DNA of 64,000 nucleotides from a bacterium (GTDB lineage: Bacteria > UBA8248): assembly GCA_965204535.1 (NCBI GenBank), contig CBDBEV010000001.1:416001-480000 (forward strand). The letters run 5' to 3'. The notes beneath the pieces were generated by a model that had not been told where the DNA came from, made no database searches, and saw only the letters and a list, made by a program, of their open reading frames with translations. Shown piece by piece: positions 1 through 64,000 of this stretch. The translations under genes were made by a program, and so were the position numbers. Numbering within the stretch: position 1 is the stretch's first letter; each line of letters begins with the position of its first letter.

Positions 1-350
1 AGCCATACATAACTTCGGCGGCCGTTCAATTTCTCGAGATAATCCCCCACCGACCCACCCAGAATTTCCTTGAGCGCCAGCGAGACGCCCACCGGATCGG
101 ACACCACCCTGGCGTTGGCGAAAAGAGAGGGTGCGTTGATGCTCACCGCCAAAGGCCGGCCCCTCGCGTCCACGACGTCTCCGCGCCTGGGGCGCACCAC
201 GAGCGTGCGACGCAACTGGCGCTCCGCATAGGCTACGAGGTGATCACGATCGCGGATTTGGATGATGAAGAGCTTGACGCCCAACATGCAAAATCCGAAA
301 ACCACCAAGGAGCCGCAAACCATCAAGCGACGAGAGAAGCCCTGCTTCAT
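1..350 (-). CDS. ftsI: Penicillin-binding protein FtsI/PBP3, N-terminal part (runs off window)
   Basis: Manual translation MKQGFSRRLMVCGSLVVFGFCMLGVKLFIIQI...PRRGDVVDARGRPLAVS: TM anchor plus RG-x-I/V-x-D-x-x-G dimerisation motif; follows ftsL. Confidence 0.9.
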   Translation of the reverse strand, partial: MKQGFSRRLMVCGSLVVFGFCMLGVKLFIIQIRDRDHLVAYAERQLRRTLVVRPRRGDVVDARGRPLAVSINAPSLFANARVVSDPVGVSLALKEILGGSVGDYLEKLNGRRSYVW

Positions 351-387
351 GGGCCAACCTGCTATGGGCGGGAGGGAGAAGGGACGG

Positions 388-735
388 TTACTCTACACGT
401 CCAGACCCTGCTCTTACATACACTATTTGCCCGGGTTCCGGAAAAACCATTTCCAGTTTTTTCCGCGCAATCGACTCGATGCGATCCAGCTGCCGAAGCG
501 CGGCTATTTCGATTCGCAGGACGCGCCTGTCCTGCAAGAGTTTTTCTCTTTGGCGCTCCAGATTCGCCAGGCGATACCCGATCTTCACCATCTCCAGATG
601 CGGCCACACCAAAGCGGCGGCGCTGCATGCGATGAAAGTAATGCACAGACCCGCCTTGAGCAGCGAGACGCCCGAACCGGCAGATGCCGCGCCTATTCTC
701 TCTCGCCATCCGCCGCGGGTTTTCGGGCGTCTCAC
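388..735 (-). CDS. ftsL: Cell division protein FtsL
   Basis: Short protein with TM helix, leucine heptads and RIESIARKKLEM; lies between rsmH and ftsI. Confidence 0.85.
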   Translation of the reverse strand: MRRPKTRGGWRERIGAASAGSGVSLLKAGLCITFIACSAAALVWPHLEMVKIGYRLANLERQREKLLQDRRVLRIEIAALRQLDRIESIARKKLEMVFPEPGQIVYVRAGSGRVE

Positions 736-1655
736 CCTACATCCTCCCCGAGGCGCTCGGCGGCGCGCAATTTTGCACTGCGGCTGCGCGGGTTTTCACA
801 CACCTCCGCCTCGTCGGGCCGGACGACCCTGCGGGTCAGGGTTTCGAGTGTCGGCTCCTCGCCGCCGGAGAGTCCGCGAAAGAGGTTCTTGACGATTCTG
901 TCTTCCAGCGAGTGAAAGCTGATAACGACGATTCGCCCGCCCGGGCGCAGGAGGTCCACCGCATCGCGCAAGGAATCCTCGAGAGTCTCCAACTCACGAT
1001 TCACGGCGATCCGCAGCGCCTGGAACGTCCGGGTTGCGGGGTGAATGCGCCAACGCCTCCCGCGGCGGCCGCTCCTTCTGGCAGCGACCGTGGCGATGAG
1101 GGATGCGAGTTCATCGCATCGTCTCACGCCTCCATCTGCGCGCGCACGCCCGATGGCGCGCGCGATGGCGCGGGAGTGGCGCTCTTCCCCGTATCGATAG
1201 ATGAGATCGGCGAGTTCTTCTTCCGGTAATTGATCGATCAAATCGGCCGCGGTCGGCCCCTGCGTCCGGTCCATGCGCATGTCCAAAGGTTCGGGCGCGT
1301 TCATGCGGAATCCGCGGCCGGGCGTGTCGATTTGCATCGAGGAAAGTCCGAGGTCGAACAAAACACCGTCGACCGATTCATATCCCTCGGCCCTCACGAT
1401 GCGCTTCATTTCGCCGTGATGCGCATGATGAATCCTGGCGGCGTCCCCATACTTCGCCAGCCGCTTCTTGCAGATTTCTACGGCATCTCGGTCCCGGTCA
1501 CAGCCGATCAACACACCCGATGGCTGAACCGCATCCAAAACCGCGTCGCCATGTTCCCCTCCGCCCAAGGTAGTATCTAAGAACACAGCGCCCGGAGATG
1601 GCGCCAGGAAGCGCAAGACCTCCTGAACCATGACCGGGACGTGAGATGCCGTCAT
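732..1655 (-). CDS. rsmH: 16S rRNA m4C1402 methyltransferase RsmH (MraW)
   Basis: HVPVM, DTTLGGGEH, DLGLSSMQ, PLDMRMD, HPATRTFQALRIAVN, NPRSRSAKLR; start taken at MTASHVPV. Confidence 0.97.
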   Translation of the reverse strand: MTASHVPVMVQEVLRFLAPSPGAVFLDTTLGGGEHGDAVLDAVQPSGVLIGCDRDRDAVEICKKRLAKYGDAARIHHAHHGEMKRIVRAEGYESVDGVLFDLGLSSMQIDTPGRGFRMNAPEPLDMRMDRTQGPTAADLIDQLPEEELADLIYRYGEERHSRAIARAIGRARADGGVRRCDELASLIATVAARRSGRRGRRWRIHPATRTFQALRIAVNRELETLEDSLRDAVDLLRPGGRIVVISFHSLEDRIVKNLFRGLSGGEEPTLETLTRRVVRPDEAEVCENPRSRSAKLRAAERLGEDVG

Positions 1656-1754
1656 GCTTATATTCTCACCGCAAAAATGTTCCTCTGCAGCGCATTCGCT
1701 TGAAATTGGTTTTTCCAGTACGGCAAACACACCCGCTCCCCCTTTGAGCCCGCA

Positions 1755-2204
1755 TCAGAATTCGAATTCGATCAAATCTTCAGCAGACTCCTCATCAGCG
1801 GCCCCGGATTCTCCATCCTCTACTTCCTCATCCCATTTCGCCTTGTCCCAAATCTCCAGCCTGTTTTCGATGCCCGCAACAACGGCGTCCTTCTCGATGG
1901 AAGAATTCGAGCGCAATTTCGCGGGCAAGAGGATCCTGCCCTGCCGATCGAACTCGCACGATACGGCGCGGCCATAGAGCCTTCGGAGAGTGCGGCGAAC
2001 CTCTTTGGTGGAGGTGGACAGCTCACTGAGTTTCTCGCTGAACTTGCGTTTCCATTCCCGAACGGGATAGACGAATATGCAGCCATCCTTGCCGAGAAGA
2101 ACGACCTGGTCGCCGTAAGTGGCGCTCAGATGCTCCCTGAACCGCGCCGGAATACTGACGCGGCCTTTTGCATCCACCGATACCGGATGGGCGCTGATGA
2201 GCAT
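1755..2204 (-). CDS. mraZ: Transcriptional regulator MraZ
   Basis: Two SpoVT-AbrB repeats (DAKGRVSIPARFR, DRQGRILLP) and LEIW; first gene of the dcw cluster. Confidence 0.95.
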   Translation of the reverse strand: MLISAHPVSVDAKGRVSIPARFREHLSATYGDQVVLLGKDGCIFVYPVREWKRKFSEKLSELSTSTKEVRRTLRRLYGRAVSCEFDRQGRILLPAKLRSNSSIEKDAVVAGIENRLEIWDKAKWDEEVEDGESGAADEESAEDLIEFEF

Positions 2205-2216
2205 CTCTCCTGCACC

Positions 2217-2241
2217 TCCCACTTTACCCCATATTTTCCCA
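2217..2241 (-). promoter_or_regulatory. MraZ operator: three TGGGN boxes with 10-bp period
   Basis: Minus strand TGGGA-AAATA-TGGGG-TAAAG-TGGGA between the promoter and the mraZ start, matching known MraZ boxes. Confidence 0.8.
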
Positions 2242-2253
2242 CTTAGGCTTACA

Positions 2254-2282
2254 TTTATACTCCCGGATGAAATATCTGTCAA
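2254..2282 (-). promoter_or_regulatory. Sigma70 promoter of the dcw cluster
   Basis: TTGACA-N17-TATAAA on the minus strand. Confidence 0.8.
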
Positions 2283-2493
2283 GGCGATAATTTAGAAAAG
2301 TTAGAAAAAACAATGATTTCTATAAAGAAAAACCAAGAAACATCTTATATTTTTTAAGCCTGTTTTGAGGAATTAATTTAATATATTACTTTAATAAATT
2401 TATTTAATTCATTGAAATTAAAATTAAACTAAATAATTAGTGGGAGAAAGTGGGGAAAATTTACGAGATAGGACGGAAAAACAGAAAAATATT

Positions 2494-3213
2494 TCACCAT
2501 GAAGAAAAAAGAACGAGCGTCATCGTTTCGATGATTTCGCTCGCAGCGCCGGGCGCATCTCTGACTTCTCTCTCCGGTTTATCGAATAGTCGCTTGAGGC
2601 CCCACATGACGCACAGAGCCACGACGGCCAGGAACAGCCCCCAGAACCACCCCACGAGAAAGCAGAGCAGAAAAGACCAGCCCAGCGCGATATATCCATC
2701 TCGCGGGCTCGATGGCCGAGCGGACCCCCGAGCGCCCTCTTCCGCTTCGCGCACCGATGGCGACGACGCGATGAGATAGGCCATGGCCGAGCGGGCGAGA
2801 ATAGGCGGAATCAATAGCGCAAGGTAGCGCTCATATCCCTGGAGTTCACTCAAAGCGACGAATTTGAGCAGGATCGCGCCGATGATGAGAGCAATACCAA
2901 CGGGATCCCCTGACCCTTCTTTTACATGGTGTCTAAACCCAAGCGTGTCCGAGAAATCCGACAATCCGCCCAGGGAGTTACCACGGGTCAAAATGATGAG
3001 CGCGACGACGAGCAGGGCGCTCCGCACCGAAACGGAAAAAGCGCCGGCGAGCGCCCAGTCCAGGGCGATGAGGATCGCCCCGATAAGGAGACCGACGAAC
3101 GGAAAACGCACGAGCGCGCGCGCCATATCTTCCGCTTCAGGCGCCCGGGGCGCGCCCGGCCAGGGTAAAACCGTCAAGAACCTTACGGCCTGCGCAAGCG
3201 CTTTCATGGGCAT
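2494..3213 (-). CDS. cobS: CobS-like (adenosylcobinamide-GDP ribazoletransferase family) membrane protein with degenerate motifs
   Basis: AVRFLTVLP...FPFVGLLIG start and multi-TM layout; the canonical LHxDGxxD motif is altered. Confidence 0.65.
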   Translation of the reverse strand: MPMKALAQAVRFLTVLPWPGAPRAPEAEDMARALVRFPFVGLLIGAILIALDWALAGAFSVSVRSALLVVALIILTRGNSLGGLSDFSDTLGFRHHVKEGSGDPVGIALIIGAILLKFVALSELQGYERYLALLIPPILARSAMAYLIASSPSVREAEEGARGSARPSSPRDGYIALGWSFLLCFLVGWFWGLFLAVVALCVMWGLKRLFDKPEREVRDAPGAASEIIETMTLVLFSSW

Positions 3214-3365
3214 CCCTCTCCGGCCTGCCTATTTTCAGGGTCTTGGGTTTTCAATCTGCCCCTGTGTTCGTTCAGGAAGCGCGTTTCGCTCATGGTTCGC
3301 AACCCGCCTCCCCCGAAAACTTTAAGGAGCGCCTGCGAATCGCTTGAGAGAAGCTCTGGTTGGTG

Positions 3366-3408
3366 AAAAAAGAGAAGGCGGCACTCCCCTTTCGGGAGTC
3401 CGCCCTCT
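3366..3408 (-). terminator. Intrinsic terminator after panB
   Basis: Hairpin AGAGGGCGGACTCCC-GAAA-GGGGAGTGCCGCCTTCTCT followed by a T tract on the minus strand. Confidence 0.7.
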
Positions 3409-3441
3409 GATTAAAGCATCGTATCTACTCGCCGAGGAAAA

Positions 3442-4314
3442 TCAGAAACAATGCTCTTTCGCGGGGAACGCGCCCTCTCGCACCTCTTGGCAGTAGCGCT
3501 CCATCGCCTCCGTGGCCAGATGCCCGACATCGGCATACCTCTTCACGAATTTCGGCGTGAAGTCGCGGAACAGCCCAAGCATGTCGTGGGTGACGAGCAC
3601 CTGGCCGTCGCAATCGGGGCCGGCGCCGATGCCGATGGTGGGAATGTCGACCTCTCGCGTTACGCGCGCGCCCAGGGCCGCCGGTATACCCTCTAACACG
3701 AGGGAGAACGCGCCGCCCTCCTGCACGGCCACCGCGTCGCGCAGCACCTGATCCGCCCCTTCATCGGTCTTGCCCTGCACCTTGAAGCCGCCGAACTGAT
3801 GAACGCTCTGAGGGGTGAGGCCCACGTGCCCCATCACGGGAATCTGGCTGTCCACCACCGCGCGTATCTCGTCCTTGACGCGGACGCCGCCTTCTAGCTT
3901 CACCGCCTCGGCGCCGCCCTCCTGAATGAGACGGCCCGCGTTCAGGATGGTGTCGCGCGCGCTGACGCCGAAGGTCAGGAACGGCAGGTCGGCCACGAGT
4001 AGCGCCTTGGGCTTGGCGCGGCTCACCGCAAGGGTGTGATGCACCATGTCGTCGAGCGTCACCTTCGTCGTGTCGGGATAGCCCAGAACCACCATCCCCA
4101 GGCTGTCGCCGACCAGGATGACGTCCACGTCGGCGCCGTCCACGAGTTTCGCCGTGGGGTAGTCGTACGCGGTGACGGAGGTGATCTTCTTCCCGCCCTT
4201 GCCCGCCCGGATGATGGCGGTGGTGATTTTCTTGCGCGCTTTCTTTGGTGCGCCGTTTCCGTTGATGGAAGTTTTACCGTTGGAATGCTGCTTGGCGAGG
4301 CTTTTTGTGCTCAT
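3442..4314 (-). CDS. panB: 3-methyl-2-oxobutanoate hydroxymethyltransferase
   Basis: TAYD, LVGDSLGM, VKLEGG, GHVGLTPQ, IGIGAGPDCDGQVLV. Confidence 0.97.
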   Translation of the reverse strand: MSTKSLAKQHSNGKTSINGNGAPKKARKKITTAIIRAGKGGKKITSVTAYDYPTAKLVDGADVDVILVGDSLGMVVLGYPDTTKVTLDDMVHHTLAVSRAKPKALLVADLPFLTFGVSARDTILNAGRLIQEGGAEAVKLEGGVRVKDEIRAVVDSQIPVMGHVGLTPQSVHQFGGFKVQGKTDEGADQVLRDAVAVQEGGAFSLVLEGIPAALGARVTREVDIPTIGIGAGPDCDGQVLVTHDMLGLFRDFTPKFVKRYADVGHLATEAMERYCQEVREGAFPAKEHCF

Positions 4315-4424
4315 GGTCGCTCCCTCTTTGGGTGAACGCCTGCTGCAAGGCCCGTTTTGAAATGCTTCCGTTTTTTCCCGTCCATGTGTCCAGGTCCAGC
4401 GGCTCCCGGCACGTACTGTAATGA

Positions 4425-5423
4425 TTATGAATTCCCTCCCTCGATGTCAAGGCGCTCATCGCCAGGCGCATCATGGGAGGAAGGACCTTTTTCCAAAGAC
4501 AATACCCGATAATACAGCGATTTGTGGGCGGAAAACAAGACGCTGCGCGCATCCGCGCGCTCGATGAAGCGCCCGGTGACTTCGCGTATCTCGCTTCGGC
4601 GGCCCCGCATCAAATCCTGCCACATGGAATTTCTGTTGCCGGCCGTGGCGCGGGCGGTCTCGCGAACGATCTCGAGAACGTCGAGCGTCATGCCCTCCGC
4701 GTCGACGAGCGCCTGCAACTCCTTCGCCAGGGCGTCCACGAGCACCGCGGCGGAGGGCGTTTCCAGCAACTCTCCGTTTCTGAGCTCGAGCGCGGCGCCC
4801 AGGGGATTGATGACGGCGTTGGCCACCGCCTTCCTCCATTCCGCCTCCTTGCCGTCGCGTTTTTGGCGGACGCGCATCCTCGTAGGCTCCAAAAACTCCG
4901 CCAATCGCCTGACAAGTTGGGAATCCTCGACTGCTCCCGGCTCGGGGGCCAGGGTAACGTCCAGTGCGCCAAACTGGTTCACGCGCCCCGGTTTCGTGAT
5001 CTCCGCTCCCGTGCCCACGAGGCCTCGCACGACCCCAAGTTTCCGGTAAGAGCGCGGGAGATCCCTGCAAACGTCCAGGCCGTTCGAGAAAACAGCCGTT
5101 ATCGTCCCCTCACCCGCCATTTCTGAGAATTCTTTCGCCGCCACCTCGACTCGCCCCGCCTTCACGGTGAAAAAAAGGTGCGAGGCCATGATGTCGAAGG
5201 CTCCCTTGCATACCAGAGGGCGGGCCGTATAGGAAACCTCGCCATGAACCCTGACGCCGCTCTCTTCTATAACAGCCAGATGCGCGGAGGTTTCGGGGCT
5301 GGAGTTTGCGGAACCGGCCAGATAAACGCGACCCTCGGGGAGGTTTCTTTGCAGATGCGCGGCAAGCATGGTTCCCACGGCGCCGGGGCCTATGATAACG
5401 ACGGGTCGGGTATCCTCGGCCAA
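4425..5423 (-). CDS. panE: 2-dehydropantoate 2-reductase (ketopantoate reductase)
   Basis: GPGAVG Rossmann motif, WRKAVANAVINPL, NSMWQDL..GRRSE; adjacent to panB. Confidence 0.88.
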   Translation of the reverse strand: MAEDTRPVVIIGPGAVGTMLAAHLQRNLPEGRVYLAGSANSSPETSAHLAVIEESGVRVHGEVSYTARPLVCKGAFDIMASHLFFTVKAGRVEVAAKEFSEMAGEGTITAVFSNGLDVCRDLPRSYRKLGVVRGLVGTGAEITKPGRVNQFGALDVTLAPEPGAVEDSQLVRRLAEFLEPTRMRVRQKRDGKEAEWRKAVANAVINPLGAALELRNGELLETPSAAVLVDALAKELQALVDAEGMTLDVLEIVRETARATAGNRNSMWQDLMRGRRSEIREVTGRFIERADARSVLFSAHKSLYYRVLSLEKGPSSHDAPGDERLDIEGGNS

Positions 5424-5432
5424 GGGTCGCGC

Positions 5433-6293
5433 CTAGCCGCCCAGCGAGCGCCAGAGAAGCAACACGCCCACGAAGATGAAGACGAAGGAGAGGAACACCT
5501 TCATCTTCTCGCCGTCGACGCGGTTGTTGATGAAAGGCGATATCTGACCGCCGCAGGCGACCGCGGGGATCGTCATGAACAGGATGTTCCAGTGCACGTT
5601 CACCTCGCCGGATGAGAACACGTAGGCATGCACCAGGGTGGCGGGCAGCACCGTGGCGAATACGATGAGAATCCCCGTACCGACGGCCACGCGGACGGGC
5701 AGCTTGTCCTTCACGATCAGGGCGGTAGTCGTGAGTTCGCCGATGCCGATGCCCGTAAAACCCACGAGTACTCCCCCCAAGGCCGACCAGCCATGGCCGA
5801 AGGCCCCGTGCTCGTAGCGGTACCAGTACCTCCTGCCCGCCGCGTCCATGCGGGTGGGCTTTCCGGTTTCCTCCGCCTGCTCCGCCTCCTGGATTCCGCC
5901 CTGGAAGTAGGCGAAGAGCATGGCGACCGAGAGAAGCACCATCATCCCGCCCAGAAGGCCAAGGATGAGCCTCGCGGGCACCGAATGGGCCAGGAACCCG
6001 AACGCCATGCCCACGGGGATGGACACGACAAGCACCTTCTTGGCGATGTCGTAATCCACCAGCTTTCTTCTCATATAGCCGGTGAGCGCGCTGCCGAAAC
6101 CGAAAATCTCGATGGAAAGCGCCAAAAAAACGGCTTCGAGCGGGACGATGGTCACGCCCGCCGCCCAGGGAAAGAGGAGGATGAAAATGGGCGCGAAGAA
6201 TACCGCGCCCTCCACGCTCGTGCTCGTCGCCGTGAGACACACGCAAAACGCAATGGGCAGCATCCACCAGAACTCGAAAATGTATTCCATCAC
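5433..6293 (-). CDS. TauE/SafE (TSUP) family membrane transporter
   Basis: About 8 TM helices, GxxxGxxGIGxG repeat, AVGT motif. Confidence 0.8.
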   Translation of the reverse strand: MMEYIFEFWWMLPIAFCVCLTATSTSVEGAVFFAPIFILLFPWAAGVTIVPLEAVFLALSIEIFGFGSALTGYMRRKLVDYDIAKKVLVVSIPVGMAFGFLAHSVPARLILGLLGGMMVLLSVAMLFAYFQGGIQEAEQAEETGKPTRMDAAGRRYWYRYEHGAFGHGWSALGGVLVGFTGIGIGELTTTALIVKDKLPVRVAVGTGILIVFATVLPATLVHAYVFSSGEVNVHWNILFMTIPAVACGGQISPFINNRVDGEKMKVFLSFVFIFVGVLLLWRSLGG

Positions 6294-6384
6294 GACGCCG
6301 GTCTTCCTTTGACAAACTTATGAGGACAAAAACATCAATATCGGTTTGGTTTGAGCCGGAACGGGGCGACTGTATCAAACACCC

Positions 6385-7263
6385 TTACACTTCAACGCTT
6401 CCCCGGCGAACCGCCTCGCCCATGCGCACCGCCTCGACGGCCGCCCCCACGTCGTGGGTGCGTATCACGTCCGCTCCGCCGACGGCGGCGAAGGCCTCGG
6501 CGACTTTCGAGCCGATCAACCGCTCCCCCGCCGCCTCCACCCCCGTGATCGCCCCGATGAAACTTTTTCTCGATACGCCGACGACCAGGGGACGGCCCAA
6601 ATCCCTCAACTCACCCAGCCGCCTCAATATCTCGAGGTTGTGATCCCACGATTTGCCAAAGCCGACGCCGGGGTCGATGAGAACCGAGCGTATGCCGTCC
6701 CGCTCGGCCTGACGCGCACTTTCCCGCAGGTAGCGCGACAACTCGCCCATGAGGTCCTCGTATTCGGGATTCTCCTGCATCGTACGCGGCTCGCCCCTCA
6801 TGTGCATGGCGACGGCCGCGGCACCGGATTCCGCGACCACCGCACGCATCCCGGGATCGCGAAGGCCCGTGACGTCGTTTACGATGTGAACCCCCGCCTC
6901 GAGGGCCGCGCGCGCCACGCCGGCCTTCGAGGTATCGACCGAGACGAGGGGGCCCTCATTCATGTTCATGCGTTCCAGAATCGGGACGACCCGCCGGATT
7001 TCCTCCGCCTCGTCAACACCTTGTGAGCCGGGCCGTGTACTCTCGCCGCCGATGTCGATGACGTCGGCTCCCTCTTCCGTCATCCGCGCGATCTGATCGA
7101 GCGCCGCCTCGAGGTCGAAAAAATCTCCGCCGTCGGAAAAGCTGTCCGGCGTGGCGTTCAAGACGCCCATGATCCGCACCCGCTCGAAACCAAGCGCCCG
7201 ACCGCGGCACTTCACGGCGGGCGCAGGAGTCCACTTCGCAGGTTCGAAACGCAGGCCCGCCAT
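6385..7263 (-). CDS. folP: Dihydropteroate synthase
   Basis: MGVLNATPDSFSDGG, DIGGESTRPG, DPGVGFGK, SRKSF, RTHDV; ATG overlaps the folC stop (TGATG). Confidence 0.96.
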   Translation of the reverse strand: MAGLRFEPAKWTPAPAVKCRGRALGFERVRIMGVLNATPDSFSDGGDFFDLEAALDQIARMTEEGADVIDIGGESTRPGSQGVDEAEEIRRVVPILERMNMNEGPLVSVDTSKAGVARAALEAGVHIVNDVTGLRDPGMRAVVAESGAAAVAMHMRGEPRTMQENPEYEDLMGELSRYLRESARQAERDGIRSVLIDPGVGFGKSWDHNLEILRRLGELRDLGRPLVVGVSRKSFIGAITGVEAAGERLIGSKVAEAFAAVGGADVIRTHDVGAAVEAVRMGEAVRRGSVEV

Positions 7264-8696
7264 CACAGGAGCGCCTCGGGAGGAAACGCGCTGCCGCTCT
7301 CCACGATGCGCTCCTCGCTCACCCAGCGTCGCCTGAGTTCTCCGGCCAGGAACATCGACCCCGTGACGACGACGAGGTCGTACTCCCCCGCTTCCCCGAG
7401 CGCTTGGTCGAGCGCCCCCCATGCGTCGATGCGCGTCTCCACGCGTTCGGCCCCCGCCTCTTCGAGCGCGCACGCGAAAACATCGGGCACCAAGCCGGGT
7501 CTGGGCGCGCTCGCCGGAGGGAGCGTGATGAAAAACCTGTCGCCCGAGGCCGCGAACACCTCCGCCATCCCGGCGAAGTCCTTATCGTTCACCGCCCCGA
7601 TAACGAAGATGAGCCGCTCGAACGCCCAATCGGAGATGCACTCCACCAGCGCCTGCGCCTTGTCGCGGTTGTGCGCGCCGTCGAGCACTACCTGCGGGGC
7701 GGACTGGACCAACTCCATCCGGCACGGCAGTCGCGCCGAGGCGACGCCCCACCGCACCTCCTGCTCACCCAGCCCCAGGAGCCGGCCCGCTCCGGCGGCG
7801 AGGCTCGCGTTTTCGGCCTGGTGTGCGCCGGGCATGGGGGTCGAGAAACCCTCCCACCGAACGCCGTCTTCAAACCCCAGATCGAAAAAAGCGCCATCGG
7901 GGCGCAAGTCCAAGTTCCCGGCGCGGGGCGGAGAAAACAAGCCGGCTTCGCGCTCGGAGGCGACGCGCTCGATTGCCGCGCGCGCATCGGGAAGCAGGTT
8001 TTGTGAGATGACGCGGCCTCTCTCCGTGATGATGCCGGCCTTGTCGCGCGCAATCTGCGCGATGGAATCACCGAGCAACTCGGTGTGGTCCAGCCCAATG
8101 GAAGTGATTACGTCGAGGACGGCGGGCCGCACGGCGTTCGTGGCGTCGAACGCGCCGCCCAGCCCGGCTTCCAGGACGAGGTATTCACAATCTTCCTCCC
8201 TGGCCATCAGAAGCAAGAGCGCGAGCGTCGACTCGAAAAACGAGGGCGGCCCGAACTCGGGCTCTCCCGCCATCTGCGCGGCGGCTTCGGCGAGTTCTTT
8301 CGCGCACCGCCCGATGAGGCCGGCTTCGGCGAAGCGGCCCCGAACCCAGAAACGCTCGATGATGGAGGTGAGGTGTGGGGAGAAAAATGCCGCCGTTCTC
8401 TTGCCCGACGCCAAAAGGGACTGCGCCAGCATCAGCGCGGTAGAGCCTTTGCCGCTCGTTCCCACGACGTGGACGACCGACTGCCCCGCCACAGGGACTT
8501 CAAGGATTTCATACAAGCGCGCGGCTCGGGTGAGACCCGGCCCATCCACCTTGATGCCGCGTTGGTCAAACCGCGTTCGCCAGGATTTTTTCGGTAATGC
8601 GGCCAGGGCGCTTAAAAAAACCTCCACGCGCCGCAGCGTCTCGATGGGCGCGAGGGAATCTTCCAGAGCGGGAGGGGCGAGGATATTTTGGGGCAT
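7263..8696 (-). CDS. folC: Dihydrofolate synthase/folylpolyglutamate synthase
   Basis: HVVGTSGKGST, SPHL, EAGLGG..DATN, DHTELLG, DGAHN. Confidence 0.94.
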   Translation of the reverse strand: MPQNILAPPALEDSLAPIETLRRVEVFLSALAALPKKSWRTRFDQRGIKVDGPGLTRAARLYEILEVPVAGQSVVHVVGTSGKGSTALMLAQSLLASGKRTAAFFSPHLTSIIERFWVRGRFAEAGLIGRCAKELAEAAAQMAGEPEFGPPSFFESTLALLLLMAREEDCEYLVLEAGLGGAFDATNAVRPAVLDVITSIGLDHTELLGDSIAQIARDKAGIITERGRVISQNLLPDARAAIERVASEREAGLFSPPRAGNLDLRPDGAFFDLGFEDGVRWEGFSTPMPGAHQAENASLAAGAGRLLGLGEQEVRWGVASARLPCRMELVQSAPQVVLDGAHNRDKAQALVECISDWAFERLIFVIGAVNDKDFAGMAEVFAASGDRFFITLPPASAPRPGLVPDVFACALEEAGAERVETRIDAWGALDQALGEAGEYDLVVVTGSMFLAGELRRRWVSEERIVESGSAFPPEALL

Positions 8697-8697
8697 C

Positions 8698-10239
8698 TCA
8701 ATGTCTGAAGTGGCGTCTGCCCGTGAAGACCATGGCGATGTCGTGCTCGGCCGCCGCCTCGATGACCTCTTCGTCGCGCATCGAGCCGCCCGGCTGGGCT
8801 ATCGCCTTCACGCCGTGGGAAGCCGCGGCGTCGATTCCGTCGCGGAACGGGAAGAAGGCGTCCGACCCCAGGGCGCAGCCCGCGAGGGGCAAGACGGCGC
8901 GCTCCGCCGCCAGGCGGGTGGAGTCCACCCGGCTCATCTGGCCCGCGCCCACGCCCACTGTGCCGTCCTTATCGGCCATGACGATGGCGTTGCTCTTCAC
9001 GTGGCGCGCCACGCGCCAGGCGATCCGGAGCGCCTTTTCCTCATCCGCCGAGGGCGCGCGGGGGGTGACGACCTCCCAACGGAACTCCTCCTCCGACAAC
9101 CGGTCGCGCTCCTGTAAGAGGACGCCGCCGGGTATCGAGCGCATGTCCATGCCGGCAGGCGCGGAATCGCCCCCCAGGCCGTCAAGCCTCAGGATTCTCA
9201 GATTTTTCTTCTTCCGCATGACGGCGAGGGCCTCATCGTCGAAATCGGGGGCGACCACCGCCTCGACGAAGAGCTTTCGCATGGCCTCGGCCGTCTGCGC
9301 ATCGACCTTGCGGTTATAGCCGATGACGCTGCCGAAGGCCGAAAGCGGGTCGCACGCGAGCGCGCGCTCATAAGCGGCCGCCTGGGTATCCCCCAAGCCC
9401 ACGCCGCACGGATTGGTGTGCTTAATGATGGCGCAGCCCACGCCTTCCAGATCGTGCGCGAGTTCGGCGGCGGCGGCGGCGTCGAGCAGATTGTTGAAGG
9501 AGAGTTCCTTGCCGCCCAGAATCTCGGCATCGCAGAGAGAAAACCCGCTCGGGCCACCCAGGCGATAGAGGGCGCCCTTCTGGTGTGGGTTCTCCCCGTA
9601 GCGGAGCGTCTGAACGAGGTCGAGATTCATCTCGATCCGTTCGGGCAGTGCATCCGCATCGCCACCGCCCAGATAGCCGGATATGGCGGCGTCATAACTC
9701 GCGGTGTGGCGAAACGCCTTCAGGGCCAGGCCCGCCAGCCAATCGGGCGGGAAATCTCCGCCGTTTCGGACGTGGGCGATGGCGTCGGGGTAATCGTCCG
9801 GGTCGACGAGCACGGCCACGCGGCCATGGTTCTTGGAAGCCGCGCGCACCATGGTGGGGCCGCCGATGTCGATTTGCTCGACCGCCTCCTCCCGCGTGAC
9901 GCCGGGCTTGGCGACGGTCTCCCGGAAGGGATAGAGGTTCACCGCCACCAGGTCGATGGGCGCGATGTCGTTCGCCCGCATCTCCTCTTCCTGCTCGGGC
10001 AGGAGCGCGAGGATGCCGCCCAGCACTTTGGGATGAAGCGTCTTGACGCGTCCGCCCATGATTTCGGGCTGACCCGTATAATCAGAAACCTCCCGCACGG
10101 GGACGCCCGCATCGCGCAGCGACCCGGCCGTGCCGCCGGTGGAGAGCACCTCCCATCCTGCGTCGGCCAGGGCGGCGCCGAGTTCGACGGCGCCTCTCTT
10201 GTCGCTCACGCTGATGACGGCGCGGCGCTTCTCGCTCAT
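8698..10239 (-). CDS. purH: Bifunctional AICAR transformylase/IMP cyclohydrolase
   Basis: ISVSDK, GRVKTLHP, IDIGGPT, LRYGENPHQ, SDAFFPFRD, RHFRH. Confidence 0.98.
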   Translation of the reverse strand: MSEKRRAVISVSDKRGAVELGAALADAGWEVLSTGGTAGSLRDAGVPVREVSDYTGQPEIMGGRVKTLHPKVLGGILALLPEQEEEMRANDIAPIDLVAVNLYPFRETVAKPGVTREEAVEQIDIGGPTMVRAASKNHGRVAVLVDPDDYPDAIAHVRNGGDFPPDWLAGLALKAFRHTASYDAAISGYLGGGDADALPERIEMNLDLVQTLRYGENPHQKGALYRLGGPSGFSLCDAEILGGKELSFNNLLDAAAAAELAHDLEGVGCAIIKHTNPCGVGLGDTQAAAYERALACDPLSAFGSVIGYNRKVDAQTAEAMRKLFVEAVVAPDFDDEALAVMRKKKNLRILRLDGLGGDSAPAGMDMRSIPGGVLLQERDRLSEEEFRWEVVTPRAPSADEEKALRIAWRVARHVKSNAIVMADKDGTVGVGAGQMSRVDSTRLAAERAVLPLAGCALGSDAFFPFRDGIDAAASHGVKAIAQPGGSMRDEEVIEAAAEHDIAMVFTGRRHFRH

Positions 10240-10242
10240 GGG

Positions 10243-11487
10243 TTATGCTTCCTCCCGGCGCACTTCGTATCCTTCCTGGAGCAGGATCTGTATCAACTCT
10301 TCGAGGTGCTCGCGCCCGCGAACCTCCATGTGGAGAGTCGAGAGGGTATGGTTGATGGGCACTTCCGTCGAAAGCCTGTCGTGTTCGATGTGGATGATGT
10401 TCACCCGGCAATCGGCCACGATTTGCGAAAGACGCATCAGCGCGCCGGGCACGTCGTGCAGCGGCACCTGTATCCGCGCGTAGCGGTTCGCGAGGGCCAG
10501 CCCCTTGCCGATGATTCGCGAGAGAAGGTTGACGTCAAGATTCCCGCCGCTGATCAGAGCGACCACCTTGCCGTTCACCCTGGTTTTCCTCTCGATGAGC
10601 GCCGCCAGGGAGGAGGCCCCCGCCGCCTCGCTCAGCATCCGCTCGCGCTCCAGGAGACCCAGAATGGCGTTGGCCATCGCATCGTCCGAAACCGAGACCA
10701 CCTGATCCACCAGGTCCTGAATCAGGGGAAAGCAAAGCTCTCCGTTTCTCTTGACGGCGATGCCGTCCGCAATCGTCTGGACCGTTTTCGACTCGACGAT
10801 TCTCCCCGCGTCGAGCGAGCGCATGAGCGCCGCAGCGCCCTCCGCCACCACGCCGATGAGGCGCACGTTCGGTTTTCTGGTTTTCACCACCGCGGCGAGG
10901 CCCGAGATGAGGCCGCCGCCGCCGACGGGAACGAGGATGGTGCCCACATCGGGCACTTCTTCGAGTATCTCGATGCCCAGCGTGCCCTGGCCCGCGATGA
11001 CGTCAGGGTGATCGAAAGGCGGGAGCATCGTGAGGCCGCGATCTTCCTCGTAGGCGCGCGCACGCGCATAGGCGTCATCGAACGATGCGCCGAACAGTTC
11101 CGTCTCTGCGCCCAGGGCGCGCACGGCGTCGAGCTTGGTGTTCGGCGTGGCTTCGGGCATCACGACCAGGGCCCGGACACCCAACTGCCTGGCCGCGAAG
11201 GCCACGCCTTGGGCGTGGTTCCCTGCGCTCGCGGTCACGACGCCCCACTGGAGCTGCGCGGGTTCCAGCTTTTGCAATGCGTAGAGAGCGCCGCGCACCT
11301 TGAACGAGCCCGTGCGCTGGAAATTCTCCGGCTTGAGATATATCTCGACACCCAACTGCTCGGAGAAATGCTCGCTGAGACGCGCGGGGGTCGGCCTCAG
11401 ATGAGGGGATATCGCCTCCGCCGCCCGAGCCGCCTCGGCGGCGATGAGCGATGGCTCCAGTGCTTTTTGTGATACCTGGGATTCCAT
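10243..11487 (-). CDS. ilvA: Threonine ammonia-lyase with a single ACT domain
   Basis: ENFQRTGSFKVRGA (PLP lysine), SAGNHAQG, VGGGGL, SGGN. Confidence 0.92.
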   Translation of the reverse strand: MESQVSQKALEPSLIAAEAARAAEAISPHLRPTPARLSEHFSEQLGVEIYLKPENFQRTGSFKVRGALYALQKLEPAQLQWGVVTASAGNHAQGVAFAARQLGVRALVVMPEATPNTKLDAVRALGAETELFGASFDDAYARARAYEEDRGLTMLPPFDHPDVIAGQGTLGIEILEEVPDVGTILVPVGGGGLISGLAAVVKTRKPNVRLIGVVAEGAAALMRSLDAGRIVESKTVQTIADGIAVKRNGELCFPLIQDLVDQVVSVSDDAMANAILGLLERERMLSEAAGASSLAALIERKTRVNGKVVALISGGNLDVNLLSRIIGKGLALANRYARIQVPLHDVPGALMRLSQIVADCRVNIIHIEHDRLSTEVPINHTLSTLHMEVRGREHLEELIQILLQEGYEVRREEA

Positions 11488-11641
11488 GCGTCCTTATTTT
11501 CCTTTGTCGTTCGAGAAGAAAAGCGCGCCCCTTACCACCCCGACCCGCGTCCGTATCCGAACGGCCAACCCCTATCCGTGCATCGGGAATCGCGAGGCGG
11601 GCGTTTTCACGTTCAGCGGAGCGCTCACCTGGACATCTCGA

Positions 11642-12006
<365 letters not shown>

Positions 12007-12080
12007 TAGATACTTCATACGCCAGCGCCATCGCCTGCACAACCGGCGGTCGGCAAGCGGCGTGGCGCGCATGCGTCTCC

Positions 12081-12494
12081 TCAACCCATCCCGCCGTCGA
12101 TGGCGCGATTGGCGGCGGCGTCGGCCGCCGTGTTTTCGCCGCGGCGTACATGGCGCACCTCGATGGAGCCGAATTTCCCCGCCGCCGCCTTCGCCCGCTC
12201 ATACAAGGGCTTGAGCGCCTTGTTCCTGACCCGGTACTCACCGCTCCACTGGCGAACCATGAGTTCGGAGTCGGTAACGACTTCCACGCTACGGGCGCCG
12301 AGTTGCACTGCGCGCTCAAGGCCCAGCAAGAACGCCTGGTATTCCGCCACGTTATTCGTCGCCGTGCCGAGATACTTCGTCTCCTCCGCCACGCAATTGC
12401 CCGCATCGTCGTACAACAGAGCGGCGGCGCCCGCAGGACCCGGATTCCCCCTTGCCGCGCCGTCGGTGTGAATCCGCAGGTGGCCCGCTCTCAT
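12081..12494 (-). CDS. rnhA: Ribonuclease HI family protein
   Basis: TDGAARGNPGPAG, TNNVAEY, DSELMVRQ, HVRRGENTAADAAAN. Confidence 0.9.
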   Translation of the reverse strand: MRAGHLRIHTDGAARGNPGPAGAAALLYDDAGNCVAEETKYLGTATNNVAEYQAFLLGLERAVQLGARSVEVVTDSELMVRQWSGEYRVRNKALKPLYERAKAAAGKFGSIEVRHVRRGENTAADAAANRAIDGGMG

Positions 12495-13240
12495 TCAGGG
12501 TCCACCGCCGGCAGACTCAACTCCGCGGTCTCGCCCTCCTGGTAGAAGAGGATGCGCTTGCAGTTCGAACACGTGTAAATCCTGTCTTCCGAATCCCTGA
12601 TCTCCAGAAAGCGCTTGATGGTCTCCGCCGTGCGGCAACCCTGGCAGGTGCGATTGACGATGGCGCAAACGGCGAGCCCTTTCCGGGATTTTCTCAAGCC
12701 TTTATAGCGCTTCATCCACTCCTCGCTCACGCCGCCTGCGAGGGTTTTCGACTTATCGAGGAGTTCGCCCAGTTCACGATCGAAATCCGCCCGATGGTTC
12801 TCGTACTTCTTCACTTCGCCCTGCACCTTGCCCCGGGCCGCCTCTAATTCGCCGCGCGCGCCTGCGAGCTTCTCCTCGTGCGCCGGCATACTATCCATGA
12901 TCTCGAGAACGACATCCTCTAAAGCGCTGATCCGGTTCTGATACCCTTCAATCTCAGCACCCAGGGCGCGGTATTCCTCGTTCGTCTTGACGAGCGTCTG
13001 CTTGCCGCGGGTGTCCCTGAGTTTCTGATCGAAGGACTGGATTTCGCCCTCCGCTTCACGCAGTTTCTTCCTGGCGGCTTCCACTTCCCCCTCGAGTTCC
13101 TCGACAGAAGACTCGAAGCTCGCCAGATACTGCTTTTCCTTTTCGATGGAGGCGGGAATTTTCGAAATCGCACCGCGGCATTGATCCATCTTGACGTCAA
13201 TCGCCTGAAGCTCCATCAAGGCCGCCAATTCCGGGTGCAC
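12491..13240 (-). CDS. Coiled-coil plus C4 zinc-ribbon protein (DUF164 family)
   Basis: LxxLQxxD start, long coiled coil, CQGC...CSNCKRIL. Confidence 0.85.
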   Translation of the reverse strand: MHPELAALMELQAIDVKMDQCRGAISKIPASIEKEKQYLASFESSVEELEGEVEAARKKLREAEGEIQSFDQKLRDTRGKQTLVKTNEEYRALGAEIEGYQNRISALEDVVLEIMDSMPAHEEKLAGARGELEAARGKVQGEVKKYENHRADFDRELGELLDKSKTLAGGVSEEWMKRYKGLRKSRKGLAVCAIVNRTCQGCRTAETIKRFLEIRDSEDRIYTCSNCKRILFYQEGETAELSLPAVDPE

Positions 13241-13285
13241 TAGGTCAAACTCCTCGCATCATTCGGTTATCGACCAGAAATCGTG

Positions 13286-13360
13286 TGGTGGGCCCACCTG
13301 GATTCGAACCAAGGACCAGCCGGTTATGAGCCGGCGGCTCTACCGCTGAGCTATGGGCCC
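13286..13360 (-). tRNA. tRNA with CAT anticodon, most likely tRNA-Ile2 (lysidine-modified)
   Basis: GGGCCCATAGCTCAG...CTCATAA...GGTTCGAATCC...ACCA cloverleaf; lies downstream of rpoD like E. coli ileX. Confidence 0.88.
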
Positions 13361-13486
13361 GATAGCAACGCGACCGTCAAGAGTGCGCATCGGAAAACCG
13401 GTGCGTCCTCCGCCTCGGGCGCCACCCGTTCGCTGTGCATATATGGCCCCGCGCGCGTTCAATGTCAATCGCGCGGGGTTTGCGCC

Positions 13487-15331
<1,845 letters not shown>

Positions 15332-15347
15332 AATCCTCGAAAACGCT

Positions 15348-17234
15348 TCAACGCGGAGAGGCCGCTCGCTGCCGCTCGCGCAAAAGCGCGTTTTTCCGTT
15401 CCATGAGTTTCCACATCTCGGGGGAATCCTCCCCCTCCTGCTTTCGTGTCTGCTCGATGCGCTTCATCAAATCCGCTTCCATCTTTCGGCGGTGCCGCTC
15501 CTTGAGCCTCTCGATGCAATCGAAAAGCTCCGCCTCCACATCTTCGGGTTCCACCTCCACGACGGCCAACTCCACCACCAGGGCGCGCGCGGCGGGGCTC
15601 TTCAGCCTGTCCGCGATGGAAGCCGCCGTGAGCGAGGCCGCATCCTCGGATTTCATGAGGGAGAGGACCTCGCCCACCGCCGGGTCGGTCATGAGTCCAT
15701 CGGGCACCTCGGACGCCAACTCCGGCCTCATGAGCAAGAGTTGCAAGGCGTCCGTCTCGAATTTTGGACGATCAAGGTTCTCGCCCAGCAGATCGACCTG
15801 GTTTTCCTCTTTGCGGGGCGAACTCTCCCGGGCGTTTTCGGCCTGCAACCTCCTCACCATGGCCGTCAGCGTGGGATAGGGAATCCCGAGTTGATCCTCC
15901 ACCAAAGCCAAATATTGGTCCTGAACGCTGCGGTGGCAAGCCCCGAGTATGGGCAAGAGCCTCTGGACGCCCTCGATTTTCTCGGCCTGGCTCGCACCCG
16001 CGGCGATTCCGGCCATCGCGGTCTGGACGGTGTTCTCCAGGATGCCCTCGGCAGAGGAAAGCAGCCGGGCGAAGTCCTCCGCGCCGTTTTCTCCCAGAAA
16101 CGTGTCGACGTCGCGCCCCTCGGGCAGGTTCACCACCTTGAGGCGCACGGCGCCCGCCCCGTCGCGATCGATGAAATTCTTGCGCAGCACGTCGCTGGCC
16201 ACGAGCAGATCGGGCGCGCCCGCGAGGCCGAGCATCCGCCCCGCCACCGAACCCGCGCGCTCCGAAGCCGCGAGACCCGCGGCATCGGGATCAAAGACGA
16301 ACACGAGTTCCTCGGCGTGCGCTCGGAGACTCCTGATGTGCTCTGCGGTCAGCGCCGTGCCGAGGGGCGCCACGGCCTCCCGGAACCCATGCCGCCAGAG
16401 CGATATGACGTCGAAATACCCCTCCGTCACCAGGACGCGCTTTTTCTCGCGAATCGACTCCCTGCCCTCGTAAAAGCCATACAGCGTCCGGCCCTTCTTG
16501 AAGAGCGCCGTATCCGGCGAATTCACGTACTTCGCGGTGGCGTGGCGCGGGTCGCTGTCGGGCAGCGAACGCCCGCCGAAGCCCACTATCTCGCCCTCGT
16601 GGTTGCGGATGGGGAACATGATGCGGTCCCGGAAGCGGTCGTAATGCCCGCTCCCGTCCTCGCGCCGCACGGCGAGGCCCGCCTCCGCGAGGTCGTCGGG
16701 CGACACCCCCCTTTTTCCCGCGGCCTTGATGAGCGCGTCCCAGCGCGGCGGCGCGAAACCGACATGAAACCTATCGAGGGCGTCTTCCGCAACGCCGCGC
16801 TCCTCGAGATACTTGCGGCCCCGCTCGCCCAGGTTGCTCTTGAGCGCCGCCTTGAAGAAATCCGCCGCCAGACGATTCGCGGCCAGTATCTTCCCGCGCG
16901 CGTCGGGCTTCCGGGGGCCTCGCTCCCGGGAATCCTCATAGCGGGACAGGTCGATTCCCTGGCGTTTCGCCAGACGTTCGAGCGCCTCGGGGAAAGTCAT
17001 GCCCTCATGCTGCATCAGGAACTGAAAGACGTTGCCGCCCGCACCGCACCCGAAGCACTTGTAGATGCCCATGCGCGGGTTCACGTTGAACGAAGGCGTC
17101 TTCTCGTCATGGAACGGACAGAGACCCTTGTAGTTCGTGCCCGCTTTCTTGAGGTTCACGAACTCGCCGACGACGTCCTCTATCGGGGCGCCGTCCCGTA
17201 TCTGATCGACCACCTCTTCAGGTACTCGTCCCAT
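15348..17234 (-). CDS. dnaG: DNA primase
   Basis: [11 protein letters not shown] zinc finger, KYVNSP, EGYFDV, TOPRIM DxD. Confidence 0.98.
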
Positions 17235-17264
17235 TCCTGCATCCTCATTCCGAAACGCGGCGCA

Positions 17265-19619
17265 TCAACGCAGGGCCAGCTCCACGTTTGTGACGCCCCA
17301 GCCGCCCTCTTCGGGCCGGGCGGGGCCGAACTTCGACACCAGGGTGTGACTTTCAAGCCGCTCCGCAATGACCTTGGAGAGCACCCCCTCCCCCTTGCCG
17401 TGAACGATGCGAACCGACGCGATTCCCACCAGCGCGGCGTCGTCGAGATATTTATCCACCATCTCGAGGGCGCGCTCGGCGCGCACGCCGCGAAGTTGAA
17501 GCTCGGGCGAGAAATCATCCCCCCGCGAATCGCCGTCGTGCGTAACCCTGCTCCTGCGGGCGGGCGCGCCCGGCGCATCGTCCAGAACTTCCACCACATT
17601 GGAAGACAGGCGCAGGGCTTTGCCGTTCACCGACACGGTCAACTCGTCCTCTCCGTGCAATGCGGCCACCACGCCCGTGCAGTTCATGAGCGGGATGCGC
17701 ACCCTGTCTCCCACGCGGCATGAAATCGACGTACGTTTCGCCGCCTCCTCTTCCCTCTCTGGAAGCGCTTCCTCGATCCTGGCGCTCATCTCGCGGATGC
17801 GCTCGCGCGCGATTCCCTTGGCTTCCTCCATTTCGAGCGCCCCGCGCATCTCGTTCAGAAGATCATCGGCCTCGCGCCTCAAGTCCTTGAGGAACCGGGC
17901 CGCGTCATCGCCTCTTTGGCGGGCCTCCTCGCCCAACTGGCGCTCGACTTCCCTCTCTTGCTCTTCGACTTGCGCCCGCCGGGCCGAGAGGTCGGCCTCT
18001 TTTTCTTCGATCTCGCGCTGCTGCTCGGAGAGGTTCGCCATGAGGCGATCCACCTGGACGGGGCCTTTCATGAGCAGCGCATCCGCGCGCGCCAGCACGG
18101 ACTCGGGCAAGCCCATCTTCTGCGCCACCGACATGGCGTTGCTCGGCCCCGCAGCACCCATGCGGATCCGGTAGGTGGGCGAGAGGTCATCGGCGTCGAA
18201 CTCCACCGAGGCGTTCTCGGCGTGCGCGGCCCCATAGGCGTAATGCTTCAGCGCATCGTGGTGCGTCGTCACGATGCAGAGCGCGCCGCTTTCGGCCAGA
18301 TGCTCGAGCACGGAGACGCCGATGGCCGAACCCTCCGCCGGGTCGGTGCCCGAACCCAACTCGTCGAGGAGCACGAGCACGCCCTCATCCGCCTTGCGCA
18401 CAGCACCCGATACGCGCGCCATGTGGCCCGAGAAGGTGCTCAGGTTCTGCTGAATGTCCTGCTCATCCCCAATGTCGGCGACGAGCGTCTTGACGACGGG
18501 CAGCGCGCTCTCGGGCGCAGCCGGTATGGGTACGCCGCACTGGTGAAGCGCGGCGCAAAGGCCCACCGTCTTCAAGGCCACCGTCTTGCCGCCCGTGTTG
18601 GGACCGGTGATGAGGAGCTGACGCACCCCGTCTCTCCCGACTTCGAGGTCGATGGGCACCACCCGCTCCTTCGGCACGGCGCCGACGCCCGCCGTGAGCA
18701 GGGGATGCCGCGCGGCTCTTAGCCGGATGCTTCCGTCCGCGCTCGCCAGAGCGCGCGCGCCGCGCCAATCGACCCCCAGGCGCGCCTTCGCCCAGATGAG
18801 GTCGAGCGCCGCCAGGCACTCCACCAGATAAACGATTGCCTCGCGCGCCGCCATGACCTCCGCGGTCAGTTCGCGCAGGATTCTCTCCACCTCCGCGCGC
18901 TCGGCCTCGCGCTCCTCGGCGATCGCGTTGTTGACGGGCACCGCCGAGAGCGGCTCGACGAACAGGGTTTCTCCGCTTGCCGAGCGGTCCTGAATCACGC
19001 CCTCGAACGAGCGCTTAAAGGTCGTCCTGGCGGGAATCAGATACCGCTCGCGCCGCTGGACGATCAGATTCTCCTGTATCGCATTCGGGTGCGCGGCCAT
19101 TATCCTGTCAAGGAGACGCCGTATCTCGGTCCTGAGCGCACGCTGTTTCGTTCTCGATTCCTGGAGTTCCGGGCTCGCGTCGTCGCGCACCTCGCCGCGC
19201 TCATCGAGAATGCGCCGGATACGCGCGGCCAGGGGATATTGCATGTCCGCACTGTGAATACGCATCCGGAGCCTCGGCAGCCTCTCGGCGCGCTCCTCCA
19301 CGAAGCGGCGCACGTCGGAGGCGAGGTTCAGCAACGAGAGTATCGAGAGGAATTTCTCGCCCTCGAGGTTCCCTCCCCGGCGTCTGATGTCCTCGAGCCA
19401 CTCTTCGGGATCATCGAACGCGGCCAGCGGCATGTGCTCCCCGGCGCCCAGGAGCGCCAGGGCCTCATCGGTCTCATCGAGCAGGGTATCGACCTCGAAA
19501 GACGAGGTGAGCGGAACGAGCGCCTTGGCCGCAGCTTCGCCGGACGCCGAGGCGCAGCGAGCCTCCAGCAACCTCAGAATACTTGCGAATTCAATGCCTT
19601 GCAGTGTGCGCTCATCCAT
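17265..19619 (-). CDS. mutS2: Endonuclease MutS2
   Basis: TGPNTGGKT, DIGDEQ..STFSGHM, LDELGSGTDP, C-terminal Smr domain (HGKGEG). Confidence 0.96.
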   Translation of the reverse strand: MDERTLQGIEFASILRLLEARCASASGEAAAKALVPLTSSFEVDTLLDETDEALALLGAGEHMPLAAFDDPEEWLEDIRRRGGNLEGEKFLSILSLLNLASDVRRFVEERAERLPRLRMRIHSADMQYPLAARIRRILDERGEVRDDASPELQESRTKQRALRTEIRRLLDRIMAAHPNAIQENLIVQRRERYLIPARTTFKRSFEGVIQDRSASGETLFVEPLSAVPVNNAIAEEREAERAEVERILRELTAEVMAAREAIVYLVECLAALDLIWAKARLGVDWRGARALASADGSIRLRAARHPLLTAGVGAVPKERVVPIDLEVGRDGVRQLLITGPNTGGKTVALKTVGLCAALHQCGVPIPAAPESALPVVKTLVADIGDEQDIQQNLSTFSGHMARVSGAVRKADEGVLVLLDELGSGTDPAEGSAIGVSVLEHLAESGALCIVTTHHDALKHYAYGAAHAENASVEFDADDLSPTYRIRMGAAGPSNAMSVAQKMGLPESVLARADALLMKGPVQVDRLMANLSEQQREIEEKEADLSARRAQVEEQEREVERQLGEEARQRGDDAARFLKDLRREADDLLNEMRGALEMEEAKGIARERIREMSARIEEALPEREEEAAKRTSISCRVGDRVRIPLMNCTGVVAALHGEDELTVSVNGKALRLSSNVVEVLDDAPGAPARRSRVTHDGDSRGDDFSPELQLRGVRAERALEMVDKYLDDAALVGIASVRIVHGKGEGVLSKVIAERLESHTLVSKFGPARPEEGGWGVTNVELALR

Positions 19620-19943
19620 CGAACATCATCCACCGATAAGTGATTCACCCATTCATCATGCGCTTCGTCCCGGCATGGGGACATAATGATGTGTGCTGAA
19701 ATTCTCGAGCGAAGATCAGGCGGTTCAACTCCGGCAAACCTTCCTGGAATCAGTCAGGAATGCCGGTGGGGCGAATTATTGCTCAGAATCCTTTTGTCGG
19801 TCGTTCTTCATGACGGGCCGAAGAACGGAATGTATATGGAAAATATAAGGGGGACGACCCTCGTCATCCCGCATCTTTTTGAAATTCAACAGGTTATAAA
19901 CATCAAAAGCACAGACTGCGCAATAATCCCATTATCGGGAGAC

Positions 19944-19972
19944 AATATAGGAGCCGAGGCCGGATCTGTCAA
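19944..19972 (-). promoter_or_regulatory. Sigma70 promoter upstream of mutS2-dnaG-rpoD
   Basis: TTGACA-N17-TATATT on the minus strand. Confidence 0.7.
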
Positions 19973-20037
19973 GAAAAATGAAAATAATGAAACCTACCGC
20001 CGTGGACGCCGGAGACCCGGACTTGGCGGAATACGCC

Positions 20038-20712
20038 CTACCTCTCGGATTCGGGCCTGCCGCCGCGTCCGAACCGGCGCGCGAGTTCCGCAAAAACCCG
20101 CCCCGGCGATACGCCGCGCGCGGCCATCCCCACCAGGGTGTGGAACCACAAGTCGGCCACCTCGTTCGTTACCGCCTCCGCGTCTTCTTCCCTCATCGCC
20201 ATGACGACCTCGGCGGCCTCCTCGTCTATTTTCTCCAGCACCCGCTCCTCGCCCCTGGCGTACAGGCGCGCCACGTAACTCGAATCCGTATCGCCCGCCT
20301 CTTTCCTCGTGAGAATCAGGCGATACACGGATTCGAGCAGGTTCTGATCGAAATCGAACTCCTCTTCTCCATCCTCCCGCCCGGGCGCAGGGACTTCGTT
20401 GAAAAAACACGACATCCGGTTCGTGTGACAGGCCGGCCCGTCGGGCCTCACGATGAACACCAGCGCATCCGCGTCGCAATCGAGCCGCGCAGAGACCAGA
20501 TGCAGATAGTTGCCCGATGTCGCGCCCTTGTGCCAAAGCTCACTGCGGGAACGGGACCAGAAGTGGACGGTTCCTTTCTCCAGCGTCAGGCGAAGCGATT
20601 CCTCGTTCACCCATGCGAGGGTCAGGACCTGCCCCGTCGCCGCATCCTGGCAGATGGCGGGGGCCAGACCCTGCTCGTTCCACTTGACCTCGGGGATTTC
20701 CATCTCGTTCAC
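20038..20712 (-). CDS. hisIE: Bifunctional PR-AMP cyclohydrolase/PR-ATP pyrophosphatase
   Basis: [43 protein letters not shown]. Confidence 0.96.
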
Positions 20713-21479
20713 AGCCTCACCTCCACACCGCGCTCGCGCAGATAGATTTTCACCTCCTCGACCGAGTAATCTCCGAAATGGAAGATCGAGGCGGCCAGAA
20801 CGGCGTCGGCGTAACCTTCTTCCAGACCCTCGTAGAGATGCGCCAGATTCCCCACGCCGCCCGAAGCGATGACGGGCACGCCCACCCGCTCGGCAATCGT
20901 GCGCGTGAGGGCCAGATCATACCCGTCCTTGGTTCCGTCCCTGTCCATGCTGGTGAGGAGAATCTCGCCCGCGCCCAGCGCGCACGCCTCCTCCGCCCAG
21001 GCCACGGCGTCCTGGCCGGTGGGGCGCGAACCCCCGTGCGTGAACGCCTCCCACCGGGGCGCATCCGCATCCTCCGCAACGCGCTTGGCGTCGATGGCGC
21101 ACACGATGGTGGAGCTTCCGTAGCGCTCCGCCGAGCGCTTGAGGACGCCCGGGTCCCTGAGCGCCGCGCTGTTGATGCTCACCTTGTCCGCGCCCGCCCT
21201 CAGCAAATCGCGCACGTCCTGCTCCTCGCGCACGCCGCCGCCCACCGTGAGGGGGACGAACACGCGCTCCGCCGTGCGGCGCACCATGTCCAGCAGGGTG
21301 CCGCGCTTTTCCTTCGAAGCCGTGATGTCGAGAAAACAGATTTCATCCGCCCCCATCTCGTCATAATGCGCGGCGCACTCTACGGGGTCGCCCGCGTCGC
21401 GCAGGCCCTCGAAATTCACGCCCTTCACCACGCGGCCTTCCTTCACGTCGAGACAGGGAATGATTCGCTTGGCTAGCAA
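20709..21479 (-). CDS. hisF: IGP synthase cyclase subunit
   Basis: [33 protein letters not shown]. Confidence 0.98.
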
Positions 21480-22228
21480 GAGAGCATCTCCATTGCCTTT
21501 GGAAAATCCATGGTCCCCTCATAGAGGGCGCGCCCCACGACGGCGCCGATGACGCCCTTCTCTTCCAGAGGCATGAGTTTTTCCACGTCTTCCAGCCTGC
21601 TCACGCCCCCCGCGGCGATGACTGGCAGTCCGCAAGCCTGGGCCAAGGCGGCGATGGGGACGGGGTCGAAGCCCTCCAGCGTCCCGTCGCGCCTGATGTC
21701 GGTGAAGATAATTCCCGCCAGGGGAAGATGCGCGAAGCGGTTCGCCAGCGACTCGGGCGATACCGAGTCCCCCTCCTCCCAGCCCGATATCCTGACTTCC
21801 CCGTCCCTGGCGTCGATGCCCAAAAGGATTTTTCCGGGATTCGCGCGGGCGGCGGATTCGAGGAATTCGGGGTTTCTGAGCGCGCTCGTGCCCAGGATGA
21901 CGAAACTCGCCCCCGCCTCCAGGACGGCCGCGAGAGATTCTTCGGAGCGCACGCCGCCGCCAAATTCCACGGGGACGTCCACGGCCCCGGCCACTTGTTC
22001 CAGGACGTCGACGTGGGCGGGCGCGCCGTTAAAGGCGCCGTCGAGATCGATGAGGTGCAGGCGCTGCGCACCCTGCTCCACCCAGCGCAGAGCCCACACC
22101 ACCGGGTCGTCGCCGTAAACAATCTCGCGCCCTTTCTGGCCCTGGATGAGCCTGACGCATTTGCCGCCCTTGAGATCGACCGCCGGAATGAGAAGCAAAA
22201 CGCCACCCCTACGATGAGATGCCCACAA
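21473..22228 (-). CDS. hisA: ProFAR isomerase
   Basis: [39 protein letters not shown]. Confidence 0.97.
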
Positions 22229-22314
22229 CTGTTGCGCCTCTCATTAAACCCAAACGGGTTTTATTGCAAACGCTTACGGGAAATTATCTCAATAAAAAGC
22301 ACCGCGAGAGGTCA

Positions 22315-22678
22315 GGGTTGTTGAAAAAGTCCTGTCCGACCTTCGAGATTGTTCACCGTAGGGACAGGCCCCTGTGCCTGTCTGAGGAAACGCAACTACG
22401 GGGACAGAAATCCCCGATATGGGCGGCCACGGAGGGCCGCCCCTACGGTTGAATGAAATTTTCCTCCGCGACGAGCGCGGCCCTGGCTTGTCATTCCGGC
22501 GTATGCCGGAATCCAGAACCGATGGGCGTGGAGATACGGCGGCGTTGCGTTCTTCTTCGATGAAGCGGGAATGACACCTGAAAACAAAAAGGCGAAAAGC
22601 GAAACCCCTGGATTCCGGCATACACCGGAATGACGGCGGTGGCCAATTCCAAGCGGGTAGGAGCTTTCCAACAACCCC
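22315..22678. repeat. Composite MITE-like element with nested REP-type palindromes between hisA and hisH
   Basis: Ends GGGTTGTTGAAAA / TTTCCAACAACCC; inside are GTAG-type REPs and an inverted pair of GTCATTCCGGC..GCCGGAATCC palindromes; the same units recur at 42-43 kb and 48.6-49.3 kb. Confidence 0.75.
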
Positions 22679-23341
22679 CTACGAGGCTTTATGCGCGCCG
22701 CAGATGTCGACGAATTTCCTCAAAATCCCCAGACCGAGCGCGCCGCTTTTCTCGGGGTGAAACTGGGTGGCGAAGAGGTTTTCCCGGTGGACGCTGGCGA
22801 TGAAGGGCACGCCGAAATCACACGTCGCCGCGATCCAGGGCCGCGCTGCTTCTGAGGGCTCCGCATAGTAGGAGTGGACGAAATAGAAATGCGCCCCGCT
22901 CGGCAAGCCTTCAAGAATCGGGGAGTGGTTCTGAAACCGCGGCTGATTCCAGCCCATGTGGGGAACCTTCAGGGGCAGCGCGCCGCCGTTTTCGGTCATC
23001 CCCTCGGGAAAGCGCCGCACGCGCCCGGGCAGGATTCCCAGGCCCGGCGTGGCACCGAACTCCTCGCTCTCCTCGAAAAGAATCTGGAGGCCGAGACATA
23101 TCCCGAGATAGGGAACGCCTCTCTCGATGACGCGGCGAAGCGGCCCGGTGAGGCCGGCTTCCTCCAGGGCGCGCATGCAATCGGGGAAACCACCCACGCC
23201 GGGCAGGATGACGCCCCCCGCCGCCTCCAGGACTTCGGGGTCGTCGCTCAGCACCGCCTCCGCACCTATTTTGGCCAGGGCGTTCCGCACGCTCAAAACA
23301 TTTCCCATGCCGTAGTCGACCACGACGATCTCGCCAGTCAT
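22679..23341 (-). CDS. hisH: IGP synthase glutaminase subunit
   Basis: VDYGMGN, LPGVG, GICLGLQ, PHMGWN, YFVHSY, QFHPEKS. Confidence 0.98.
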   Translation of the reverse strand: MTGEIVVVDYGMGNVLSVRNALAKIGAEAVLSDDPEVLEAAGGVILPGVGGFPDCMRALEEAGLTGPLRRVIERGVPYLGICLGLQILFEESEEFGATPGLGILPGRVRRFPEGMTENGGALPLKVPHMGWNQPRFQNHSPILEGLPSGAHFYFVHSYYAEPSEAARPWIAATCDFGVPFIASVHRENLFATQFHPEKSGALGLGILRKFVDICGAHKAS

Positions 23342-23368
23342 GCCACTCCCCATCCCCAAAATGCCGTC

Positions 23369-23971
23369 TTATAGAACACCCTTCGTGCTGGGCACGCTCG
23401 TGTCTCTCGGGTCGAGCGCGACGCCTGCCCGCAGCGCCCGCGCGAAGCCCTTGAATACGGCTTCGACCATGTGGTGACTGTTGTCCCCGTAGCAGACCTC
23501 GATGTGGAGGTCGACGCCCGCGTGGGTGGCCACCGACCAGAAGAACTCGCGCACGAGCGCGGTGTCGAACTCGCCGATTTGGGCTTCGGGGAACGCGGCG
23601 CGGAAGACGAGGTTTCCCCTGCCGCCGAAATCCGCCGCCACGTGAACGAGCGCGTCCATCATGGGTAGGCGCACGTCGGCGTAGCGGGTGATGCCCGCCC
23701 GGTCGCCGAGCGCTTTCGCCAGCGTCCGCCCCAGGATGATGCCTACGTCCTCCACCGTGTGGTGGCCGTCGACGTCCAGGTCCCCCTCCCCGCGGACGGT
23801 CAAATCCACCAGCCCGTGGCGGGCGATCTGGGCGAGCATGTGATCGAAAAAACCGAGGCCGGTATTGATTTCGGCCTCGCCCGCGCCGTCGAGGTTCACC
23901 GCGACGGTGAAATCGGTCTCCTTCGTCTTTCTGCTCACACGCGCTTTTCTCTGCTTGGCTCTCGACGCCAC
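23369..23971 (-). CDS. hisB: Imidazoleglycerol-phosphate dehydratase
   Basis: [31 protein letters not shown]. Confidence 0.98.
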
Positions 23972-24064
23972 CTTCTCTCTCCCGGCGGATGAAAATTTCT
24001 GTGAAAACGCCGCCTTTCGGCAGTGCGATTATGCTTGATCCGCGCGCGCCCCGCCAGCGTCCCA

Positions 24065-25360
24065 TCAGGATGCGCCGCGCCTCAAGCGCAAGGCCCGCGC
24101 GTGCGCGGGCAGGCCTTCGAGATCGGCGAGACGCGCCGCGGGTTCGGCCAGCCGCGCGGCGGCCTCCGCATCGAAACACACCTTGCTCGTCCACTTGATG
24201 AAGTCATACACGCCGAGCGGCGAGGCGAAGCGCGCCGCACCGCCTGTGGGAAGCACGTGGTTGGGGCCAGCAACGTAATCGCCCAAGGCAACCGGACTCC
24301 ACGGCCCGCAAAACACCGCCCCGACATTGCGAACCCCCCCGGCCGCCTCTTCGGCCCGCTCCATCAATATCTCCAGATGCTCGGGCGCGAGCATCTCCGC
24401 CACTTCCAGCGCCTCCTCGCGCGATGCCGCCTCGATGATGGCGCCTCGATTCTCCAAGGCCTGCGCTATCTCCCCGCTCCTTGCAGCTGAGCGCAACTGA
24501 CTCTCCACTTCCCGCTCCAGGGCGTCGGCCACATCCTTGCCCACGCAGACGCCCACGGCCATCGCCTGCGCGTCGTGCTCGGCCTGGGCGAGCAAATCCG
24601 CCGCCGCCCATTCGGCCAGGGCCGCATCGTCGATGAGCACGACCACCTCGCTCGGCCCGGCTTCTTTATCGATTTCCACGCGCTCACGAACCATGCGCTT
24701 GGCGGCGGCGACGTACACGTTGCCCGGCCCCACTATCTTATCCACGCGGGGGACGCTCTGCGTGCCATACGCCATGGCGGCAACCACCTGCGCGCCGCCG
24801 ACGCGCACGACGCGCTTCAGACCCGCCAGAGAAGCCGCCGCCAGCACGGCGGCGGGCACCTCGCCGTTCGGGCCCGGCGGCGTGCACAGAACCAACTCGT
24901 CCACGCCCGCGGCGCGCGCGGGAGTCGCGTTCATAAGCACCGTGGAGGGATAAGCCGCCGTGCCGCCGGGCGCATAGAGGCCCACGCTTTTGAGGGCCGT
25001 GGGTTCGAGCGTGAGCCGCTCGCCGGGCGCAGGCTCGACAGTGATTGTTCGGGGAACCTGCGCCTCGTGAAACGCGCGAATCCGCTCCTCGGCGAGTTTC
25101 AGTGCATCGAGCGTTTCGGACGGCAGGGCATCAAGCGCGCGCGCCATCTCCTCTTGAGCGACGACGAGGCTATCGGCGTCCAGGGAGACGCCGTCGAACG
25201 CCTGAGTCAGTGCGATAAGCGCGTCATCGCCCTCCGCGCGTACGCGCTCGATGATCGCGCGCACATCCGCCTCGACGCGGGAAAACGCATCCTCCCCGCC
25301 CAGGGAGAGGCGCTCGATCCCGGCGGTGAAATTCTCCGCCCCGCAGCTGAAACGCCTCAC
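24065..25360 (-). CDS. hisD: Histidinol dehydrogenase
   Basis: PGG.AAYPST, GPGNVYV, AGPSE, QAEHD, PEHLE, GDYVAGPNHVLPT. Confidence 0.98.
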   Translation of the reverse strand: MRRFSCGAENFTAGIERLSLGGEDAFSRVEADVRAIIERVRAEGDDALIALTQAFDGVSLDADSLVVAQEEMARALDALPSETLDALKLAEERIRAFHEAQVPRTITVEPAPGERLTLEPTALKSVGLYAPGGTAAYPSTVLMNATPARAAGVDELVLCTPPGPNGEVPAAVLAAASLAGLKRVVRVGGAQVVAAMAYGTQSVPRVDKIVGPGNVYVAAAKRMVRERVEIDKEAGPSEVVVLIDDAALAEWAAADLLAQAEHDAQAMAVGVCVGKDVADALEREVESQLRSAARSGEIAQALENRGAIIEAASREEALEVAEMLAPEHLEILMERAEEAAGGVRNVGAVFCGPWSPVALGDYVAGPNHVLPTGGAARFASPLGVYDFIKWTSKVCFDAEAAARLAEPAARLADLEGLPAHARALRLRRGAS

Positions 25361-26067
25361 GCCTTTTCCTCGCCGGACGCAGGCCTCACGCCGTTACCAG
25401 AGCGGTTCACGGCGGGAGGGATCACCCCCTTCAACTGTTCGATGATCGCGCTCACCTTCTTGTAGCTCGTCTTCAAGCTCGCGCGGTTGGCGATGAGCCT
25501 GGCCGTCGCACTGAATATCTCGCGAATCGGCGCCAGCCCGTTGGCCCGCAGCGTCCCGCCGGTGTCGACCAGATCCACGACCAGGTCCGCCACGCCTGTT
25601 GCGGGCGCGATTTCCACGTTGCCGTAGAGCCGGATGATCTTGGCCTGAACCCCCATCTGCTCGAAAAACCGGGTGGTGATGGCGGGAAACTTCGTCGCCA
25701 CGCGCAGCGAGATTCGTCCGGTCAGGTCCGCCCAGGTCATTCCCTCGGGCGCCGCCACCATGAGGCGGCACGGGGCCACCTTCAAGTCCAGGGGTTCGTA
25801 TACGTCGCGCCCTTGCTCCAGCAGCACATCGCGCCCGATGACGCCCAAATCGGCGGCGCCGCGCTCCACGTAGATGGGCACATCGTGGTTCCTGAGGATC
25901 AGGACCCGGATCCCCGTTTTCGGGTCGCGCAGGATGAGCTTGCGGGATGTGTCCGATATCGGTTTAGACAAGACCCCCGCCTTCACCAGACACTCGGTGG
26001 CCTCTGTGAAAATTCTTCCCTTGGGCAGGGCGATGATCAATTCTTTTTCCTGATTCTCTTTCATCAC
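25357..26067 (-). CDS. hisG: ATP phosphoribosyltransferase, short form (needs HisZ, which is not in the window)
   Basis: IALPKGR, DVPIYVE.GAADLG, VATKF, DLVDTGGTLRANGL; no C-terminal regulatory domain. Confidence 0.95.
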   Translation of the reverse strand: MMKENQEKELIIALPKGRIFTEATECLVKAGVLSKPISDTSRKLILRDPKTGIRVLILRNHDVPIYVERGAADLGVIGRDVLLEQGRDVYEPLDLKVAPCRLMVAAPEGMTWADLTGRISLRVATKFPAITTRFFEQMGVQAKIIRLYGNVEIAPATGVADLVVDLVDTGGTLRANGLAPIREIFSATARLIANRASLKTSYKKVSAIIEQLKGVIPPAVNRSGNGVRPASGEEKA

Positions 26068-27323
26068 GACTCCACTTCGCGCCGGATATCCGCGCCGAGC
26101 GCCCTCAACCGCTCCTCGAGCCGCTGATATCCCCTGTCGATATGATATACGTTGCGAACGATGGTTTCTCCTTCAGCCGCCAGACCCGCCAGAACCAGCG
26201 ATGCGCTCGCCCGCAAGTCGGTCGCCGTCACCGAGGCGCCGGCGAGATGCGCCACACCTTCGATGTGCGCCGTCCGGCCGTCGATATGAATCCGCGCGTT
26301 CATTCTGGCAAGCTCGGCGGCGTGCATGAAGCGGTTCTCAAAGATGGTCTCCGTAAGCACGCAGGTTCCGCCCGCCAGCGTCATCAGCGCCATGAACTGG
26401 GCCTGCAAATCCGTGGGGAATCCGGGATAGGGCGCCGTCTTGACGTTCACGGGCCGTACGGAGTCCTCGCCGCGCACGCGAATCCAGTCCGCGCCCTCTG
26501 AAACTTCCAGGCCGGCCTCGCTCAGCTTGAGCGCCAGAGCGTGCACTTGTTCCGGCTCACAATCCGTTATCCTCAAATCCCCTCCCGTGATGGCCGCGGC
26601 AATCATGAGGGTTCCCACCTCGATGCGGTCCGCGGGAACGGCCACGTCGTAGCCCGCGAGGGAATCCACTCCCTCGATCTCGATAACGGGCGTGCCCGCG
26701 CCGCTGACCCTGGCGCCCATCTGGTTCAACAAATCCGCAAGCGCGACCACCTCGGGCTCCAAAGCGGCATTCTCAAGCACTGTGACTCCTTCCGCCAGAG
26801 AGGCCGCCATCATCAGGTTCTTCGTCCCCGTCACCGTCGTGAGGTCGAACGAGATGCGCGCGCCGGTGAGTTTCCGCGCCCCGGCTTCGATGTAGCCCTG
26901 TTCTATCTCGATCTCCGCCCCCATCGCGCTCAGGCCCTTCAGGTGCTGATCGATGGGCCTCGCCCCGATGGCGCAGCCGCCCGGCAGGGAGACCCGGGCC
27001 GAGCCGAAGCGCGCCAGCAACGGCCCCAGCACCAGGATGGAGGCCCGCATCGCCTGCACCAGCTCATAGGGCGCGACGCCGCCGGTGATGTTCGTGGCGT
27101 CCAGGGTGATGCGCCCGGGCGATTCTTCGCGCGTCTTTACGCCGAATTCGCCCAGAAGCCCCAGAATCGTGTTCGTGTCGCGCAAGTCCGGCACGCGCCG
27201 CGCATGGCTGACGCCATCGGCCAGGATGGCGGCGGCCAGAATCGGCAAAGAGGCGTTCTTGGAGCCCGACGCCTCGGTCTCGCCGCGCAGCGGCCTGCCT
27301 CCCCGGATTCGAAATCGCTCCAC
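26064..27323 (-). CDS. murA: UDP-N-acetylglucosamine 1-carboxyvinyltransferase
   Basis: [41 protein letters not shown]. Confidence 0.98.
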
Positions 27324-27326
27324 AAC

Positions 27327-28217
27327 CTAAGCCCCCTGAAGTTCCAAAACCCGCTCGCGCCCTGCGAGGTCTTTATGGCGTCTCGTTGCGTGAAAATTCC
27401 CCCGCCTCTGCGAGAAATCCTCCGCCTCGGCCATCTGGCGCGGGTCCATCTCGATCAGCAACGAACCCCCGTGCGCGAGATATGCGGGCGCCTTCTCGAT
27501 GATGCGCCGGATGAGGTCCATCCCGTCCGCGCCGCCGTCCAGCGCGATTCGCGGCTCGAACGATGAAATTTCCGGCATCAAGCCGTCCAGTTCGCCCGTG
27601 GCCACATAGGGCGGGTTCGAGACGATCAAGTCGAACTTCTCCCCTTCGGCGAGCGCCTGAAACAAATCCGAAGCCACGAGTCTCGTTCGGCCGTTCAAAC
27701 CGAATTTTTCGGCGTTTCGCCTCGCCACTTCGAGCGCTTTCGGGCAGAGGTCGAGCAGGGTGACGTGCGCCTCAGTCAATTCACTCGCAACCGCCAGCCC
27801 CACCGCACCGCTGCCGCATCCTACGTCGAGTATCCTGCTCTCTCCCTTCTTTCTCAAAAGCGCCACGGCGCGCTCGACGAGCAACTCCGATTCGGGCCTG
27901 GGAATCAGCACGTCCGGTGAAACGGAAAAAGACATGGACCAGAACTCCCGCTCGCCCAATATATAGGCCATCGGCTCGCGGGCCTCTCTTCTCCGCGCCA
28001 GGGCCTCGGCCTTCGCGAGCGCCTCGTGAGGCACCACCTTTTCAGGATAAGCGTGGAGATGCACCCTGTCGCAGCCTAATACCATCGCCAGGATGAGCCG
28101 CGCATCCAGCCCCGGCGAGTCCACGCCAGCGTCTGCGAGCCGCTTCTCCAGACGGGAGAGCAGAGCGCACACTTTAGATTCTGATTCGCTTTGCGCCGCA
28201 GGAGGAGAAGTCGTCAT
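27327..28217 (-). CDS. prmC: Release factor glutamine methyltransferase
   Basis: [28 protein letters not shown]. Confidence 0.96.
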
Positions 28218-29314
28218 TCTGCGGAGTGGGCTTGCGTGCTTTCTTCCAGTTCGGCCAGACGCTCCGCCTCGCGGCTCTCTATCACCCGCTTGACCATATC
28301 GTCGATGCCGCCCTCCATGAAGCCGGGGAGGCCGTGGAGGGTGAGGCCGATGCGGTGATCGGTGATCCTGTCCTGGGGGAAATTGTAGGTCCTGATACGC
28401 TCGCTTCTGTCCCCACTCCCCACGAGGCTTTTGCGGTGCGCGGAACGCTCGGACATCTGCTTCTGGATTTCCATGTCCAGCAGATGCGCCGAGAGTATCT
28501 TCATCGCCTTGGCGCGGTTTTTGTGCTGGCTCTTCTCGTCCTGACAGGTGACGACGAGGCCGGTGGGCACATGGGTGATGCGGACGGCGGAATCGGTCGT
28601 GTTCACGCTCTGGCCCCCCGGGCCCGAGGAGCGGTAGACGTCGATCCGCAAGTCCTTCTCTCCGATGTCGAGCGCAATCTCATCCGCCTCGGGCAGCACG
28701 GCCACCGTGGCGGCGGAGGTGTGGATTCGGCCCTGCGTCTCGGTGACGGGCACCCTTTGGACGCGATGCGTCCCGCTCTCATAGCGCAGGCGGCTGTAGG
28801 CGCCCGCGCCCTTGATGAGCGCGGATACCTCCTTGAGGCCCCCTAAGTCGCTCTCGCTCTTGCTCAACTCCTCCACCCCCCAGCCCTGGAGTTCGGCGTA
28901 ACGGGCGTACATGCGGTACAGATCGCCGGCGAAGAGCGCGGCCTCCTGGCCGCCCGTGCCCGCGCGGACTTCGAGGATGACGTTTTTCTCATCGTTCGGG
29001 TCTTTGGGAAGCAACAGCCGGCGCAGCCGCTCCTCCACCTCTTCGCGCTTCGCGCCCGCGTCTTCGAGTTCCGCCTGCGCGAGTTCGTTCATCTCAGGAT
29101 CCCCCTCATCGAGAAGCGTCTTCGCATCTTCGACGGCGTTTTCGTAGCCGCGCCATTCCTCATAGGCCTGGACGACCTGGGTGAGTTCCTTGTGCTCGCG
29201 GGCGGTCTGCTCGAATTTCTTGCGGTCCTTGAGCAGGGCCGGGTCCGAGAGACGCATCTCCAGCGTCCGGTGCTTTTCGATGATTTGCTCGATTTTTTCG
29301 AACATGGGGGTCAA
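28214..29314 (-). CDS. prfA: Peptide chain release factor 1
   Basis: [15 protein letters not shown] (PVT motif), GGQ, RTYNFPQ. Confidence 0.98.
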
Positions 29315-29426
29315 CCGACGGGCAGCGAATGGGGTGGCCCGGAACAGTCCTCAGGGCCACGAATTCGCGTTTGCCGAGGAACCACCGCCCGGGGCGGCCC
29401 CCAGGCAAACACGGGTGGCTCCGCCC

Positions 29427-30020
29427 TTATGAATCCTCGGGCTTCTCGGCTTCTCCGGAAGGTTCAGGCGCAGGCGACGCTTCGGCTGAATCGTCGTCCA
29501 CAGCGGCGACCGCTTCGGCCGGTTCAGGCTCGGCGGCAGGCGGCGCATCTTCCGCCGCGGCGACTGCTTCTGCCGGTTCGGGTGTGGGCGCGGCATCCTC
29601 GGAGGCGAGAGCTTCGGCCTCGGCGGATTGTTCTTTCGCCGCCTGGGCGGCCTGCCTGGCGGCGCGCTCCTCGGCGCGCTTCTTGCGGGCCTCTTCGCGG
29701 AGCCTTTTCTCCTCCTCCGCCTTCTCGGCGGCCTGCTTCGCCTCGCGCTCCAGCCGGGCCGCGCGCTCCGCCTCGGCGGCGGCGTGTTTACGCTTGCGCT
29801 TGGAGACCCGCGTCTCCTTGCCCTCGAACTTCTTGACGAACTTCTCCACGCGGCCTTCGGTATCGACGATGCGCGCCTGTTTTCCCGTGAAGAACGGGTG
29901 GCACTGCGAGCAGATCTCCACACGGATTTCCTTGCGCGTGGTGAACGTGGTGAACGCGACGCCGCAACCACTGCAGAAGACGCTGCACTCGAACAACTCG
30001 GGATGAATCTCGGCCTTCAT
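29427..30020 (-). CDS. rpmE: 50S ribosomal protein L31 (zinc type) with long C-terminal extension
   Basis: [27 protein letters not shown], then about 125 aa of Ala/Glu/Lys/Pro-rich tail. Confidence 0.93.
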
Positions 30021-30172
30021 AACCGGGCGCTCCAAAATTTCAGGGTGAAACGTCGAAAACGATTCCGTAAATTCCGATAAAAACCGGCCTCTCTCCTCTT
30101 CGGAGAGAGCGCTTTATATCGAAACGCCCGCCCCTTGTCTACCCCCAAAATCGGGTGAAAACAAGAAGTTGG

Positions 30173-31465
30173 CTAGTTGTTCATCGAAGCGAGGAAATCC
30201 TCGTTGGTCTTCGTCTCCTGGATTTTCTCGAGCAGGAGCTCCATCGAATCCACCACGCCAAGTGGCTGCAAGACCTTGCGCAACACCCAGACGCGGTTGA
30301 GCTCCTGCGGGCTGAGCAGCAATTCCTCTTTTCTCGTGCCGGACTTGTTGATGTCGACCGAGGGGAACACGCGCTTGTCGGAGAGTTTCCTGTCGAGGTG
30401 CACTTCCATGTTGCCCGTACCCTTGAACTCCTCGAAAATCACGTCGTCCATCCGGCTGCCCGTCTCCACCAGCGCCGTGGCGAGAATGGTGAGGCTGCCG
30501 CCTTCCTCCAGGTTGCGCGCCGCGCCGAAGAAACGCTTGGGCCGCTGGAGCGCGTTCGAGTCTACGCCGCCGGAGAGAACCTTCCCGCTCGGCGAGATGA
30601 TGGTGTTGTGCGCGCGCGCCAGCCGCGTGATGGAATCGAGCAGGATGACGACGTCCTGTTTGTGCTCGGTGAGCCTCTTCGCCTTTTCGATCACCATGTC
30701 CGCCACCTGCACGTGGCGGGAAGCGGGCTCGTCGAAGGTCGAGCTAATCACCTCACCGCGCACGGAGCGCTCCATGTCCGTGACTTCCTCGGGACGCTCG
30801 TCGATGAGCAAAACAATGAGATGCACGTCGGGGTGATTGGTGGCGATGCTCTTCGCGATGGACTGAAGCATCATCGTCTTGCCGGTTCTGGGTGCGGCGA
30901 CGATGAGGCCGCGCTGCCCGAAACCGATCGGCGTCATGAGGTCCAGCACGCGCGAACTCACCTCCTCGCCGGAAATTTCGAGCCCTATCCTGCGGTCCGG
31001 GTACAAGGGGGTGAGGTTATCGAACAGGACTTTGTCCTTGCTCGCCTCGGGTGGTTCGAAATTGATTTTCTCGACCTTCAAAAGCGCGAAATACCGCTCG
31101 CCCTCTTTCGGCTGGCGGATTTCACCGCTCACAGTATCGCCGGTGCGGAGATCGAAGCGGCGGATCTGGCTCGGGGAAACGTAAATATCGTCAGGACCGG
31201 GCAGATAGTTGTATGCGGGCGAACGCAGGAACCCGAACCCGTCCGGCAGAATCTCGAGTACGCCCTCTCCGGTGATGGTTCCGCCACCGCCGTTGCGGTC
31301 CTTGTCGGACTGCGCCTCGAGTATCTTGTATATCAGATCCTGTTTTCTGAGCCCGCTGGCGCTTTCGGAGTTGAACTCCTTGAGAATCTGGTTGAGCTCT
31401 CCGATGGTCTTTTTCTTCAGTTCCGCCAGGTTCAAGCTGCGAGATTTTGTTTCTGGTGTTGACAT
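30173..31465 (-). CDS. rho: Transcription termination factor Rho
   Basis: [44 protein letters not shown]. Confidence 0.99.
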
Positions 31466-31905
31466 AACTCCCTTCTCCTTGTTGGGTGGGAACCTTTTAC
31501 CGCCTGGAACGTGAGATGGCGCCTTCTGGTCGCACCACTCGCCACATTCTGCGCGGGGAGACTTTTCCTCCTAGCCTCAAGCGGTAAAGTTGATGTAATG
31601 AAATTCCTTCATGTCAGATTCAAAAGCGGGTTCTCATCGCCGGGTGTGATGCGAGGCGCGCATCCGGTGCTTTCAGAGCCGGCCAGGGGCGCGCAAAACC
31701 CGTTGCCGGATTGATATTCTTCCGAGGACAGAAATATGACTGAGTACCCTCGTAATTTCCAAGACAGATTTTTTCTCTTATCGAAATTTCCAAACCGTTG
31801 CGCATCAGATGGTGTTTGAAGTTCAGGGCGACGAAAACGTATCAGGAATAGAATTCAAAAGTGTTTTAAAAAAATAATCAGTTCAAACAAATTTGTCAAC
31901 ACTTT

Positions 31906-32511
31906 TTATTTCATACCCCTGGAAAGTAATTTCATCAACTCCTCTACCTGCTTTCGGGTATCATCGATCGAGCCGCGATTGTCAATCACGTGATCCGCAT
32001 ACTTCACCTTTTCAGACAGCGGCATCTGCGCATTGACGCGCCTGACGGCTTCCTCTTCATTCATGCCGTTTCGCAGGCGCAGCCGGCCGATCTGCTGGGA
32101 TTCATCGCAATCGACAACCACCAGCGAGTCGAACCGCTTCCAGCTCCCCGACTCGATCATGACGGCGGCGTCCACGATCGCGACGGGCGTCCGCCCCTCC
32201 CGTTCGAGGCCTTTCAACCGCCTGTCCTGCTCGGCGATGATTTCAGGATGCAGTATCCCCTCCAGAACTTTCTTTTTCGCCGGGTCTGAAAAAACAATCT
32301 CCCCGAGCCGGGCGCGGTTCAGGCTCTTCTCTTCGGTAAGGACTTCTTCACCAAAAGCATCGACTATCGCCTCAAGAGCGCGAGACCCCGGAGCAACCAC
32401 CTCGCGCGCAATCATGTCCGCGTCGATCACCGGAACGCCGAGATCCCGGAACATCCCGCTTACCGTGGATTTTCCGCTGGCGATTCCCCCGGTCAGGCCA
32501 ACCTTGCGCAC
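31906..32511 (-). CDS. coaE: Dephospho-CoA kinase
   Basis: GLTGGIASGKSTV, DAD..AREVV, ILHP. Confidence 0.96.
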   Translation of the reverse strand: MRKVGLTGGIASGKSTVSGMFRDLGVPVIDADMIAREVVAPGSRALEAIVDAFGEEVLTEEKSLNRARLGEIVFSDPAKKKVLEGILHPEIIAEQDRRLKGLEREGRTPVAIVDAAVMIESGSWKRFDSLVVVDCDESQQIGRLRLRNGMNEEEAVRRVNAQMPLSEKVKYADHVIDNRGSIDDTRKQVEELMKLLSRGMK

Positions 32512-32565
32512 GTCACCGCTTTCCGTTTGTGGGAGGCGTCAAGTCGAGAACATCGGTTGAGGAGA

Positions 32566-32841
32566 TCAAATGCCGCGTCGTTTGGCCTCTTGCTCATAGT
32601 GCTTGTTGAAGAGTATCTCCCAATCACGGCTCCCCTCGACCAGCCTGCTGGAATAGGTGCTCAGAATTCTCCGCACCTCTTCTTCAATCTCGTCATCAAT
32701 GATCAACTCGTTGCTGATGGCGCGAAGAACATTCATGCGCAACTCTTCGGGCTCGACGAGAAAATCCACATCCTCGCACTCTTCCATATCCTTGACGACC
32801 AGATTCGTCAGATGATTGATCTTCTCGCGGCTGAGTTTCAT
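32566..32841 (-). CDS. DUF507 family protein
   Basis: MKLSREKINHL...EEVRRIL; tandem partner of the next gene. Confidence 0.75.
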   Translation of the reverse strand: MKLSREKINHLTNLVVKDMEECEDVDFLVEPEELRMNVLRAISNELIIDDEIEEEVRRILSTYSSRLVEGSRDWEILFNKHYEQEAKRRGI

Positions 32842-32891
32842 GGCCGCGCTCTCCTTGTAAAAAGAATGATCCGAAAAACTTCGCCATGCCG

Positions 32892-33182
32892 CTAAAGCAC
32901 GAGATTCCGCTCGCGCGCCAGCTTGGTTTTCACCATCGTGAACATCCGGCTGTAGTCCACGTTGCCCCTGTCCATCTCCTCCTCGAAATCCCGCAGGATT
33001 TCCTTGACCTCGTCGTTCAAGCGGTCTTCCACCATCAGGTCTGCTTCGATGACGTGCGCTATCCGGGTCCGAAGCACTTCATGGTTCGAATCCTCGGACA
33101 TCAATTCGCGGCGAACCAGCCTCTCGACGATCCTGTGGGCGATTCGCTCGATCATCTCTTTTCGCAATCTCATACCGGGCAC
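32892..33182 (-). CDS. DUF507 family protein
   Basis: MRLRKEMI...EDRLNDEVKEIL...MFTMVKTKLARER. Confidence 0.8.
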   Translation of the reverse strand: MPGMRLRKEMIERIAHRIVERLVRRELMSEDSNHEVLRTRIAHVIEADLMVEDRLNDEVKEILRDFEEEMDRGNVDYSRMFTMVKTKLARERNLVL

Positions 33183-33196
33183 TCCCCAACAATTTA

Positions 33197-34264
33197 TCAG
33201 GCCGGATTAGCTGCTTTTCTCCCGCGACGGCTCTTGCGGTACTTCTTCAAGGCGGCTTCCAGATCCTGAGCGAACGCATCTCGCAATTCGGCCGGGGCCA
33301 TCAACTCCGCCTCCTGACCGAAAGACATCAGCCATCGCCTGAAACCCCATATGTCACTTACCCGAACCGTCACGTCGCGGCTCGGTTTGCCCGATTTCTT
33401 CAAAAGCGCCACTTCACCGAACGCTTCTTTCATGAAGGCGACGACTGCATGAAGCGACACGTCCTTCCCGAACCGGACCTTCACATTCAAACCATTATTC
33501 ACCGCTTCGCGCAAGCACTCGGCCAGCAAAGCTTTCAAATCCAGGCCCAGCGGCATCTGGAAGGCCCCGGCCATGATGCGGACGCTCTCTATGCCCTCCA
33601 GGTGCCAGACGTCCAGGGCGTTTTTCTCGGATTCGCGCGCCAGCAGGTGATAGCTTCCTCCATCGAAATGCAACAGATAGGGGTCCACCTTCCACCAGCG
33701 TTTCCGAATCTCGCCCGCGCGCGCCGCCAGGATTCGCGCAGGCCTTCCCTTCTCTATCGCCTCGCTCAGGACGCCGCCTACCCTACGCTGCCGCCCGTGC
33801 TCTCTGAGCGCTCCCACGACCCCGGCGTAGCGCGGCTCCACTCCCTCCGCATAGGCGCGCAAAGCCGCAGGAATATAACTCCGCAACCGGCTGAAAACGC
33901 CGCCGACGCTGTCGCCGAGCGACTGCTCTCTCAATGGGCTGCTCGGCAAATCCCGCATCATGCACAGGGCGTAATACAATGACGCCCACTGAGAAGGTGA
34001 AAACGGCTTCGGAACCGAATCCACATATTCCCTCAACAAACGATACCGCATCTTCCGGCCCGTGCGAACCCTCTCCAGCGGAAACCCCGCCTTGGCCAAA
34101 TGCGAAATATCCCTTTGAAGCGTTCTCAAGCTCCAGGTTTGGCCGTCGCCTTCGGCCGGCTCCTCGCTCAGGACCGCCAGGAGTTCTTCATAGGACCAGC
34201 TCTCTCCGCTCTCCAGAGCTCTGAGAAGCCGCCAGCGACGAATGAATTGATCCTGAAGCGCCAT
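33197..34264 (-). CDS. HTH-WYL-WCX transcriptional regulator (PafB/C-like)
   Basis: N-terminal wHTH (SLRTLQRDISHL..AGFP), central VDPYLL..YHLLA, C-terminal WLMSFG..AELMAP.ELR; start at MALQDQ after AAGGAAGG. Confidence 0.8.
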   Translation of the reverse strand: MALQDQFIRRWRLLRALESGESWSYEELLAVLSEEPAEGDGQTWSLRTLQRDISHLAKAGFPLERVRTGRKMRYRLLREYVDSVPKPFSPSQWASLYYALCMMRDLPSSPLREQSLGDSVGGVFSRLRSYIPAALRAYAEGVEPRYAGVVGALREHGRQRRVGGVLSEAIEKGRPARILAARAGEIRKRWWKVDPYLLHFDGGSYHLLARESEKNALDVWHLEGIESVRIMAGAFQMPLGLDLKALLAECLREAVNNGLNVKVRFGKDVSLHAVVAFMKEAFGEVALLKKSGKPSRDVTVRVSDIWGFRRWLMSFGQEAELMAPAELRDAFAQDLEAALKKYRKSRRGRKAANPA

Positions 34265-34274
34265 GTGGCCTTCC

Positions 34275-35156
34275 TTATGTTGCCGCCCGGCGAGTTTTCG
34301 CCCGTTCCGACAATTCAAGCAACAAACGCAAGGGCTGTGAGAATTGCCCCAATCTATCCTGTTTGTACGGGACGCCGTGACAATCGGAGCCTCCTGTGCA
34401 CAAAAGCCCGTATTCTTCGGCCATTTTCCGGTAATGGCGCTGTGCGTCGGCGTCTTGCGAGGGATGTTCCACCTCGATGCCCGCGAGTCCCGCTTCTGCC
34501 ATGACCGGGATGAGCTCATCACACTCGCTCAACATCGGATGCGCCAGCGTGGCGGCTCCACCGGCGTCATGAATGAGCTCCAGCGCGTCAAACGGAGTCA
34601 GGGTATTCAACTCCACGTAGCAAGGCGCGCTTTCGCCGATGTATTTCCCAAAAACCTCCTCGCGCGATCTGGCGAACCCTTTTTCGAGCATGTATGCGCC
34701 CAACTGCCCCCGGGTGATGCTCGGACTGTCCGCATAGGCAGCGAAAAAATCCTCCTTGTCCAAACGCAGGCCGCAGCGGCCCAGCCTGTCGATCATCTCT
34801 CCCATTCTCTCCACCCTCGCGGAACCGCGCGTTTTGATTTGCGCCGCCAGACGGGGCGCATCCGGCCGGATGAAATGGCCGAGCAGGTGCACGCTCCGGC
34901 CGTCATGGTCGCAAGTGAACTCGATGCCCGGAATGAACTCCATCCCCAGTCTTTGCGCCTCCGCGCCCGCGCGGGACAAGCCCGCGACCGTGTCGTGATC
35001 CGTAAGCGATACGGCGCGAATGCCGGCGCGTTGCGCCCTGTGCATGAGTTTTTCGGGAGACTCCAGCCCATCGGACATATTCGAATGGGTATGAAGCTCC
35101 ACGACCTTTTCATCGGGAGAGAGGCCGTTGAAATGAAAGTCATGCGCCATCGACAC
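34275..35156 (-). CDS. PHP-domain phosphoesterase (TrpH/YciV-like)
   Basis: LHTHS..SDG, LTDHD, HLLG, LAHP, GGSDCH. Confidence 0.9.
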   Translation of the reverse strand: MSMAHDFHFNGLSPDEKVVELHTHSNMSDGLESPEKLMHRAQRAGIRAVSLTDHDTVAGLSRAGAEAQRLGMEFIPGIEFTCDHDGRSVHLLGHFIRPDAPRLAAQIKTRGSARVERMGEMIDRLGRCGLRLDKEDFFAAYADSPSITRGQLGAYMLEKGFARSREEVFGKYIGESAPCYVELNTLTPFDALELIHDAGGAATLAHPMLSECDELIPVMAEAGLAGIEVEHPSQDADAQRHYRKMAEEYGLLCTGGSDCHGVPYKQDRLGQFSQPLRLLLELSERAKTRRAAT

Positions 35157-35204
35157 GGATTCCTGGATGCGAGGGAAACGCCGGCTTCCGCCCGGCTCGA
35201 TGAA

Positions 35205-35279
<75 letters not shown>

Positions 35280-35507
35280 CTACATACGAACGATAGGGCC
35301 ATGCCGCCGACAGTGTCAAGGAAATGGAAGGTAAAATAATGCAAGCGGTAGGTAGTGTCTCACTTTGAAATTTGAAACCCCACCCTTCCCGTATTTGGCT
35401 CACTCGACTTACATGAAGTTCATTTTTCCTGATTCGCTCATCTAGTGCGCCGTTCGGAGTATGCGGCTCGCTCAGGCGGAAAGGGTGGAGTCAAAGAGCC
35501 ATCTTAC

Positions 35508-35728
35508 TTAATTCGCGGGAACCTTCCAACGCGCCGCCGCGCCGTTCTTTGCGATTTCTTTTCGGCGTTCGGGTGATAGTTTGGCGGCTCTAGCCTTACC
35601 GCCCTTGCGGGCGATTATCTGTGCTGGGGTTTGGGTTTCCGGTTATTTCACCTGTGGCGAGCTTCACAACCTTGACGGCGCAAACCACCGCGCCGCCTGG
35701 TCTTTTTTCCATCAGGGCCTGTAGACAT
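35508..35728 (-). pseudogene. Frameshifted small basic KGG-motif protein
   Basis: Three frames give MSTGPDGK / RPGGAVVCAVKVVKLATGEI / ARKGGKARAAKLSPERRKEIAKNGAAARW; ATG overlaps the upstream stop (TAATG). Confidence 0.65.
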
Positions 35729-36081
35729 TATCGCCCCTCTACTTTCTCACGAAATTCATCTAGAAATTCCACCTTCACCGAAATGCCTTCGAGCTTCCCG
35801 TCAACCAACTCGAGATGCTCTTCGATGCCATTGAAGCGTTGATCCACTGTCTCGAAATCCTCCGTCACCCCTTCCTCAAGTTTCTCGAAGCGCTGATCCA
35901 CTTTCTCGAAACCCTTCGCCACTTCCTTCTCGAGTTTCTCGAAGCGCTGATTCACTGTCTCGAAACGCTGATTCACTGTCTCGAAGCCATCCGCTACCTC
36001 ATTCTCAAGCTTCTCCAAGCGTTGATTCGTTTCTTTTGCGAGGGGGATGAGTTTTCCGATTTCTTCCTCAATATTCATCAA
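35728..36081 (-). CDS. Heptad-repeat coiled-coil protein
   Basis: Repeats FETVNQR/FEKVDQR/FEKLE encoded by tandem 21-bp DNA units. Confidence 0.65.
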   Translation of the reverse strand: MMNIEEEIGKLIPLAKETNQRLEKLENEVADGFETVNQRFETVNQRFEKLEKEVAKGFEKVDQRFEKLEEGVTEDFETVDQRFNGIEEHLELVDGKLEGISVKVEFLDEFREKVEGR

Positions 36082-36457
36082 GCAGTCCTCTATCTATTGG
36101 GCGTTTCATTGTGTCAAATCACGCCATATCTCGTCAAGGCCATTTTTGAACATTTGTTCAACAATCGTCTCTTTGCCCTATTTTCATAGCAGCATCATTG
36201 AATACATCAAAATCCACCTCACAATGTATTCCTTTTCATCTTCACTGTTGTCTCTTTTCTCCCCTGTGGTTTTTGAGTTGCTCTAAATTGCACCCGTATG
36301 CAGTTTTATGCACATGAATGCACGGCATGTCAGACGCTCTCTTTGGTCAAAAAAAGGCCCGCCATTGAATGTCGGTCCCATTTGTTCGGCACAAAAAAAA
36401 TGGTGTGGTTCAAGCTAGTTTTTCAAACTGAGACAGTTCCAAGCGGCAAACGCCTCG

Positions 36458-37306
36458 TTATCTCGCCAGCGTCCATTCCCGGTTTTCATACCGAGACCGG
36501 GATATTTCCAGCGCCCTCGCATTCTCGATACTCGTCAGCGCATCCGGGAGAAAGCGAAAACCCGACACTCTCTCCAAACCCGCCCTCAAGGCTTCGGCCA
36601 CCTCATGGAACGAAATTTCCTCGCCCAGAACCTCCCATAGACCTGCCGCGTGCGCATGGCCGGAGAGCAGACGCTCGACCCCCCTCGGTTTGAGGAGACT
36701 CGCCAGCCGCTCCTCCGAGGAGCGGAGCAGGACGCTGCCGTGCTGCAACACCGCGCCGCCCTCGCGGCATTGCGCGCTGCCCACCATCTTTTTCCCGTCA
36801 ATCGCAAGCTCCCACACCGACGCCGTGGCGAAACAAGAACCCTGCGAAGCGTACGCGCTCCCGCTCGGGGGAGCCAATTCGACCTGTGCCCCCAAGGCCG
36901 CCAGCCCTTCGGCCAGCCCCAGGCTGATCCTGCGGTAGGTTTCCTCAATCGCATCACCCAAAAGAGCCTGCGGGCCGGTGACGGAATACGTCAACTCACA
37001 ATCATGGAGCACCGCGCGCCCGCCGGTGAGCCTCCGGCAGATGTCGATTCCCTCATCGGCGAGTCGTTCCAGGAAAATATCGCGCCCGGCGTTCTGACCG
37101 CGGCCCAGGGAGATGGCCGGAGGCGACCAGGCGTAGACGCGAAAAGTGAGAGGCGCCTCCTCGGGAGGACGGCCTTCTCCCAGATGAGCCCGGCAACCCT
37201 CGAACAACAATTCATCCACCGCCATGTTCCAGGCGGCGGTGGACTCGCCCGTGTTCAAGAAGCGTGCGTGGGGGATTTCCTCGAGTTCAGAATTTGCGCT
37301 TTCCAT
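36458..37306 (-). CDS. Lipoate-protein ligase/octanoyltransferase (LipM/LplA family)
   Basis: NMAVDE, SLGRGQ, RRLTGGRAVLH, KMVGSAQ, LQHGS; follows gcvP. Confidence 0.88.
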   Translation of the reverse strand: MESANSELEEIPHARFLNTGESTAAWNMAVDELLFEGCRAHLGEGRPPEEAPLTFRVYAWSPPAISLGRGQNAGRDIFLERLADEGIDICRRLTGGRAVLHDCELTYSVTGPQALLGDAIEETYRRISLGLAEGLAALGAQVELAPPSGSAYASQGSCFATASVWELAIDGKKMVGSAQCREGGAVLQHGSVLLRSSEERLASLLKPRGVERLLSGHAHAAGLWEVLGEEISFHEVAEALRAGLERVSGFRFLPDALTSIENARALEISRSRYENREWTLAR

Positions 37307-37308
37307 TC

Positions 37309-40197
37309 TCAGGCATAGTTCTCGACAGGCAGGCAGGAGCAGACCAGGTTCCTGTCTCCATAGGGGTTGTTCACCCGCTTGACGGGGGGCCAGTACTTCG
37401 CCGCGCGCACCCAGGGCAGCGGGAAAACGGCTTTCTCGCGCGAATAGGGGTGCGCCCATTCATCGGACGCGATGTCCGACGCCGTATGGGGCGCGTTCTT
37501 GAGAGCGTTGTCCTCCGCGCTCATGAGTCCGTCCGCAATCTCCTGGATATCGCGCCTGATGTCGAGCATCGCGTCGCAGAAACGGTCCAGCTCTTCTCGC
37601 GACTCGCTCTCCGTCGGCTCGATCATCAGGGTTCCCGCCACCGGGAAAGACATCGTGGGCGCATGGAAGCCGTAGTCCATCAGGCGTTTTGCAATGTCTT
37701 CGTTCGTCACGCCCGAAGTTTCCTGCAAGGGCCTGATGTCGATGATGCACTCGTGCGCGACCATACCGTTCGCCCCCTTGTACAGAACCTCATAGTGGGG
37801 TTCGAGCCTTCGTGCGACGTAATTCGCGTTCAGAATGGCCACCTGCGTCGCCTTGACGAGGCCCTCCCCGCCCATCATGGCGATATACATCCAGGAGATG
37901 GGCAGAATTCCCGCGCTTCCCCAGGGCGCCGCTGAAATCGCATCCACACCCGTCTCCGGCCCGACGCCCGGAACCACCGAATGTTTCGGCATATAGGGGG
38001 ACAGATGCTTCACGACGCCGATGGGGCCCATGCCCGGTCCGCCACCGCCGTGGGGGATGCAGAACGTCTTGTGGAGGTTCATGTGGGAGACGTCGGGCCC
38101 GAATTCACCGGGCTTGCAGATTCCGACCAGCGCGTTCAGGTTCGCGCCGTCCATGTACACCTGCCCGCCGTTTTGATGGATGACCTCGCAAATCTCCACC
38201 ACGCCTTCCTCGAAAACGCCGTGCGTCGAAGGATAGGTGATCATCAAGGCGGCCAGTTTTTCCGAAAATTTCTCGGCCTTCTCCCTGAGATCCGCGATGT
38301 CCACGTTACCGTTCGAATCGCAATCGACCACCACCACCTCGAAACCGGCCATGACGGCGCTCGCGGGATTCGTCCCGTGGGCCGAACTCGGGATCAGGCA
38401 GATGTTCCGGTAACCCTCGTTTTTGCTCTCATGGTATTTGCGGATGACCAGCAGGCCGGCGTATTCGCCCTGCGCGCCCGAGTTGGGCTGCATGGAGATG
38501 GAATCGAACCCCGTGCACTCGGCCAGCATGTGTTCCAGATCGGCGATGAATTCGCGGTATCCGCGCACCTGTTCTTCCGGTGCGAAGGGGTGAATCCCGC
38601 CGAATTCCTCCCACGTCACGGGAATCATCTCGGTGGTGGCGTTCAGCTTCATCGTGCACGAACCGAGGGGGATCATCGAGCGCGTGAGCGCGATGTCTTT
38701 TTCCTGAAGGCGGTAGATGTAGCGCAGCATTTCATGTTCGGCGTGGTAGGAATTGAAAACGGGATGCGTCATGTAGGGAGAGGTTCTTCGCAAGGATTCC
38801 GGAATCCTCTCCGCCGCGTTCGCCTCGACGTCATCGAACGATAGTCCGGCCGAGCCGTCTTCGGCGAAAACCTCCCAGAGCGCTTCGACCTCTCCTCTCC
38901 CGGTGGTCTCATCCAAAGCGATACCGACGGTATCCTCATCGAGCGCTCTCAGGTTCATACGGCGCTCCGCCGCTTTTTCGACGATGCGGGCGGCGGCTCC
39001 CGCGCCGGCGCGCACCGCCACGGTGTCGAAAAAAGAATCCGACGCCAGGGCGTAGCCCATACTTTCCAGGCCATCGGCCAGCACGCCGGCCAAGCGGTGC
39101 GTTCTCCGGGCGATCCGCTTCACGCCGTCCGGTCCGTGGTAGACGCCGTACATGCTCGCGATGACGGCCAGAAGAACCTGGGCCGTACATATGTTGCTCG
39201 TGGCGCGCTCGCGGCGTATGTGCTGTTCTCTCGTCTGCAGGGACAGCCTCAGGGCGGGCTTTTCGTCCGCGTCGATCGAGACACCGACGATGCGGCCCGG
39301 CATGGCGCGCTTGTACTGCTCCCTGGTCGCCAGATAGGCCGCATGCGGCCCGCCGAAGCCGAGCGGAACGCCGAAACGCTGCGAATTGCCCACGACGACG
39401 TCCGCCCCGAATTCGCCGGGAGGCTTCAAAAGCGCCAGGGCGAGAATATCCGCAGCGACGACGACCAGGGCGTCCGTCTCGTGCGCCCTGGCCGTAAAAC
39501 CGGCGTAGTCGAATATCTCCCCGCCCGTTGCGGGATACTGAAGCAAAACGCCGAATACGTCCTCATCCAGCGCGCCGTCACGATGATCGCCCACCACGAC
39601 CTCGATATCCTGAGGCTCCGCTCTCGTGCGCACCACCTCGATGGTCTGGGGGTGACAGTCTTTCGAGATGAAAAACTTGCGCCCCTTGTTCCTGCTCGCA
39701 TTCATCACCATGGTCATGGCCTCGGCGGCGGCCGTGCCCTCATCGAGCAAGGAGGCGTTGGCGATCTCCATGCCGGTGAGGTCCATGATCATGGTCTGGA
39801 AATTGAGCAGCGCCTCCATGCGTCCCTGCGAGATCTCCGGCTGATAGGGCGTGTACGCCGTGTACCATCCCGGATTCTCCAGAATGTTGCGAAGAACCAC
39901 CGTCGGGGTGTGGCAATCCGAATACCCCATGCCGAGCATGGACTTGAAGACCTGATTTCGGGCCGCGAAAGAACCCAGATCGGCCAGGGCCCGCTGTTCG
40001 GTCCTGGGCGCGGCGAGATTCAGCTTCGTATTGGAGATGATGGATGAAGGGATGGCTTTTTCGACCAGATCGTCGAGGGAGTCCAGACCGATCACTCCCA
40101 GCATCGACGCAATGTCTTCATCGCTGGGCGCGATGTGGCGATGAATGAACTCTCCCCGATTCTCGAGATTCTCAAGAGACAAGCGAGATTCCGGCAT
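37309..40197 (-). CDS. gcvP: Glycine dehydrogenase (decarboxylating), single chain
   Basis: [45 protein letters not shown]. Confidence 0.98.
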
Positions 40198-40304
40198 GAA
40201 TGCGCCCCTTCAGGTCATGGGGATTCAGGCGGACACTATATTTCCGCCCCGGCTCACGGGAGATGAAAACCCTCTTACAGAGTAAAGGGAAAGGCCGGTT
40301 CGGA

Positions 40305-40694
40305 CTAACCGCTTTCCTCCTCGACGTACGCCCGGTACGAATCGGCTTCCAGGAGATCGCTCAACTCCGACTCGTCTTTCATCTCCACGCGAATCATCCA
40401 GCCGTCTTCATAGGGCTCGGAGTTCACGAGCTCGGGCTGATCTTCGAGCGTGGTGTTCGCCTCGACGACGACGCCCGAGACCGGCGCGAAAAGGTCCGAT
40501 ACCGCCTTGACGCTCTCCACGACGCCGAACGTGTTGTTCGCCTCCACCTCCGTGCCGCCTTCGGGCAGTTCGACGTACACCACGTCTCCCAGTTCCGATT
40601 GGGCGAAATCCGTGATCCCGATCACCGCGATGTTTCCCTCTACTCTCACCCACTCATGCTCTCTGGAATATTTGAGGCCGCTCGGTAGTTCCAT
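40305..40694 (-). CDS. gcvH: Glycine cleavage H protein
   Basis: HEWV, GITDFAQ..LGD, VESVKA (lipoyl lysine). Confidence 0.98.
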
Positions 40695-40766
40695 GCTCCT
40701 GAATGCCTCCCTTTTGGATAACGGCAGCTTCTTATGAATCGTTATGAGAAAACCGAATTCATTCCG

Positions 40767-41876
40767 TCAGCTTTTCCTGTAAAAAGGCGTCTTCACAATC
40801 TGCGCCCTTCTGGCCTTGCCGCGAATGTCGATTTCGAGCGCGGCGCCCACATCCGCATTCGTCGCAGGAACGTAGCCTATCCCGATGGCTTTGCCAAGAG
40901 AGGGGCTCATCGTCCCGCTCGTCACCTCGCCGGCCACTTCGCCCTCGATCAGGATGGGCGCTCCATGACGAGGAATACCACGATCCACCATCTCGAATCC
41001 AACCAGTTTTCGCTTTATCCCCTCGGCCTTTAAGGCCAGCAGTTTCTCGCGGCCGATGAAATCCCCCGCCTTGTACTTCACCACCCAGCCGAGGCCCGCC
41101 TCGATTGGATGCGTGGACTCATCGATGTCGTTTCCGTACAGGGCGTATTTCATCTCGGTGCGCAGGGTATCCCGCGCGCCCAGGCCGCAGGGCTTGAGGC
41201 CATCGCTCCCGCCCTCGCTCATCAGCGCATCCCAGAGCGCGGGCGCATCGGCCGATTTGCAGTAGAGCTCGAAGCCGTCCTCTCCGGTATACCCCGTGCG
41301 GGAGACGAGAACTTCACACCCCGCCACGTCCTTATACTGCGCCCCGTAATAGGAGATGGCCGCAAGGTCCCCTCCGCCCGGAATCAGCTTCCCTAAAATA
41401 GCCTCGGCTTTGGGGCCTTGCAGGGCGAGGAGGCCCGTCTCCTCGCTCACGTTTTCGAACGCGCAGTCCTCGGTATGGCGGGAAGCCATCCACTCCCAGT
41501 CCTTTTCGATGTTGGCCGCGTTCACGACGGCCATGTAGCGCTCCTCTTCGAGCCGGTAGACCGTGAGGTCGTCCACGATTCCGCCCGCCTCCCGGCACAT
41601 GGCCGCATAGAGGACGCCGCCCACATCGAGCCGCTTGACGTTGTTCGTGACCATCTTGTGGATGAAGGCGCCCGCCTCTTTTCCGCGCGCTTCGAACTCG
41701 CCCATGTGGCTCACGTCGAACAGGCCGGCGGCTTCGCGCACCGCATGGTGTTCGTCGATCACGCCCGTGTACTGGACGGGCATCTCGTAGCCCGCGAAGG
41801 GAACCATCTTGGCGCCGGCGGCCTTGTGGGCTTCATGGAGGGAGGTTCTGCGCAGTTCCTGATCGGCGTTCGTCAT
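40767..41876 (-). CDS. gcvT: Glycine cleavage aminomethyltransferase T
   Basis: FDVSHMG, RTGYTGEDGFE, GLGARDTLR, TSG..SPSL. Confidence 0.98.
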   Translation of the reverse strand: MTNADQELRRTSLHEAHKAAGAKMVPFAGYEMPVQYTGVIDEHHAVREAAGLFDVSHMGEFEARGKEAGAFIHKMVTNNVKRLDVGGVLYAAMCREAGGIVDDLTVYRLEEERYMAVVNAANIEKDWEWMASRHTEDCAFENVSEETGLLALQGPKAEAILGKLIPGGGDLAAISYYGAQYKDVAGCEVLVSRTGYTGEDGFELYCKSADAPALWDALMSEGGSDGLKPCGLGARDTLRTEMKYALYGNDIDESTHPIEAGLGWVVKYKAGDFIGREKLLALKAEGIKRKLVGFEMVDRGIPRHGAPILIEGEVAGEVTSGTMSPSLGKAIGIGYVPATNADVGAALEIDIRGKARRAQIVKTPFYRKS

Positions 41877-42127
41877 GACGACCTCGCTCAGCGGCTGAAA
41901 TTACCGCCCTTCATGAGCCTTACCGTGTATCGGGATGAATTTCAAGAGGATTTTTCTTTACACGCAGAGTTCAATATCACCCATCATATCGACAAAAACA
42001 GGAGATCGCGAAAAATTTCCGAGCAATTTTCCTGGAAGCATCGCTCCCCGACGAATCCCACGAGGGGATTTTCAGGGGAATGATATGTTCCGTTGACGGC
42101 TTCTTTCTCTGACTGGGTTTTTCTCGC

Positions 42128-43082
42128 TCCCCCCTTGGGGGTCTGTTGAAAAACCCTGATTCAGGAGCGGGCGATATTGGGGTTACGCGGCGGTCCTCCT
42201 TCCTACCGCGCAGGTGGCCATAAAACCTCATCCTGAGTAGGCGCGAAAGCGCCGTATCGAAGGATGGGAAGCGTCTCCCAACGTGTGGGAGGGTATCCTT
42301 CGATACGCGGCTCCGCCGCTACTCAGGATGAGGCGGTGTGGTTTTGTTCGTCATTCCGGCGAAAGCCGGAATCCATTTTCGCCTTTGTCTTTGGGGCCTT
42401 TCGCCCGGACATTCTCTCTTCCGACCGGGGAAGATACGGACGCCGCCATATACATCCGCCTCATCCGTTCTGGATTCGGGCGCGGCGTTCCCTCCCGCGA
42501 GTCGGAATCAAATGCGAAAACGAAAACAAAAATCATAAAATGGATTCCGGCTTTCGCCGGAATGACGGTAGTCTTCCCACATCGAGGGACTTTTTCAACA
42601 GCCCCCTCAAGGGGGGAGTGAAATTCAAAAGCGTCGGCAAAACATAAACATCCCCCTCGCTCGGGTTTGCCCCTCCTGTAGGGACAGGCCCCCGTGCCTG
42701 TCCGTGGCCCTCGCGCCTTTCCTGTATCGGGGTGAATACGACCGACGGGCGGCCACAGGGGGCCGCCCCTACGGCCGCCATTCGAGGGGGCGCGCAGGAT
42801 TTTTCAACAACCCCTCGCGGGGGCATCGCTTTCAGCCCTCTTGTCAGGGGGGCTTTCTTTTTTTACCCCCCTGTCAAGGGGGGGGGGGTAGGGGGGGTTG
42901 GTTTTCGAGTCGAGGGCGAGCGGGTGGTATGGCGGATTACGCGGTGGTTCCCTTTTCTCCCACGCAGGCGGCCACAAAACCTCATCCCGAGTAGGCCCGA
43001 AGGGCCGTATCGAGGGAGCGCCTCTTCGACAGGCTCAGGAGAGGCCCTTCGATACGCGGCTTCGCCGCTACTCAGGGTGAGG
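42128..43082. repeat. Dense cluster of nested palindromic repeats and MITE ends
   Basis: TGTTGAAAAA/TTTTTCAACA ends (42137, 42606, ~42810), GTCATTCCGGCGAAAGCCGGAATCC pair, CATCCTGAGTAG..TATCGAAGG units in both orientations, GTAG REPs, CCCCCCTTG..GGGGG palindromes. Confidence 0.8.
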
Positions 43083-43230
43083 GGTGTAGGGCAACGGGTT
43101 TTGGCAGGGGCGGTTCGAGAACTTCGGGGTAATCCGGGAAAGCAGGTTTGCTCCGCAGCATCACCGAACCGGTTCGCGGCCCGAATCCTGTCGCACCGCT
43201 CATGCGTCGCGAGGTCGAGCCGGCAAACGC

Positions 43231-43670
43231 CTAGCGTTGATACTTGATGAACGGCGTGAGGTTCGCCACGCGATCGTAGAGCACCCGGGCGGTCTCGTTG
43301 AAGTCCTGCGTGAGCCAGTAAACCGACGGCGCGCCCCGCTCATCGGCCGCCTCATAGACCGCTTCGATCAGCGCGCGGCCTACGCCCCCGCCGCGAAAGG
43401 CGGGATCGGTGTAGAGGTCCTGGAGATAGCATACGTCCTCAAGCCGCCAGTTGTGCGGGTGAAAATGTAGTGGATCAGACCCGCCGCCTGCCCGTCCCTG
43501 AGTGCGAGCAGTCCGTTCTGCTGCGTGCGTGCCGGATCCAGAAGGCGGGCGAAGGTAGTCCGGTAGACCTCTTCGGGTACGCTGGATTCGTAGAACTCCA
43601 GATAAGCGGTCCACAGGCGGCGCCAATCGGATTCGTCGGCGGCGGCCAGGGAGCGAATGGTCAGCGTCAT
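43231..43670 (-). pseudogene. GNAT acetyltransferase split by a 1-bp frameshift near 43460
   Basis: MTLTIRSL..WRRLWTAYLEFY..GLIHYIF in one frame; HPHNW..CYLQDLY..RGGGVGRALI..YWLT in another. Confidence 0.8.
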
Positions 43671-44501
43671 GAGAACTCCTCATGCTGGCTCGGGAAGTAT
43701 AGCGGCAGGGAATTGTACGTTCGGGGTTCTGTCAGTCAAGCCGATTCTTTCGGGATCGTCCGCTCCGTTTGACACGACACGGACGCAAGACGCTACGCCG
43801 AGGCGCAGTTGACGAAGCGAAGCGTTTTCGATGATGCGGGAGGGCTGCCGGCAGGGCGCATCTCCCCGCAATTGCCGTCACGGGACCCGAGGAGAACTCA
43901 CCTAGAATATCGAAGCGGCCAGGCGCGTTCGACGAACCCGAATTTCTGAAAAATTCGATAAATTCCGATAAATTCACGGGGTTTTTCGATAAATCAGCCT
44001 CATCGGATATTCCGGGCCGTTCTCATCGGCGATGGAATCCGTATAACCCATTGATATCATGTCGGATATATGTCTCGTCCATATCTGCCGGAATTCGCCT
44101 TCCCCAACCCGTAATCAAGCCGAAAGCGGACTCGTTCAAACTCCAGCGCATCACGGCGGGCAATCGTCCGTGAGCGCTCGGGCCAATCATTCAGCCAGGC
44201 CGTAACAGCAGTTCCAGAACAGCGGCAGTTCGAGATACCGTTCACCACCAATCGCCGGGCATTCGCAGGGACGACTCGCGAAACAGGGCGCCGCGGCGTG
44301 AGCGGCATTGTTCCTTTTTTTCCGCAGCGCCTCGCTGCACGTTCTCCGGCGACCCTCGTTTTCCGGAAAACGCCCGTGATTTCAGGCTGAACCGATGAGC
44401 GACCCGCTCGCGGGAGCGGTCGCGGACTCTTCCCGGGTGTACCTTCCGCGCTAGAAACAACGATTGAACGGGCGCTCGTCCTTTCCTTATGTTCGCGCGC
44501 C

Positions 44502-45221
44502 ATGACCGCGTTCGACGACGATACCGGGGTTCCGCTGGACGAGCGGCTGCGCTGGAGCATTGCGCTCTGGCGCGCGCGCCGCGGGATGAGCGCGAGGCGC
44601 TTCGGGGTGGGCGCGCTGGGGGTTCCCGGCTTCGTGGGTCTGCAGGCCCGGGGGCGGCCCCTGCGGGTCGACACGGCGGACCGGGTGCTCGCGTTCATGG
44701 GGTATCCGCCCCTGGGACCGCTCCTTGTGGCCGAGGTCGAGGCGTTCCTCGCGGTGAGCGGGACCAAGGTCTCGATCCTGGGCGAGGAGACCGTGGGGAA
44801 TCCCTCCTTCGTGGGGAGGCTGCGCCGGGGCGCCTCGCCGTATCTCAAGACCTTCGACCGGGTGCGCGCCTGGATGGCGGCGGGCGCGACGGGAGAGGAG
44901 ATCCGCGCCATACGCGAGAGGCTCGCGGACTTGCCCGATCCGTTCGACGGGACGTGGGACGCCGCCGGGGAACCCGGCGCCGCGGGAGACGTCGATGAGC
45001 GCACGGAGGAGAACCACCTGAACACGCGGGAGGCGGCCGCCTGGCTCGGCCTCTCGCCCAAGACGCTGGAGCGCTACCGCGTGAGCGGAGAGGGGCCGGA
45101 TTTTCTTCGCACCGGATACCGGGTGCGCTACCTGCTCGAAGATCTCGAGAAGTGGGCCTCCGCCCGGAGGTGGACTTCCACGTCCGAGGAGAGAGCCGCC
45201 CGCAGAAAGAAGAGGCGGTAG
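44502..45221 (+). CDS. DNA-binding protein: two tandem Cro-like HTH repeats plus a C-terminal excisionase-type HTH
   Basis: Repeats GMSARRFG..G.PGFV..RGRPLRVDTADRV and GTKVSILG..GNPSFV..RRGASPYLKTFDRV; C-terminal LNTREAAAWLGLSPKTLERYRVSGEGPDF..VRY. Confidence 0.75.
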   Translation: MTAFDDDTGVPLDERLRWSIALWRARRGMSARRFGVGALGVPGFVGLQARGRPLRVDTADRVLAFMGYPPLGPLLVAEVEAFLAVSGTKVSILGEETVGNPSFVGRLRRGASPYLKTFDRVRAWMAAGATGEEIRAIRERLADLPDPFDGTWDAAGEPGAAGDVDERTEENHLNTREAAAWLGLSPKTLERYRVSGEGPDFLRTGYRVRYLLEDLEKWASARRWTSTSEERAARRKKRR

Positions 45222-45250
45222 AGAGATATTCGGGAGAAGACGGACGGACT

Positions 45251-46294
45251 TCACAGGCCGTAGCGCAGCCTCGCCATCGCGCCCTGTTTCGCGAGCTGTC
45301 CCTGCGCGTAGCGCCCCGGCATGACCGGCGACTGCCAGCGCCCGGCAATCTGCATCTCGACCAGCGACGCCCCCGCCGTGGCCAGGCTCTGCGCGCCCCC
45401 CACGCGCAGGCTGTGTCCGCTGATGCGTCCCTCCACGCCCGCGGCCTTCCCCCACCGCGCGATGATGCTCCGGATGCTCCTCTCCGTCAGGCGCGCCGGC
45501 CGAAGCCGTCCCCCCTTGTACACGCCCCGGAAGAGCGCCCCCTCCTCGATACCCGCGCGCGCCAGCCAGGCCCCGACGCGCGCCACCGTCGGCTCGCCCA
45601 GAAACTGCACGACGCCCTCGCCCTCCTGGTCCGTCTTCGAGCGGCGGATCAGCACCGTCTGCTCCTCCAGGTCCACGTCCTCGATGTCGAGCGCCTCGAC
45701 CTCCGACACCCGGAGCAGGGCGTCGCTCGCCACCGCCACGATCGCCGCGTCGCGCAGACCGCCCAGGGTCCCCGTCCCCTCGGCCAGCGCCGCCGCGCGG
45801 TCCGCCTGCTCCCAGCGCACCCCCACCACCTGGCCCCGGCCGCGCTCTGCGGCCAGGCGCCGGAAGCCGGCCAGCACCCGCTCCGAGGCCGCCCCCGCCG
45901 GGGAGGGCCGGCCGTTCAGCTTCGCCCGGAAGCGAAGCGCCGCGACCGCCATCGCGGCCACGGCCGCCGAGTGCCCCTGCTCGTAGAGATCCCCCAGGTA
46001 CGCCGCTATCCCGGCGTCGGTCTCGGGGTTTCCCGAGCGCTCGAACCTCCTGAGCGCAGTCTCGTACACTCGCCGCGTGTTCTCAGACATCGACGCCTTC
46101 GCCAGGTAGGCGGCCGCACGGGCCGGTCGGGCCGGCCTCCTCGTCAAAGCGATGTCCTGTTCCGGGTCGGGCGGTGTTGCCCCAGTCGTCATGGCGAGAA
46201 GCCAACCTTCCGGGTCAGCGGCCGTTTCCATTCCCTGAGGCCGTTCCAGGGCCTCGTCGATTGCCGAGTATAGACGACGGCGGGGAATTTCCAA
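45251..46294 (-). CDS. Cre/TnpS-like tyrosine recombinase
   Basis: SENTRRVY N-domain, RDAAIV...LRVSE, RRSKTDQ, SGHSLRVG, GRW.S..MP.RY. Confidence 0.9.
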   Translation of the reverse strand: MEIPRRRLYSAIDEALERPQGMETAADPEGWLLAMTTGATPPDPEQDIALTRRPARPARAAAYLAKASMSENTRRVYETALRRFERSGNPETDAGIAAYLGDLYEQGHSAAVAAMAVAALRFRAKLNGRPSPAGAASERVLAGFRRLAAERGRGQVVGVRWEQADRAAALAEGTGTLGGLRDAAIVAVASDALLRVSEVEALDIEDVDLEEQTVLIRRSKTDQEGEGVVQFLGEPTVARVGAWLARAGIEEGALFRGVYKGGRLRPARLTERSIRSIIARWGKAAGVEGRISGHSLRVGGAQSLATAGASLVEMQIAGRWQSPVMPGRYAQGQLAKQGAMARLRYGL

Positions 46295-46346
46295 TAAAAA
46301 AAACCGTTTCGCAGGGGAATACCGGCGAAACGGCGGGTTTCTGGAG

Positions 46347-46535
46347 TCCGTTAATCGTTATTATCAGAAAATATAACACCTCTCAAGGCCATGTCAAGCG
46401 CAATTCCGGGGTCCCCGGAGAGGTTTCGGGCGCCGTTTTGCGTCTTTTCCCGCTCATTTACGGCCCGGATGCGCCCCGAAACGCCTCTCCCGGCGGAAAA
46501 CGGGGCTTATGGCATCCGATAATAACGATTATCGG
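46347..46535. promoter_or_regulatory. Two inverted lox-like recombinase core sites flanking a sigma70 promoter
   Basis: CCGTTAA-TCGTTA-TTATCAG (46348-46367) and CCGATAA-TAACGA-TTATCGG (46516-46535); minus-strand TTGACA-N16-TATATT with TG extension at 46370-46397. Confidence 0.65.
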
Positions 46536-46726
46536 CGGGCAGGCCGGGTGGCAGGCGGCTCGCCTCTGGAGGCAGTGAAAGGCGGGCGCATGCCGCAGGA
46601 ACCCGCCTCTCGCGGAACCACCGGCCCGGAGCATGAAAGGGTTCAAGCCCGCCGTATTTCAGGCGGCCCGGAATACGAATCACCAGTTTGTGAAGGCCCG
46701 AAATAAAAGCTGAAGGGAGGCATCGC

Positions 46727-48406
46727 TTGGAGAGGCTTGCGACCGGAGTCGCATCGGCTACAGTCCGTCATCCAAAAGGGGCCGGCATGAGCCCCGGACG
46801 GCTGCTCGGGCACCCGCAAGCGCGCCACTGTCTCACCGCCGCCCTGGTGCTCGCCGTGTTCTGTGCGCTCGCCGCGTCGCCCGCCGTGGCGGCGGAGAAG
46901 CCACAGGATCCACGGCAGGAGCGGACAGGCACGAACGGCCCTGACGACCTGCCGGGCACTGACGGCAACGATCTGCTCAACGGCAAGAAGGGCAAGGACG
47001 TGCTGCGCGGCTTGGGCGGCAACGACGTGCTGCGTGGCGGCAGGGGTGCCGATAAACTCCTGGGTGGCCGCGGCAATGACAAGTTGCACGGCGGGAGGGG
47101 CGACGACACCTTGACCGGTGGGTCGGGTGCCGACCTCTTTGTGTTTTCGCGCCGGAAGCCGGGTGACGACATCATCACCGACTTCGAGGCCGGTGACGCC
47201 ATCGTGTTGGTCAAGGACCCGAAGGCCGACCCCTGGCCTTCGGTTGCCGACATCCTGGCCAGCGTGGTGGAGCAGGACGACCGCTACACATATACCCTGT
47301 TTCCCGGCCTGACGGTGCAGACGAGCACAGCTCTGCGGGCCGGGGATTTCGTGTTCTCCACCGCCGCGCCGAGTCTGGCGGCTGTCACGGCGCACGGAAT
47401 CGCCGGCGCGATCGCCAGTCTCGAAAAGCACGCCCTGGGTTCCCCGTTTCTTAGCTGGACCAACATCGACCGCACGCTCACGTTCGGGGTTCCGTACCAC
47501 GTGTTGCCGGTCTCCCTGCACAAGCCGAGCAAGGGCATCCTCGGCGGCGCGCTCGACAACGATGAAGATCCGTCGAACGGCACCGCGTTCGTCGATGCGG
47601 ACGCCCCTCCGGCGATCTCCGGATGGGCGGGAAGCGCGAAGGAGTGGAGCCGCACGGCCGGTGCCGGCGTCACGCTCACCGACACCGTGGCCCTGTACTC
47701 GAAAGCAAGTTCCGGGGAGACGTATCTCTCCTTCGGGTGGTGGGCGAGAGTTCCCGACTCCAGCGCCGTTGGTCTCGGGACATTCGGGAATGACCCGATC
47801 CTCTCCACCGCAACTGTTGGCCGGAAGAACAGCAACGGCCTCAACGCCGCGTGGCCGCGCGGTGCCAACGCCTTCGTGGCGGGCCGGCACAAGTGGTGGC
47901 CCGGCTGGGATCAACTCGATGCGCTGTCCGGCGCCGCGACCTATGTCGGCGCCTCCGCCGGGCTATGGTCGGAACGCGCGGCCGGCGAGCGCGACGGCGC
48001 GTCCGGCGCGTTCACGGCGGACGCCGTCCTCACGGCGGATTTCGACCATGACACGCAGTACGTGGCCCTCTCGGGCAGCATCGACAACTTCAGGGACGCC
48101 TCGGGCACCCCGCTCGGAAGCTGGACGGCAACGCTCGCCAACGAGAGCGGCGGGCAGTTCGGGGGCCAGATTCACGGTGGAGCCATGGCATACAACGGCA
48201 ACGCCGCCGGTGATGCCGACGGCCGCAACTGGACCGGCGGGTGGGTCGCCCAGTTCTTCCGCCGTGCCGCCACCGATGCCCAGAGCGCGCATCCCACCGC
48301 GGTCGGCGGTGTGTTCCAGGCGCATCACGGCACGCCGGCAATGGCGGCGTCGAACGACCAGGGCTTCCTCGGCGTGGTCGGCGCCTTCGGAGCCGAGAAG
48401 CAATAG
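46727..48406 (+). CDS. Secreted protein with RTX-type Ca-binding repeats and a C-terminal TbpB-like beta-barrel
   Basis: Signal-like LTAALVLAVFCALAASPAVA, several GGxGxDxL nonapeptides, C-terminal GAATYVG..FTADAVLTADF..GSIDNF..W..QFF..GAFGA; start may be 46787. Confidence 0.75.
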   Translation: MERLATGVASATVRHPKGAGMSPGRLLGHPQARHCLTAALVLAVFCALAASPAVAAEKPQDPRQERTGTNGPDDLPGTDGNDLLNGKKGKDVLRGLGGNDVLRGGRGADKLLGGRGNDKLHGGRGDDTLTGGSGADLFVFSRRKPGDDIITDFEAGDAIVLVKDPKADPWPSVADILASVVEQDDRYTYTLFPGLTVQTSTALRAGDFVFSTAAPSLAAVTAHGIAGAIASLEKHALGSPFLSWTNIDRTLTFGVPYHVLPVSLHKPSKGILGGALDNDEDPSNGTAFVDADAPPAISGWAGSAKEWSRTAGAGVTLTDTVALYSKASSGETYLSFGWWARVPDSSAVGLGTFGNDPILSTATVGRKNSNGLNAAWPRGANAFVAGRHKWWPGWDQLDALSGAATYVGASAGLWSERAAGERDGASGAFTADAVLTADFDHDTQYVALSGSIDNFRDASGTPLGSWTATLANESGGQFGGQIHGGAMAYNGNAAGDADGRNWTGGWVAQFFRRAATDAQSAHPTAVGGVFQAHHGTPAMAASNDQGFLGVVGAFGAEKQ

Positions 48407-48418
48407 CGCCGGGCCGTC

Positions 48419-49093
48419 CCCCTCCAGGCGGGCGCTGCCGGGCGCGCTTGTGCAAGCGTCAGGCGCATCGACATCCATCACGTCGCCGCTCTCCCCGCCG
48501 CTTGTCCCGCGACCTCGCGAACCATGCGCACGGTGCGCCGCACCGCTGCGCGGCGGCCATCAAGGTGGGCCTCGAAGCCATCAGCGACTAACTACCTCGC
48601 GTAAGATCTCCCGGACGTTTCCAGAAAGATAACGAACTGCAACGCAGATCAAGGGGAGTTGTTAAAAAAGTTCTCATCACTCGAAATTCACTCCCACCAG
48701 TGCAGTTGCGGATTTCACCCTTGAACATCATCGTCAACAAACGAGAGAGAAGAGAACCACTCCCCCCTTGAGGGGTTTGTTGAAAAACCCTGTTTCGGGG
48801 CCGGCGGTATGGAGGTTCACGCGGCGCAGGCGCGATGGTTTTGTAGGGACAGGCACGGAGGCCTCGGACAGGCGCAGGGGCCTGTCCCTGCTACGGTGAA
48901 CAATTCGATGATCGGGATTCCCTCCCTTCAGGCGGGCGCTGCCGGTCGCGCCTGTGCAAGCGTCAGGCGCATCGGCATCCATCCATGTCGCCGCTCTCCC
49001 CGCCGCCGCGGGGAGGGTGAAGGTGAAGCGCGCGCCGGGGCCTGTTCCCGCGCTCTCGTCCCGGATGCGCCCCGCCTCGTCGCTTCCGTTCAT
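48419..49093 (-). pseudogene. Relics of a sensor histidine kinase (internally deleted copy plus duplicated tail)
   Basis: 49093 ATG MNGSDEAGRI joined to the HATPase end GPGARFTFTLP; an ~83-bp tail is duplicated at 48419-48501 and 48924-49006. Confidence 0.55.
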
Positions 49094-49464
49094 CTCTCCC
49101 CTTCCCGGGACTGGAAAATACGGGGGAAAATGCATGCGCGATACAGACATGAAATCAAAGAATCCGAATGCGAACAAGACATACAACTTTTGGTAGAATG
49201 GGACGATAAACCGGAACAGATGTCCCGTCGTGAGGAAAGCCGGGCCGCTCCGACGCTGTGGACGGCGCCCCCGGCGAAGACCATGCGGGGCTGTTGAAGA
49301 ACCGGGTTTCGGAACGGTCCGTTTCAGGTTCAGGCGGCTTGTGTCACCCCGAGCCGGACCTCCCGTTTGTTCGGCTGCTGCGCGTGGAGGTTGCCCGAGA
49401 GAAAGAGGAAACCGGAGATTCACTGAAAGATAGTCGTTCTCGCTTACCATGGGGGATTCACTAA

Positions 49465-51090
49465 ATGAATTTCAGGGATAAATCGATTGGCGGGTTGTAC
49501 GCTCTCGCGCCGGCGGCGGTGTTCGCGCTGACGCTGGCGGGCTGCGGCGGTGGCGGCGGTACTGCGACGCCGACCACGATGCCCGGTCCGCAGATGGCGT
49601 GCGAGGACGCGGGCGGGCGGTGGCATGATGACGATACGTGCACCTCGGCCGCGGATCTGGCGGCAGAGCGAATGGCTGCGCAGCGCGAGGCCATAAGTGA
49701 CGCCATCATGGAGGCGATCACCGCGGTCGACGCCGTGGACAACGACTCCACCGACGCCGAGGTGAGCGCCGCCGACATGGCGGTCGCGGACGCGAGGAGC
49801 GCCATCGCGGCCGCGGCCAACGTTCCGGACGAAGAGAAAGCCGCGAACACCGGGACGGTCGACCTGCTCGCAAGCCAGCTTGCCGACGCCAAGGCGGACC
49901 GCATGGCCCACATGGACGACGCCAGGAAGGCTGCGGCCGCGGCCATGATGGCAACGGCCATGAAGCTCCATGCCGGCATCGGCAGCGATCCCCTGGCGGA
50001 CTCCGGAGCCGGACGGCGGATCGCCGCATATAGCGGGACCAACGACGCCGACATCACGGTGACCATAGGCGCCAATGCACAGGCACTGAAGGAAAACAAG
50101 GATGCGACGGTCCCCGCCAACCACGGCTGGGAGGGCAGGAAGTACACGGGCGGCACGTCCGAGGCGATCGTCTTCTCGAACGTCGGCGAGCCGACGGAGG
50201 GGGCGAAGTTCAACGCCCGGCACACCTTGGCTACCGCGGACACCGCCACCGACGCCACCAAGGCGGGTGAGTTGACCATTGCCACGGCCGGCGACACTGA
50301 CGTCCAGTCGAGAGTCGCCAGCCCGCGCTTCGACCAGTCCGCCGGGACCAAGACGTTCAAGTTGCCGGCCAATATGGTCCGGGTGGTGATTCCCGGCAGC
50401 TATCACGGAGTGTCCGGCACGTACTACTGCACGCCCGGTAGCGGTCAGACGTGCTCCGCTGCCGTAGCCGCAAAAGGGTTCACCCTTGCGGGCGGGAGCT
50501 GGGCGTTCAAGCCCACCGACCCGGAGACCCGGCTCATGGATGTGCCGGACGCAGACTACGCTTCCTACGGCGGGTGGCTCCACATAGCCGCGAACGGAAC
50601 CTGGGCCGCGAGCGCATTCGCAGACTACAAAGGTGGTGACGGTTCAGCCGAGAACGCCAGCGGCATCGATACGTTGCACGGAACGGCGAGGTACATGGGC
50701 GGCGCGGCCGGCATGTACGCTCTCTACAGCGCCACCGGGGGGACGAACGACGCCGGCACCTTCACCGCGAGGGCGACGCTCGAGGCCGACTTCAGCGACA
50801 ATTCGATCACGGGCGCCATCGACCGGTTCATGGGCGCGGACGGTCAGTCGCGGAACTGGTCCGTCGAGTTGAAGGAGGCCGCGGTCGCCGCTACGGGTGG
50901 CATTAGCCGCACTGCAGATAACGATACGGTGTGGACCATCGACGGCACGGCCGCCGCCGCCTCCGGCGAGTGGTCCGGCCGGTTTTACGAAAATGGCGAC
51001 GACGGTGTTCCGAAGGTCGCGACCGGAACGTTCCACTCGATGTTCAGCACGGACGGCCGGATGGTCGGCGGCTTCGGCGTGAACCGCTAA
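49465..51090 (+). CDS. Surface lipoprotein with a TbpB-like C-terminal barrel
   Basis: Lipobox LAGC then GGGGG linker, Ala-rich helical stalk, C-terminal GTARYMGGAAG..FTARATLEADF..GEWSGRFY..GGFG. Confidence 0.8.
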   Translation: MNFRDKSIGGLYALAPAAVFALTLAGCGGGGGTATPTTMPGPQMACEDAGGRWHDDDTCTSAADLAAERMAAQREAISDAIMEAITAVDAVDNDSTDAEVSAADMAVADARSAIAAAANVPDEEKAANTGTVDLLASQLADAKADRMAHMDDARKAAAAAMMATAMKLHAGIGSDPLADSGAGRRIAAYSGTNDADITVTIGANAQALKENKDATVPANHGWEGRKYTGGTSEAIVFSNVGEPTEGAKFNARHTLATADTATDATKAGELTIATAGDTDVQSRVASPRFDQSAGTKTFKLPANMVRVVIPGSYHGVSGTYYCTPGSGQTCSAAVAAKGFTLAGGSWAFKPTDPETRLMDVPDADYASYGGWLHIAANGTWAASAFADYKGGDGSAENASGIDTLHGTARYMGGAAGMYALYSATGGTNDAGTFTARATLEADFSDNSITGAIDRFMGADGQSRNWSVELKEAAVAATGGISRTADNDTVWTIDGTAAAASGEWSGRFYENGDDGVPKVATGTFHSMFSTDGRMVGGFGVNR

Positions 51091-52100
51091 GAGGAGTAGC
51101 GGCGAAGCAGGTGCCCGAAGCCGTGGGCGCGCGCATCGAGGGGAGCGCCGCCCCGACGCGGCCGACGCTCGGGGGCCATGAAGTGGCGCTCTTCGTTCAG
51201 CGGCACAGAGGGCGTGCTCTCTCGATGGCGGCGTGACGGCGGGCGTGATGGGCGCCGATTACGAGTCGGGGGGGGGGTCCTCGCGGGCGTCGCGTTCGCC
51301 AGCACCCGGGCTCTGCGCCCTCCGGGGCCTGTGAGCTCGACCTCCGCGCCTCGCAGCGTCTCGGCGTCCTTCAGATCCGCGAGCGTGACCTCGCGCCCGT
51401 CGGGGAGACGGGAGGTGACCTCGCCTAGCACCTCCGCCCCGGAGCTTCCCGGCAGGCCCAGCGCCTCGATGATGCGACGCGCCTCGCGGTTGATGCTCGC
51501 GGGCTCGGCCGTACGCGCGTCGAACACCGCCATCCCCACCGGCGAGGTTTCCACCAGGGCCTCGAGACCCGCCCGCGCGCGGCGCTCCTCGCGGTGCGCC
51601 CTCGCGTTCGCGACCGCCCCCGCCGCCTGGGAGGCGAACAGCACCAGCAGCTCCTCGTCCTCCTCGGTAAAACCCTCTCCGCCCTCCTTGTCACCAACGA
51701 AAAAATTCCCCATGTGCGCGCCCTGGTGGCGTATCGGCGTGCCCTGGAAGGTCCGGCACAGGCCCAGCTCGGGCGATAGCCCCAGCGAGCGGATGTGAGC
51801 GGGAAAATCGTCCACCCTCAGTGGCGTCTCCTGATCGCGAAGGTACTCGAACAGCACGAGCCCGTCGGGCAGGCAGTTCGTCAGGCGATGGACTTCTTCT
51901 GCGCTCAGCCCGGAGGTGACGAACTCCCTGAGCCCTCCCGATTCGTCCACCGTGGTGATCATGGAGTAGCGCGCGCCGATGAGCGCGCGGGCGCCCTCCA
52001 CGATATCCGTGAGCACGGTCTCAGGCTCCAGGCTCGTGGTGATCCGCGCAAGCGCCGCGCACAGCCGCGAGATGCGCCCCGATTCGTCGTTTCCCTTCAT
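51087..52100 (-). pseudogene. Truncated GAF-PAS sensor kinase (no HisKA/HATPase)
   Basis: GAF (IVEGARALIGARY..GFTEEDEELLVLFASQAA), PAS (LVETSPVG..NREA); homology ends near a G10 tract at 51268-51277. Confidence 0.7.
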
Positions 52101-52393
52101 CGTCAGTGCCTCCCGGGCAGGGAAAAGAAGAAAAACGCAATAATACACGATAAATACATGAATACAAAGAGATTAAATATGAAACAGATAGAATGTTTTT
52201 GTAAAATGAAAGATGAATTTGGTGGCCGGGTTTGCATTGTCCAGGGAGGCGGCAAACCGGATCGGGAGGAGTTGTTCGCCTTCTACGCCTGCTCGCCAGA
52301 GAGCACGCGTCGAGCGGCTACCATCGTAACGTCGCCTTCCAGACGAACGTTTGTGGAAAATGGTAATAAAAACTATCAAAAGGAGAGAAGGAA

Positions 52394-52723
52394 ATGAGAA
52401 AAATCAAGATGGTTTTTGTCGTGATGTTCATCGTTTGCGGGGCGCTCGCTCCTGTTCAGGTTTTTGCTACGACTGAACCTGCTCAGCCAAGTACCGATAC
52501 AAGAGAAACTGAATGCAGAAACGGTTGGAATTCGAGTTCGGCATCCCAAACTTGCACCGCCAGCAGATTTTCCTCACCCTCAGACCGGCCTGACACCTGT
52601 TATATTTACGCTATCTGTCAAGGCTTGAACAAGACGGTTTCTGGTGGAATCACGGTTAGTCCGAGGAGTGCTGCCAGTAACATTAACAACTGTAACGGCA
52701 CTATGCAGACGAGTGCTTGTTGA
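52394..52723 (+). CDS. Small secreted six-cysteine protein (family copy 1)
   Basis: AAGGAG RBS, signal peptide ending VFA, CxxxWxxSSAxxTC..CxxxxxC..NCNG..C. Confidence 0.8.
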   Translation: MRKIKMVFVVMFIVCGALAPVQVFATTEPAQPSTDTRETECRNGWNSSSASQTCTASRFSSPSDRPDTCYIYAICQGLNKTVSGGITVSPRSAASNINNCNGTMQTSAC

Positions 52724-52994
52724 ATAAGCACCAAGATGAAATTGTTTGAATGGATGAGGAAAACAGGAGCGTCAAGAACAGGGCGGCTAATTCATGAATT
52801 TTCGGCCAAATCCGTCGTGGATTGCGCGCAGGCGTCGAACGATTGTCCATAAGATTCGAACTCCCCGTCCGCCCCGAATTTCGGTCGGGGTCGATCATGT
52901 CATTTTCGCCGAAAAATCGGAAACTTCATTCTGCATACCAGGGGGTGAACGTCCCTGGGGTTCCTCTCGCATTTTGGGGAAAAAGAGCTTCGCC

Positions 52995-53425
52995 ATGTGG
53001 AGAAAATGGACACGGATCCTGCCGGTAATCGACACGCTCGCGCTCACCAGCGCCGCGCCCGCCGCTGACAAGGTCATTCTCACCCAGCCGGTGGACAGCC
53101 TGAGCTTCTTCCCCATCTACGTGGGACGGATAAAAGGATTCTTCAAGGAAGAGGGGCTCACCCTGGACGTGAAGGCCACCGCAGGCGGCGGACCGCACCT
53201 GACGGCCGTCCTCGCGGATAAGGCCGAGTTCACCGCCAGCCCGGGCACCTACCAGTTGAACGCACTGAACTCCGGCAAGCGGGCCATCGGCTTCGTGGAC
53301 CTCCTGCGGCGCAACATCATCGGGATGGTCATCCACAAGGACGCGGCCAAGAAAGCGGGCATCAAGGATGGCATACCCCTCATGGACAAGGTCAAACGCG
53401 CGAAGGGCCTCAAGATCGGCATGAT
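52995..53425 (+). pseudogene. Fragment of an NMT1/SsuA-type ABC substrate-binding protein
   Basis: FFPIYVGRIKGFFKEEGLTL..GG..AVL..KGLKIG, then homology is lost. Confidence 0.6.
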
Positions 53426-53692
53426 GTGGCCGGGCGAGAAGAGAGACCGCGCGCGAGACGGCATCCGAAACGGCATATCATCGCCGGAACAATTCGCGCG
53501 GAAAAGAACTCTCTGTTCGAAGAGGCGTTTGGGAACGATACTCAGGCTCGAAACGCAACATTTGACCTTTATCGGGAAATATCGGGTCCGCTTCATGCCA
53601 TTTCACGTGGATAGGCCACCGCAGGGAGTAGTTCCGCTCAGGTTCCGCCACGAGGACGAGGACGTCCCCGTCGATGCGCGCCGGGTCCGCCG

Positions 53693-55312
53693 GTGAGCGG
53701 CTCACGGATTGATGCCGCGATGGATGCGCTACGCCGGTGCGTGGCTCGCGACCGGCGCCGCCCGGCGGCGGCGGCCGTTCTGGGCGCCCTGGGCGTGGCG
53801 GCGCTGCCGCCGGTCCACGCCGTGCCGCTGCTGGTCGTCTCCTTCACGGGTTTCGTCCGGCTGATCCATTCCGTCTCCTCGCCGTGGCGTGCCGCCGCCG
53901 TGGGCTGGTGGTTCGGTTTCGCCCATTTCATCATGGGCGTGTACTGGATCGCTCCGGCTGCGCTCCTGCTGACCGAATCCACGCCGGCGGCCGTGATCGG
54001 GCTGCTCGGCCTCTCGGCGATCCTCGCCATTTTTCCGGCACTCGCCGCCTTCGCTGCGCGGTTGCTTCCGCTGGCCATCGCCGGCCGCGTGCTCGCTTTC
54101 GCCATCGCCTGGAGCGCCTCGGAGTGGCTGCGCGGCAACGTCCTGAGCGGTTTCCCGATGAACATCATGGGCACGGTCTGGGCGCCCTCGCTCGCCATGA
54201 TCCAGTTCACCGCGCTTGCCGGGGCCTATGGCTTGGGGTTCGTGACCGTTCTCGCCGCAGCCGCCCCCGCGGCGCTGTCCCTCCCTCCCCGGAGCGGACG
54301 TTCCTGGGCGCTGCCTGCGGCGGCGTTCGGACTGCTGACGGCGGTCTGGGCGGGCGGAGCCGTCCGCCTCGCGTTCGCGCCCGAGCCGCCGCCCACCGGC
54401 GTCAGCCTGCGCCTCGTACAGGCCAATATCCATCAAAGGTTCAAGTGGCGCGAGAAGAGGCGCAAGGCGGTACTGGATCAACACGTGCGCCTCTCGCGCC
54501 GGCCGGGCTTCGAGGCGGTCGACCTGGTGATCTGGCCGGAGATGACGGTGACCTTCAATCTAGCCGGGAATGCGCCGTTGCGCGCCCGCCTCTCCCGGGC
54601 AGCGCCCCCGGACGGCCACCTCCTGACGGGCTCGTTGCGCCGCACTCGAAAGGCGGGACGCGCGACCGCCGTCTGGAACAGCCTTCACGCGCTGACGCCC
54701 GGAGGCGCCATCGCGGCGACCTACAACAAACACCATCTGGTGCCTTTCGGGGAATACATGCCCCTTCGCGAGGCACACTCCTTCCGTGTCGTCCCCTACG
54801 AATCGGACGACTATTCCGCCGGGCCGGGGCCGCGTACCCTGAGCCTGCCCGGCGTGGCACCCTTCAGCCCCCTGATCTGCTACGAGGCGATCTTCCCAGG
54901 CGAGGTGGTGGCCAGCGGAGAGCGTCCGCGCTGGCTGCTAAACATCACCAACGACGCCTGGTTCGAGGGCACGTCCGGCCCCTGGCAGCACTTCGAGGCG
55001 GCCCGCCTGCGGGCGGTCGAGGAGGGCCTGCCGCTGGTGCGCGCAACGAACACCGGCATCTCCGCCGTCGTCGACGCCTGGGGCCGCGTGACGGGGCGGC
55101 TCGGGCCGGGCGAGGAAGGCGTGCTCGACGTCCCCCTGCCGCCGCCGACGAGAGCGCCGACGCCTCACGCGCGGTTCGGCGGCTGGACGTTCGCCGCCTT
55201 GCTGCTTCTCGCCGCCTCGGCCCTGCCCGCATTCGGGCTGCGGGGGAGAACCAAAGAGGGCGGGCCGACGGCGACGAAAAAAATTGTGTCTCCCCCACGG
55301 GCATTGGTATGA
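53693..55312 (+). CDS. lnt: Apolipoprotein N-acyltransferase (Lnt family)
   Basis: Multi-TM N-terminus, EWLRG..GFP, catalytic WPE / YNKHHLVPFGEY / LICYE, NITNDAWF, RATNTGIS. Confidence 0.93.
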   Translation: MSGSRIDAAMDALRRCVARDRRRPAAAAVLGALGVAALPPVHAVPLLVVSFTGFVRLIHSVSSPWRAAAVGWWFGFAHFIMGVYWIAPAALLLTESTPAAVIGLLGLSAILAIFPALAAFAARLLPLAIAGRVLAFAIAWSASEWLRGNVLSGFPMNIMGTVWAPSLAMIQFTALAGAYGLGFVTVLAAAAPAALSLPPRSGRSWALPAAAFGLLTAVWAGGAVRLAFAPEPPPTGVSLRLVQANIHQRFKWREKRRKAVLDQHVRLSRRPGFEAVDLVIWPEMTVTFNLAGNAPLRARLSRAAPPDGHLLTGSLRRTRKAGRATAVWNSLHALTPGGAIAATYNKHHLVPFGEYMPLREAHSFRVVPYESDDYSAGPGPRTLSLPGVAPFSPLICYEAIFPGEVVASGERPRWLLNITNDAWFEGTSGPWQHFEAARLRAVEEGLPLVRATNTGISAVVDAWGRVTGRLGPGEEGVLDVPLPPPTRAPTPHARFGGWTFAALLLLAASALPAFGLRGRTKEGGPTATKKIVSPPRALV

Positions 55313-55391
55313 TGCGCTATCGAGAGAGAGTGTTCCGTTGCGAAGTCGAATATGCGACTTCCAGTCGAAACCAACAGAGGAGGAAGGTGAA

Positions 55392-55708
55392 ATGACGGCT
55401 AGCATCCTGGTATCGGCGGTGTTTTTAGTTTCCATCGCGATGGCGCCCGCCGCAGCGCGTGCGTCCAGTGACCCCCCCCGCCGCCCAAGACCGTGGTCGA
55501 AGCCTGCACCGAGAGCTGGCAGAACAGCGCTGCGGACTCGACCTGCTCGAACGAGCAATTCACGAAAGTGCTGAACTACAGATGCCGGGTCACGGCGTAT
55601 TGCCAGACGAACAGCGGCGGCACGAACAAGACATGGAAGACGGTGGAGCGCGACGACGCCGACAGGCTGGTGAACTGCAACGGCATCCTCAGGCTCGACA
55701 CCTGCTGA
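55392..55708 (+). pseudogene. Small secreted six-cysteine protein (copy 2), frameshifted in a C8 tract
   Basis: Signal MTASILVSAVFLVSIAMAPAAARA in one frame; KTVVEACTESWQNSAADSTC..NCNGILRLDTC in another; shift at 55472-55479. Confidence 0.8.
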
Positions 55709-55857
55709 CGCAGCGGGTAGCGGTGCGAAGGGGAGTGGTCGAAGCCTCGGCCTTCCTTTCCTTTCCCGTATATCGCCCTGAGGCGCGCAAAACGCGCATC
55801 GGCTCGATTTCCGGTTGTGCCCGCGAACGATGCGCTGATGAGGAGTGCGCCGCCCGA

Positions 55858-57057
55858 CTATGACCCGCGCAGGGCCGCGACGGGATCGAGCCTGGCCGCC
55901 TGCAATGCGGGATAGAACCCGAAGAACACGCCGGCGGCGCCGGCCACGCCCACCCCGAGACCCATGGCCGCCGCCGAGATCAGGAATGTCCAGCCCGTGA
56001 ACTGGCAGATCGCCCAGGTCGCCCCGATCCCCGCAGCGGTACCGACCATGCCGCCGGCCAGTGACAGCATGAGCGATTCGATCAGGAACTGGCTCTGGAT
56101 GTCCGTGCGGCGCGCACCGAGAGCGCGCCGGATGCCGATCTCCTGGCGCCGCTCGGCCACCGACACGAGCATGACGTTCATGACCCCTATCCCTCCTACG
56201 AGGAGCGAGATACCGCCCACCGAGCCGAGCATCAGCGCGAACAGCCGCATCTGCTTGTGCATCTGCTCGATCAATTGCTCGGCGCTTCGCACGCGGACTT
56301 CGAGGCCGGGCGCTTTGCGCCGGAAATATCCTTCGACCTCCCTCGTCGCCGCCACATGGTGCGCTCCGGGACTCATGCGCGCCGTGACATAGCGGATCCC
56401 GGGGGAGCGAAACACTCGCTGCGCCGTCGAGACGGGGATGATGATCGAGCGGTTCGCATCGAAACGGCGCTTGCCTTGCGGAGTGCGCTTCAGCACGCCC
56501 ACGACGGTATAGGCGGCGGCACCCGCCTTCACGGTCTCGCCGACGATACGCTCGAAGTCGGTTTCGCGCATGTCCGAGGCGACCTGCGCCCCGACCACGC
56601 AGAAATACCGGCGGTGGTCAAGATCGGAAATGTGCCTGCCCGCCTCGACCCGAAGCTTGTTGAGGTCGGCGAGGGCGGCGGTGGCGCCGATGAGCGTCAC
56701 GTCCTTGATCGTCCTTCCGGCGAAAATGATCTCTTCGTAGGAGGTGGCGTAGGGCGCCGCCGCTGCGATGGCGGGAAGCGCCGTGAGTCCGAGGGCTTTC
56801 TTCGGGGAGACGGCAATCGGGCCTGTTCCGGCGGCGCTCTGCTGGAGGCGGATGTTCAGAATGTCCGTGCCCAGTTCCCGGAAGTGCTTCAGGGCTTCGT
56901 CCCTGGCGGTCATCCCCACCGAAACCATCGCGATCACCGAACCGACGCCGATCACGATGCCGAGCAGGGCGAGCAGGCTGCGCTGGCGGGCGGTGGCCAG
57001 GCTGCTCGCCGCCTCCTTCAGATTGGCCTTGAGGAGAACAATCATCCAGCTCACCAA
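55858..57057 (-). CDS. MacB/FtsX-type ABC permease
   Basis: RSLLALLGIVIGVGSVIAM, periplasmic domain, GGIGVMNVMLVSVAERRQEIGIRRALGA, PA..AARLDP..AL. Confidence 0.93.
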   Translation of the reverse strand: MVSWMIVLLKANLKEAASSLATARQRSLLALLGIVIGVGSVIAMVSVGMTARDEALKHFRELGTDILNIRLQQSAAGTGPIAVSPKKALGLTALPAIAAAAPYATSYEEIIFAGRTIKDVTLIGATAALADLNKLRVEAGRHISDLDHRRYFCVVGAQVASDMRETDFERIVGETVKAGAAAYTVVGVLKRTPQGKRRFDANRSIIIPVSTAQRVFRSPGIRYVTARMSPGAHHVAATREVEGYFRRKAPGLEVRVRSAEQLIEQMHKQMRLFALMLGSVGGISLLVGGIGVMNVMLVSVAERRQEIGIRRALGARRTDIQSQFLIESLMLSLAGGMVGTAAGIGATWAICQFTGWTFLISAAAMGLGVGVAGAAGVFFGFYPALQAARLDPVAALRGS

Positions 57058-57801
57058 TCACGGCGCGCCGGGGACGGAGGCCCGCTCCGCCGGAAGCGCC
57101 GCTTCGCTCAGGACGCCGTCGAGAATCCGGGTGCGCCTCGCGCACTGGCGGGCAACATCCCGGTCATGGGTGATGATAATGGCGGTGAGCCCCTCTTCGG
57201 CGTTCAATCCGGCGAACAGCCCCATGATCTCGCCGCCTGTATCCGCGTCCAGGGCGCCGGTGGGTTCGTCGGCCAACAGGATATCCGGTTCGCCCACCAG
57301 CGCCCGCGCGATGGCGACGCGCTGCCGCTGGCCTCCGGAAAGCTCGGCGGGCCGATGGCCTGCGCGGTCCCCCATGCCCACCTTCTCGAGCATTTCGCGG
57401 GCCCGGCGCCGCATGATCGCCGCGCCTGCGCCCCGATACACCAGCGGAACGGCGACGTTCTCCCAGGCCGTCAGGCGCGGAAGCAGATGGAACGACTGGA
57501 AAACGAAGCCGATGCTGGCGTTGCGCAGGGCGGACAGTTCGGCGTCGCTCATCGCGCCGATCTCGCGCCCCTTGAGGAAGTAGGAGCCGGAGGTCGGCCG
57601 GTCGAGAAGGCCGATGATGTTCATCAGCGTTGATTTGCCGCAGCCCGACGGCCCCATGATCGACAAAAGATCGCCCTTGTACACGTCAAGCCTGATTTCC
57701 CGGAGTATCTCCGTCTCGATTGGCCCCGTGGCGTAGCTCTTGCGGATATCGACCAGGCTCAGCATGATCTCCGGGTGCGCTTCGCCGTTTCCTTCGTTCA
57801 T
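57058..57801 (-). CDS. MacB/LolD-type ABC ATPase
   Basis: GPSGCGKST, IGFVFQ, LSGGQRQRVAIARAL, LADEPTG, ITHD. Confidence 0.95.
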   Translation of the reverse strand: MNEGNGEAHPEIMLSLVDIRKSYATGPIETEILREIRLDVYKGDLLSIMGPSGCGKSTLMNIIGLLDRPTSGSYFLKGREIGAMSDAELSALRNASIGFVFQSFHLLPRLTAWENVAVPLVYRGAGAAIMRRRAREMLEKVGMGDRAGHRPAELSGGQRQRVAIARALVGEPDILLADEPTGALDADTGGEIMGLFAGLNAEEGLTAIIITHDRDVARQCARRTRILDGVLSEAALPAERASVPGAP

Positions 57802-57804
57802 CGC

Positions 57805-59649
57805 TTATCGACCTCCGATCAGGATTTCATCGCCGGGAGATATCCCGTCGATGATCTCGACCGAGTCCACGGTGGTCATGCCGGTGACCACCTCGACCGC
57901 CCTGGCCTCGCCGGAGCCGCGGTCCCTGACCCACAGCCAGGGCCGGCCGTCCTGCAACTCCACCGCCCCGACGGGAATCAGCAATGCGTTCTCCTTTTCG
58001 TAGACGACCACCTCGACCCTGGCGGACATGCCCAGGCGCAGCAGCCGGCGCACCTCCTCCGTCAGGGACTCCACGACGGCGGCGACCTCGAAAGTCGGCA
58101 GTCCCCTGCGGCCGGCGGCGGGGAGGATGGCTTGCGAAGAAACGCGGTTGACCTCGCCGCGCAGCACGACGCCGGGAAAGGCGTCGCCCACGACCCTGGC
58201 CGATTGGCCCGGGCGGATGCGCGTTACGTCCACCTCGTCCACATGGCCGATGACCGTCAGGCCCTCGAGGTCGCCGATCGTCAGCAGCAGGTCTCCCCGC
58301 TCGACGAACGCGCCTCTCGCCAGCTTGTCGCTCTCCTCGCCTGGACGCGCCGCCGACTTTTCTCCCTTCGAATGCAGGATTACCCCGGACACCGGTGCGG
58401 TCACCCTCGCCTTGCTCAGGATTCCCTCCAGGCGTTTCAGCCGGGCGCGCGCGTTGGCCAGTTCCAGCCGCGCCACGTCGAGTTCGGCGGCGCCCCTTGC
58501 CAGGACCGCCTCGAGGTCCATCTCCGCCGCCTGGAGGTCCAGCAACTGGTTGCGGTGCTCCCGCTCGGCCGCCTCGTGCTCCGACGCCGGGATGATGCCC
58601 CGCTTCAGCAGGAAGGCGGTTTCCGAGAGCCGGTTCTTCAGAGACTCCAGCGCGATCCTCCTCTTGCTCACGGCCCTCCGGGCGCGTGATACTTCGGTGT
58701 GATTGGACCAGTCCTTCAGCTCCTCGACCCGGTCGCGCGCCTTGATATGGGCGACCTGCGCCTCGCGATGGCTGATCCGAACCTCGGCAACGTCCATGTC
58801 CAGCAGTCGCTGGCCCTTGGCCACTCGTTGGCCCGGCCGGACGTGCACCGCATCCACCTTGCCCTGCATCGGGCTGACGACCTCGACCTCCCGTCTCGGC
58901 GCGAGCCGCCCGAGAATGGTGACGGTCGAGGAAATGCGCCGCGGCTCGACCACCAGAAGCCGGAGATCTTCCGGGGCGGGCGGAGCCGGGACGGCGGCTC
59001 CGCTTCCGGCCGGCGGGCCGGCGCCCGTGCCGACGTCCCAGAAGTACAGGCCGATCGCGGCGAACAGCATCACCAACGCCAGCACCGCGCCCGTCCTGAC
59101 GACACGGATATTCTTCGAGGCTACGCCCAGTTTCCGGCTCGTCTCCTCCAGCTTCAGATATGCTTCCCGGAGTTCGGCGTGCTTCGCCTCCATCTCCCTG
59201 GCCAGACGAAGTTCGGTTTCCCGCAGCTCCCTGATCTCGGTGATGTCGCTGAACAACGAGATCACGCCAATCCTGGCGGTCTCGCCGCTGCGCTCATCCC
59301 TCAAATACGTCGTCGCCATGGACAGGGAGCGTGTCTTGCCGCCGAGGGTCGCCTCCACCACGCGCTGATGGACCATGGACGAGTCGTAGACGGCGTCGAA
59401 GATCACGTCGGTGAATTCGTCCAGGCCTTCTTTTTGCGAGAAAACCTCGAAGAAGTTGCGGCCGATCACCGCCTCGCCCGTCATGTTGCAGATCTCAGCG
59501 GCCGCCGCGTTGAAACTCGTGATGACTCCGTCGGCGTCGATCGACATGACCCCGCTCGCCACGTTGTCCAGGACATTCTTGTAGATGAGATCAGCGGACG
59601 ACCGGTCGCCGCTCCCGGGCGCTCGCCTCCTGTCCTCCTCGCCGCTCAC
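57805..59649 (-). CDS. Periplasmic adaptor (MacA/HlyD-like) with an N-terminal PAS domain and coiled coil
   Basis: GTG start overlaps the TolC-family stop (GTGA); PAS VLDNVASGVMSIDADGVITSFN..IGRNF..FSDITE; TM helix; SPMQGKV..V.PGQRV.KGQ, APVSGVI, VDEVDV..IRPGQ, LRLGMSA, GISPGD. Confidence 0.85.
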   Translation of the reverse strand: MSGEEDRRRAPGSGDRSSADLIYKNVLDNVASGVMSIDADGVITSFNAAAAEICNMTGEAVIGRNFFEVFSQKEGLDEFTDVIFDAVYDSSMVHQRVVEATLGGKTRSLSMATTYLRDERSGETARIGVISLFSDITEIRELRETELRLAREMEAKHAELREAYLKLEETSRKLGVASKNIRVVRTGAVLALVMLFAAIGLYFWDVGTGAGPPAGSGAAVPAPPAPEDLRLLVVEPRRISSTVTILGRLAPRREVEVVSPMQGKVDAVHVRPGQRVAKGQRLLDMDVAEVRISHREAQVAHIKARDRVEELKDWSNHTEVSRARRAVSKRRIALESLKNRLSETAFLLKRGIIPASEHEAAEREHRNQLLDLQAAEMDLEAVLARGAAELDVARLELANARARLKRLEGILSKARVTAPVSGVILHSKGEKSAARPGEESDKLARGAFVERGDLLLTIGDLEGLTVIGHVDEVDVTRIRPGQSARVVGDAFPGVVLRGEVNRVSSQAILPAAGRRGLPTFEVAAVVESLTEEVRRLLRLGMSARVEVVVYEKENALLIPVGAVELQDGRPWLWVRDRGSGEARAVEVVTGMTTVDSVEIIDGISPGDEILIGGR

Positions 59650-61145
59650 CGGGCGCCCTCCCGGTCCACCTTGCCGACCTCGATGTTCCAGCGCTTGAGC
59701 GTGGTGCCCAGGGTGCGGTCCAGCGCCGTCAGGGCGGCCCGATGGGCTATGATCGAGTCCAGCTCGCTGTTCTGGGCCGACACCAGATCGTCCTCGAAGG
59801 CGACCAGGCGGAAGTTCGACGACAACCCCAGGCGCAGCTTTTCCTTTTCGATCTCCGTCTTCTGCTCCACGAGTTCGCGGGCGGAGCGCGCCAGTTCCAC
59901 CTGCCGGCCCGACAGTTCCACTTCCCGGATGGCGTTGCTCACCTCGATGTCGATTCGCTGGCGCAGGTTCGCAAGGACGTTGCGGGACTTCTCGAGTGCG
60001 ACGGCCGCCTTCACGTGTTCGTATTTCCCGGGATCCGTCGCCGCCCGGCCTATCGGGACGCCGAGATACAGCCGGGCGCCGTAGTCGGTGTCGTCGAGAC
60101 GGCCCGCGGCGGCGCCCGGGGTCCTGCCCGTACCGGAGAATTTCGTCGACAACTCCACCGAGAGATCCCACAGGCGTTCGTTGGCGGCCACCTTCGCCCG
60201 GATTTCGGCGATCCTGACGAGCACAAGCGCCCGCAGGTAATCCGGGCGATGCAGACGGGCCGTCTCGATGCCGTCCGCCGCGTCGGTTCGCGGCGGCTCC
60301 TCCTCAAGGGCGCCGGCGAGGGCGTCCGTAAGCCGGAGCCGGGTCCGGCTGTCGATGTCGAGGATGTCCGCCAGCGCCAGGCGGGCGGCGTCGAGGCTGT
60401 TCCGCGCCGAGAGCAGACGCAACTCGCGGCTGGCGATATCGGCTTGCGTCTCCACGATGTCGCGCTCGGCCATCCGGCCGGTCTGCACGAGCAGCTCGTT
60501 CACCCTCAGGAGATCACGGGCGCGCTCGAGGGACTTGGCCCGGATTTCCACGCGTCGCTCGGCCTGCATGTAATCGCGATAGCTCTCGACGACCGAGGAA
60601 ACGACTTCGATGATCGTCTGCCTGAGGGCCAGAATATTGATCTCCTCCGCAAGCCGGGCGGTTTTGACCGAGGCCGTGTTGACCCCGGCGCCCGCTCCGC
60701 GCAGCAGGGGCTGCGTGAACGTGAACTCCAGCGCGCTCGAATACCGCGGCTGCGATGAAGCGCCTCCGCTCCTGCGGCCGCCGCTCCAGGTGACCCTGAA
60801 TGTCCCGCCGGCGGGCAGGCGCACCGTGGCCCTCGACGACACGCCCGCCGCGCCGGTGTCCGTGGACGGCGCGGTGCGGCTTTTTTCGATATAGGGGCCG
60901 ATGGTCACGTGCGGACGGAACTTGTTCTCCGCCACCCGGAGAGAGAAGCGTTCCGCGACGCGATCGAGCCGCGCGTTGATCAGTTCGCGGTTGTTGCGCA
61001 TGGCCAGGGAAACGGCCTCCCCGAGGGAAAGGTGGAGATGCTCCGTCATATCGCCTTCGGGCTCTTTTCCGAACCCCGGGGCCGCACAGCAGAACAGGCT
61101 GGCCGCGGCGATGCAGGAAGCCGCCTTTGCCGAGAAAGTCGTCAC
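59646..61145 (-). CDS. TolC-family outer membrane channel
   Basis: Signal peptide, LSLGEAVSLAMRNN, FTQPLLRG, second OEP repeat ..E.EKLRLGLSSNF; GTG start after GGAGA. Confidence 0.9.
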   Translation of the reverse strand: MTTFSAKAASCIAAASLFCCAAPGFGKEPEGDMTEHLHLSLGEAVSLAMRNNRELINARLDRVAERFSLRVAENKFRPHVTIGPYIEKSRTAPSTDTGAAGVSSRATVRLPAGGTFRVTWSGGRRSGGASSQPRYSSALEFTFTQPLLRGAGAGVNTASVKTARLAEEINILALRQTIIEVVSSVVESYRDYMQAERRVEIRAKSLERARDLLRVNELLVQTGRMAERDIVETQADIASRELRLLSARNSLDAARLALADILDIDSRTRLRLTDALAGALEEEPPRTDAADGIETARLHRPDYLRALVLVRIAEIRAKVAANERLWDLSVELSTKFSGTGRTPGAAAGRLDDTDYGARLYLGVPIGRAATDPGKYEHVKAAVALEKSRNVLANLRQRIDIEVSNAIREVELSGRQVELARSARELVEQKTEIEKEKLRLGLSSNFRLVAFEDDLVSAQNSELDSIIAHRAALTALDRTLGTTLKRWNIEVGKVDREGAR

Positions 61146-61325
61146 GACCGTGTTTCTCCGGATTCGACAGCAACTCGCCGGGATGCGCAGGAGTTGTACG
61201 CAGGATTCGCGGACCCCCAACTAACGCCTTCCTGCACCGGACGGCTCTCATGGTTCGTTGCCCGGCCCCGCAGGGATTTCGCGCCCGGCCCGCCATCCCC
61301 GCCCATATGATCGCCGGCCCGCGGT

Positions 61326-61470
61326 TCAGCAACTACCGACCTTCAGCCAGCCGCTGCAGTTGAGCAGCCGCGCGGCATCCTCCGGGTCCATCACTTTCCA
61401 GGAGCGTCTCGTACCGCCTCCCACCCGGCACCTTGAGTACAAGTACCTGGTGGCTTGATCGGCTTGGGAT
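61326..61470 (-). pseudogene. Deleted relic of the six-cysteine protein (copy 3)
   Basis: Manual translation SQADQATRYLYSRCRVGGGTRRSWKVMDPEDAARLLNCSGWLKVGSC*; no start codon. Confidence 0.65.
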
Positions 61471-61476
61471 CGTCCC

Positions 61477-61788
61477 TCAGCAGCTCAGCTTGAGCCTGCC
61501 GTTGCAGTTCACCACCGAACCTGCATTGTCCGGGTCGAGATCAATCGTGGTATACACGTTTACGTATTCCGACTTGCGGCAGTTTGCCCCGATTCTGCAC
61601 TCGCCGTAATTCACCTCCCGGAACCCCTCATTCCAGCAGGTCGAATTCGCGGAACTTGTCTCATAATTATCCTCGCAAGTTTCAGCCACGGACTTTGGCG
61701 GCGGCGGGGAAGTGCCAGATATTGCCGGGTTTGTGGATGAGGTCAGCAAAACAACCAAGGTAAACACAAGCACAAGTTTGGGCATCAT
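61477..61788 (-). CDS. Small secreted six-cysteine protein (copy 4)
   Basis: GGAG RBS, signal ending AIS then GTSPPPPK, same Cys spacing, TTIDLD..VVNCNGRLKLSC. Confidence 0.82.
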   Translation of the reverse strand: MMPKLVLVFTLVVLLTSSTNPAISGTSPPPPKSVAETCEDNYETSSANSTCWNEGFREVNYGECRIGANCRKSEYVNVYTTIDLDPDNAGSVVNCNGRLKLSC

Positions 61789-61838
61789 GTTCTTTTCTCC
61801 GCATCCTCAATAAGTCCGTTCGGGCTTGCAGCGCCTTG

Positions 61839-62051
61839 TCAGCAACTCCCGACCTGCAGCACCAATCGATTGCAGTGATGTATCTTGCCGGCATCCCCTT
61901 CCGACACACCAGTGATGATCGCATCCCCCCTGTCGTCGCCGGTAGTGGTCTGGTATGTACATCGGGCACCGAAATTGCACTTGTTGTCAGTCACCCACGT
62001 ATTTCTCCGTTGGCAGGTCTGGCTGGCAGGCGGTTCAATGAGCGGTTCAAT
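61839..62051 (-). pseudogene. Unannotated six-cysteine domain (copy 5); start and first Cys are out of frame
   Basis: Manual translation ..PASQTCQRRNTWVTDNKCNFGARC..GDAGKIHHCNRLVLQVGSC*. Confidence 0.7.
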
Positions 62052-62055
62052 TTAT

Positions 62056-62415
62056 CTAGCACGCTACCGTTTGCATGGTTTTTTTATCGATACAGTTTTG
62101 GCACGCCCCTTCGACATAATCTCTGTTGCAATTACTCAAGTTCCCCGCATTGTTGGCATCCACAACAATACTCGTACTCTTGAACTCATTTGCGGTGTTG
62201 GTCTCACAGCTCGCGCTTACGCGACAATTGTTTTCGTCAACCTTGGTAAACGTCTCCCCATTGCAGGTATGACGCGCAGACGATGCGTTATTATAGTTTT
62301 GCTGGCAAAAGAACACCGTATCCCGAACTGGCTGTGGATCCCCCGCCGCATTCGCTGTTGAAAAAGACCCTGCCGTCACCGTTGCCAAAATCACCATCAT
62401 GACTAGACTTTTCAT
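62056..62415 (-). CDS. Small secreted six-cysteine protein (copy 6)
   Basis: AAGGAG RBS, MKSLVMMVILATVTAGSFSTANAAG signal, CQQNYNNASSARHTC..CRVSASC..NCNR..C. Confidence 0.8.
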   Translation of the reverse strand: MKSLVMMVILATVTAGSFSTANAAGDPQPVRDTVFFCQQNYNNASSARHTCNGETFTKVDENNCRVSASCETNTANEFKSTSIVVDANNAGNLSNCNRDYVEGACQNCIDKKTMQTVAC

Positions 62416-63522
62416 GTGATATCTCCTTATATTCATCCGATAACTGCCTGCATCGCGCGCTGATGCCGGCCTCTTCTTCGGATGACGGGCTGTAGCCGAT
62501 GCCGCCGCCGTGCGCAAGCCCCGGCGGGCTCCCCTCGGGCAATGTCTCATTTTCGGATATCCCTCCCCAAGAAACATCTGTTCGTTTATTACTCAAATTT
62601 TACCAAAGTGGTATATCTTTTTCGTATTGCTTATCCCTGATTTCATATATTTTTCGTGTAAAATGCATTTTTTCTTGCAAAAACAGCGGCTGGGACCGAA
62701 TGGCGCATGAACTTTAGCCGATTCCTCAATGACTTGACCGCGACCCCTGACTGACCGGCCGCCGTGGCGTTTCTCTCCCGGTTCTGCGGTTGTTGCTCCC
62801 CAGATTGAAGACAGTGTCCGGCCAGCCGGCTGCGAGCGTAAGCGAGCCCCGTTCCTGTTCTTTGAAGGTCGATACTTTCACAGTCTCATACGCGCCCGGC
62901 TCCGGGGGGCGCGGCCTCTCGCTGCGGGCGGGCTCCTCCTGGGGCGCCTCCGCCGGCGGTGCGAAGCGGCGGGAGCGGGGGACGGCGCCGGGAAGGCCGG
63001 ATAAGCGATGCGGCACATATTTGCGACTCTGGCGGCAATCGTCATCGGGGGGGATACGCGACGCGCTGCTGAGACGCACCGGAAGGGAAAAGGACTGGGG
63101 GAAAAGCATGACGGATCCCCGGAGGCTCGGGTCAAGGTTCTTGTGACGATATGCGCTGTTCTCACAGCAGAGCGCCCGAACGGCAAGACAATACATGAGG
63201 TGGTTTCTCGAACCCGGCGGGAGGCGGGCCTGAAGCGACCGGCTGAATACAGAACAGGCGCCGCTGAGGCCCTGCAGCCGATTTTTCGGGAACGTTGCGA
63301 AATTCCTGCAGGAGCAGACGGACAAGCGATATCCAGAAGTACACGATAAAAACATTAAATAAAAGAATATAACACGATTAAGATATATAAAAGATGTACA
63401 GCTTTTGGTAAGATGAGGACGATAAACTGGAACAGATGTCCCATCGTGAGAAGTAGCCGGGATGAGCGCACCGCCCGGCTCTTTTTCGGGAAATCGCAAT
63501 AGCGGGAAGGGAGGATGAAACG

Positions 63523-64000
63523 ATGGCTCACATGAGGATTGCGGCTGCGATGGTTCTGGTTTCGATGCTGTGCGCCGCGGAGTCTCAAGCGCAGTGGTAT
63601 GTCTCGATGAACGGCGGCGTGTCCTCTCAAACCGGTGTCCAGGCGGTGGGAGATTACACCCATCGTGTCACCGGCCAGTCCTTGACGGACATCAAGGTGG
63701 ATGTAGATACCGGATTCAGGATAGGCGGCGCGGTGGGTCACTCCATGGGGGCTGTCAGGGTGGAGGGGGAGGCATTTTACGACAAAGCCGACTATGAGGC
63801 GTCTTTGGTTGCAGGAACGTCAGGAAGAGTCGAAGCCTCCAATGACCGCAAGCAGTGGGGCATCCTGCTGAACATGTGGTACGATTTTGCATGGCAAGAC
63901 GGGATGACACCCTACGTGGGAGGTGGTTTGGGGTATCATCGGAGCGTGAACGGAACCCCAGCCGGTGATGTCGTGAATGACGGCGCCATGTGGCAAATCG
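63523..64000 (+). CDS. Small outer-membrane beta-barrel protein (OmpA/Opa/Msp-like), partial
   Basis: Manual translation: signal ..AESQA-QWYVSMNGG..GFRIGGAVG..RVEGE..LLNMWYDF..TPYVGGGLG; GGGAGG RBS; runs off window. Confidence 0.85.
   Translation, partial: MAHMRIAAAMVLVSMLCAAESQAQWYVSMNGGVSSQTGVQAVGDYTHRVTGQSLTDIKVDVDTGFRIGGAVGHSMGAVRVEGEAFYDKADYEASLVAGTSGRVEASNDRKQWGILLNMWYDFAWQDGMTPYVGGGLGYHRSVNGTPAGDVVNDGAMWQI

Follow-up and report, generated by a model that had tools for sequence, protein, structure and literature searches.

The window, a stretch of 64,000 nucleotides of bacterial DNA, contains at positions 52394-62415 what we read as a mobile cassette of the MacAB-TolC type, equipped with a PAS-fused adaptor and an extra apolipoprotein N-acyltransferase (Lnt), which would export cyanovirin-N-like cargo proteins in two steps and would likely N-acylate those members that start with Gly. 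This explanation is favored, if only by modest confidence, because lnt is present in addition to a housekeeping copy and retains all its catalytic residues, the trees of Lnt and permease agree, Gly is in excess at the mature +1 position (Gly+1) of the cargo, a separate lnt/pump pairing is found at another locus (L086), and the predicted cargo fold matches CVNH lectins. It also leans by analogy on two precedents, the export of STII via MacAB-TolC (PMC5985334) and of CexE via Aat (PMC7943197). On the best reading of the sequences, the cassette would be a convergent, Aat-like two-step export system with Gly N-acylation, and not Aat by descent.

Layout and recurrence of the cassette

The pump is encoded on the minus strand by four genes together in one operon, which specify a TolC-family outer-membrane channel (59646-61148; PF02321, E 3e-31), a MacA-like periplasmic adaptor (57805-59649; HlyD_D23/HlyD_3, TIGR01730), a LolD/MacB-type ABC ATPase (57058-57801) and a MacB-type permease (55858-57045) with MacB_PCD and FtsX domains, 30% identical to E. 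coli MacB. The tolC and adaptor genes overlap by GTGA, and a PAS domain (residues 23-121; PF00989, E 4e-10) sits at the N-terminus of the adaptor, ahead of the membrane anchor. All the parts that define a MacB-family tripartite pump, i.e. the MacB_PCD + FtsX permease, the LolD/MacB-like ATPase, the adaptor and TolC, are present. The accessory lnt (53693-55312; TIGR00546, 291 bits against a cut-off of 133) lies on the plus strand. The original prediction had named these five genes and described plus-strand genes converging on a minus-strand run; Pfam and NCBIfam bear out all five, and the orientation is as described.

Six small-family loci accompany these genes, and three of them are intact. 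The plus-strand order small protein, lnt, small protein holds for lnt and for copy 1 (52394-52723; 109 aa, 6 Cys, Sec-type signal, predicted mature start Thr, VFA/TTEP), both intact, but copy 2 (55392-55708; predicted mature start Ser) has an apparent frameshift in a C8 run near 55470. Similarly, two of the four small genes claimed on the minus strand are intact, namely copy 4 (61477-61788; 103 aa, predicted mature start Gly, AIS/GTSPPPP), which was used for modelling, and copy 6 (62056-62415; 119 aa, 8 Cys, predicted mature start Ala, ANA/AG, or Gly, NAA/G), while the other two are C-terminal remnants: copy 3 (61326-61431), which matches an intact gene at C2:327919 and sits at the edge of a duplicated 5.6-kb block, and copy 5 (61839-62032), whose DNA is 83% identical to an intact gene at C2:481217. 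Between copy 1 and lnt there is a chimeric plus-strand ORF (52794-53696; PF09084, E 8e-10) with an NMT1/THI5-like binding-protein fragment (52926-53436) that is 86.6% identical to C2:2479917-2480440 and is absent between cargo and lnt at locus L023; this ORF is inserted debris outside the system. With one apparent frameshift, two fragments and the insertion before lnt, the cassette of the window shows decay. The window is followed immediately by three further cargo-family genes, and the same genome has a second complete cassette 140 kb away (C2:326900-335925). The adaptor PAS domain, the NMT1-like fragment, the extra family genes and the second cassette had all been overlooked in the original prediction.

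The cassette layout recurs in gammaproteobacterial genomes. Three genomes have lnt adjoining the exporter, in five cassettes altogether (two each in G000 and G059, one in G224), and in a further genome, G058, the accessory Lnt is present but on a different contig. The suggested co-occurrence of cargo homologues with the exporter was found in 9 of 15 other genomes, which had been retrieved by cargo search and then examined. As a control, a metagenome scan returning generic MacB loci gave a cargo match in 0 of 79 and lnt in 1 of 79, with 32 of the 79 loci being at least 8 kb long. The same scan was the source of L086, where the arrangement is seen again, there with another Lnt (27% identical) beside an unrelated Cys-rich protein starting AFSA/GSAE. 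Most exporters of this family are without lnt nearby, and Lnt is optional for the family. The pump is also present beside five relatives of the TolC on plasmids (33-37%; Rahnella, Deefgea, Azospirillum, Citrobacter and Methylosinus, 5 of 16 records being examined), with no PAS, lnt or cargo match; a plasmid search with one cargo homologue gave no match. The locus is likely a horizontally mobile cassette, which may move between bacterial phyla, and a literature search, mainly of openly accessible papers, returned no description of it.

The accessory Lnt and the mature N-terminus of the cargo

The alignment shows that the accessory Lnt keeps the catalytic residues E283, K346, E354 and C396 (numbered from the GTG at 53693). 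The separate housekeeping lnt that had been proposed as a check is found elsewhere in the genome, in uvrB-uvrC-lnt-prfB-lysS-lolC-lolD, so the window lnt is an extra copy and a housekeeping role for it is rejected; all hosts of accessory lnt genes likewise retain their own. The enzyme has 63-66% identity to housekeeping Lnts of an alphaproteobacterial family, whose genes are single-copy and lie downstream of ybeY-ybeX. The tree with AatD that had been called for places the window Lnt among these alphaproteobacterial enzymes and separate from AatD, this being a quick tree with AatD represented by one row on a long branch. Six accessory Lnts form one clade (SH-aLRT 98), as do their six cognate permeases (support 99), with the same branching order; the two trees are congruent and lnt travels with the permease clade. 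Compared with the housekeeping alphaproteobacterial Lnts (TIGR00546), with which it shares the catalytic residues, the window enzyme differs in being an extra copy within a cargo/pump cassette and in its altered loops. Residues that the sister Lnts conserve have changed in the accessory copies, e.g. the Gly of NDAWFG, which is found in 13/13 sister Lnts and replaced in 11/12 accessory ones. At this level of identity, the accessory Lnt could nevertheless retain Cys specificity.

The cargo proteins are without a lipobox, and their predicted signal peptidase I sites are AxA-type. With cleavage sites taken from home-made rules, not SignalP, the main rule being tuned on these same sequences, Gly+1 is predicted in 17/27 cargo genes with an extra Lnt in the genome, in 1/17 without, and in 4/74 background proteins; a rule blind to +1 gave 12/27 versus 0/18, with 6/165 in the background. 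At the level of genomes the contrast is 3/4 with accessory Lnt against 1/9 without (p = 0.052). Gly+1 is spread over several cargo sub-lineages, reaches 11/11 in G059 and is strongly favored in G000. It has to be noted that this contrast lacks phylogenetic independence and that there are exceptions: the four Lnt-bearing genomes share one cassette lineage, so that it amounts to one evolutionary event, plus L086; cargo with mostly Phe+1 accompanies an accessory Lnt in G058 (Gly in 0/2) and G224 (Gly in 1/3 scored, 2 more unscored); and Gly+1 cargo occurs without an accessory Lnt in G062 and G638. Within the window, the starts agree with those originally predicted (Gly for copy 4, possibly Gly for copy 6, Thr and Ser for copies 1 and 2), and a clear Gly start in only one of three intact copies is a point against our explanation. 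Outside the window, Gly+1 is much commoner among the cargo, in keeping with the functional analogy to Aat.

The strongest competitor, which we consider distinctly less probable than the favored explanation, is that the pump exports its small proteins unmodified, in the manner of STII, and that lnt is a captured, still canonical Cys-lipoprotein enzyme, either a passenger or one acting on foreign lipoproteins. The recent derivation of the enzyme from a housekeeping Lnt would fit this, as would the work of most family exporters without lnt, the non-Gly cargo in Lnt-bearing cassettes and the LAGC-type lipoproteins, which are a genome-wide repeat family in many copies. Such a passenger would, however, have to be reconciled with hosts that all keep their own lnt, with its retention beside the pump across phyla under congruent trees, with the replaced NDAWFG Gly and other changed positions, with the Gly+1 excess and with the independent lnt/pump pairing in L086. 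The LAGC lipoprotein, which the original prediction had offered as a possible substrate, is rejected as the main one, since it belongs to a repeat family and no homologue was found beside the accessory lnt of G059 or G224.

The predicted cyanovirin-N-like fold of the cargo

A full HMMER scan gave 404 cargo-family matches among 50%-identity representatives, a few of them false (five or more, long and either SEA-like or Thr-rich, were later removed), while single-sequence and profile word searches gave only 2 and 14 relatives, respectively. The cargo has no explanatory Pfam or NCBIfam family, a SEF14 match covering the signal region only. Six Cys are invariant in 86/86 aligned members, the surface is very variable, and the domain also has tandem-repeat forms and fusions to Calx-beta domains.

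The model of copy 4 is a single 79-aa unit (pLDDT 93.9), and CVNH lectins fill the first five places among 48,161 chains (Z 6.5, 6.5, 5.9, 5.9 and 4.1; best alignment 55 residues, rmsd 2.7), the next unrelated chain having Z 3.5. For the model of a divergent second homologue, three CVNH chains rank first (Z 5.9, 5.5 and 5.0), and in the ESM atlas the top match was CVNH at 0.90, a second query giving CVNH only 0.80. All Z values are below 8 and the Foldseek E is 0.076, with CVNH top-ranked in both models, by three methods. At the level of profiles, Pfam CVNH (PF08881) matches 0/86 members and is absent among the 25 families listed at E up to 1, and CV-N was reached in the PDB only at E 1.7. A tandem homologue was modelled with pTM 0.48 and confident individual domains; a homodimer prediction scored 0.00 and was used neither for nor against. 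The cargo is predicted to have a single-domain cyanovirin-N-like fold resembling half of cyanovirin-N: its predicted core matches one CV-N domain (~55 residues, rmsd 2.1-2.8) and shares the xTC and N-x-[ND]-G motifs, but it is one self-contained domain in place of two intertwined repeats, with an extra N-terminal helix, six Cys with disulfides absent from CV-N, and no Pfam match. The earlier description of a new disulfide-rich family agrees with the missing Pfam family and the six invariant Cys, and a cyanovirin-like fold is now predicted in place of no known one.

A Thr or Ser precedes Cys2 in 80/86 members, and the Asn of N-C-[ND]-G is kept in 79/86; these apparently parallel T7/T57 and N93/N42 of CV-N (the register being taken from the motif and the aligned range ends), whose side chains matter for sugar binding (PMC8091458). 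That both side chains have conserved counterparts, that tandem repeats and Calx-beta fusions are expected of an adhesion module, and that none of the cassettes shows an obvious immunity-like gene all speak against a second alternative, in which export and acylation proceed as proposed but the cargo is no lectin and uses its fold to bind proteins or for antimicrobial competition. We regard this as improbable, while the remote similarity (Z up to 6.5), the variable surface, the extra helix and disulfides, and the requirement of CV-N for two sites in its antiviral activity (PMC4926178) lend it some weight.

Proposed model of export and comparison with known systems

In the model that we favor, the cargo would cross the inner membrane via Sec and be cut by signal peptidase I, as the AxA-type sites suggest, and three disulfides would form in the periplasm, consistent with the six invariant Cys and the DsbA-family genes of the genome. 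With phospholipid as donor, the accessory Lnt would then place an acyl chain on the free alpha-amine of Gly+1, the residue ahead of a Pro-rich tether, and the MacB/adaptor/TolC pump would bring the periplasmic cargo to the surface or medium, perhaps under the gating of a cytoplasmic signal via the PAS domain. Most speculatively, surface-tethered single-site domains may bind glycans multivalently. Cargo without Gly+1 would leave unacylated. A variant in which all cassette cargo is acylated whatever its +1 residue (Gly, Ser, Thr, Phe or Leu), the fold or the Pro-rich tether being recognized, has about as slim a chance as the non-lectin alternative, or slightly slimmer: intact accessory Lnts coexist with Phe+1 cargo in G058 and G224, and copies 1 and 2, flanking lnt, start with Thr and Ser, yet the Gly bias in G059 and G000 is strong and AatD requires Gly+1 (PMC7943197).

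So far, Aat/Cex of Enterobacterales are the only systems in which Gly N-acylation of proteins has been described together with dedicated export (PMC7943197, PMC7478709). The AatPABCD/CexPABCD systems (EAEC Aap, ETEC CexE) resemble the cassette in having TolC, an adaptor, a LolD/MacB-type ATPase, a MacB-type permease, a dedicated Lnt-family enzyme with an E-K-C triad and auxiliary Glu besides housekeeping lnt, and a ~10-kDa Sec cargo without lipobox, often with Gly+1 (predicted, in the cassette). The cassette differs in that its Lnt is full-length and recently derived from an alphaproteobacterial housekeeping enzyme, its adaptor is fused to PAS, and its cargo comes in arrays of paralogous 6-Cys proteins with a different predicted fold and Gly+1 not invariant. 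Moreover, Lnt is optional in the exporter family, the gene order is different, and the hosts are non-enteric and uncultured. Despite the five shared functional components and the small Sec cargo, true membership of the Aat family is already largely refuted and very improbable, Aat orthology being rejected on the basis of BLAST (the Lnt has 20.8% identity to AatD over 207 aa, with E 0.55; TolC vs AatA E 0.02; permease vs AatP and adaptor vs AatB without significant match), of a cargo profile without significant match to Aap (E 1.1), and of separate Lnt and permease tree positions. The originally proposed match to AatPABCD survives as a functional analogy between genes that are not orthologues. 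With the STII route, i.e. Sec, periplasmic disulfide folding and a MacB-type pump (PMC5985334), the cassette would share the two steps, and it differs from MacAB-TolC in being a dedicated cassette that brings a TolC of its own, encodes ATPase and permease in separate genes and includes a linked array of cargo genes as well as an acyltransferase.

It is conceivable, and we put it forward tentatively, that Gly N-acylation with TolC export arose repeatedly by Lnt capture (in Aat, in this cassette and in L086), here recently and from a housekeeping enzyme still ~65% identical, to lipid-tether arrays of single-site half-cyanovirin lectins on the cell surface, in a cross-phylum cassette with a PAS-gated adaptor. 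The analysis flags a MacB-type exporter family with PAS-fused adaptor beside changing arrays of small secreted proteins, and a widespread, unannotated secreted domain that is probably a minimal cyanovirin-like lectin. If true, the model would represent a second origin of Gly N-acylation with export, from a recently captured housekeeping Lnt, and the ~65%-identical enzyme pair would allow a direct look at how an Lnt comes to accept a free N-terminus in place of diacylglyceryl-Cys, for which the ~20%-identical AatD is too distant.

The cassette and its surroundings

Four transporter genes lie on the minus strand: a TolC channel (PF02321), an adaptor, an ATPase of the LolD/MacB type and a permease (MacB_PCD+FtsX). 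An lnt (53693–55312, plus strand; TIGR00546, 291 bits) converges on them, which bears out the positions predicted for the transporter genes and lnt; the six small Cys-rich cargo loci placed between 52394 and 62415 by the original prediction comprise three intact genes, one frameshifted copy and two C-terminal remnants. The genome holds 13 cargo-family matches in all, among them those of a second, fully co-oriented cassette (contig C2, 326900–335925: three cargo genes, tolC, adaptor, ATPase, permease, cargo, lnt). Both cassettes have in common a 5.6-kb block at 96.6% identity, the two lnt genes being 82% identical in DNA, and their permeases diverge chiefly in the periplasmic part (64% at residues 46–125 vs 96–98% at the membrane ends). 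The adaptor carries an N-terminal PAS domain (residues 23–121) ahead of its membrane anchor, a placement which suggests that the domain is cytoplasmic.

The accessory region begins, after the gcv genes, with an HTH gene and a tyrosine-recombinase-like gene (44108–46720; many repeats genome-wide), followed by a secreted protein with RTX calcium-binding repeats (46727–48406; paralogue at C2:1577447), the C-terminal part of which resembles the barrel region of the LAGC lipoprotein at 49465–51090. The latter has no Pfam match and is one of a repeated family (five more copies of near-full length and many partial copies, 67–72% DNA identity), several copies of which lie near integrase-type elements. 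GAF/PAS sensor genes or fragments, possible regulators, adjoin both cassettes (window 51087–52148; L003; L001, 4237–6696). A repeat of ~215 bp (62676–62888; at least 14 other copies, 81–86% identity, most scoring the same) is possibly a MITE or an insertion-sequence end, and an outer-membrane beta-barrel gene (63523 to past 64000) separates the cassette from further cargo copies.

Distribution and the pump

The cargo domain occurs in only 3 genomes of the small host phylum (51 returned), and the convergent layout is repeated in L023, a record titled Gammaproteobacteria (five cargo genes; pump 62–78%, lnt 66%), in the second cassette of that genome and in G224, which therefore implies that the cassette moved horizontally. 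The original prediction had asked whether cargo homologues lie beside the exporter elsewhere: among the 15 other genomes from the cargo search with surroundings fetched (eight further cargo-match genomes, some viewed over 8–9 kb only, stand outside this sample), a PAS-adaptor pump lies within ~10 kb of cargo in nine (G013, G071, G069, G068, G169, G224, G723, G716, G718) and is absent, or could not show, in six (G220, G214, G410, G638, G693, G418). Generic MacB loci, taken as a control, gave a cargo match in 0 of 79.

The six permeases of accessory-Lnt genomes group together (clade support 99) and branch in the order of the Lnts, and no accessory lnt lies near any of the other 12 genome-bin permeases. 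The same pump adjoins arrays of unrelated small secreted proteins at three loci (L025, L027, L086), and therefore appears to export periplasm-folded proteins in general, Lnt being an add-on. In L025 (4087–8484) the array comprises ~7 tandem 160-aa secreted paralogues with 2–3 Cys, one of which had no match in a Pfam search. Related pumps without PAS, flanked by hypothetical genes, are found on plasmids of Rahnella, Deefgea, Azospirillum, Citrobacter and Methylosinus (L035–L039), that of Azospirillum B510 having three 759-bp genes in tandem nearby.

The cargo family and its predicted fold

With an E cut-off of 0.001, a profile search returned 404 representatives (at least five false among the best 150), consisting of single domains, tandems of two to six, or Calx-beta fusions. 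A second unannotated Cys-rich module (~90 aa, KVVAKVD...CCxD motif; L307, L308, L260, L262, L263) is often fused before the cargo domain, and in some of these proteins Calx-beta domains follow.

All 86 aligned members share the same six Cys, and six DSBA-family matches occur in the host genome. Compared with 48,161 chains, the copy 4 model (pLDDT 93.9) had CVNH (cyanovirin-N-type) lectins as its top five; Foldseek ranked cyanovirin-N first (E 0.076), the ESM atlas gave CVNH on top at 0.90 (for another member, 0.80 at rank 4), and the model of a tandem homologue ranked three CVNH chains first. The Z-scores are middling, which makes a CVNH-type fold likely and not proven. The match spans ~55 residues of the predicted model, that is, one CV-N domain as defined in PMC4926178. 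In CV-N, N42/N93 and T57/T7 touch the sugar with their side chains (PMC8091458); in the cargo, Thr/Ser precedes the second Cys in 80/86 members, and an N-C-[ND]-G motif retains Asn and Gly in 79/86 each, both placed in register with the CV-N sites by the structural-alignment ends, if ungapped. A lectin role may be inferred, with the chances that the cargo binds glycans about even.

The accessory Lnt and the proposed export route

A separate housekeeping lnt, the presence of which the original prediction had left to be checked, is found on contig C1 within uvrB-uvrC-lnt-prfB-lysS-lolC-lolD (neighbours named from ORF sequences), making the window gene accessory; its product has the catalytic residues and is 35% identical to the window Lnt, which by alignment retains E283, K346, E354 and C396. 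Each of seven same-genus genomes tested has one intact lnt. A quick IQ-TREE (72 rows) places the accessory copies of the host (two), G059 (two), G058 and G224 within one 13-row clade (SH-aLRT 98) inside alphaproteobacterial Lnts, apart from the very long branch of AatD, which the original prediction had asked to be included in such a tree. Their nearest genome-anchored relatives are single-copy genes (63–66% identity), preceded by ybeY-ybeX in 7/7 checked. AatD of EAEC 042 matches the window Lnt at only 20.8% across 207 aa (E 0.55), while AatP, AatB and Aap had no significant match to cassette proteins. The sequences therefore indicate that the accessory Lnt is a capture from a housekeeping locus, independent of Aat. 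The accessory clade is altered at several sites that 13 sister sequences conserve, including the Gly of NDAWFG (changed in 11/12 accessory Lnts) and the loop that follows the third helix; such loops presumably shape substrate entry. A weak lnt-like remnant with stops and two divergent cargo genes lie ~3 kb apart in another genome (L083; G020:C1:1626651–1626968).

AatD requires an N-terminal Gly, as Icke et al. showed (PMC7943197). With a cleavage rule blind to position +1 (three more proteins without a call), Gly is predicted at +1 in 12/27 cargo of accessory-Lnt genomes vs 0/18 elsewhere and 6/165 background proteins; a second rule, tuned while viewing these same sequences (five without a call, four skipped), gave 17/27 vs 1/17 and 4/74. 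Counted by genome, this becomes 3/4 with accessory Lnt vs 1/9 without (p 0.052). Several cargo sub-lineages include Gly+1 members, among which the Thr+1 cargo of the Lnt-less G068 and G069 is interspersed with weak support. Against the link, however, G058 and G224 cargo is mostly Phe+1, and the window copies flanking lnt (1 and 2) are predicted, as originally, to begin with Thr and Ser. Likewise against it, five out-of-sample single-lnt genomes read by eye showed Gly+1 cargo in G638 and none in the other four. A further locus, L086 (719–11185: divergent lnt, 103-aa 8-Cys protein, four small secreted proteins, tolC, PAS-adaptor, ATPase, permease), has a different Lnt, unrelated cargo and, in the first cargo, a predicted AFSA|GSAE start with Gly at +1, and thereby supplies an apparently separate case of lnt beside a Gly+1 Cys-rich protein and pump.

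By analogy, the most likely route is that Sec would carry the cargo across the inner membrane, signal peptidase I would cleave it, disulfides would fold it, the accessory Lnt would N-acylate Gly+1 members, and the MacB-type pump would export it last, like CexE and STII, the described export route of which is a parallel (PMC5985334). That the pump exports this family is highly probable; acylation by the accessory Lnt is favoured with less confidence. For DevB and MacA, it has been proposed that the cytoplasmic end of the adaptor regulates the pump (PMC5985334), with which a PAS domain gating the pump would be consistent; a literature search found no description of a PAS-adaptor fusion. The cassette would work like Aat, as predicted, yet stands outside the Aat family. 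Lnt is reported to partly rescue aatD loss (Belmont-Monroy et al., PMC7478709), which is disputed by Icke et al. (PMC7943197); if real, such rescue would make the capture of a housekeeping Lnt easier.
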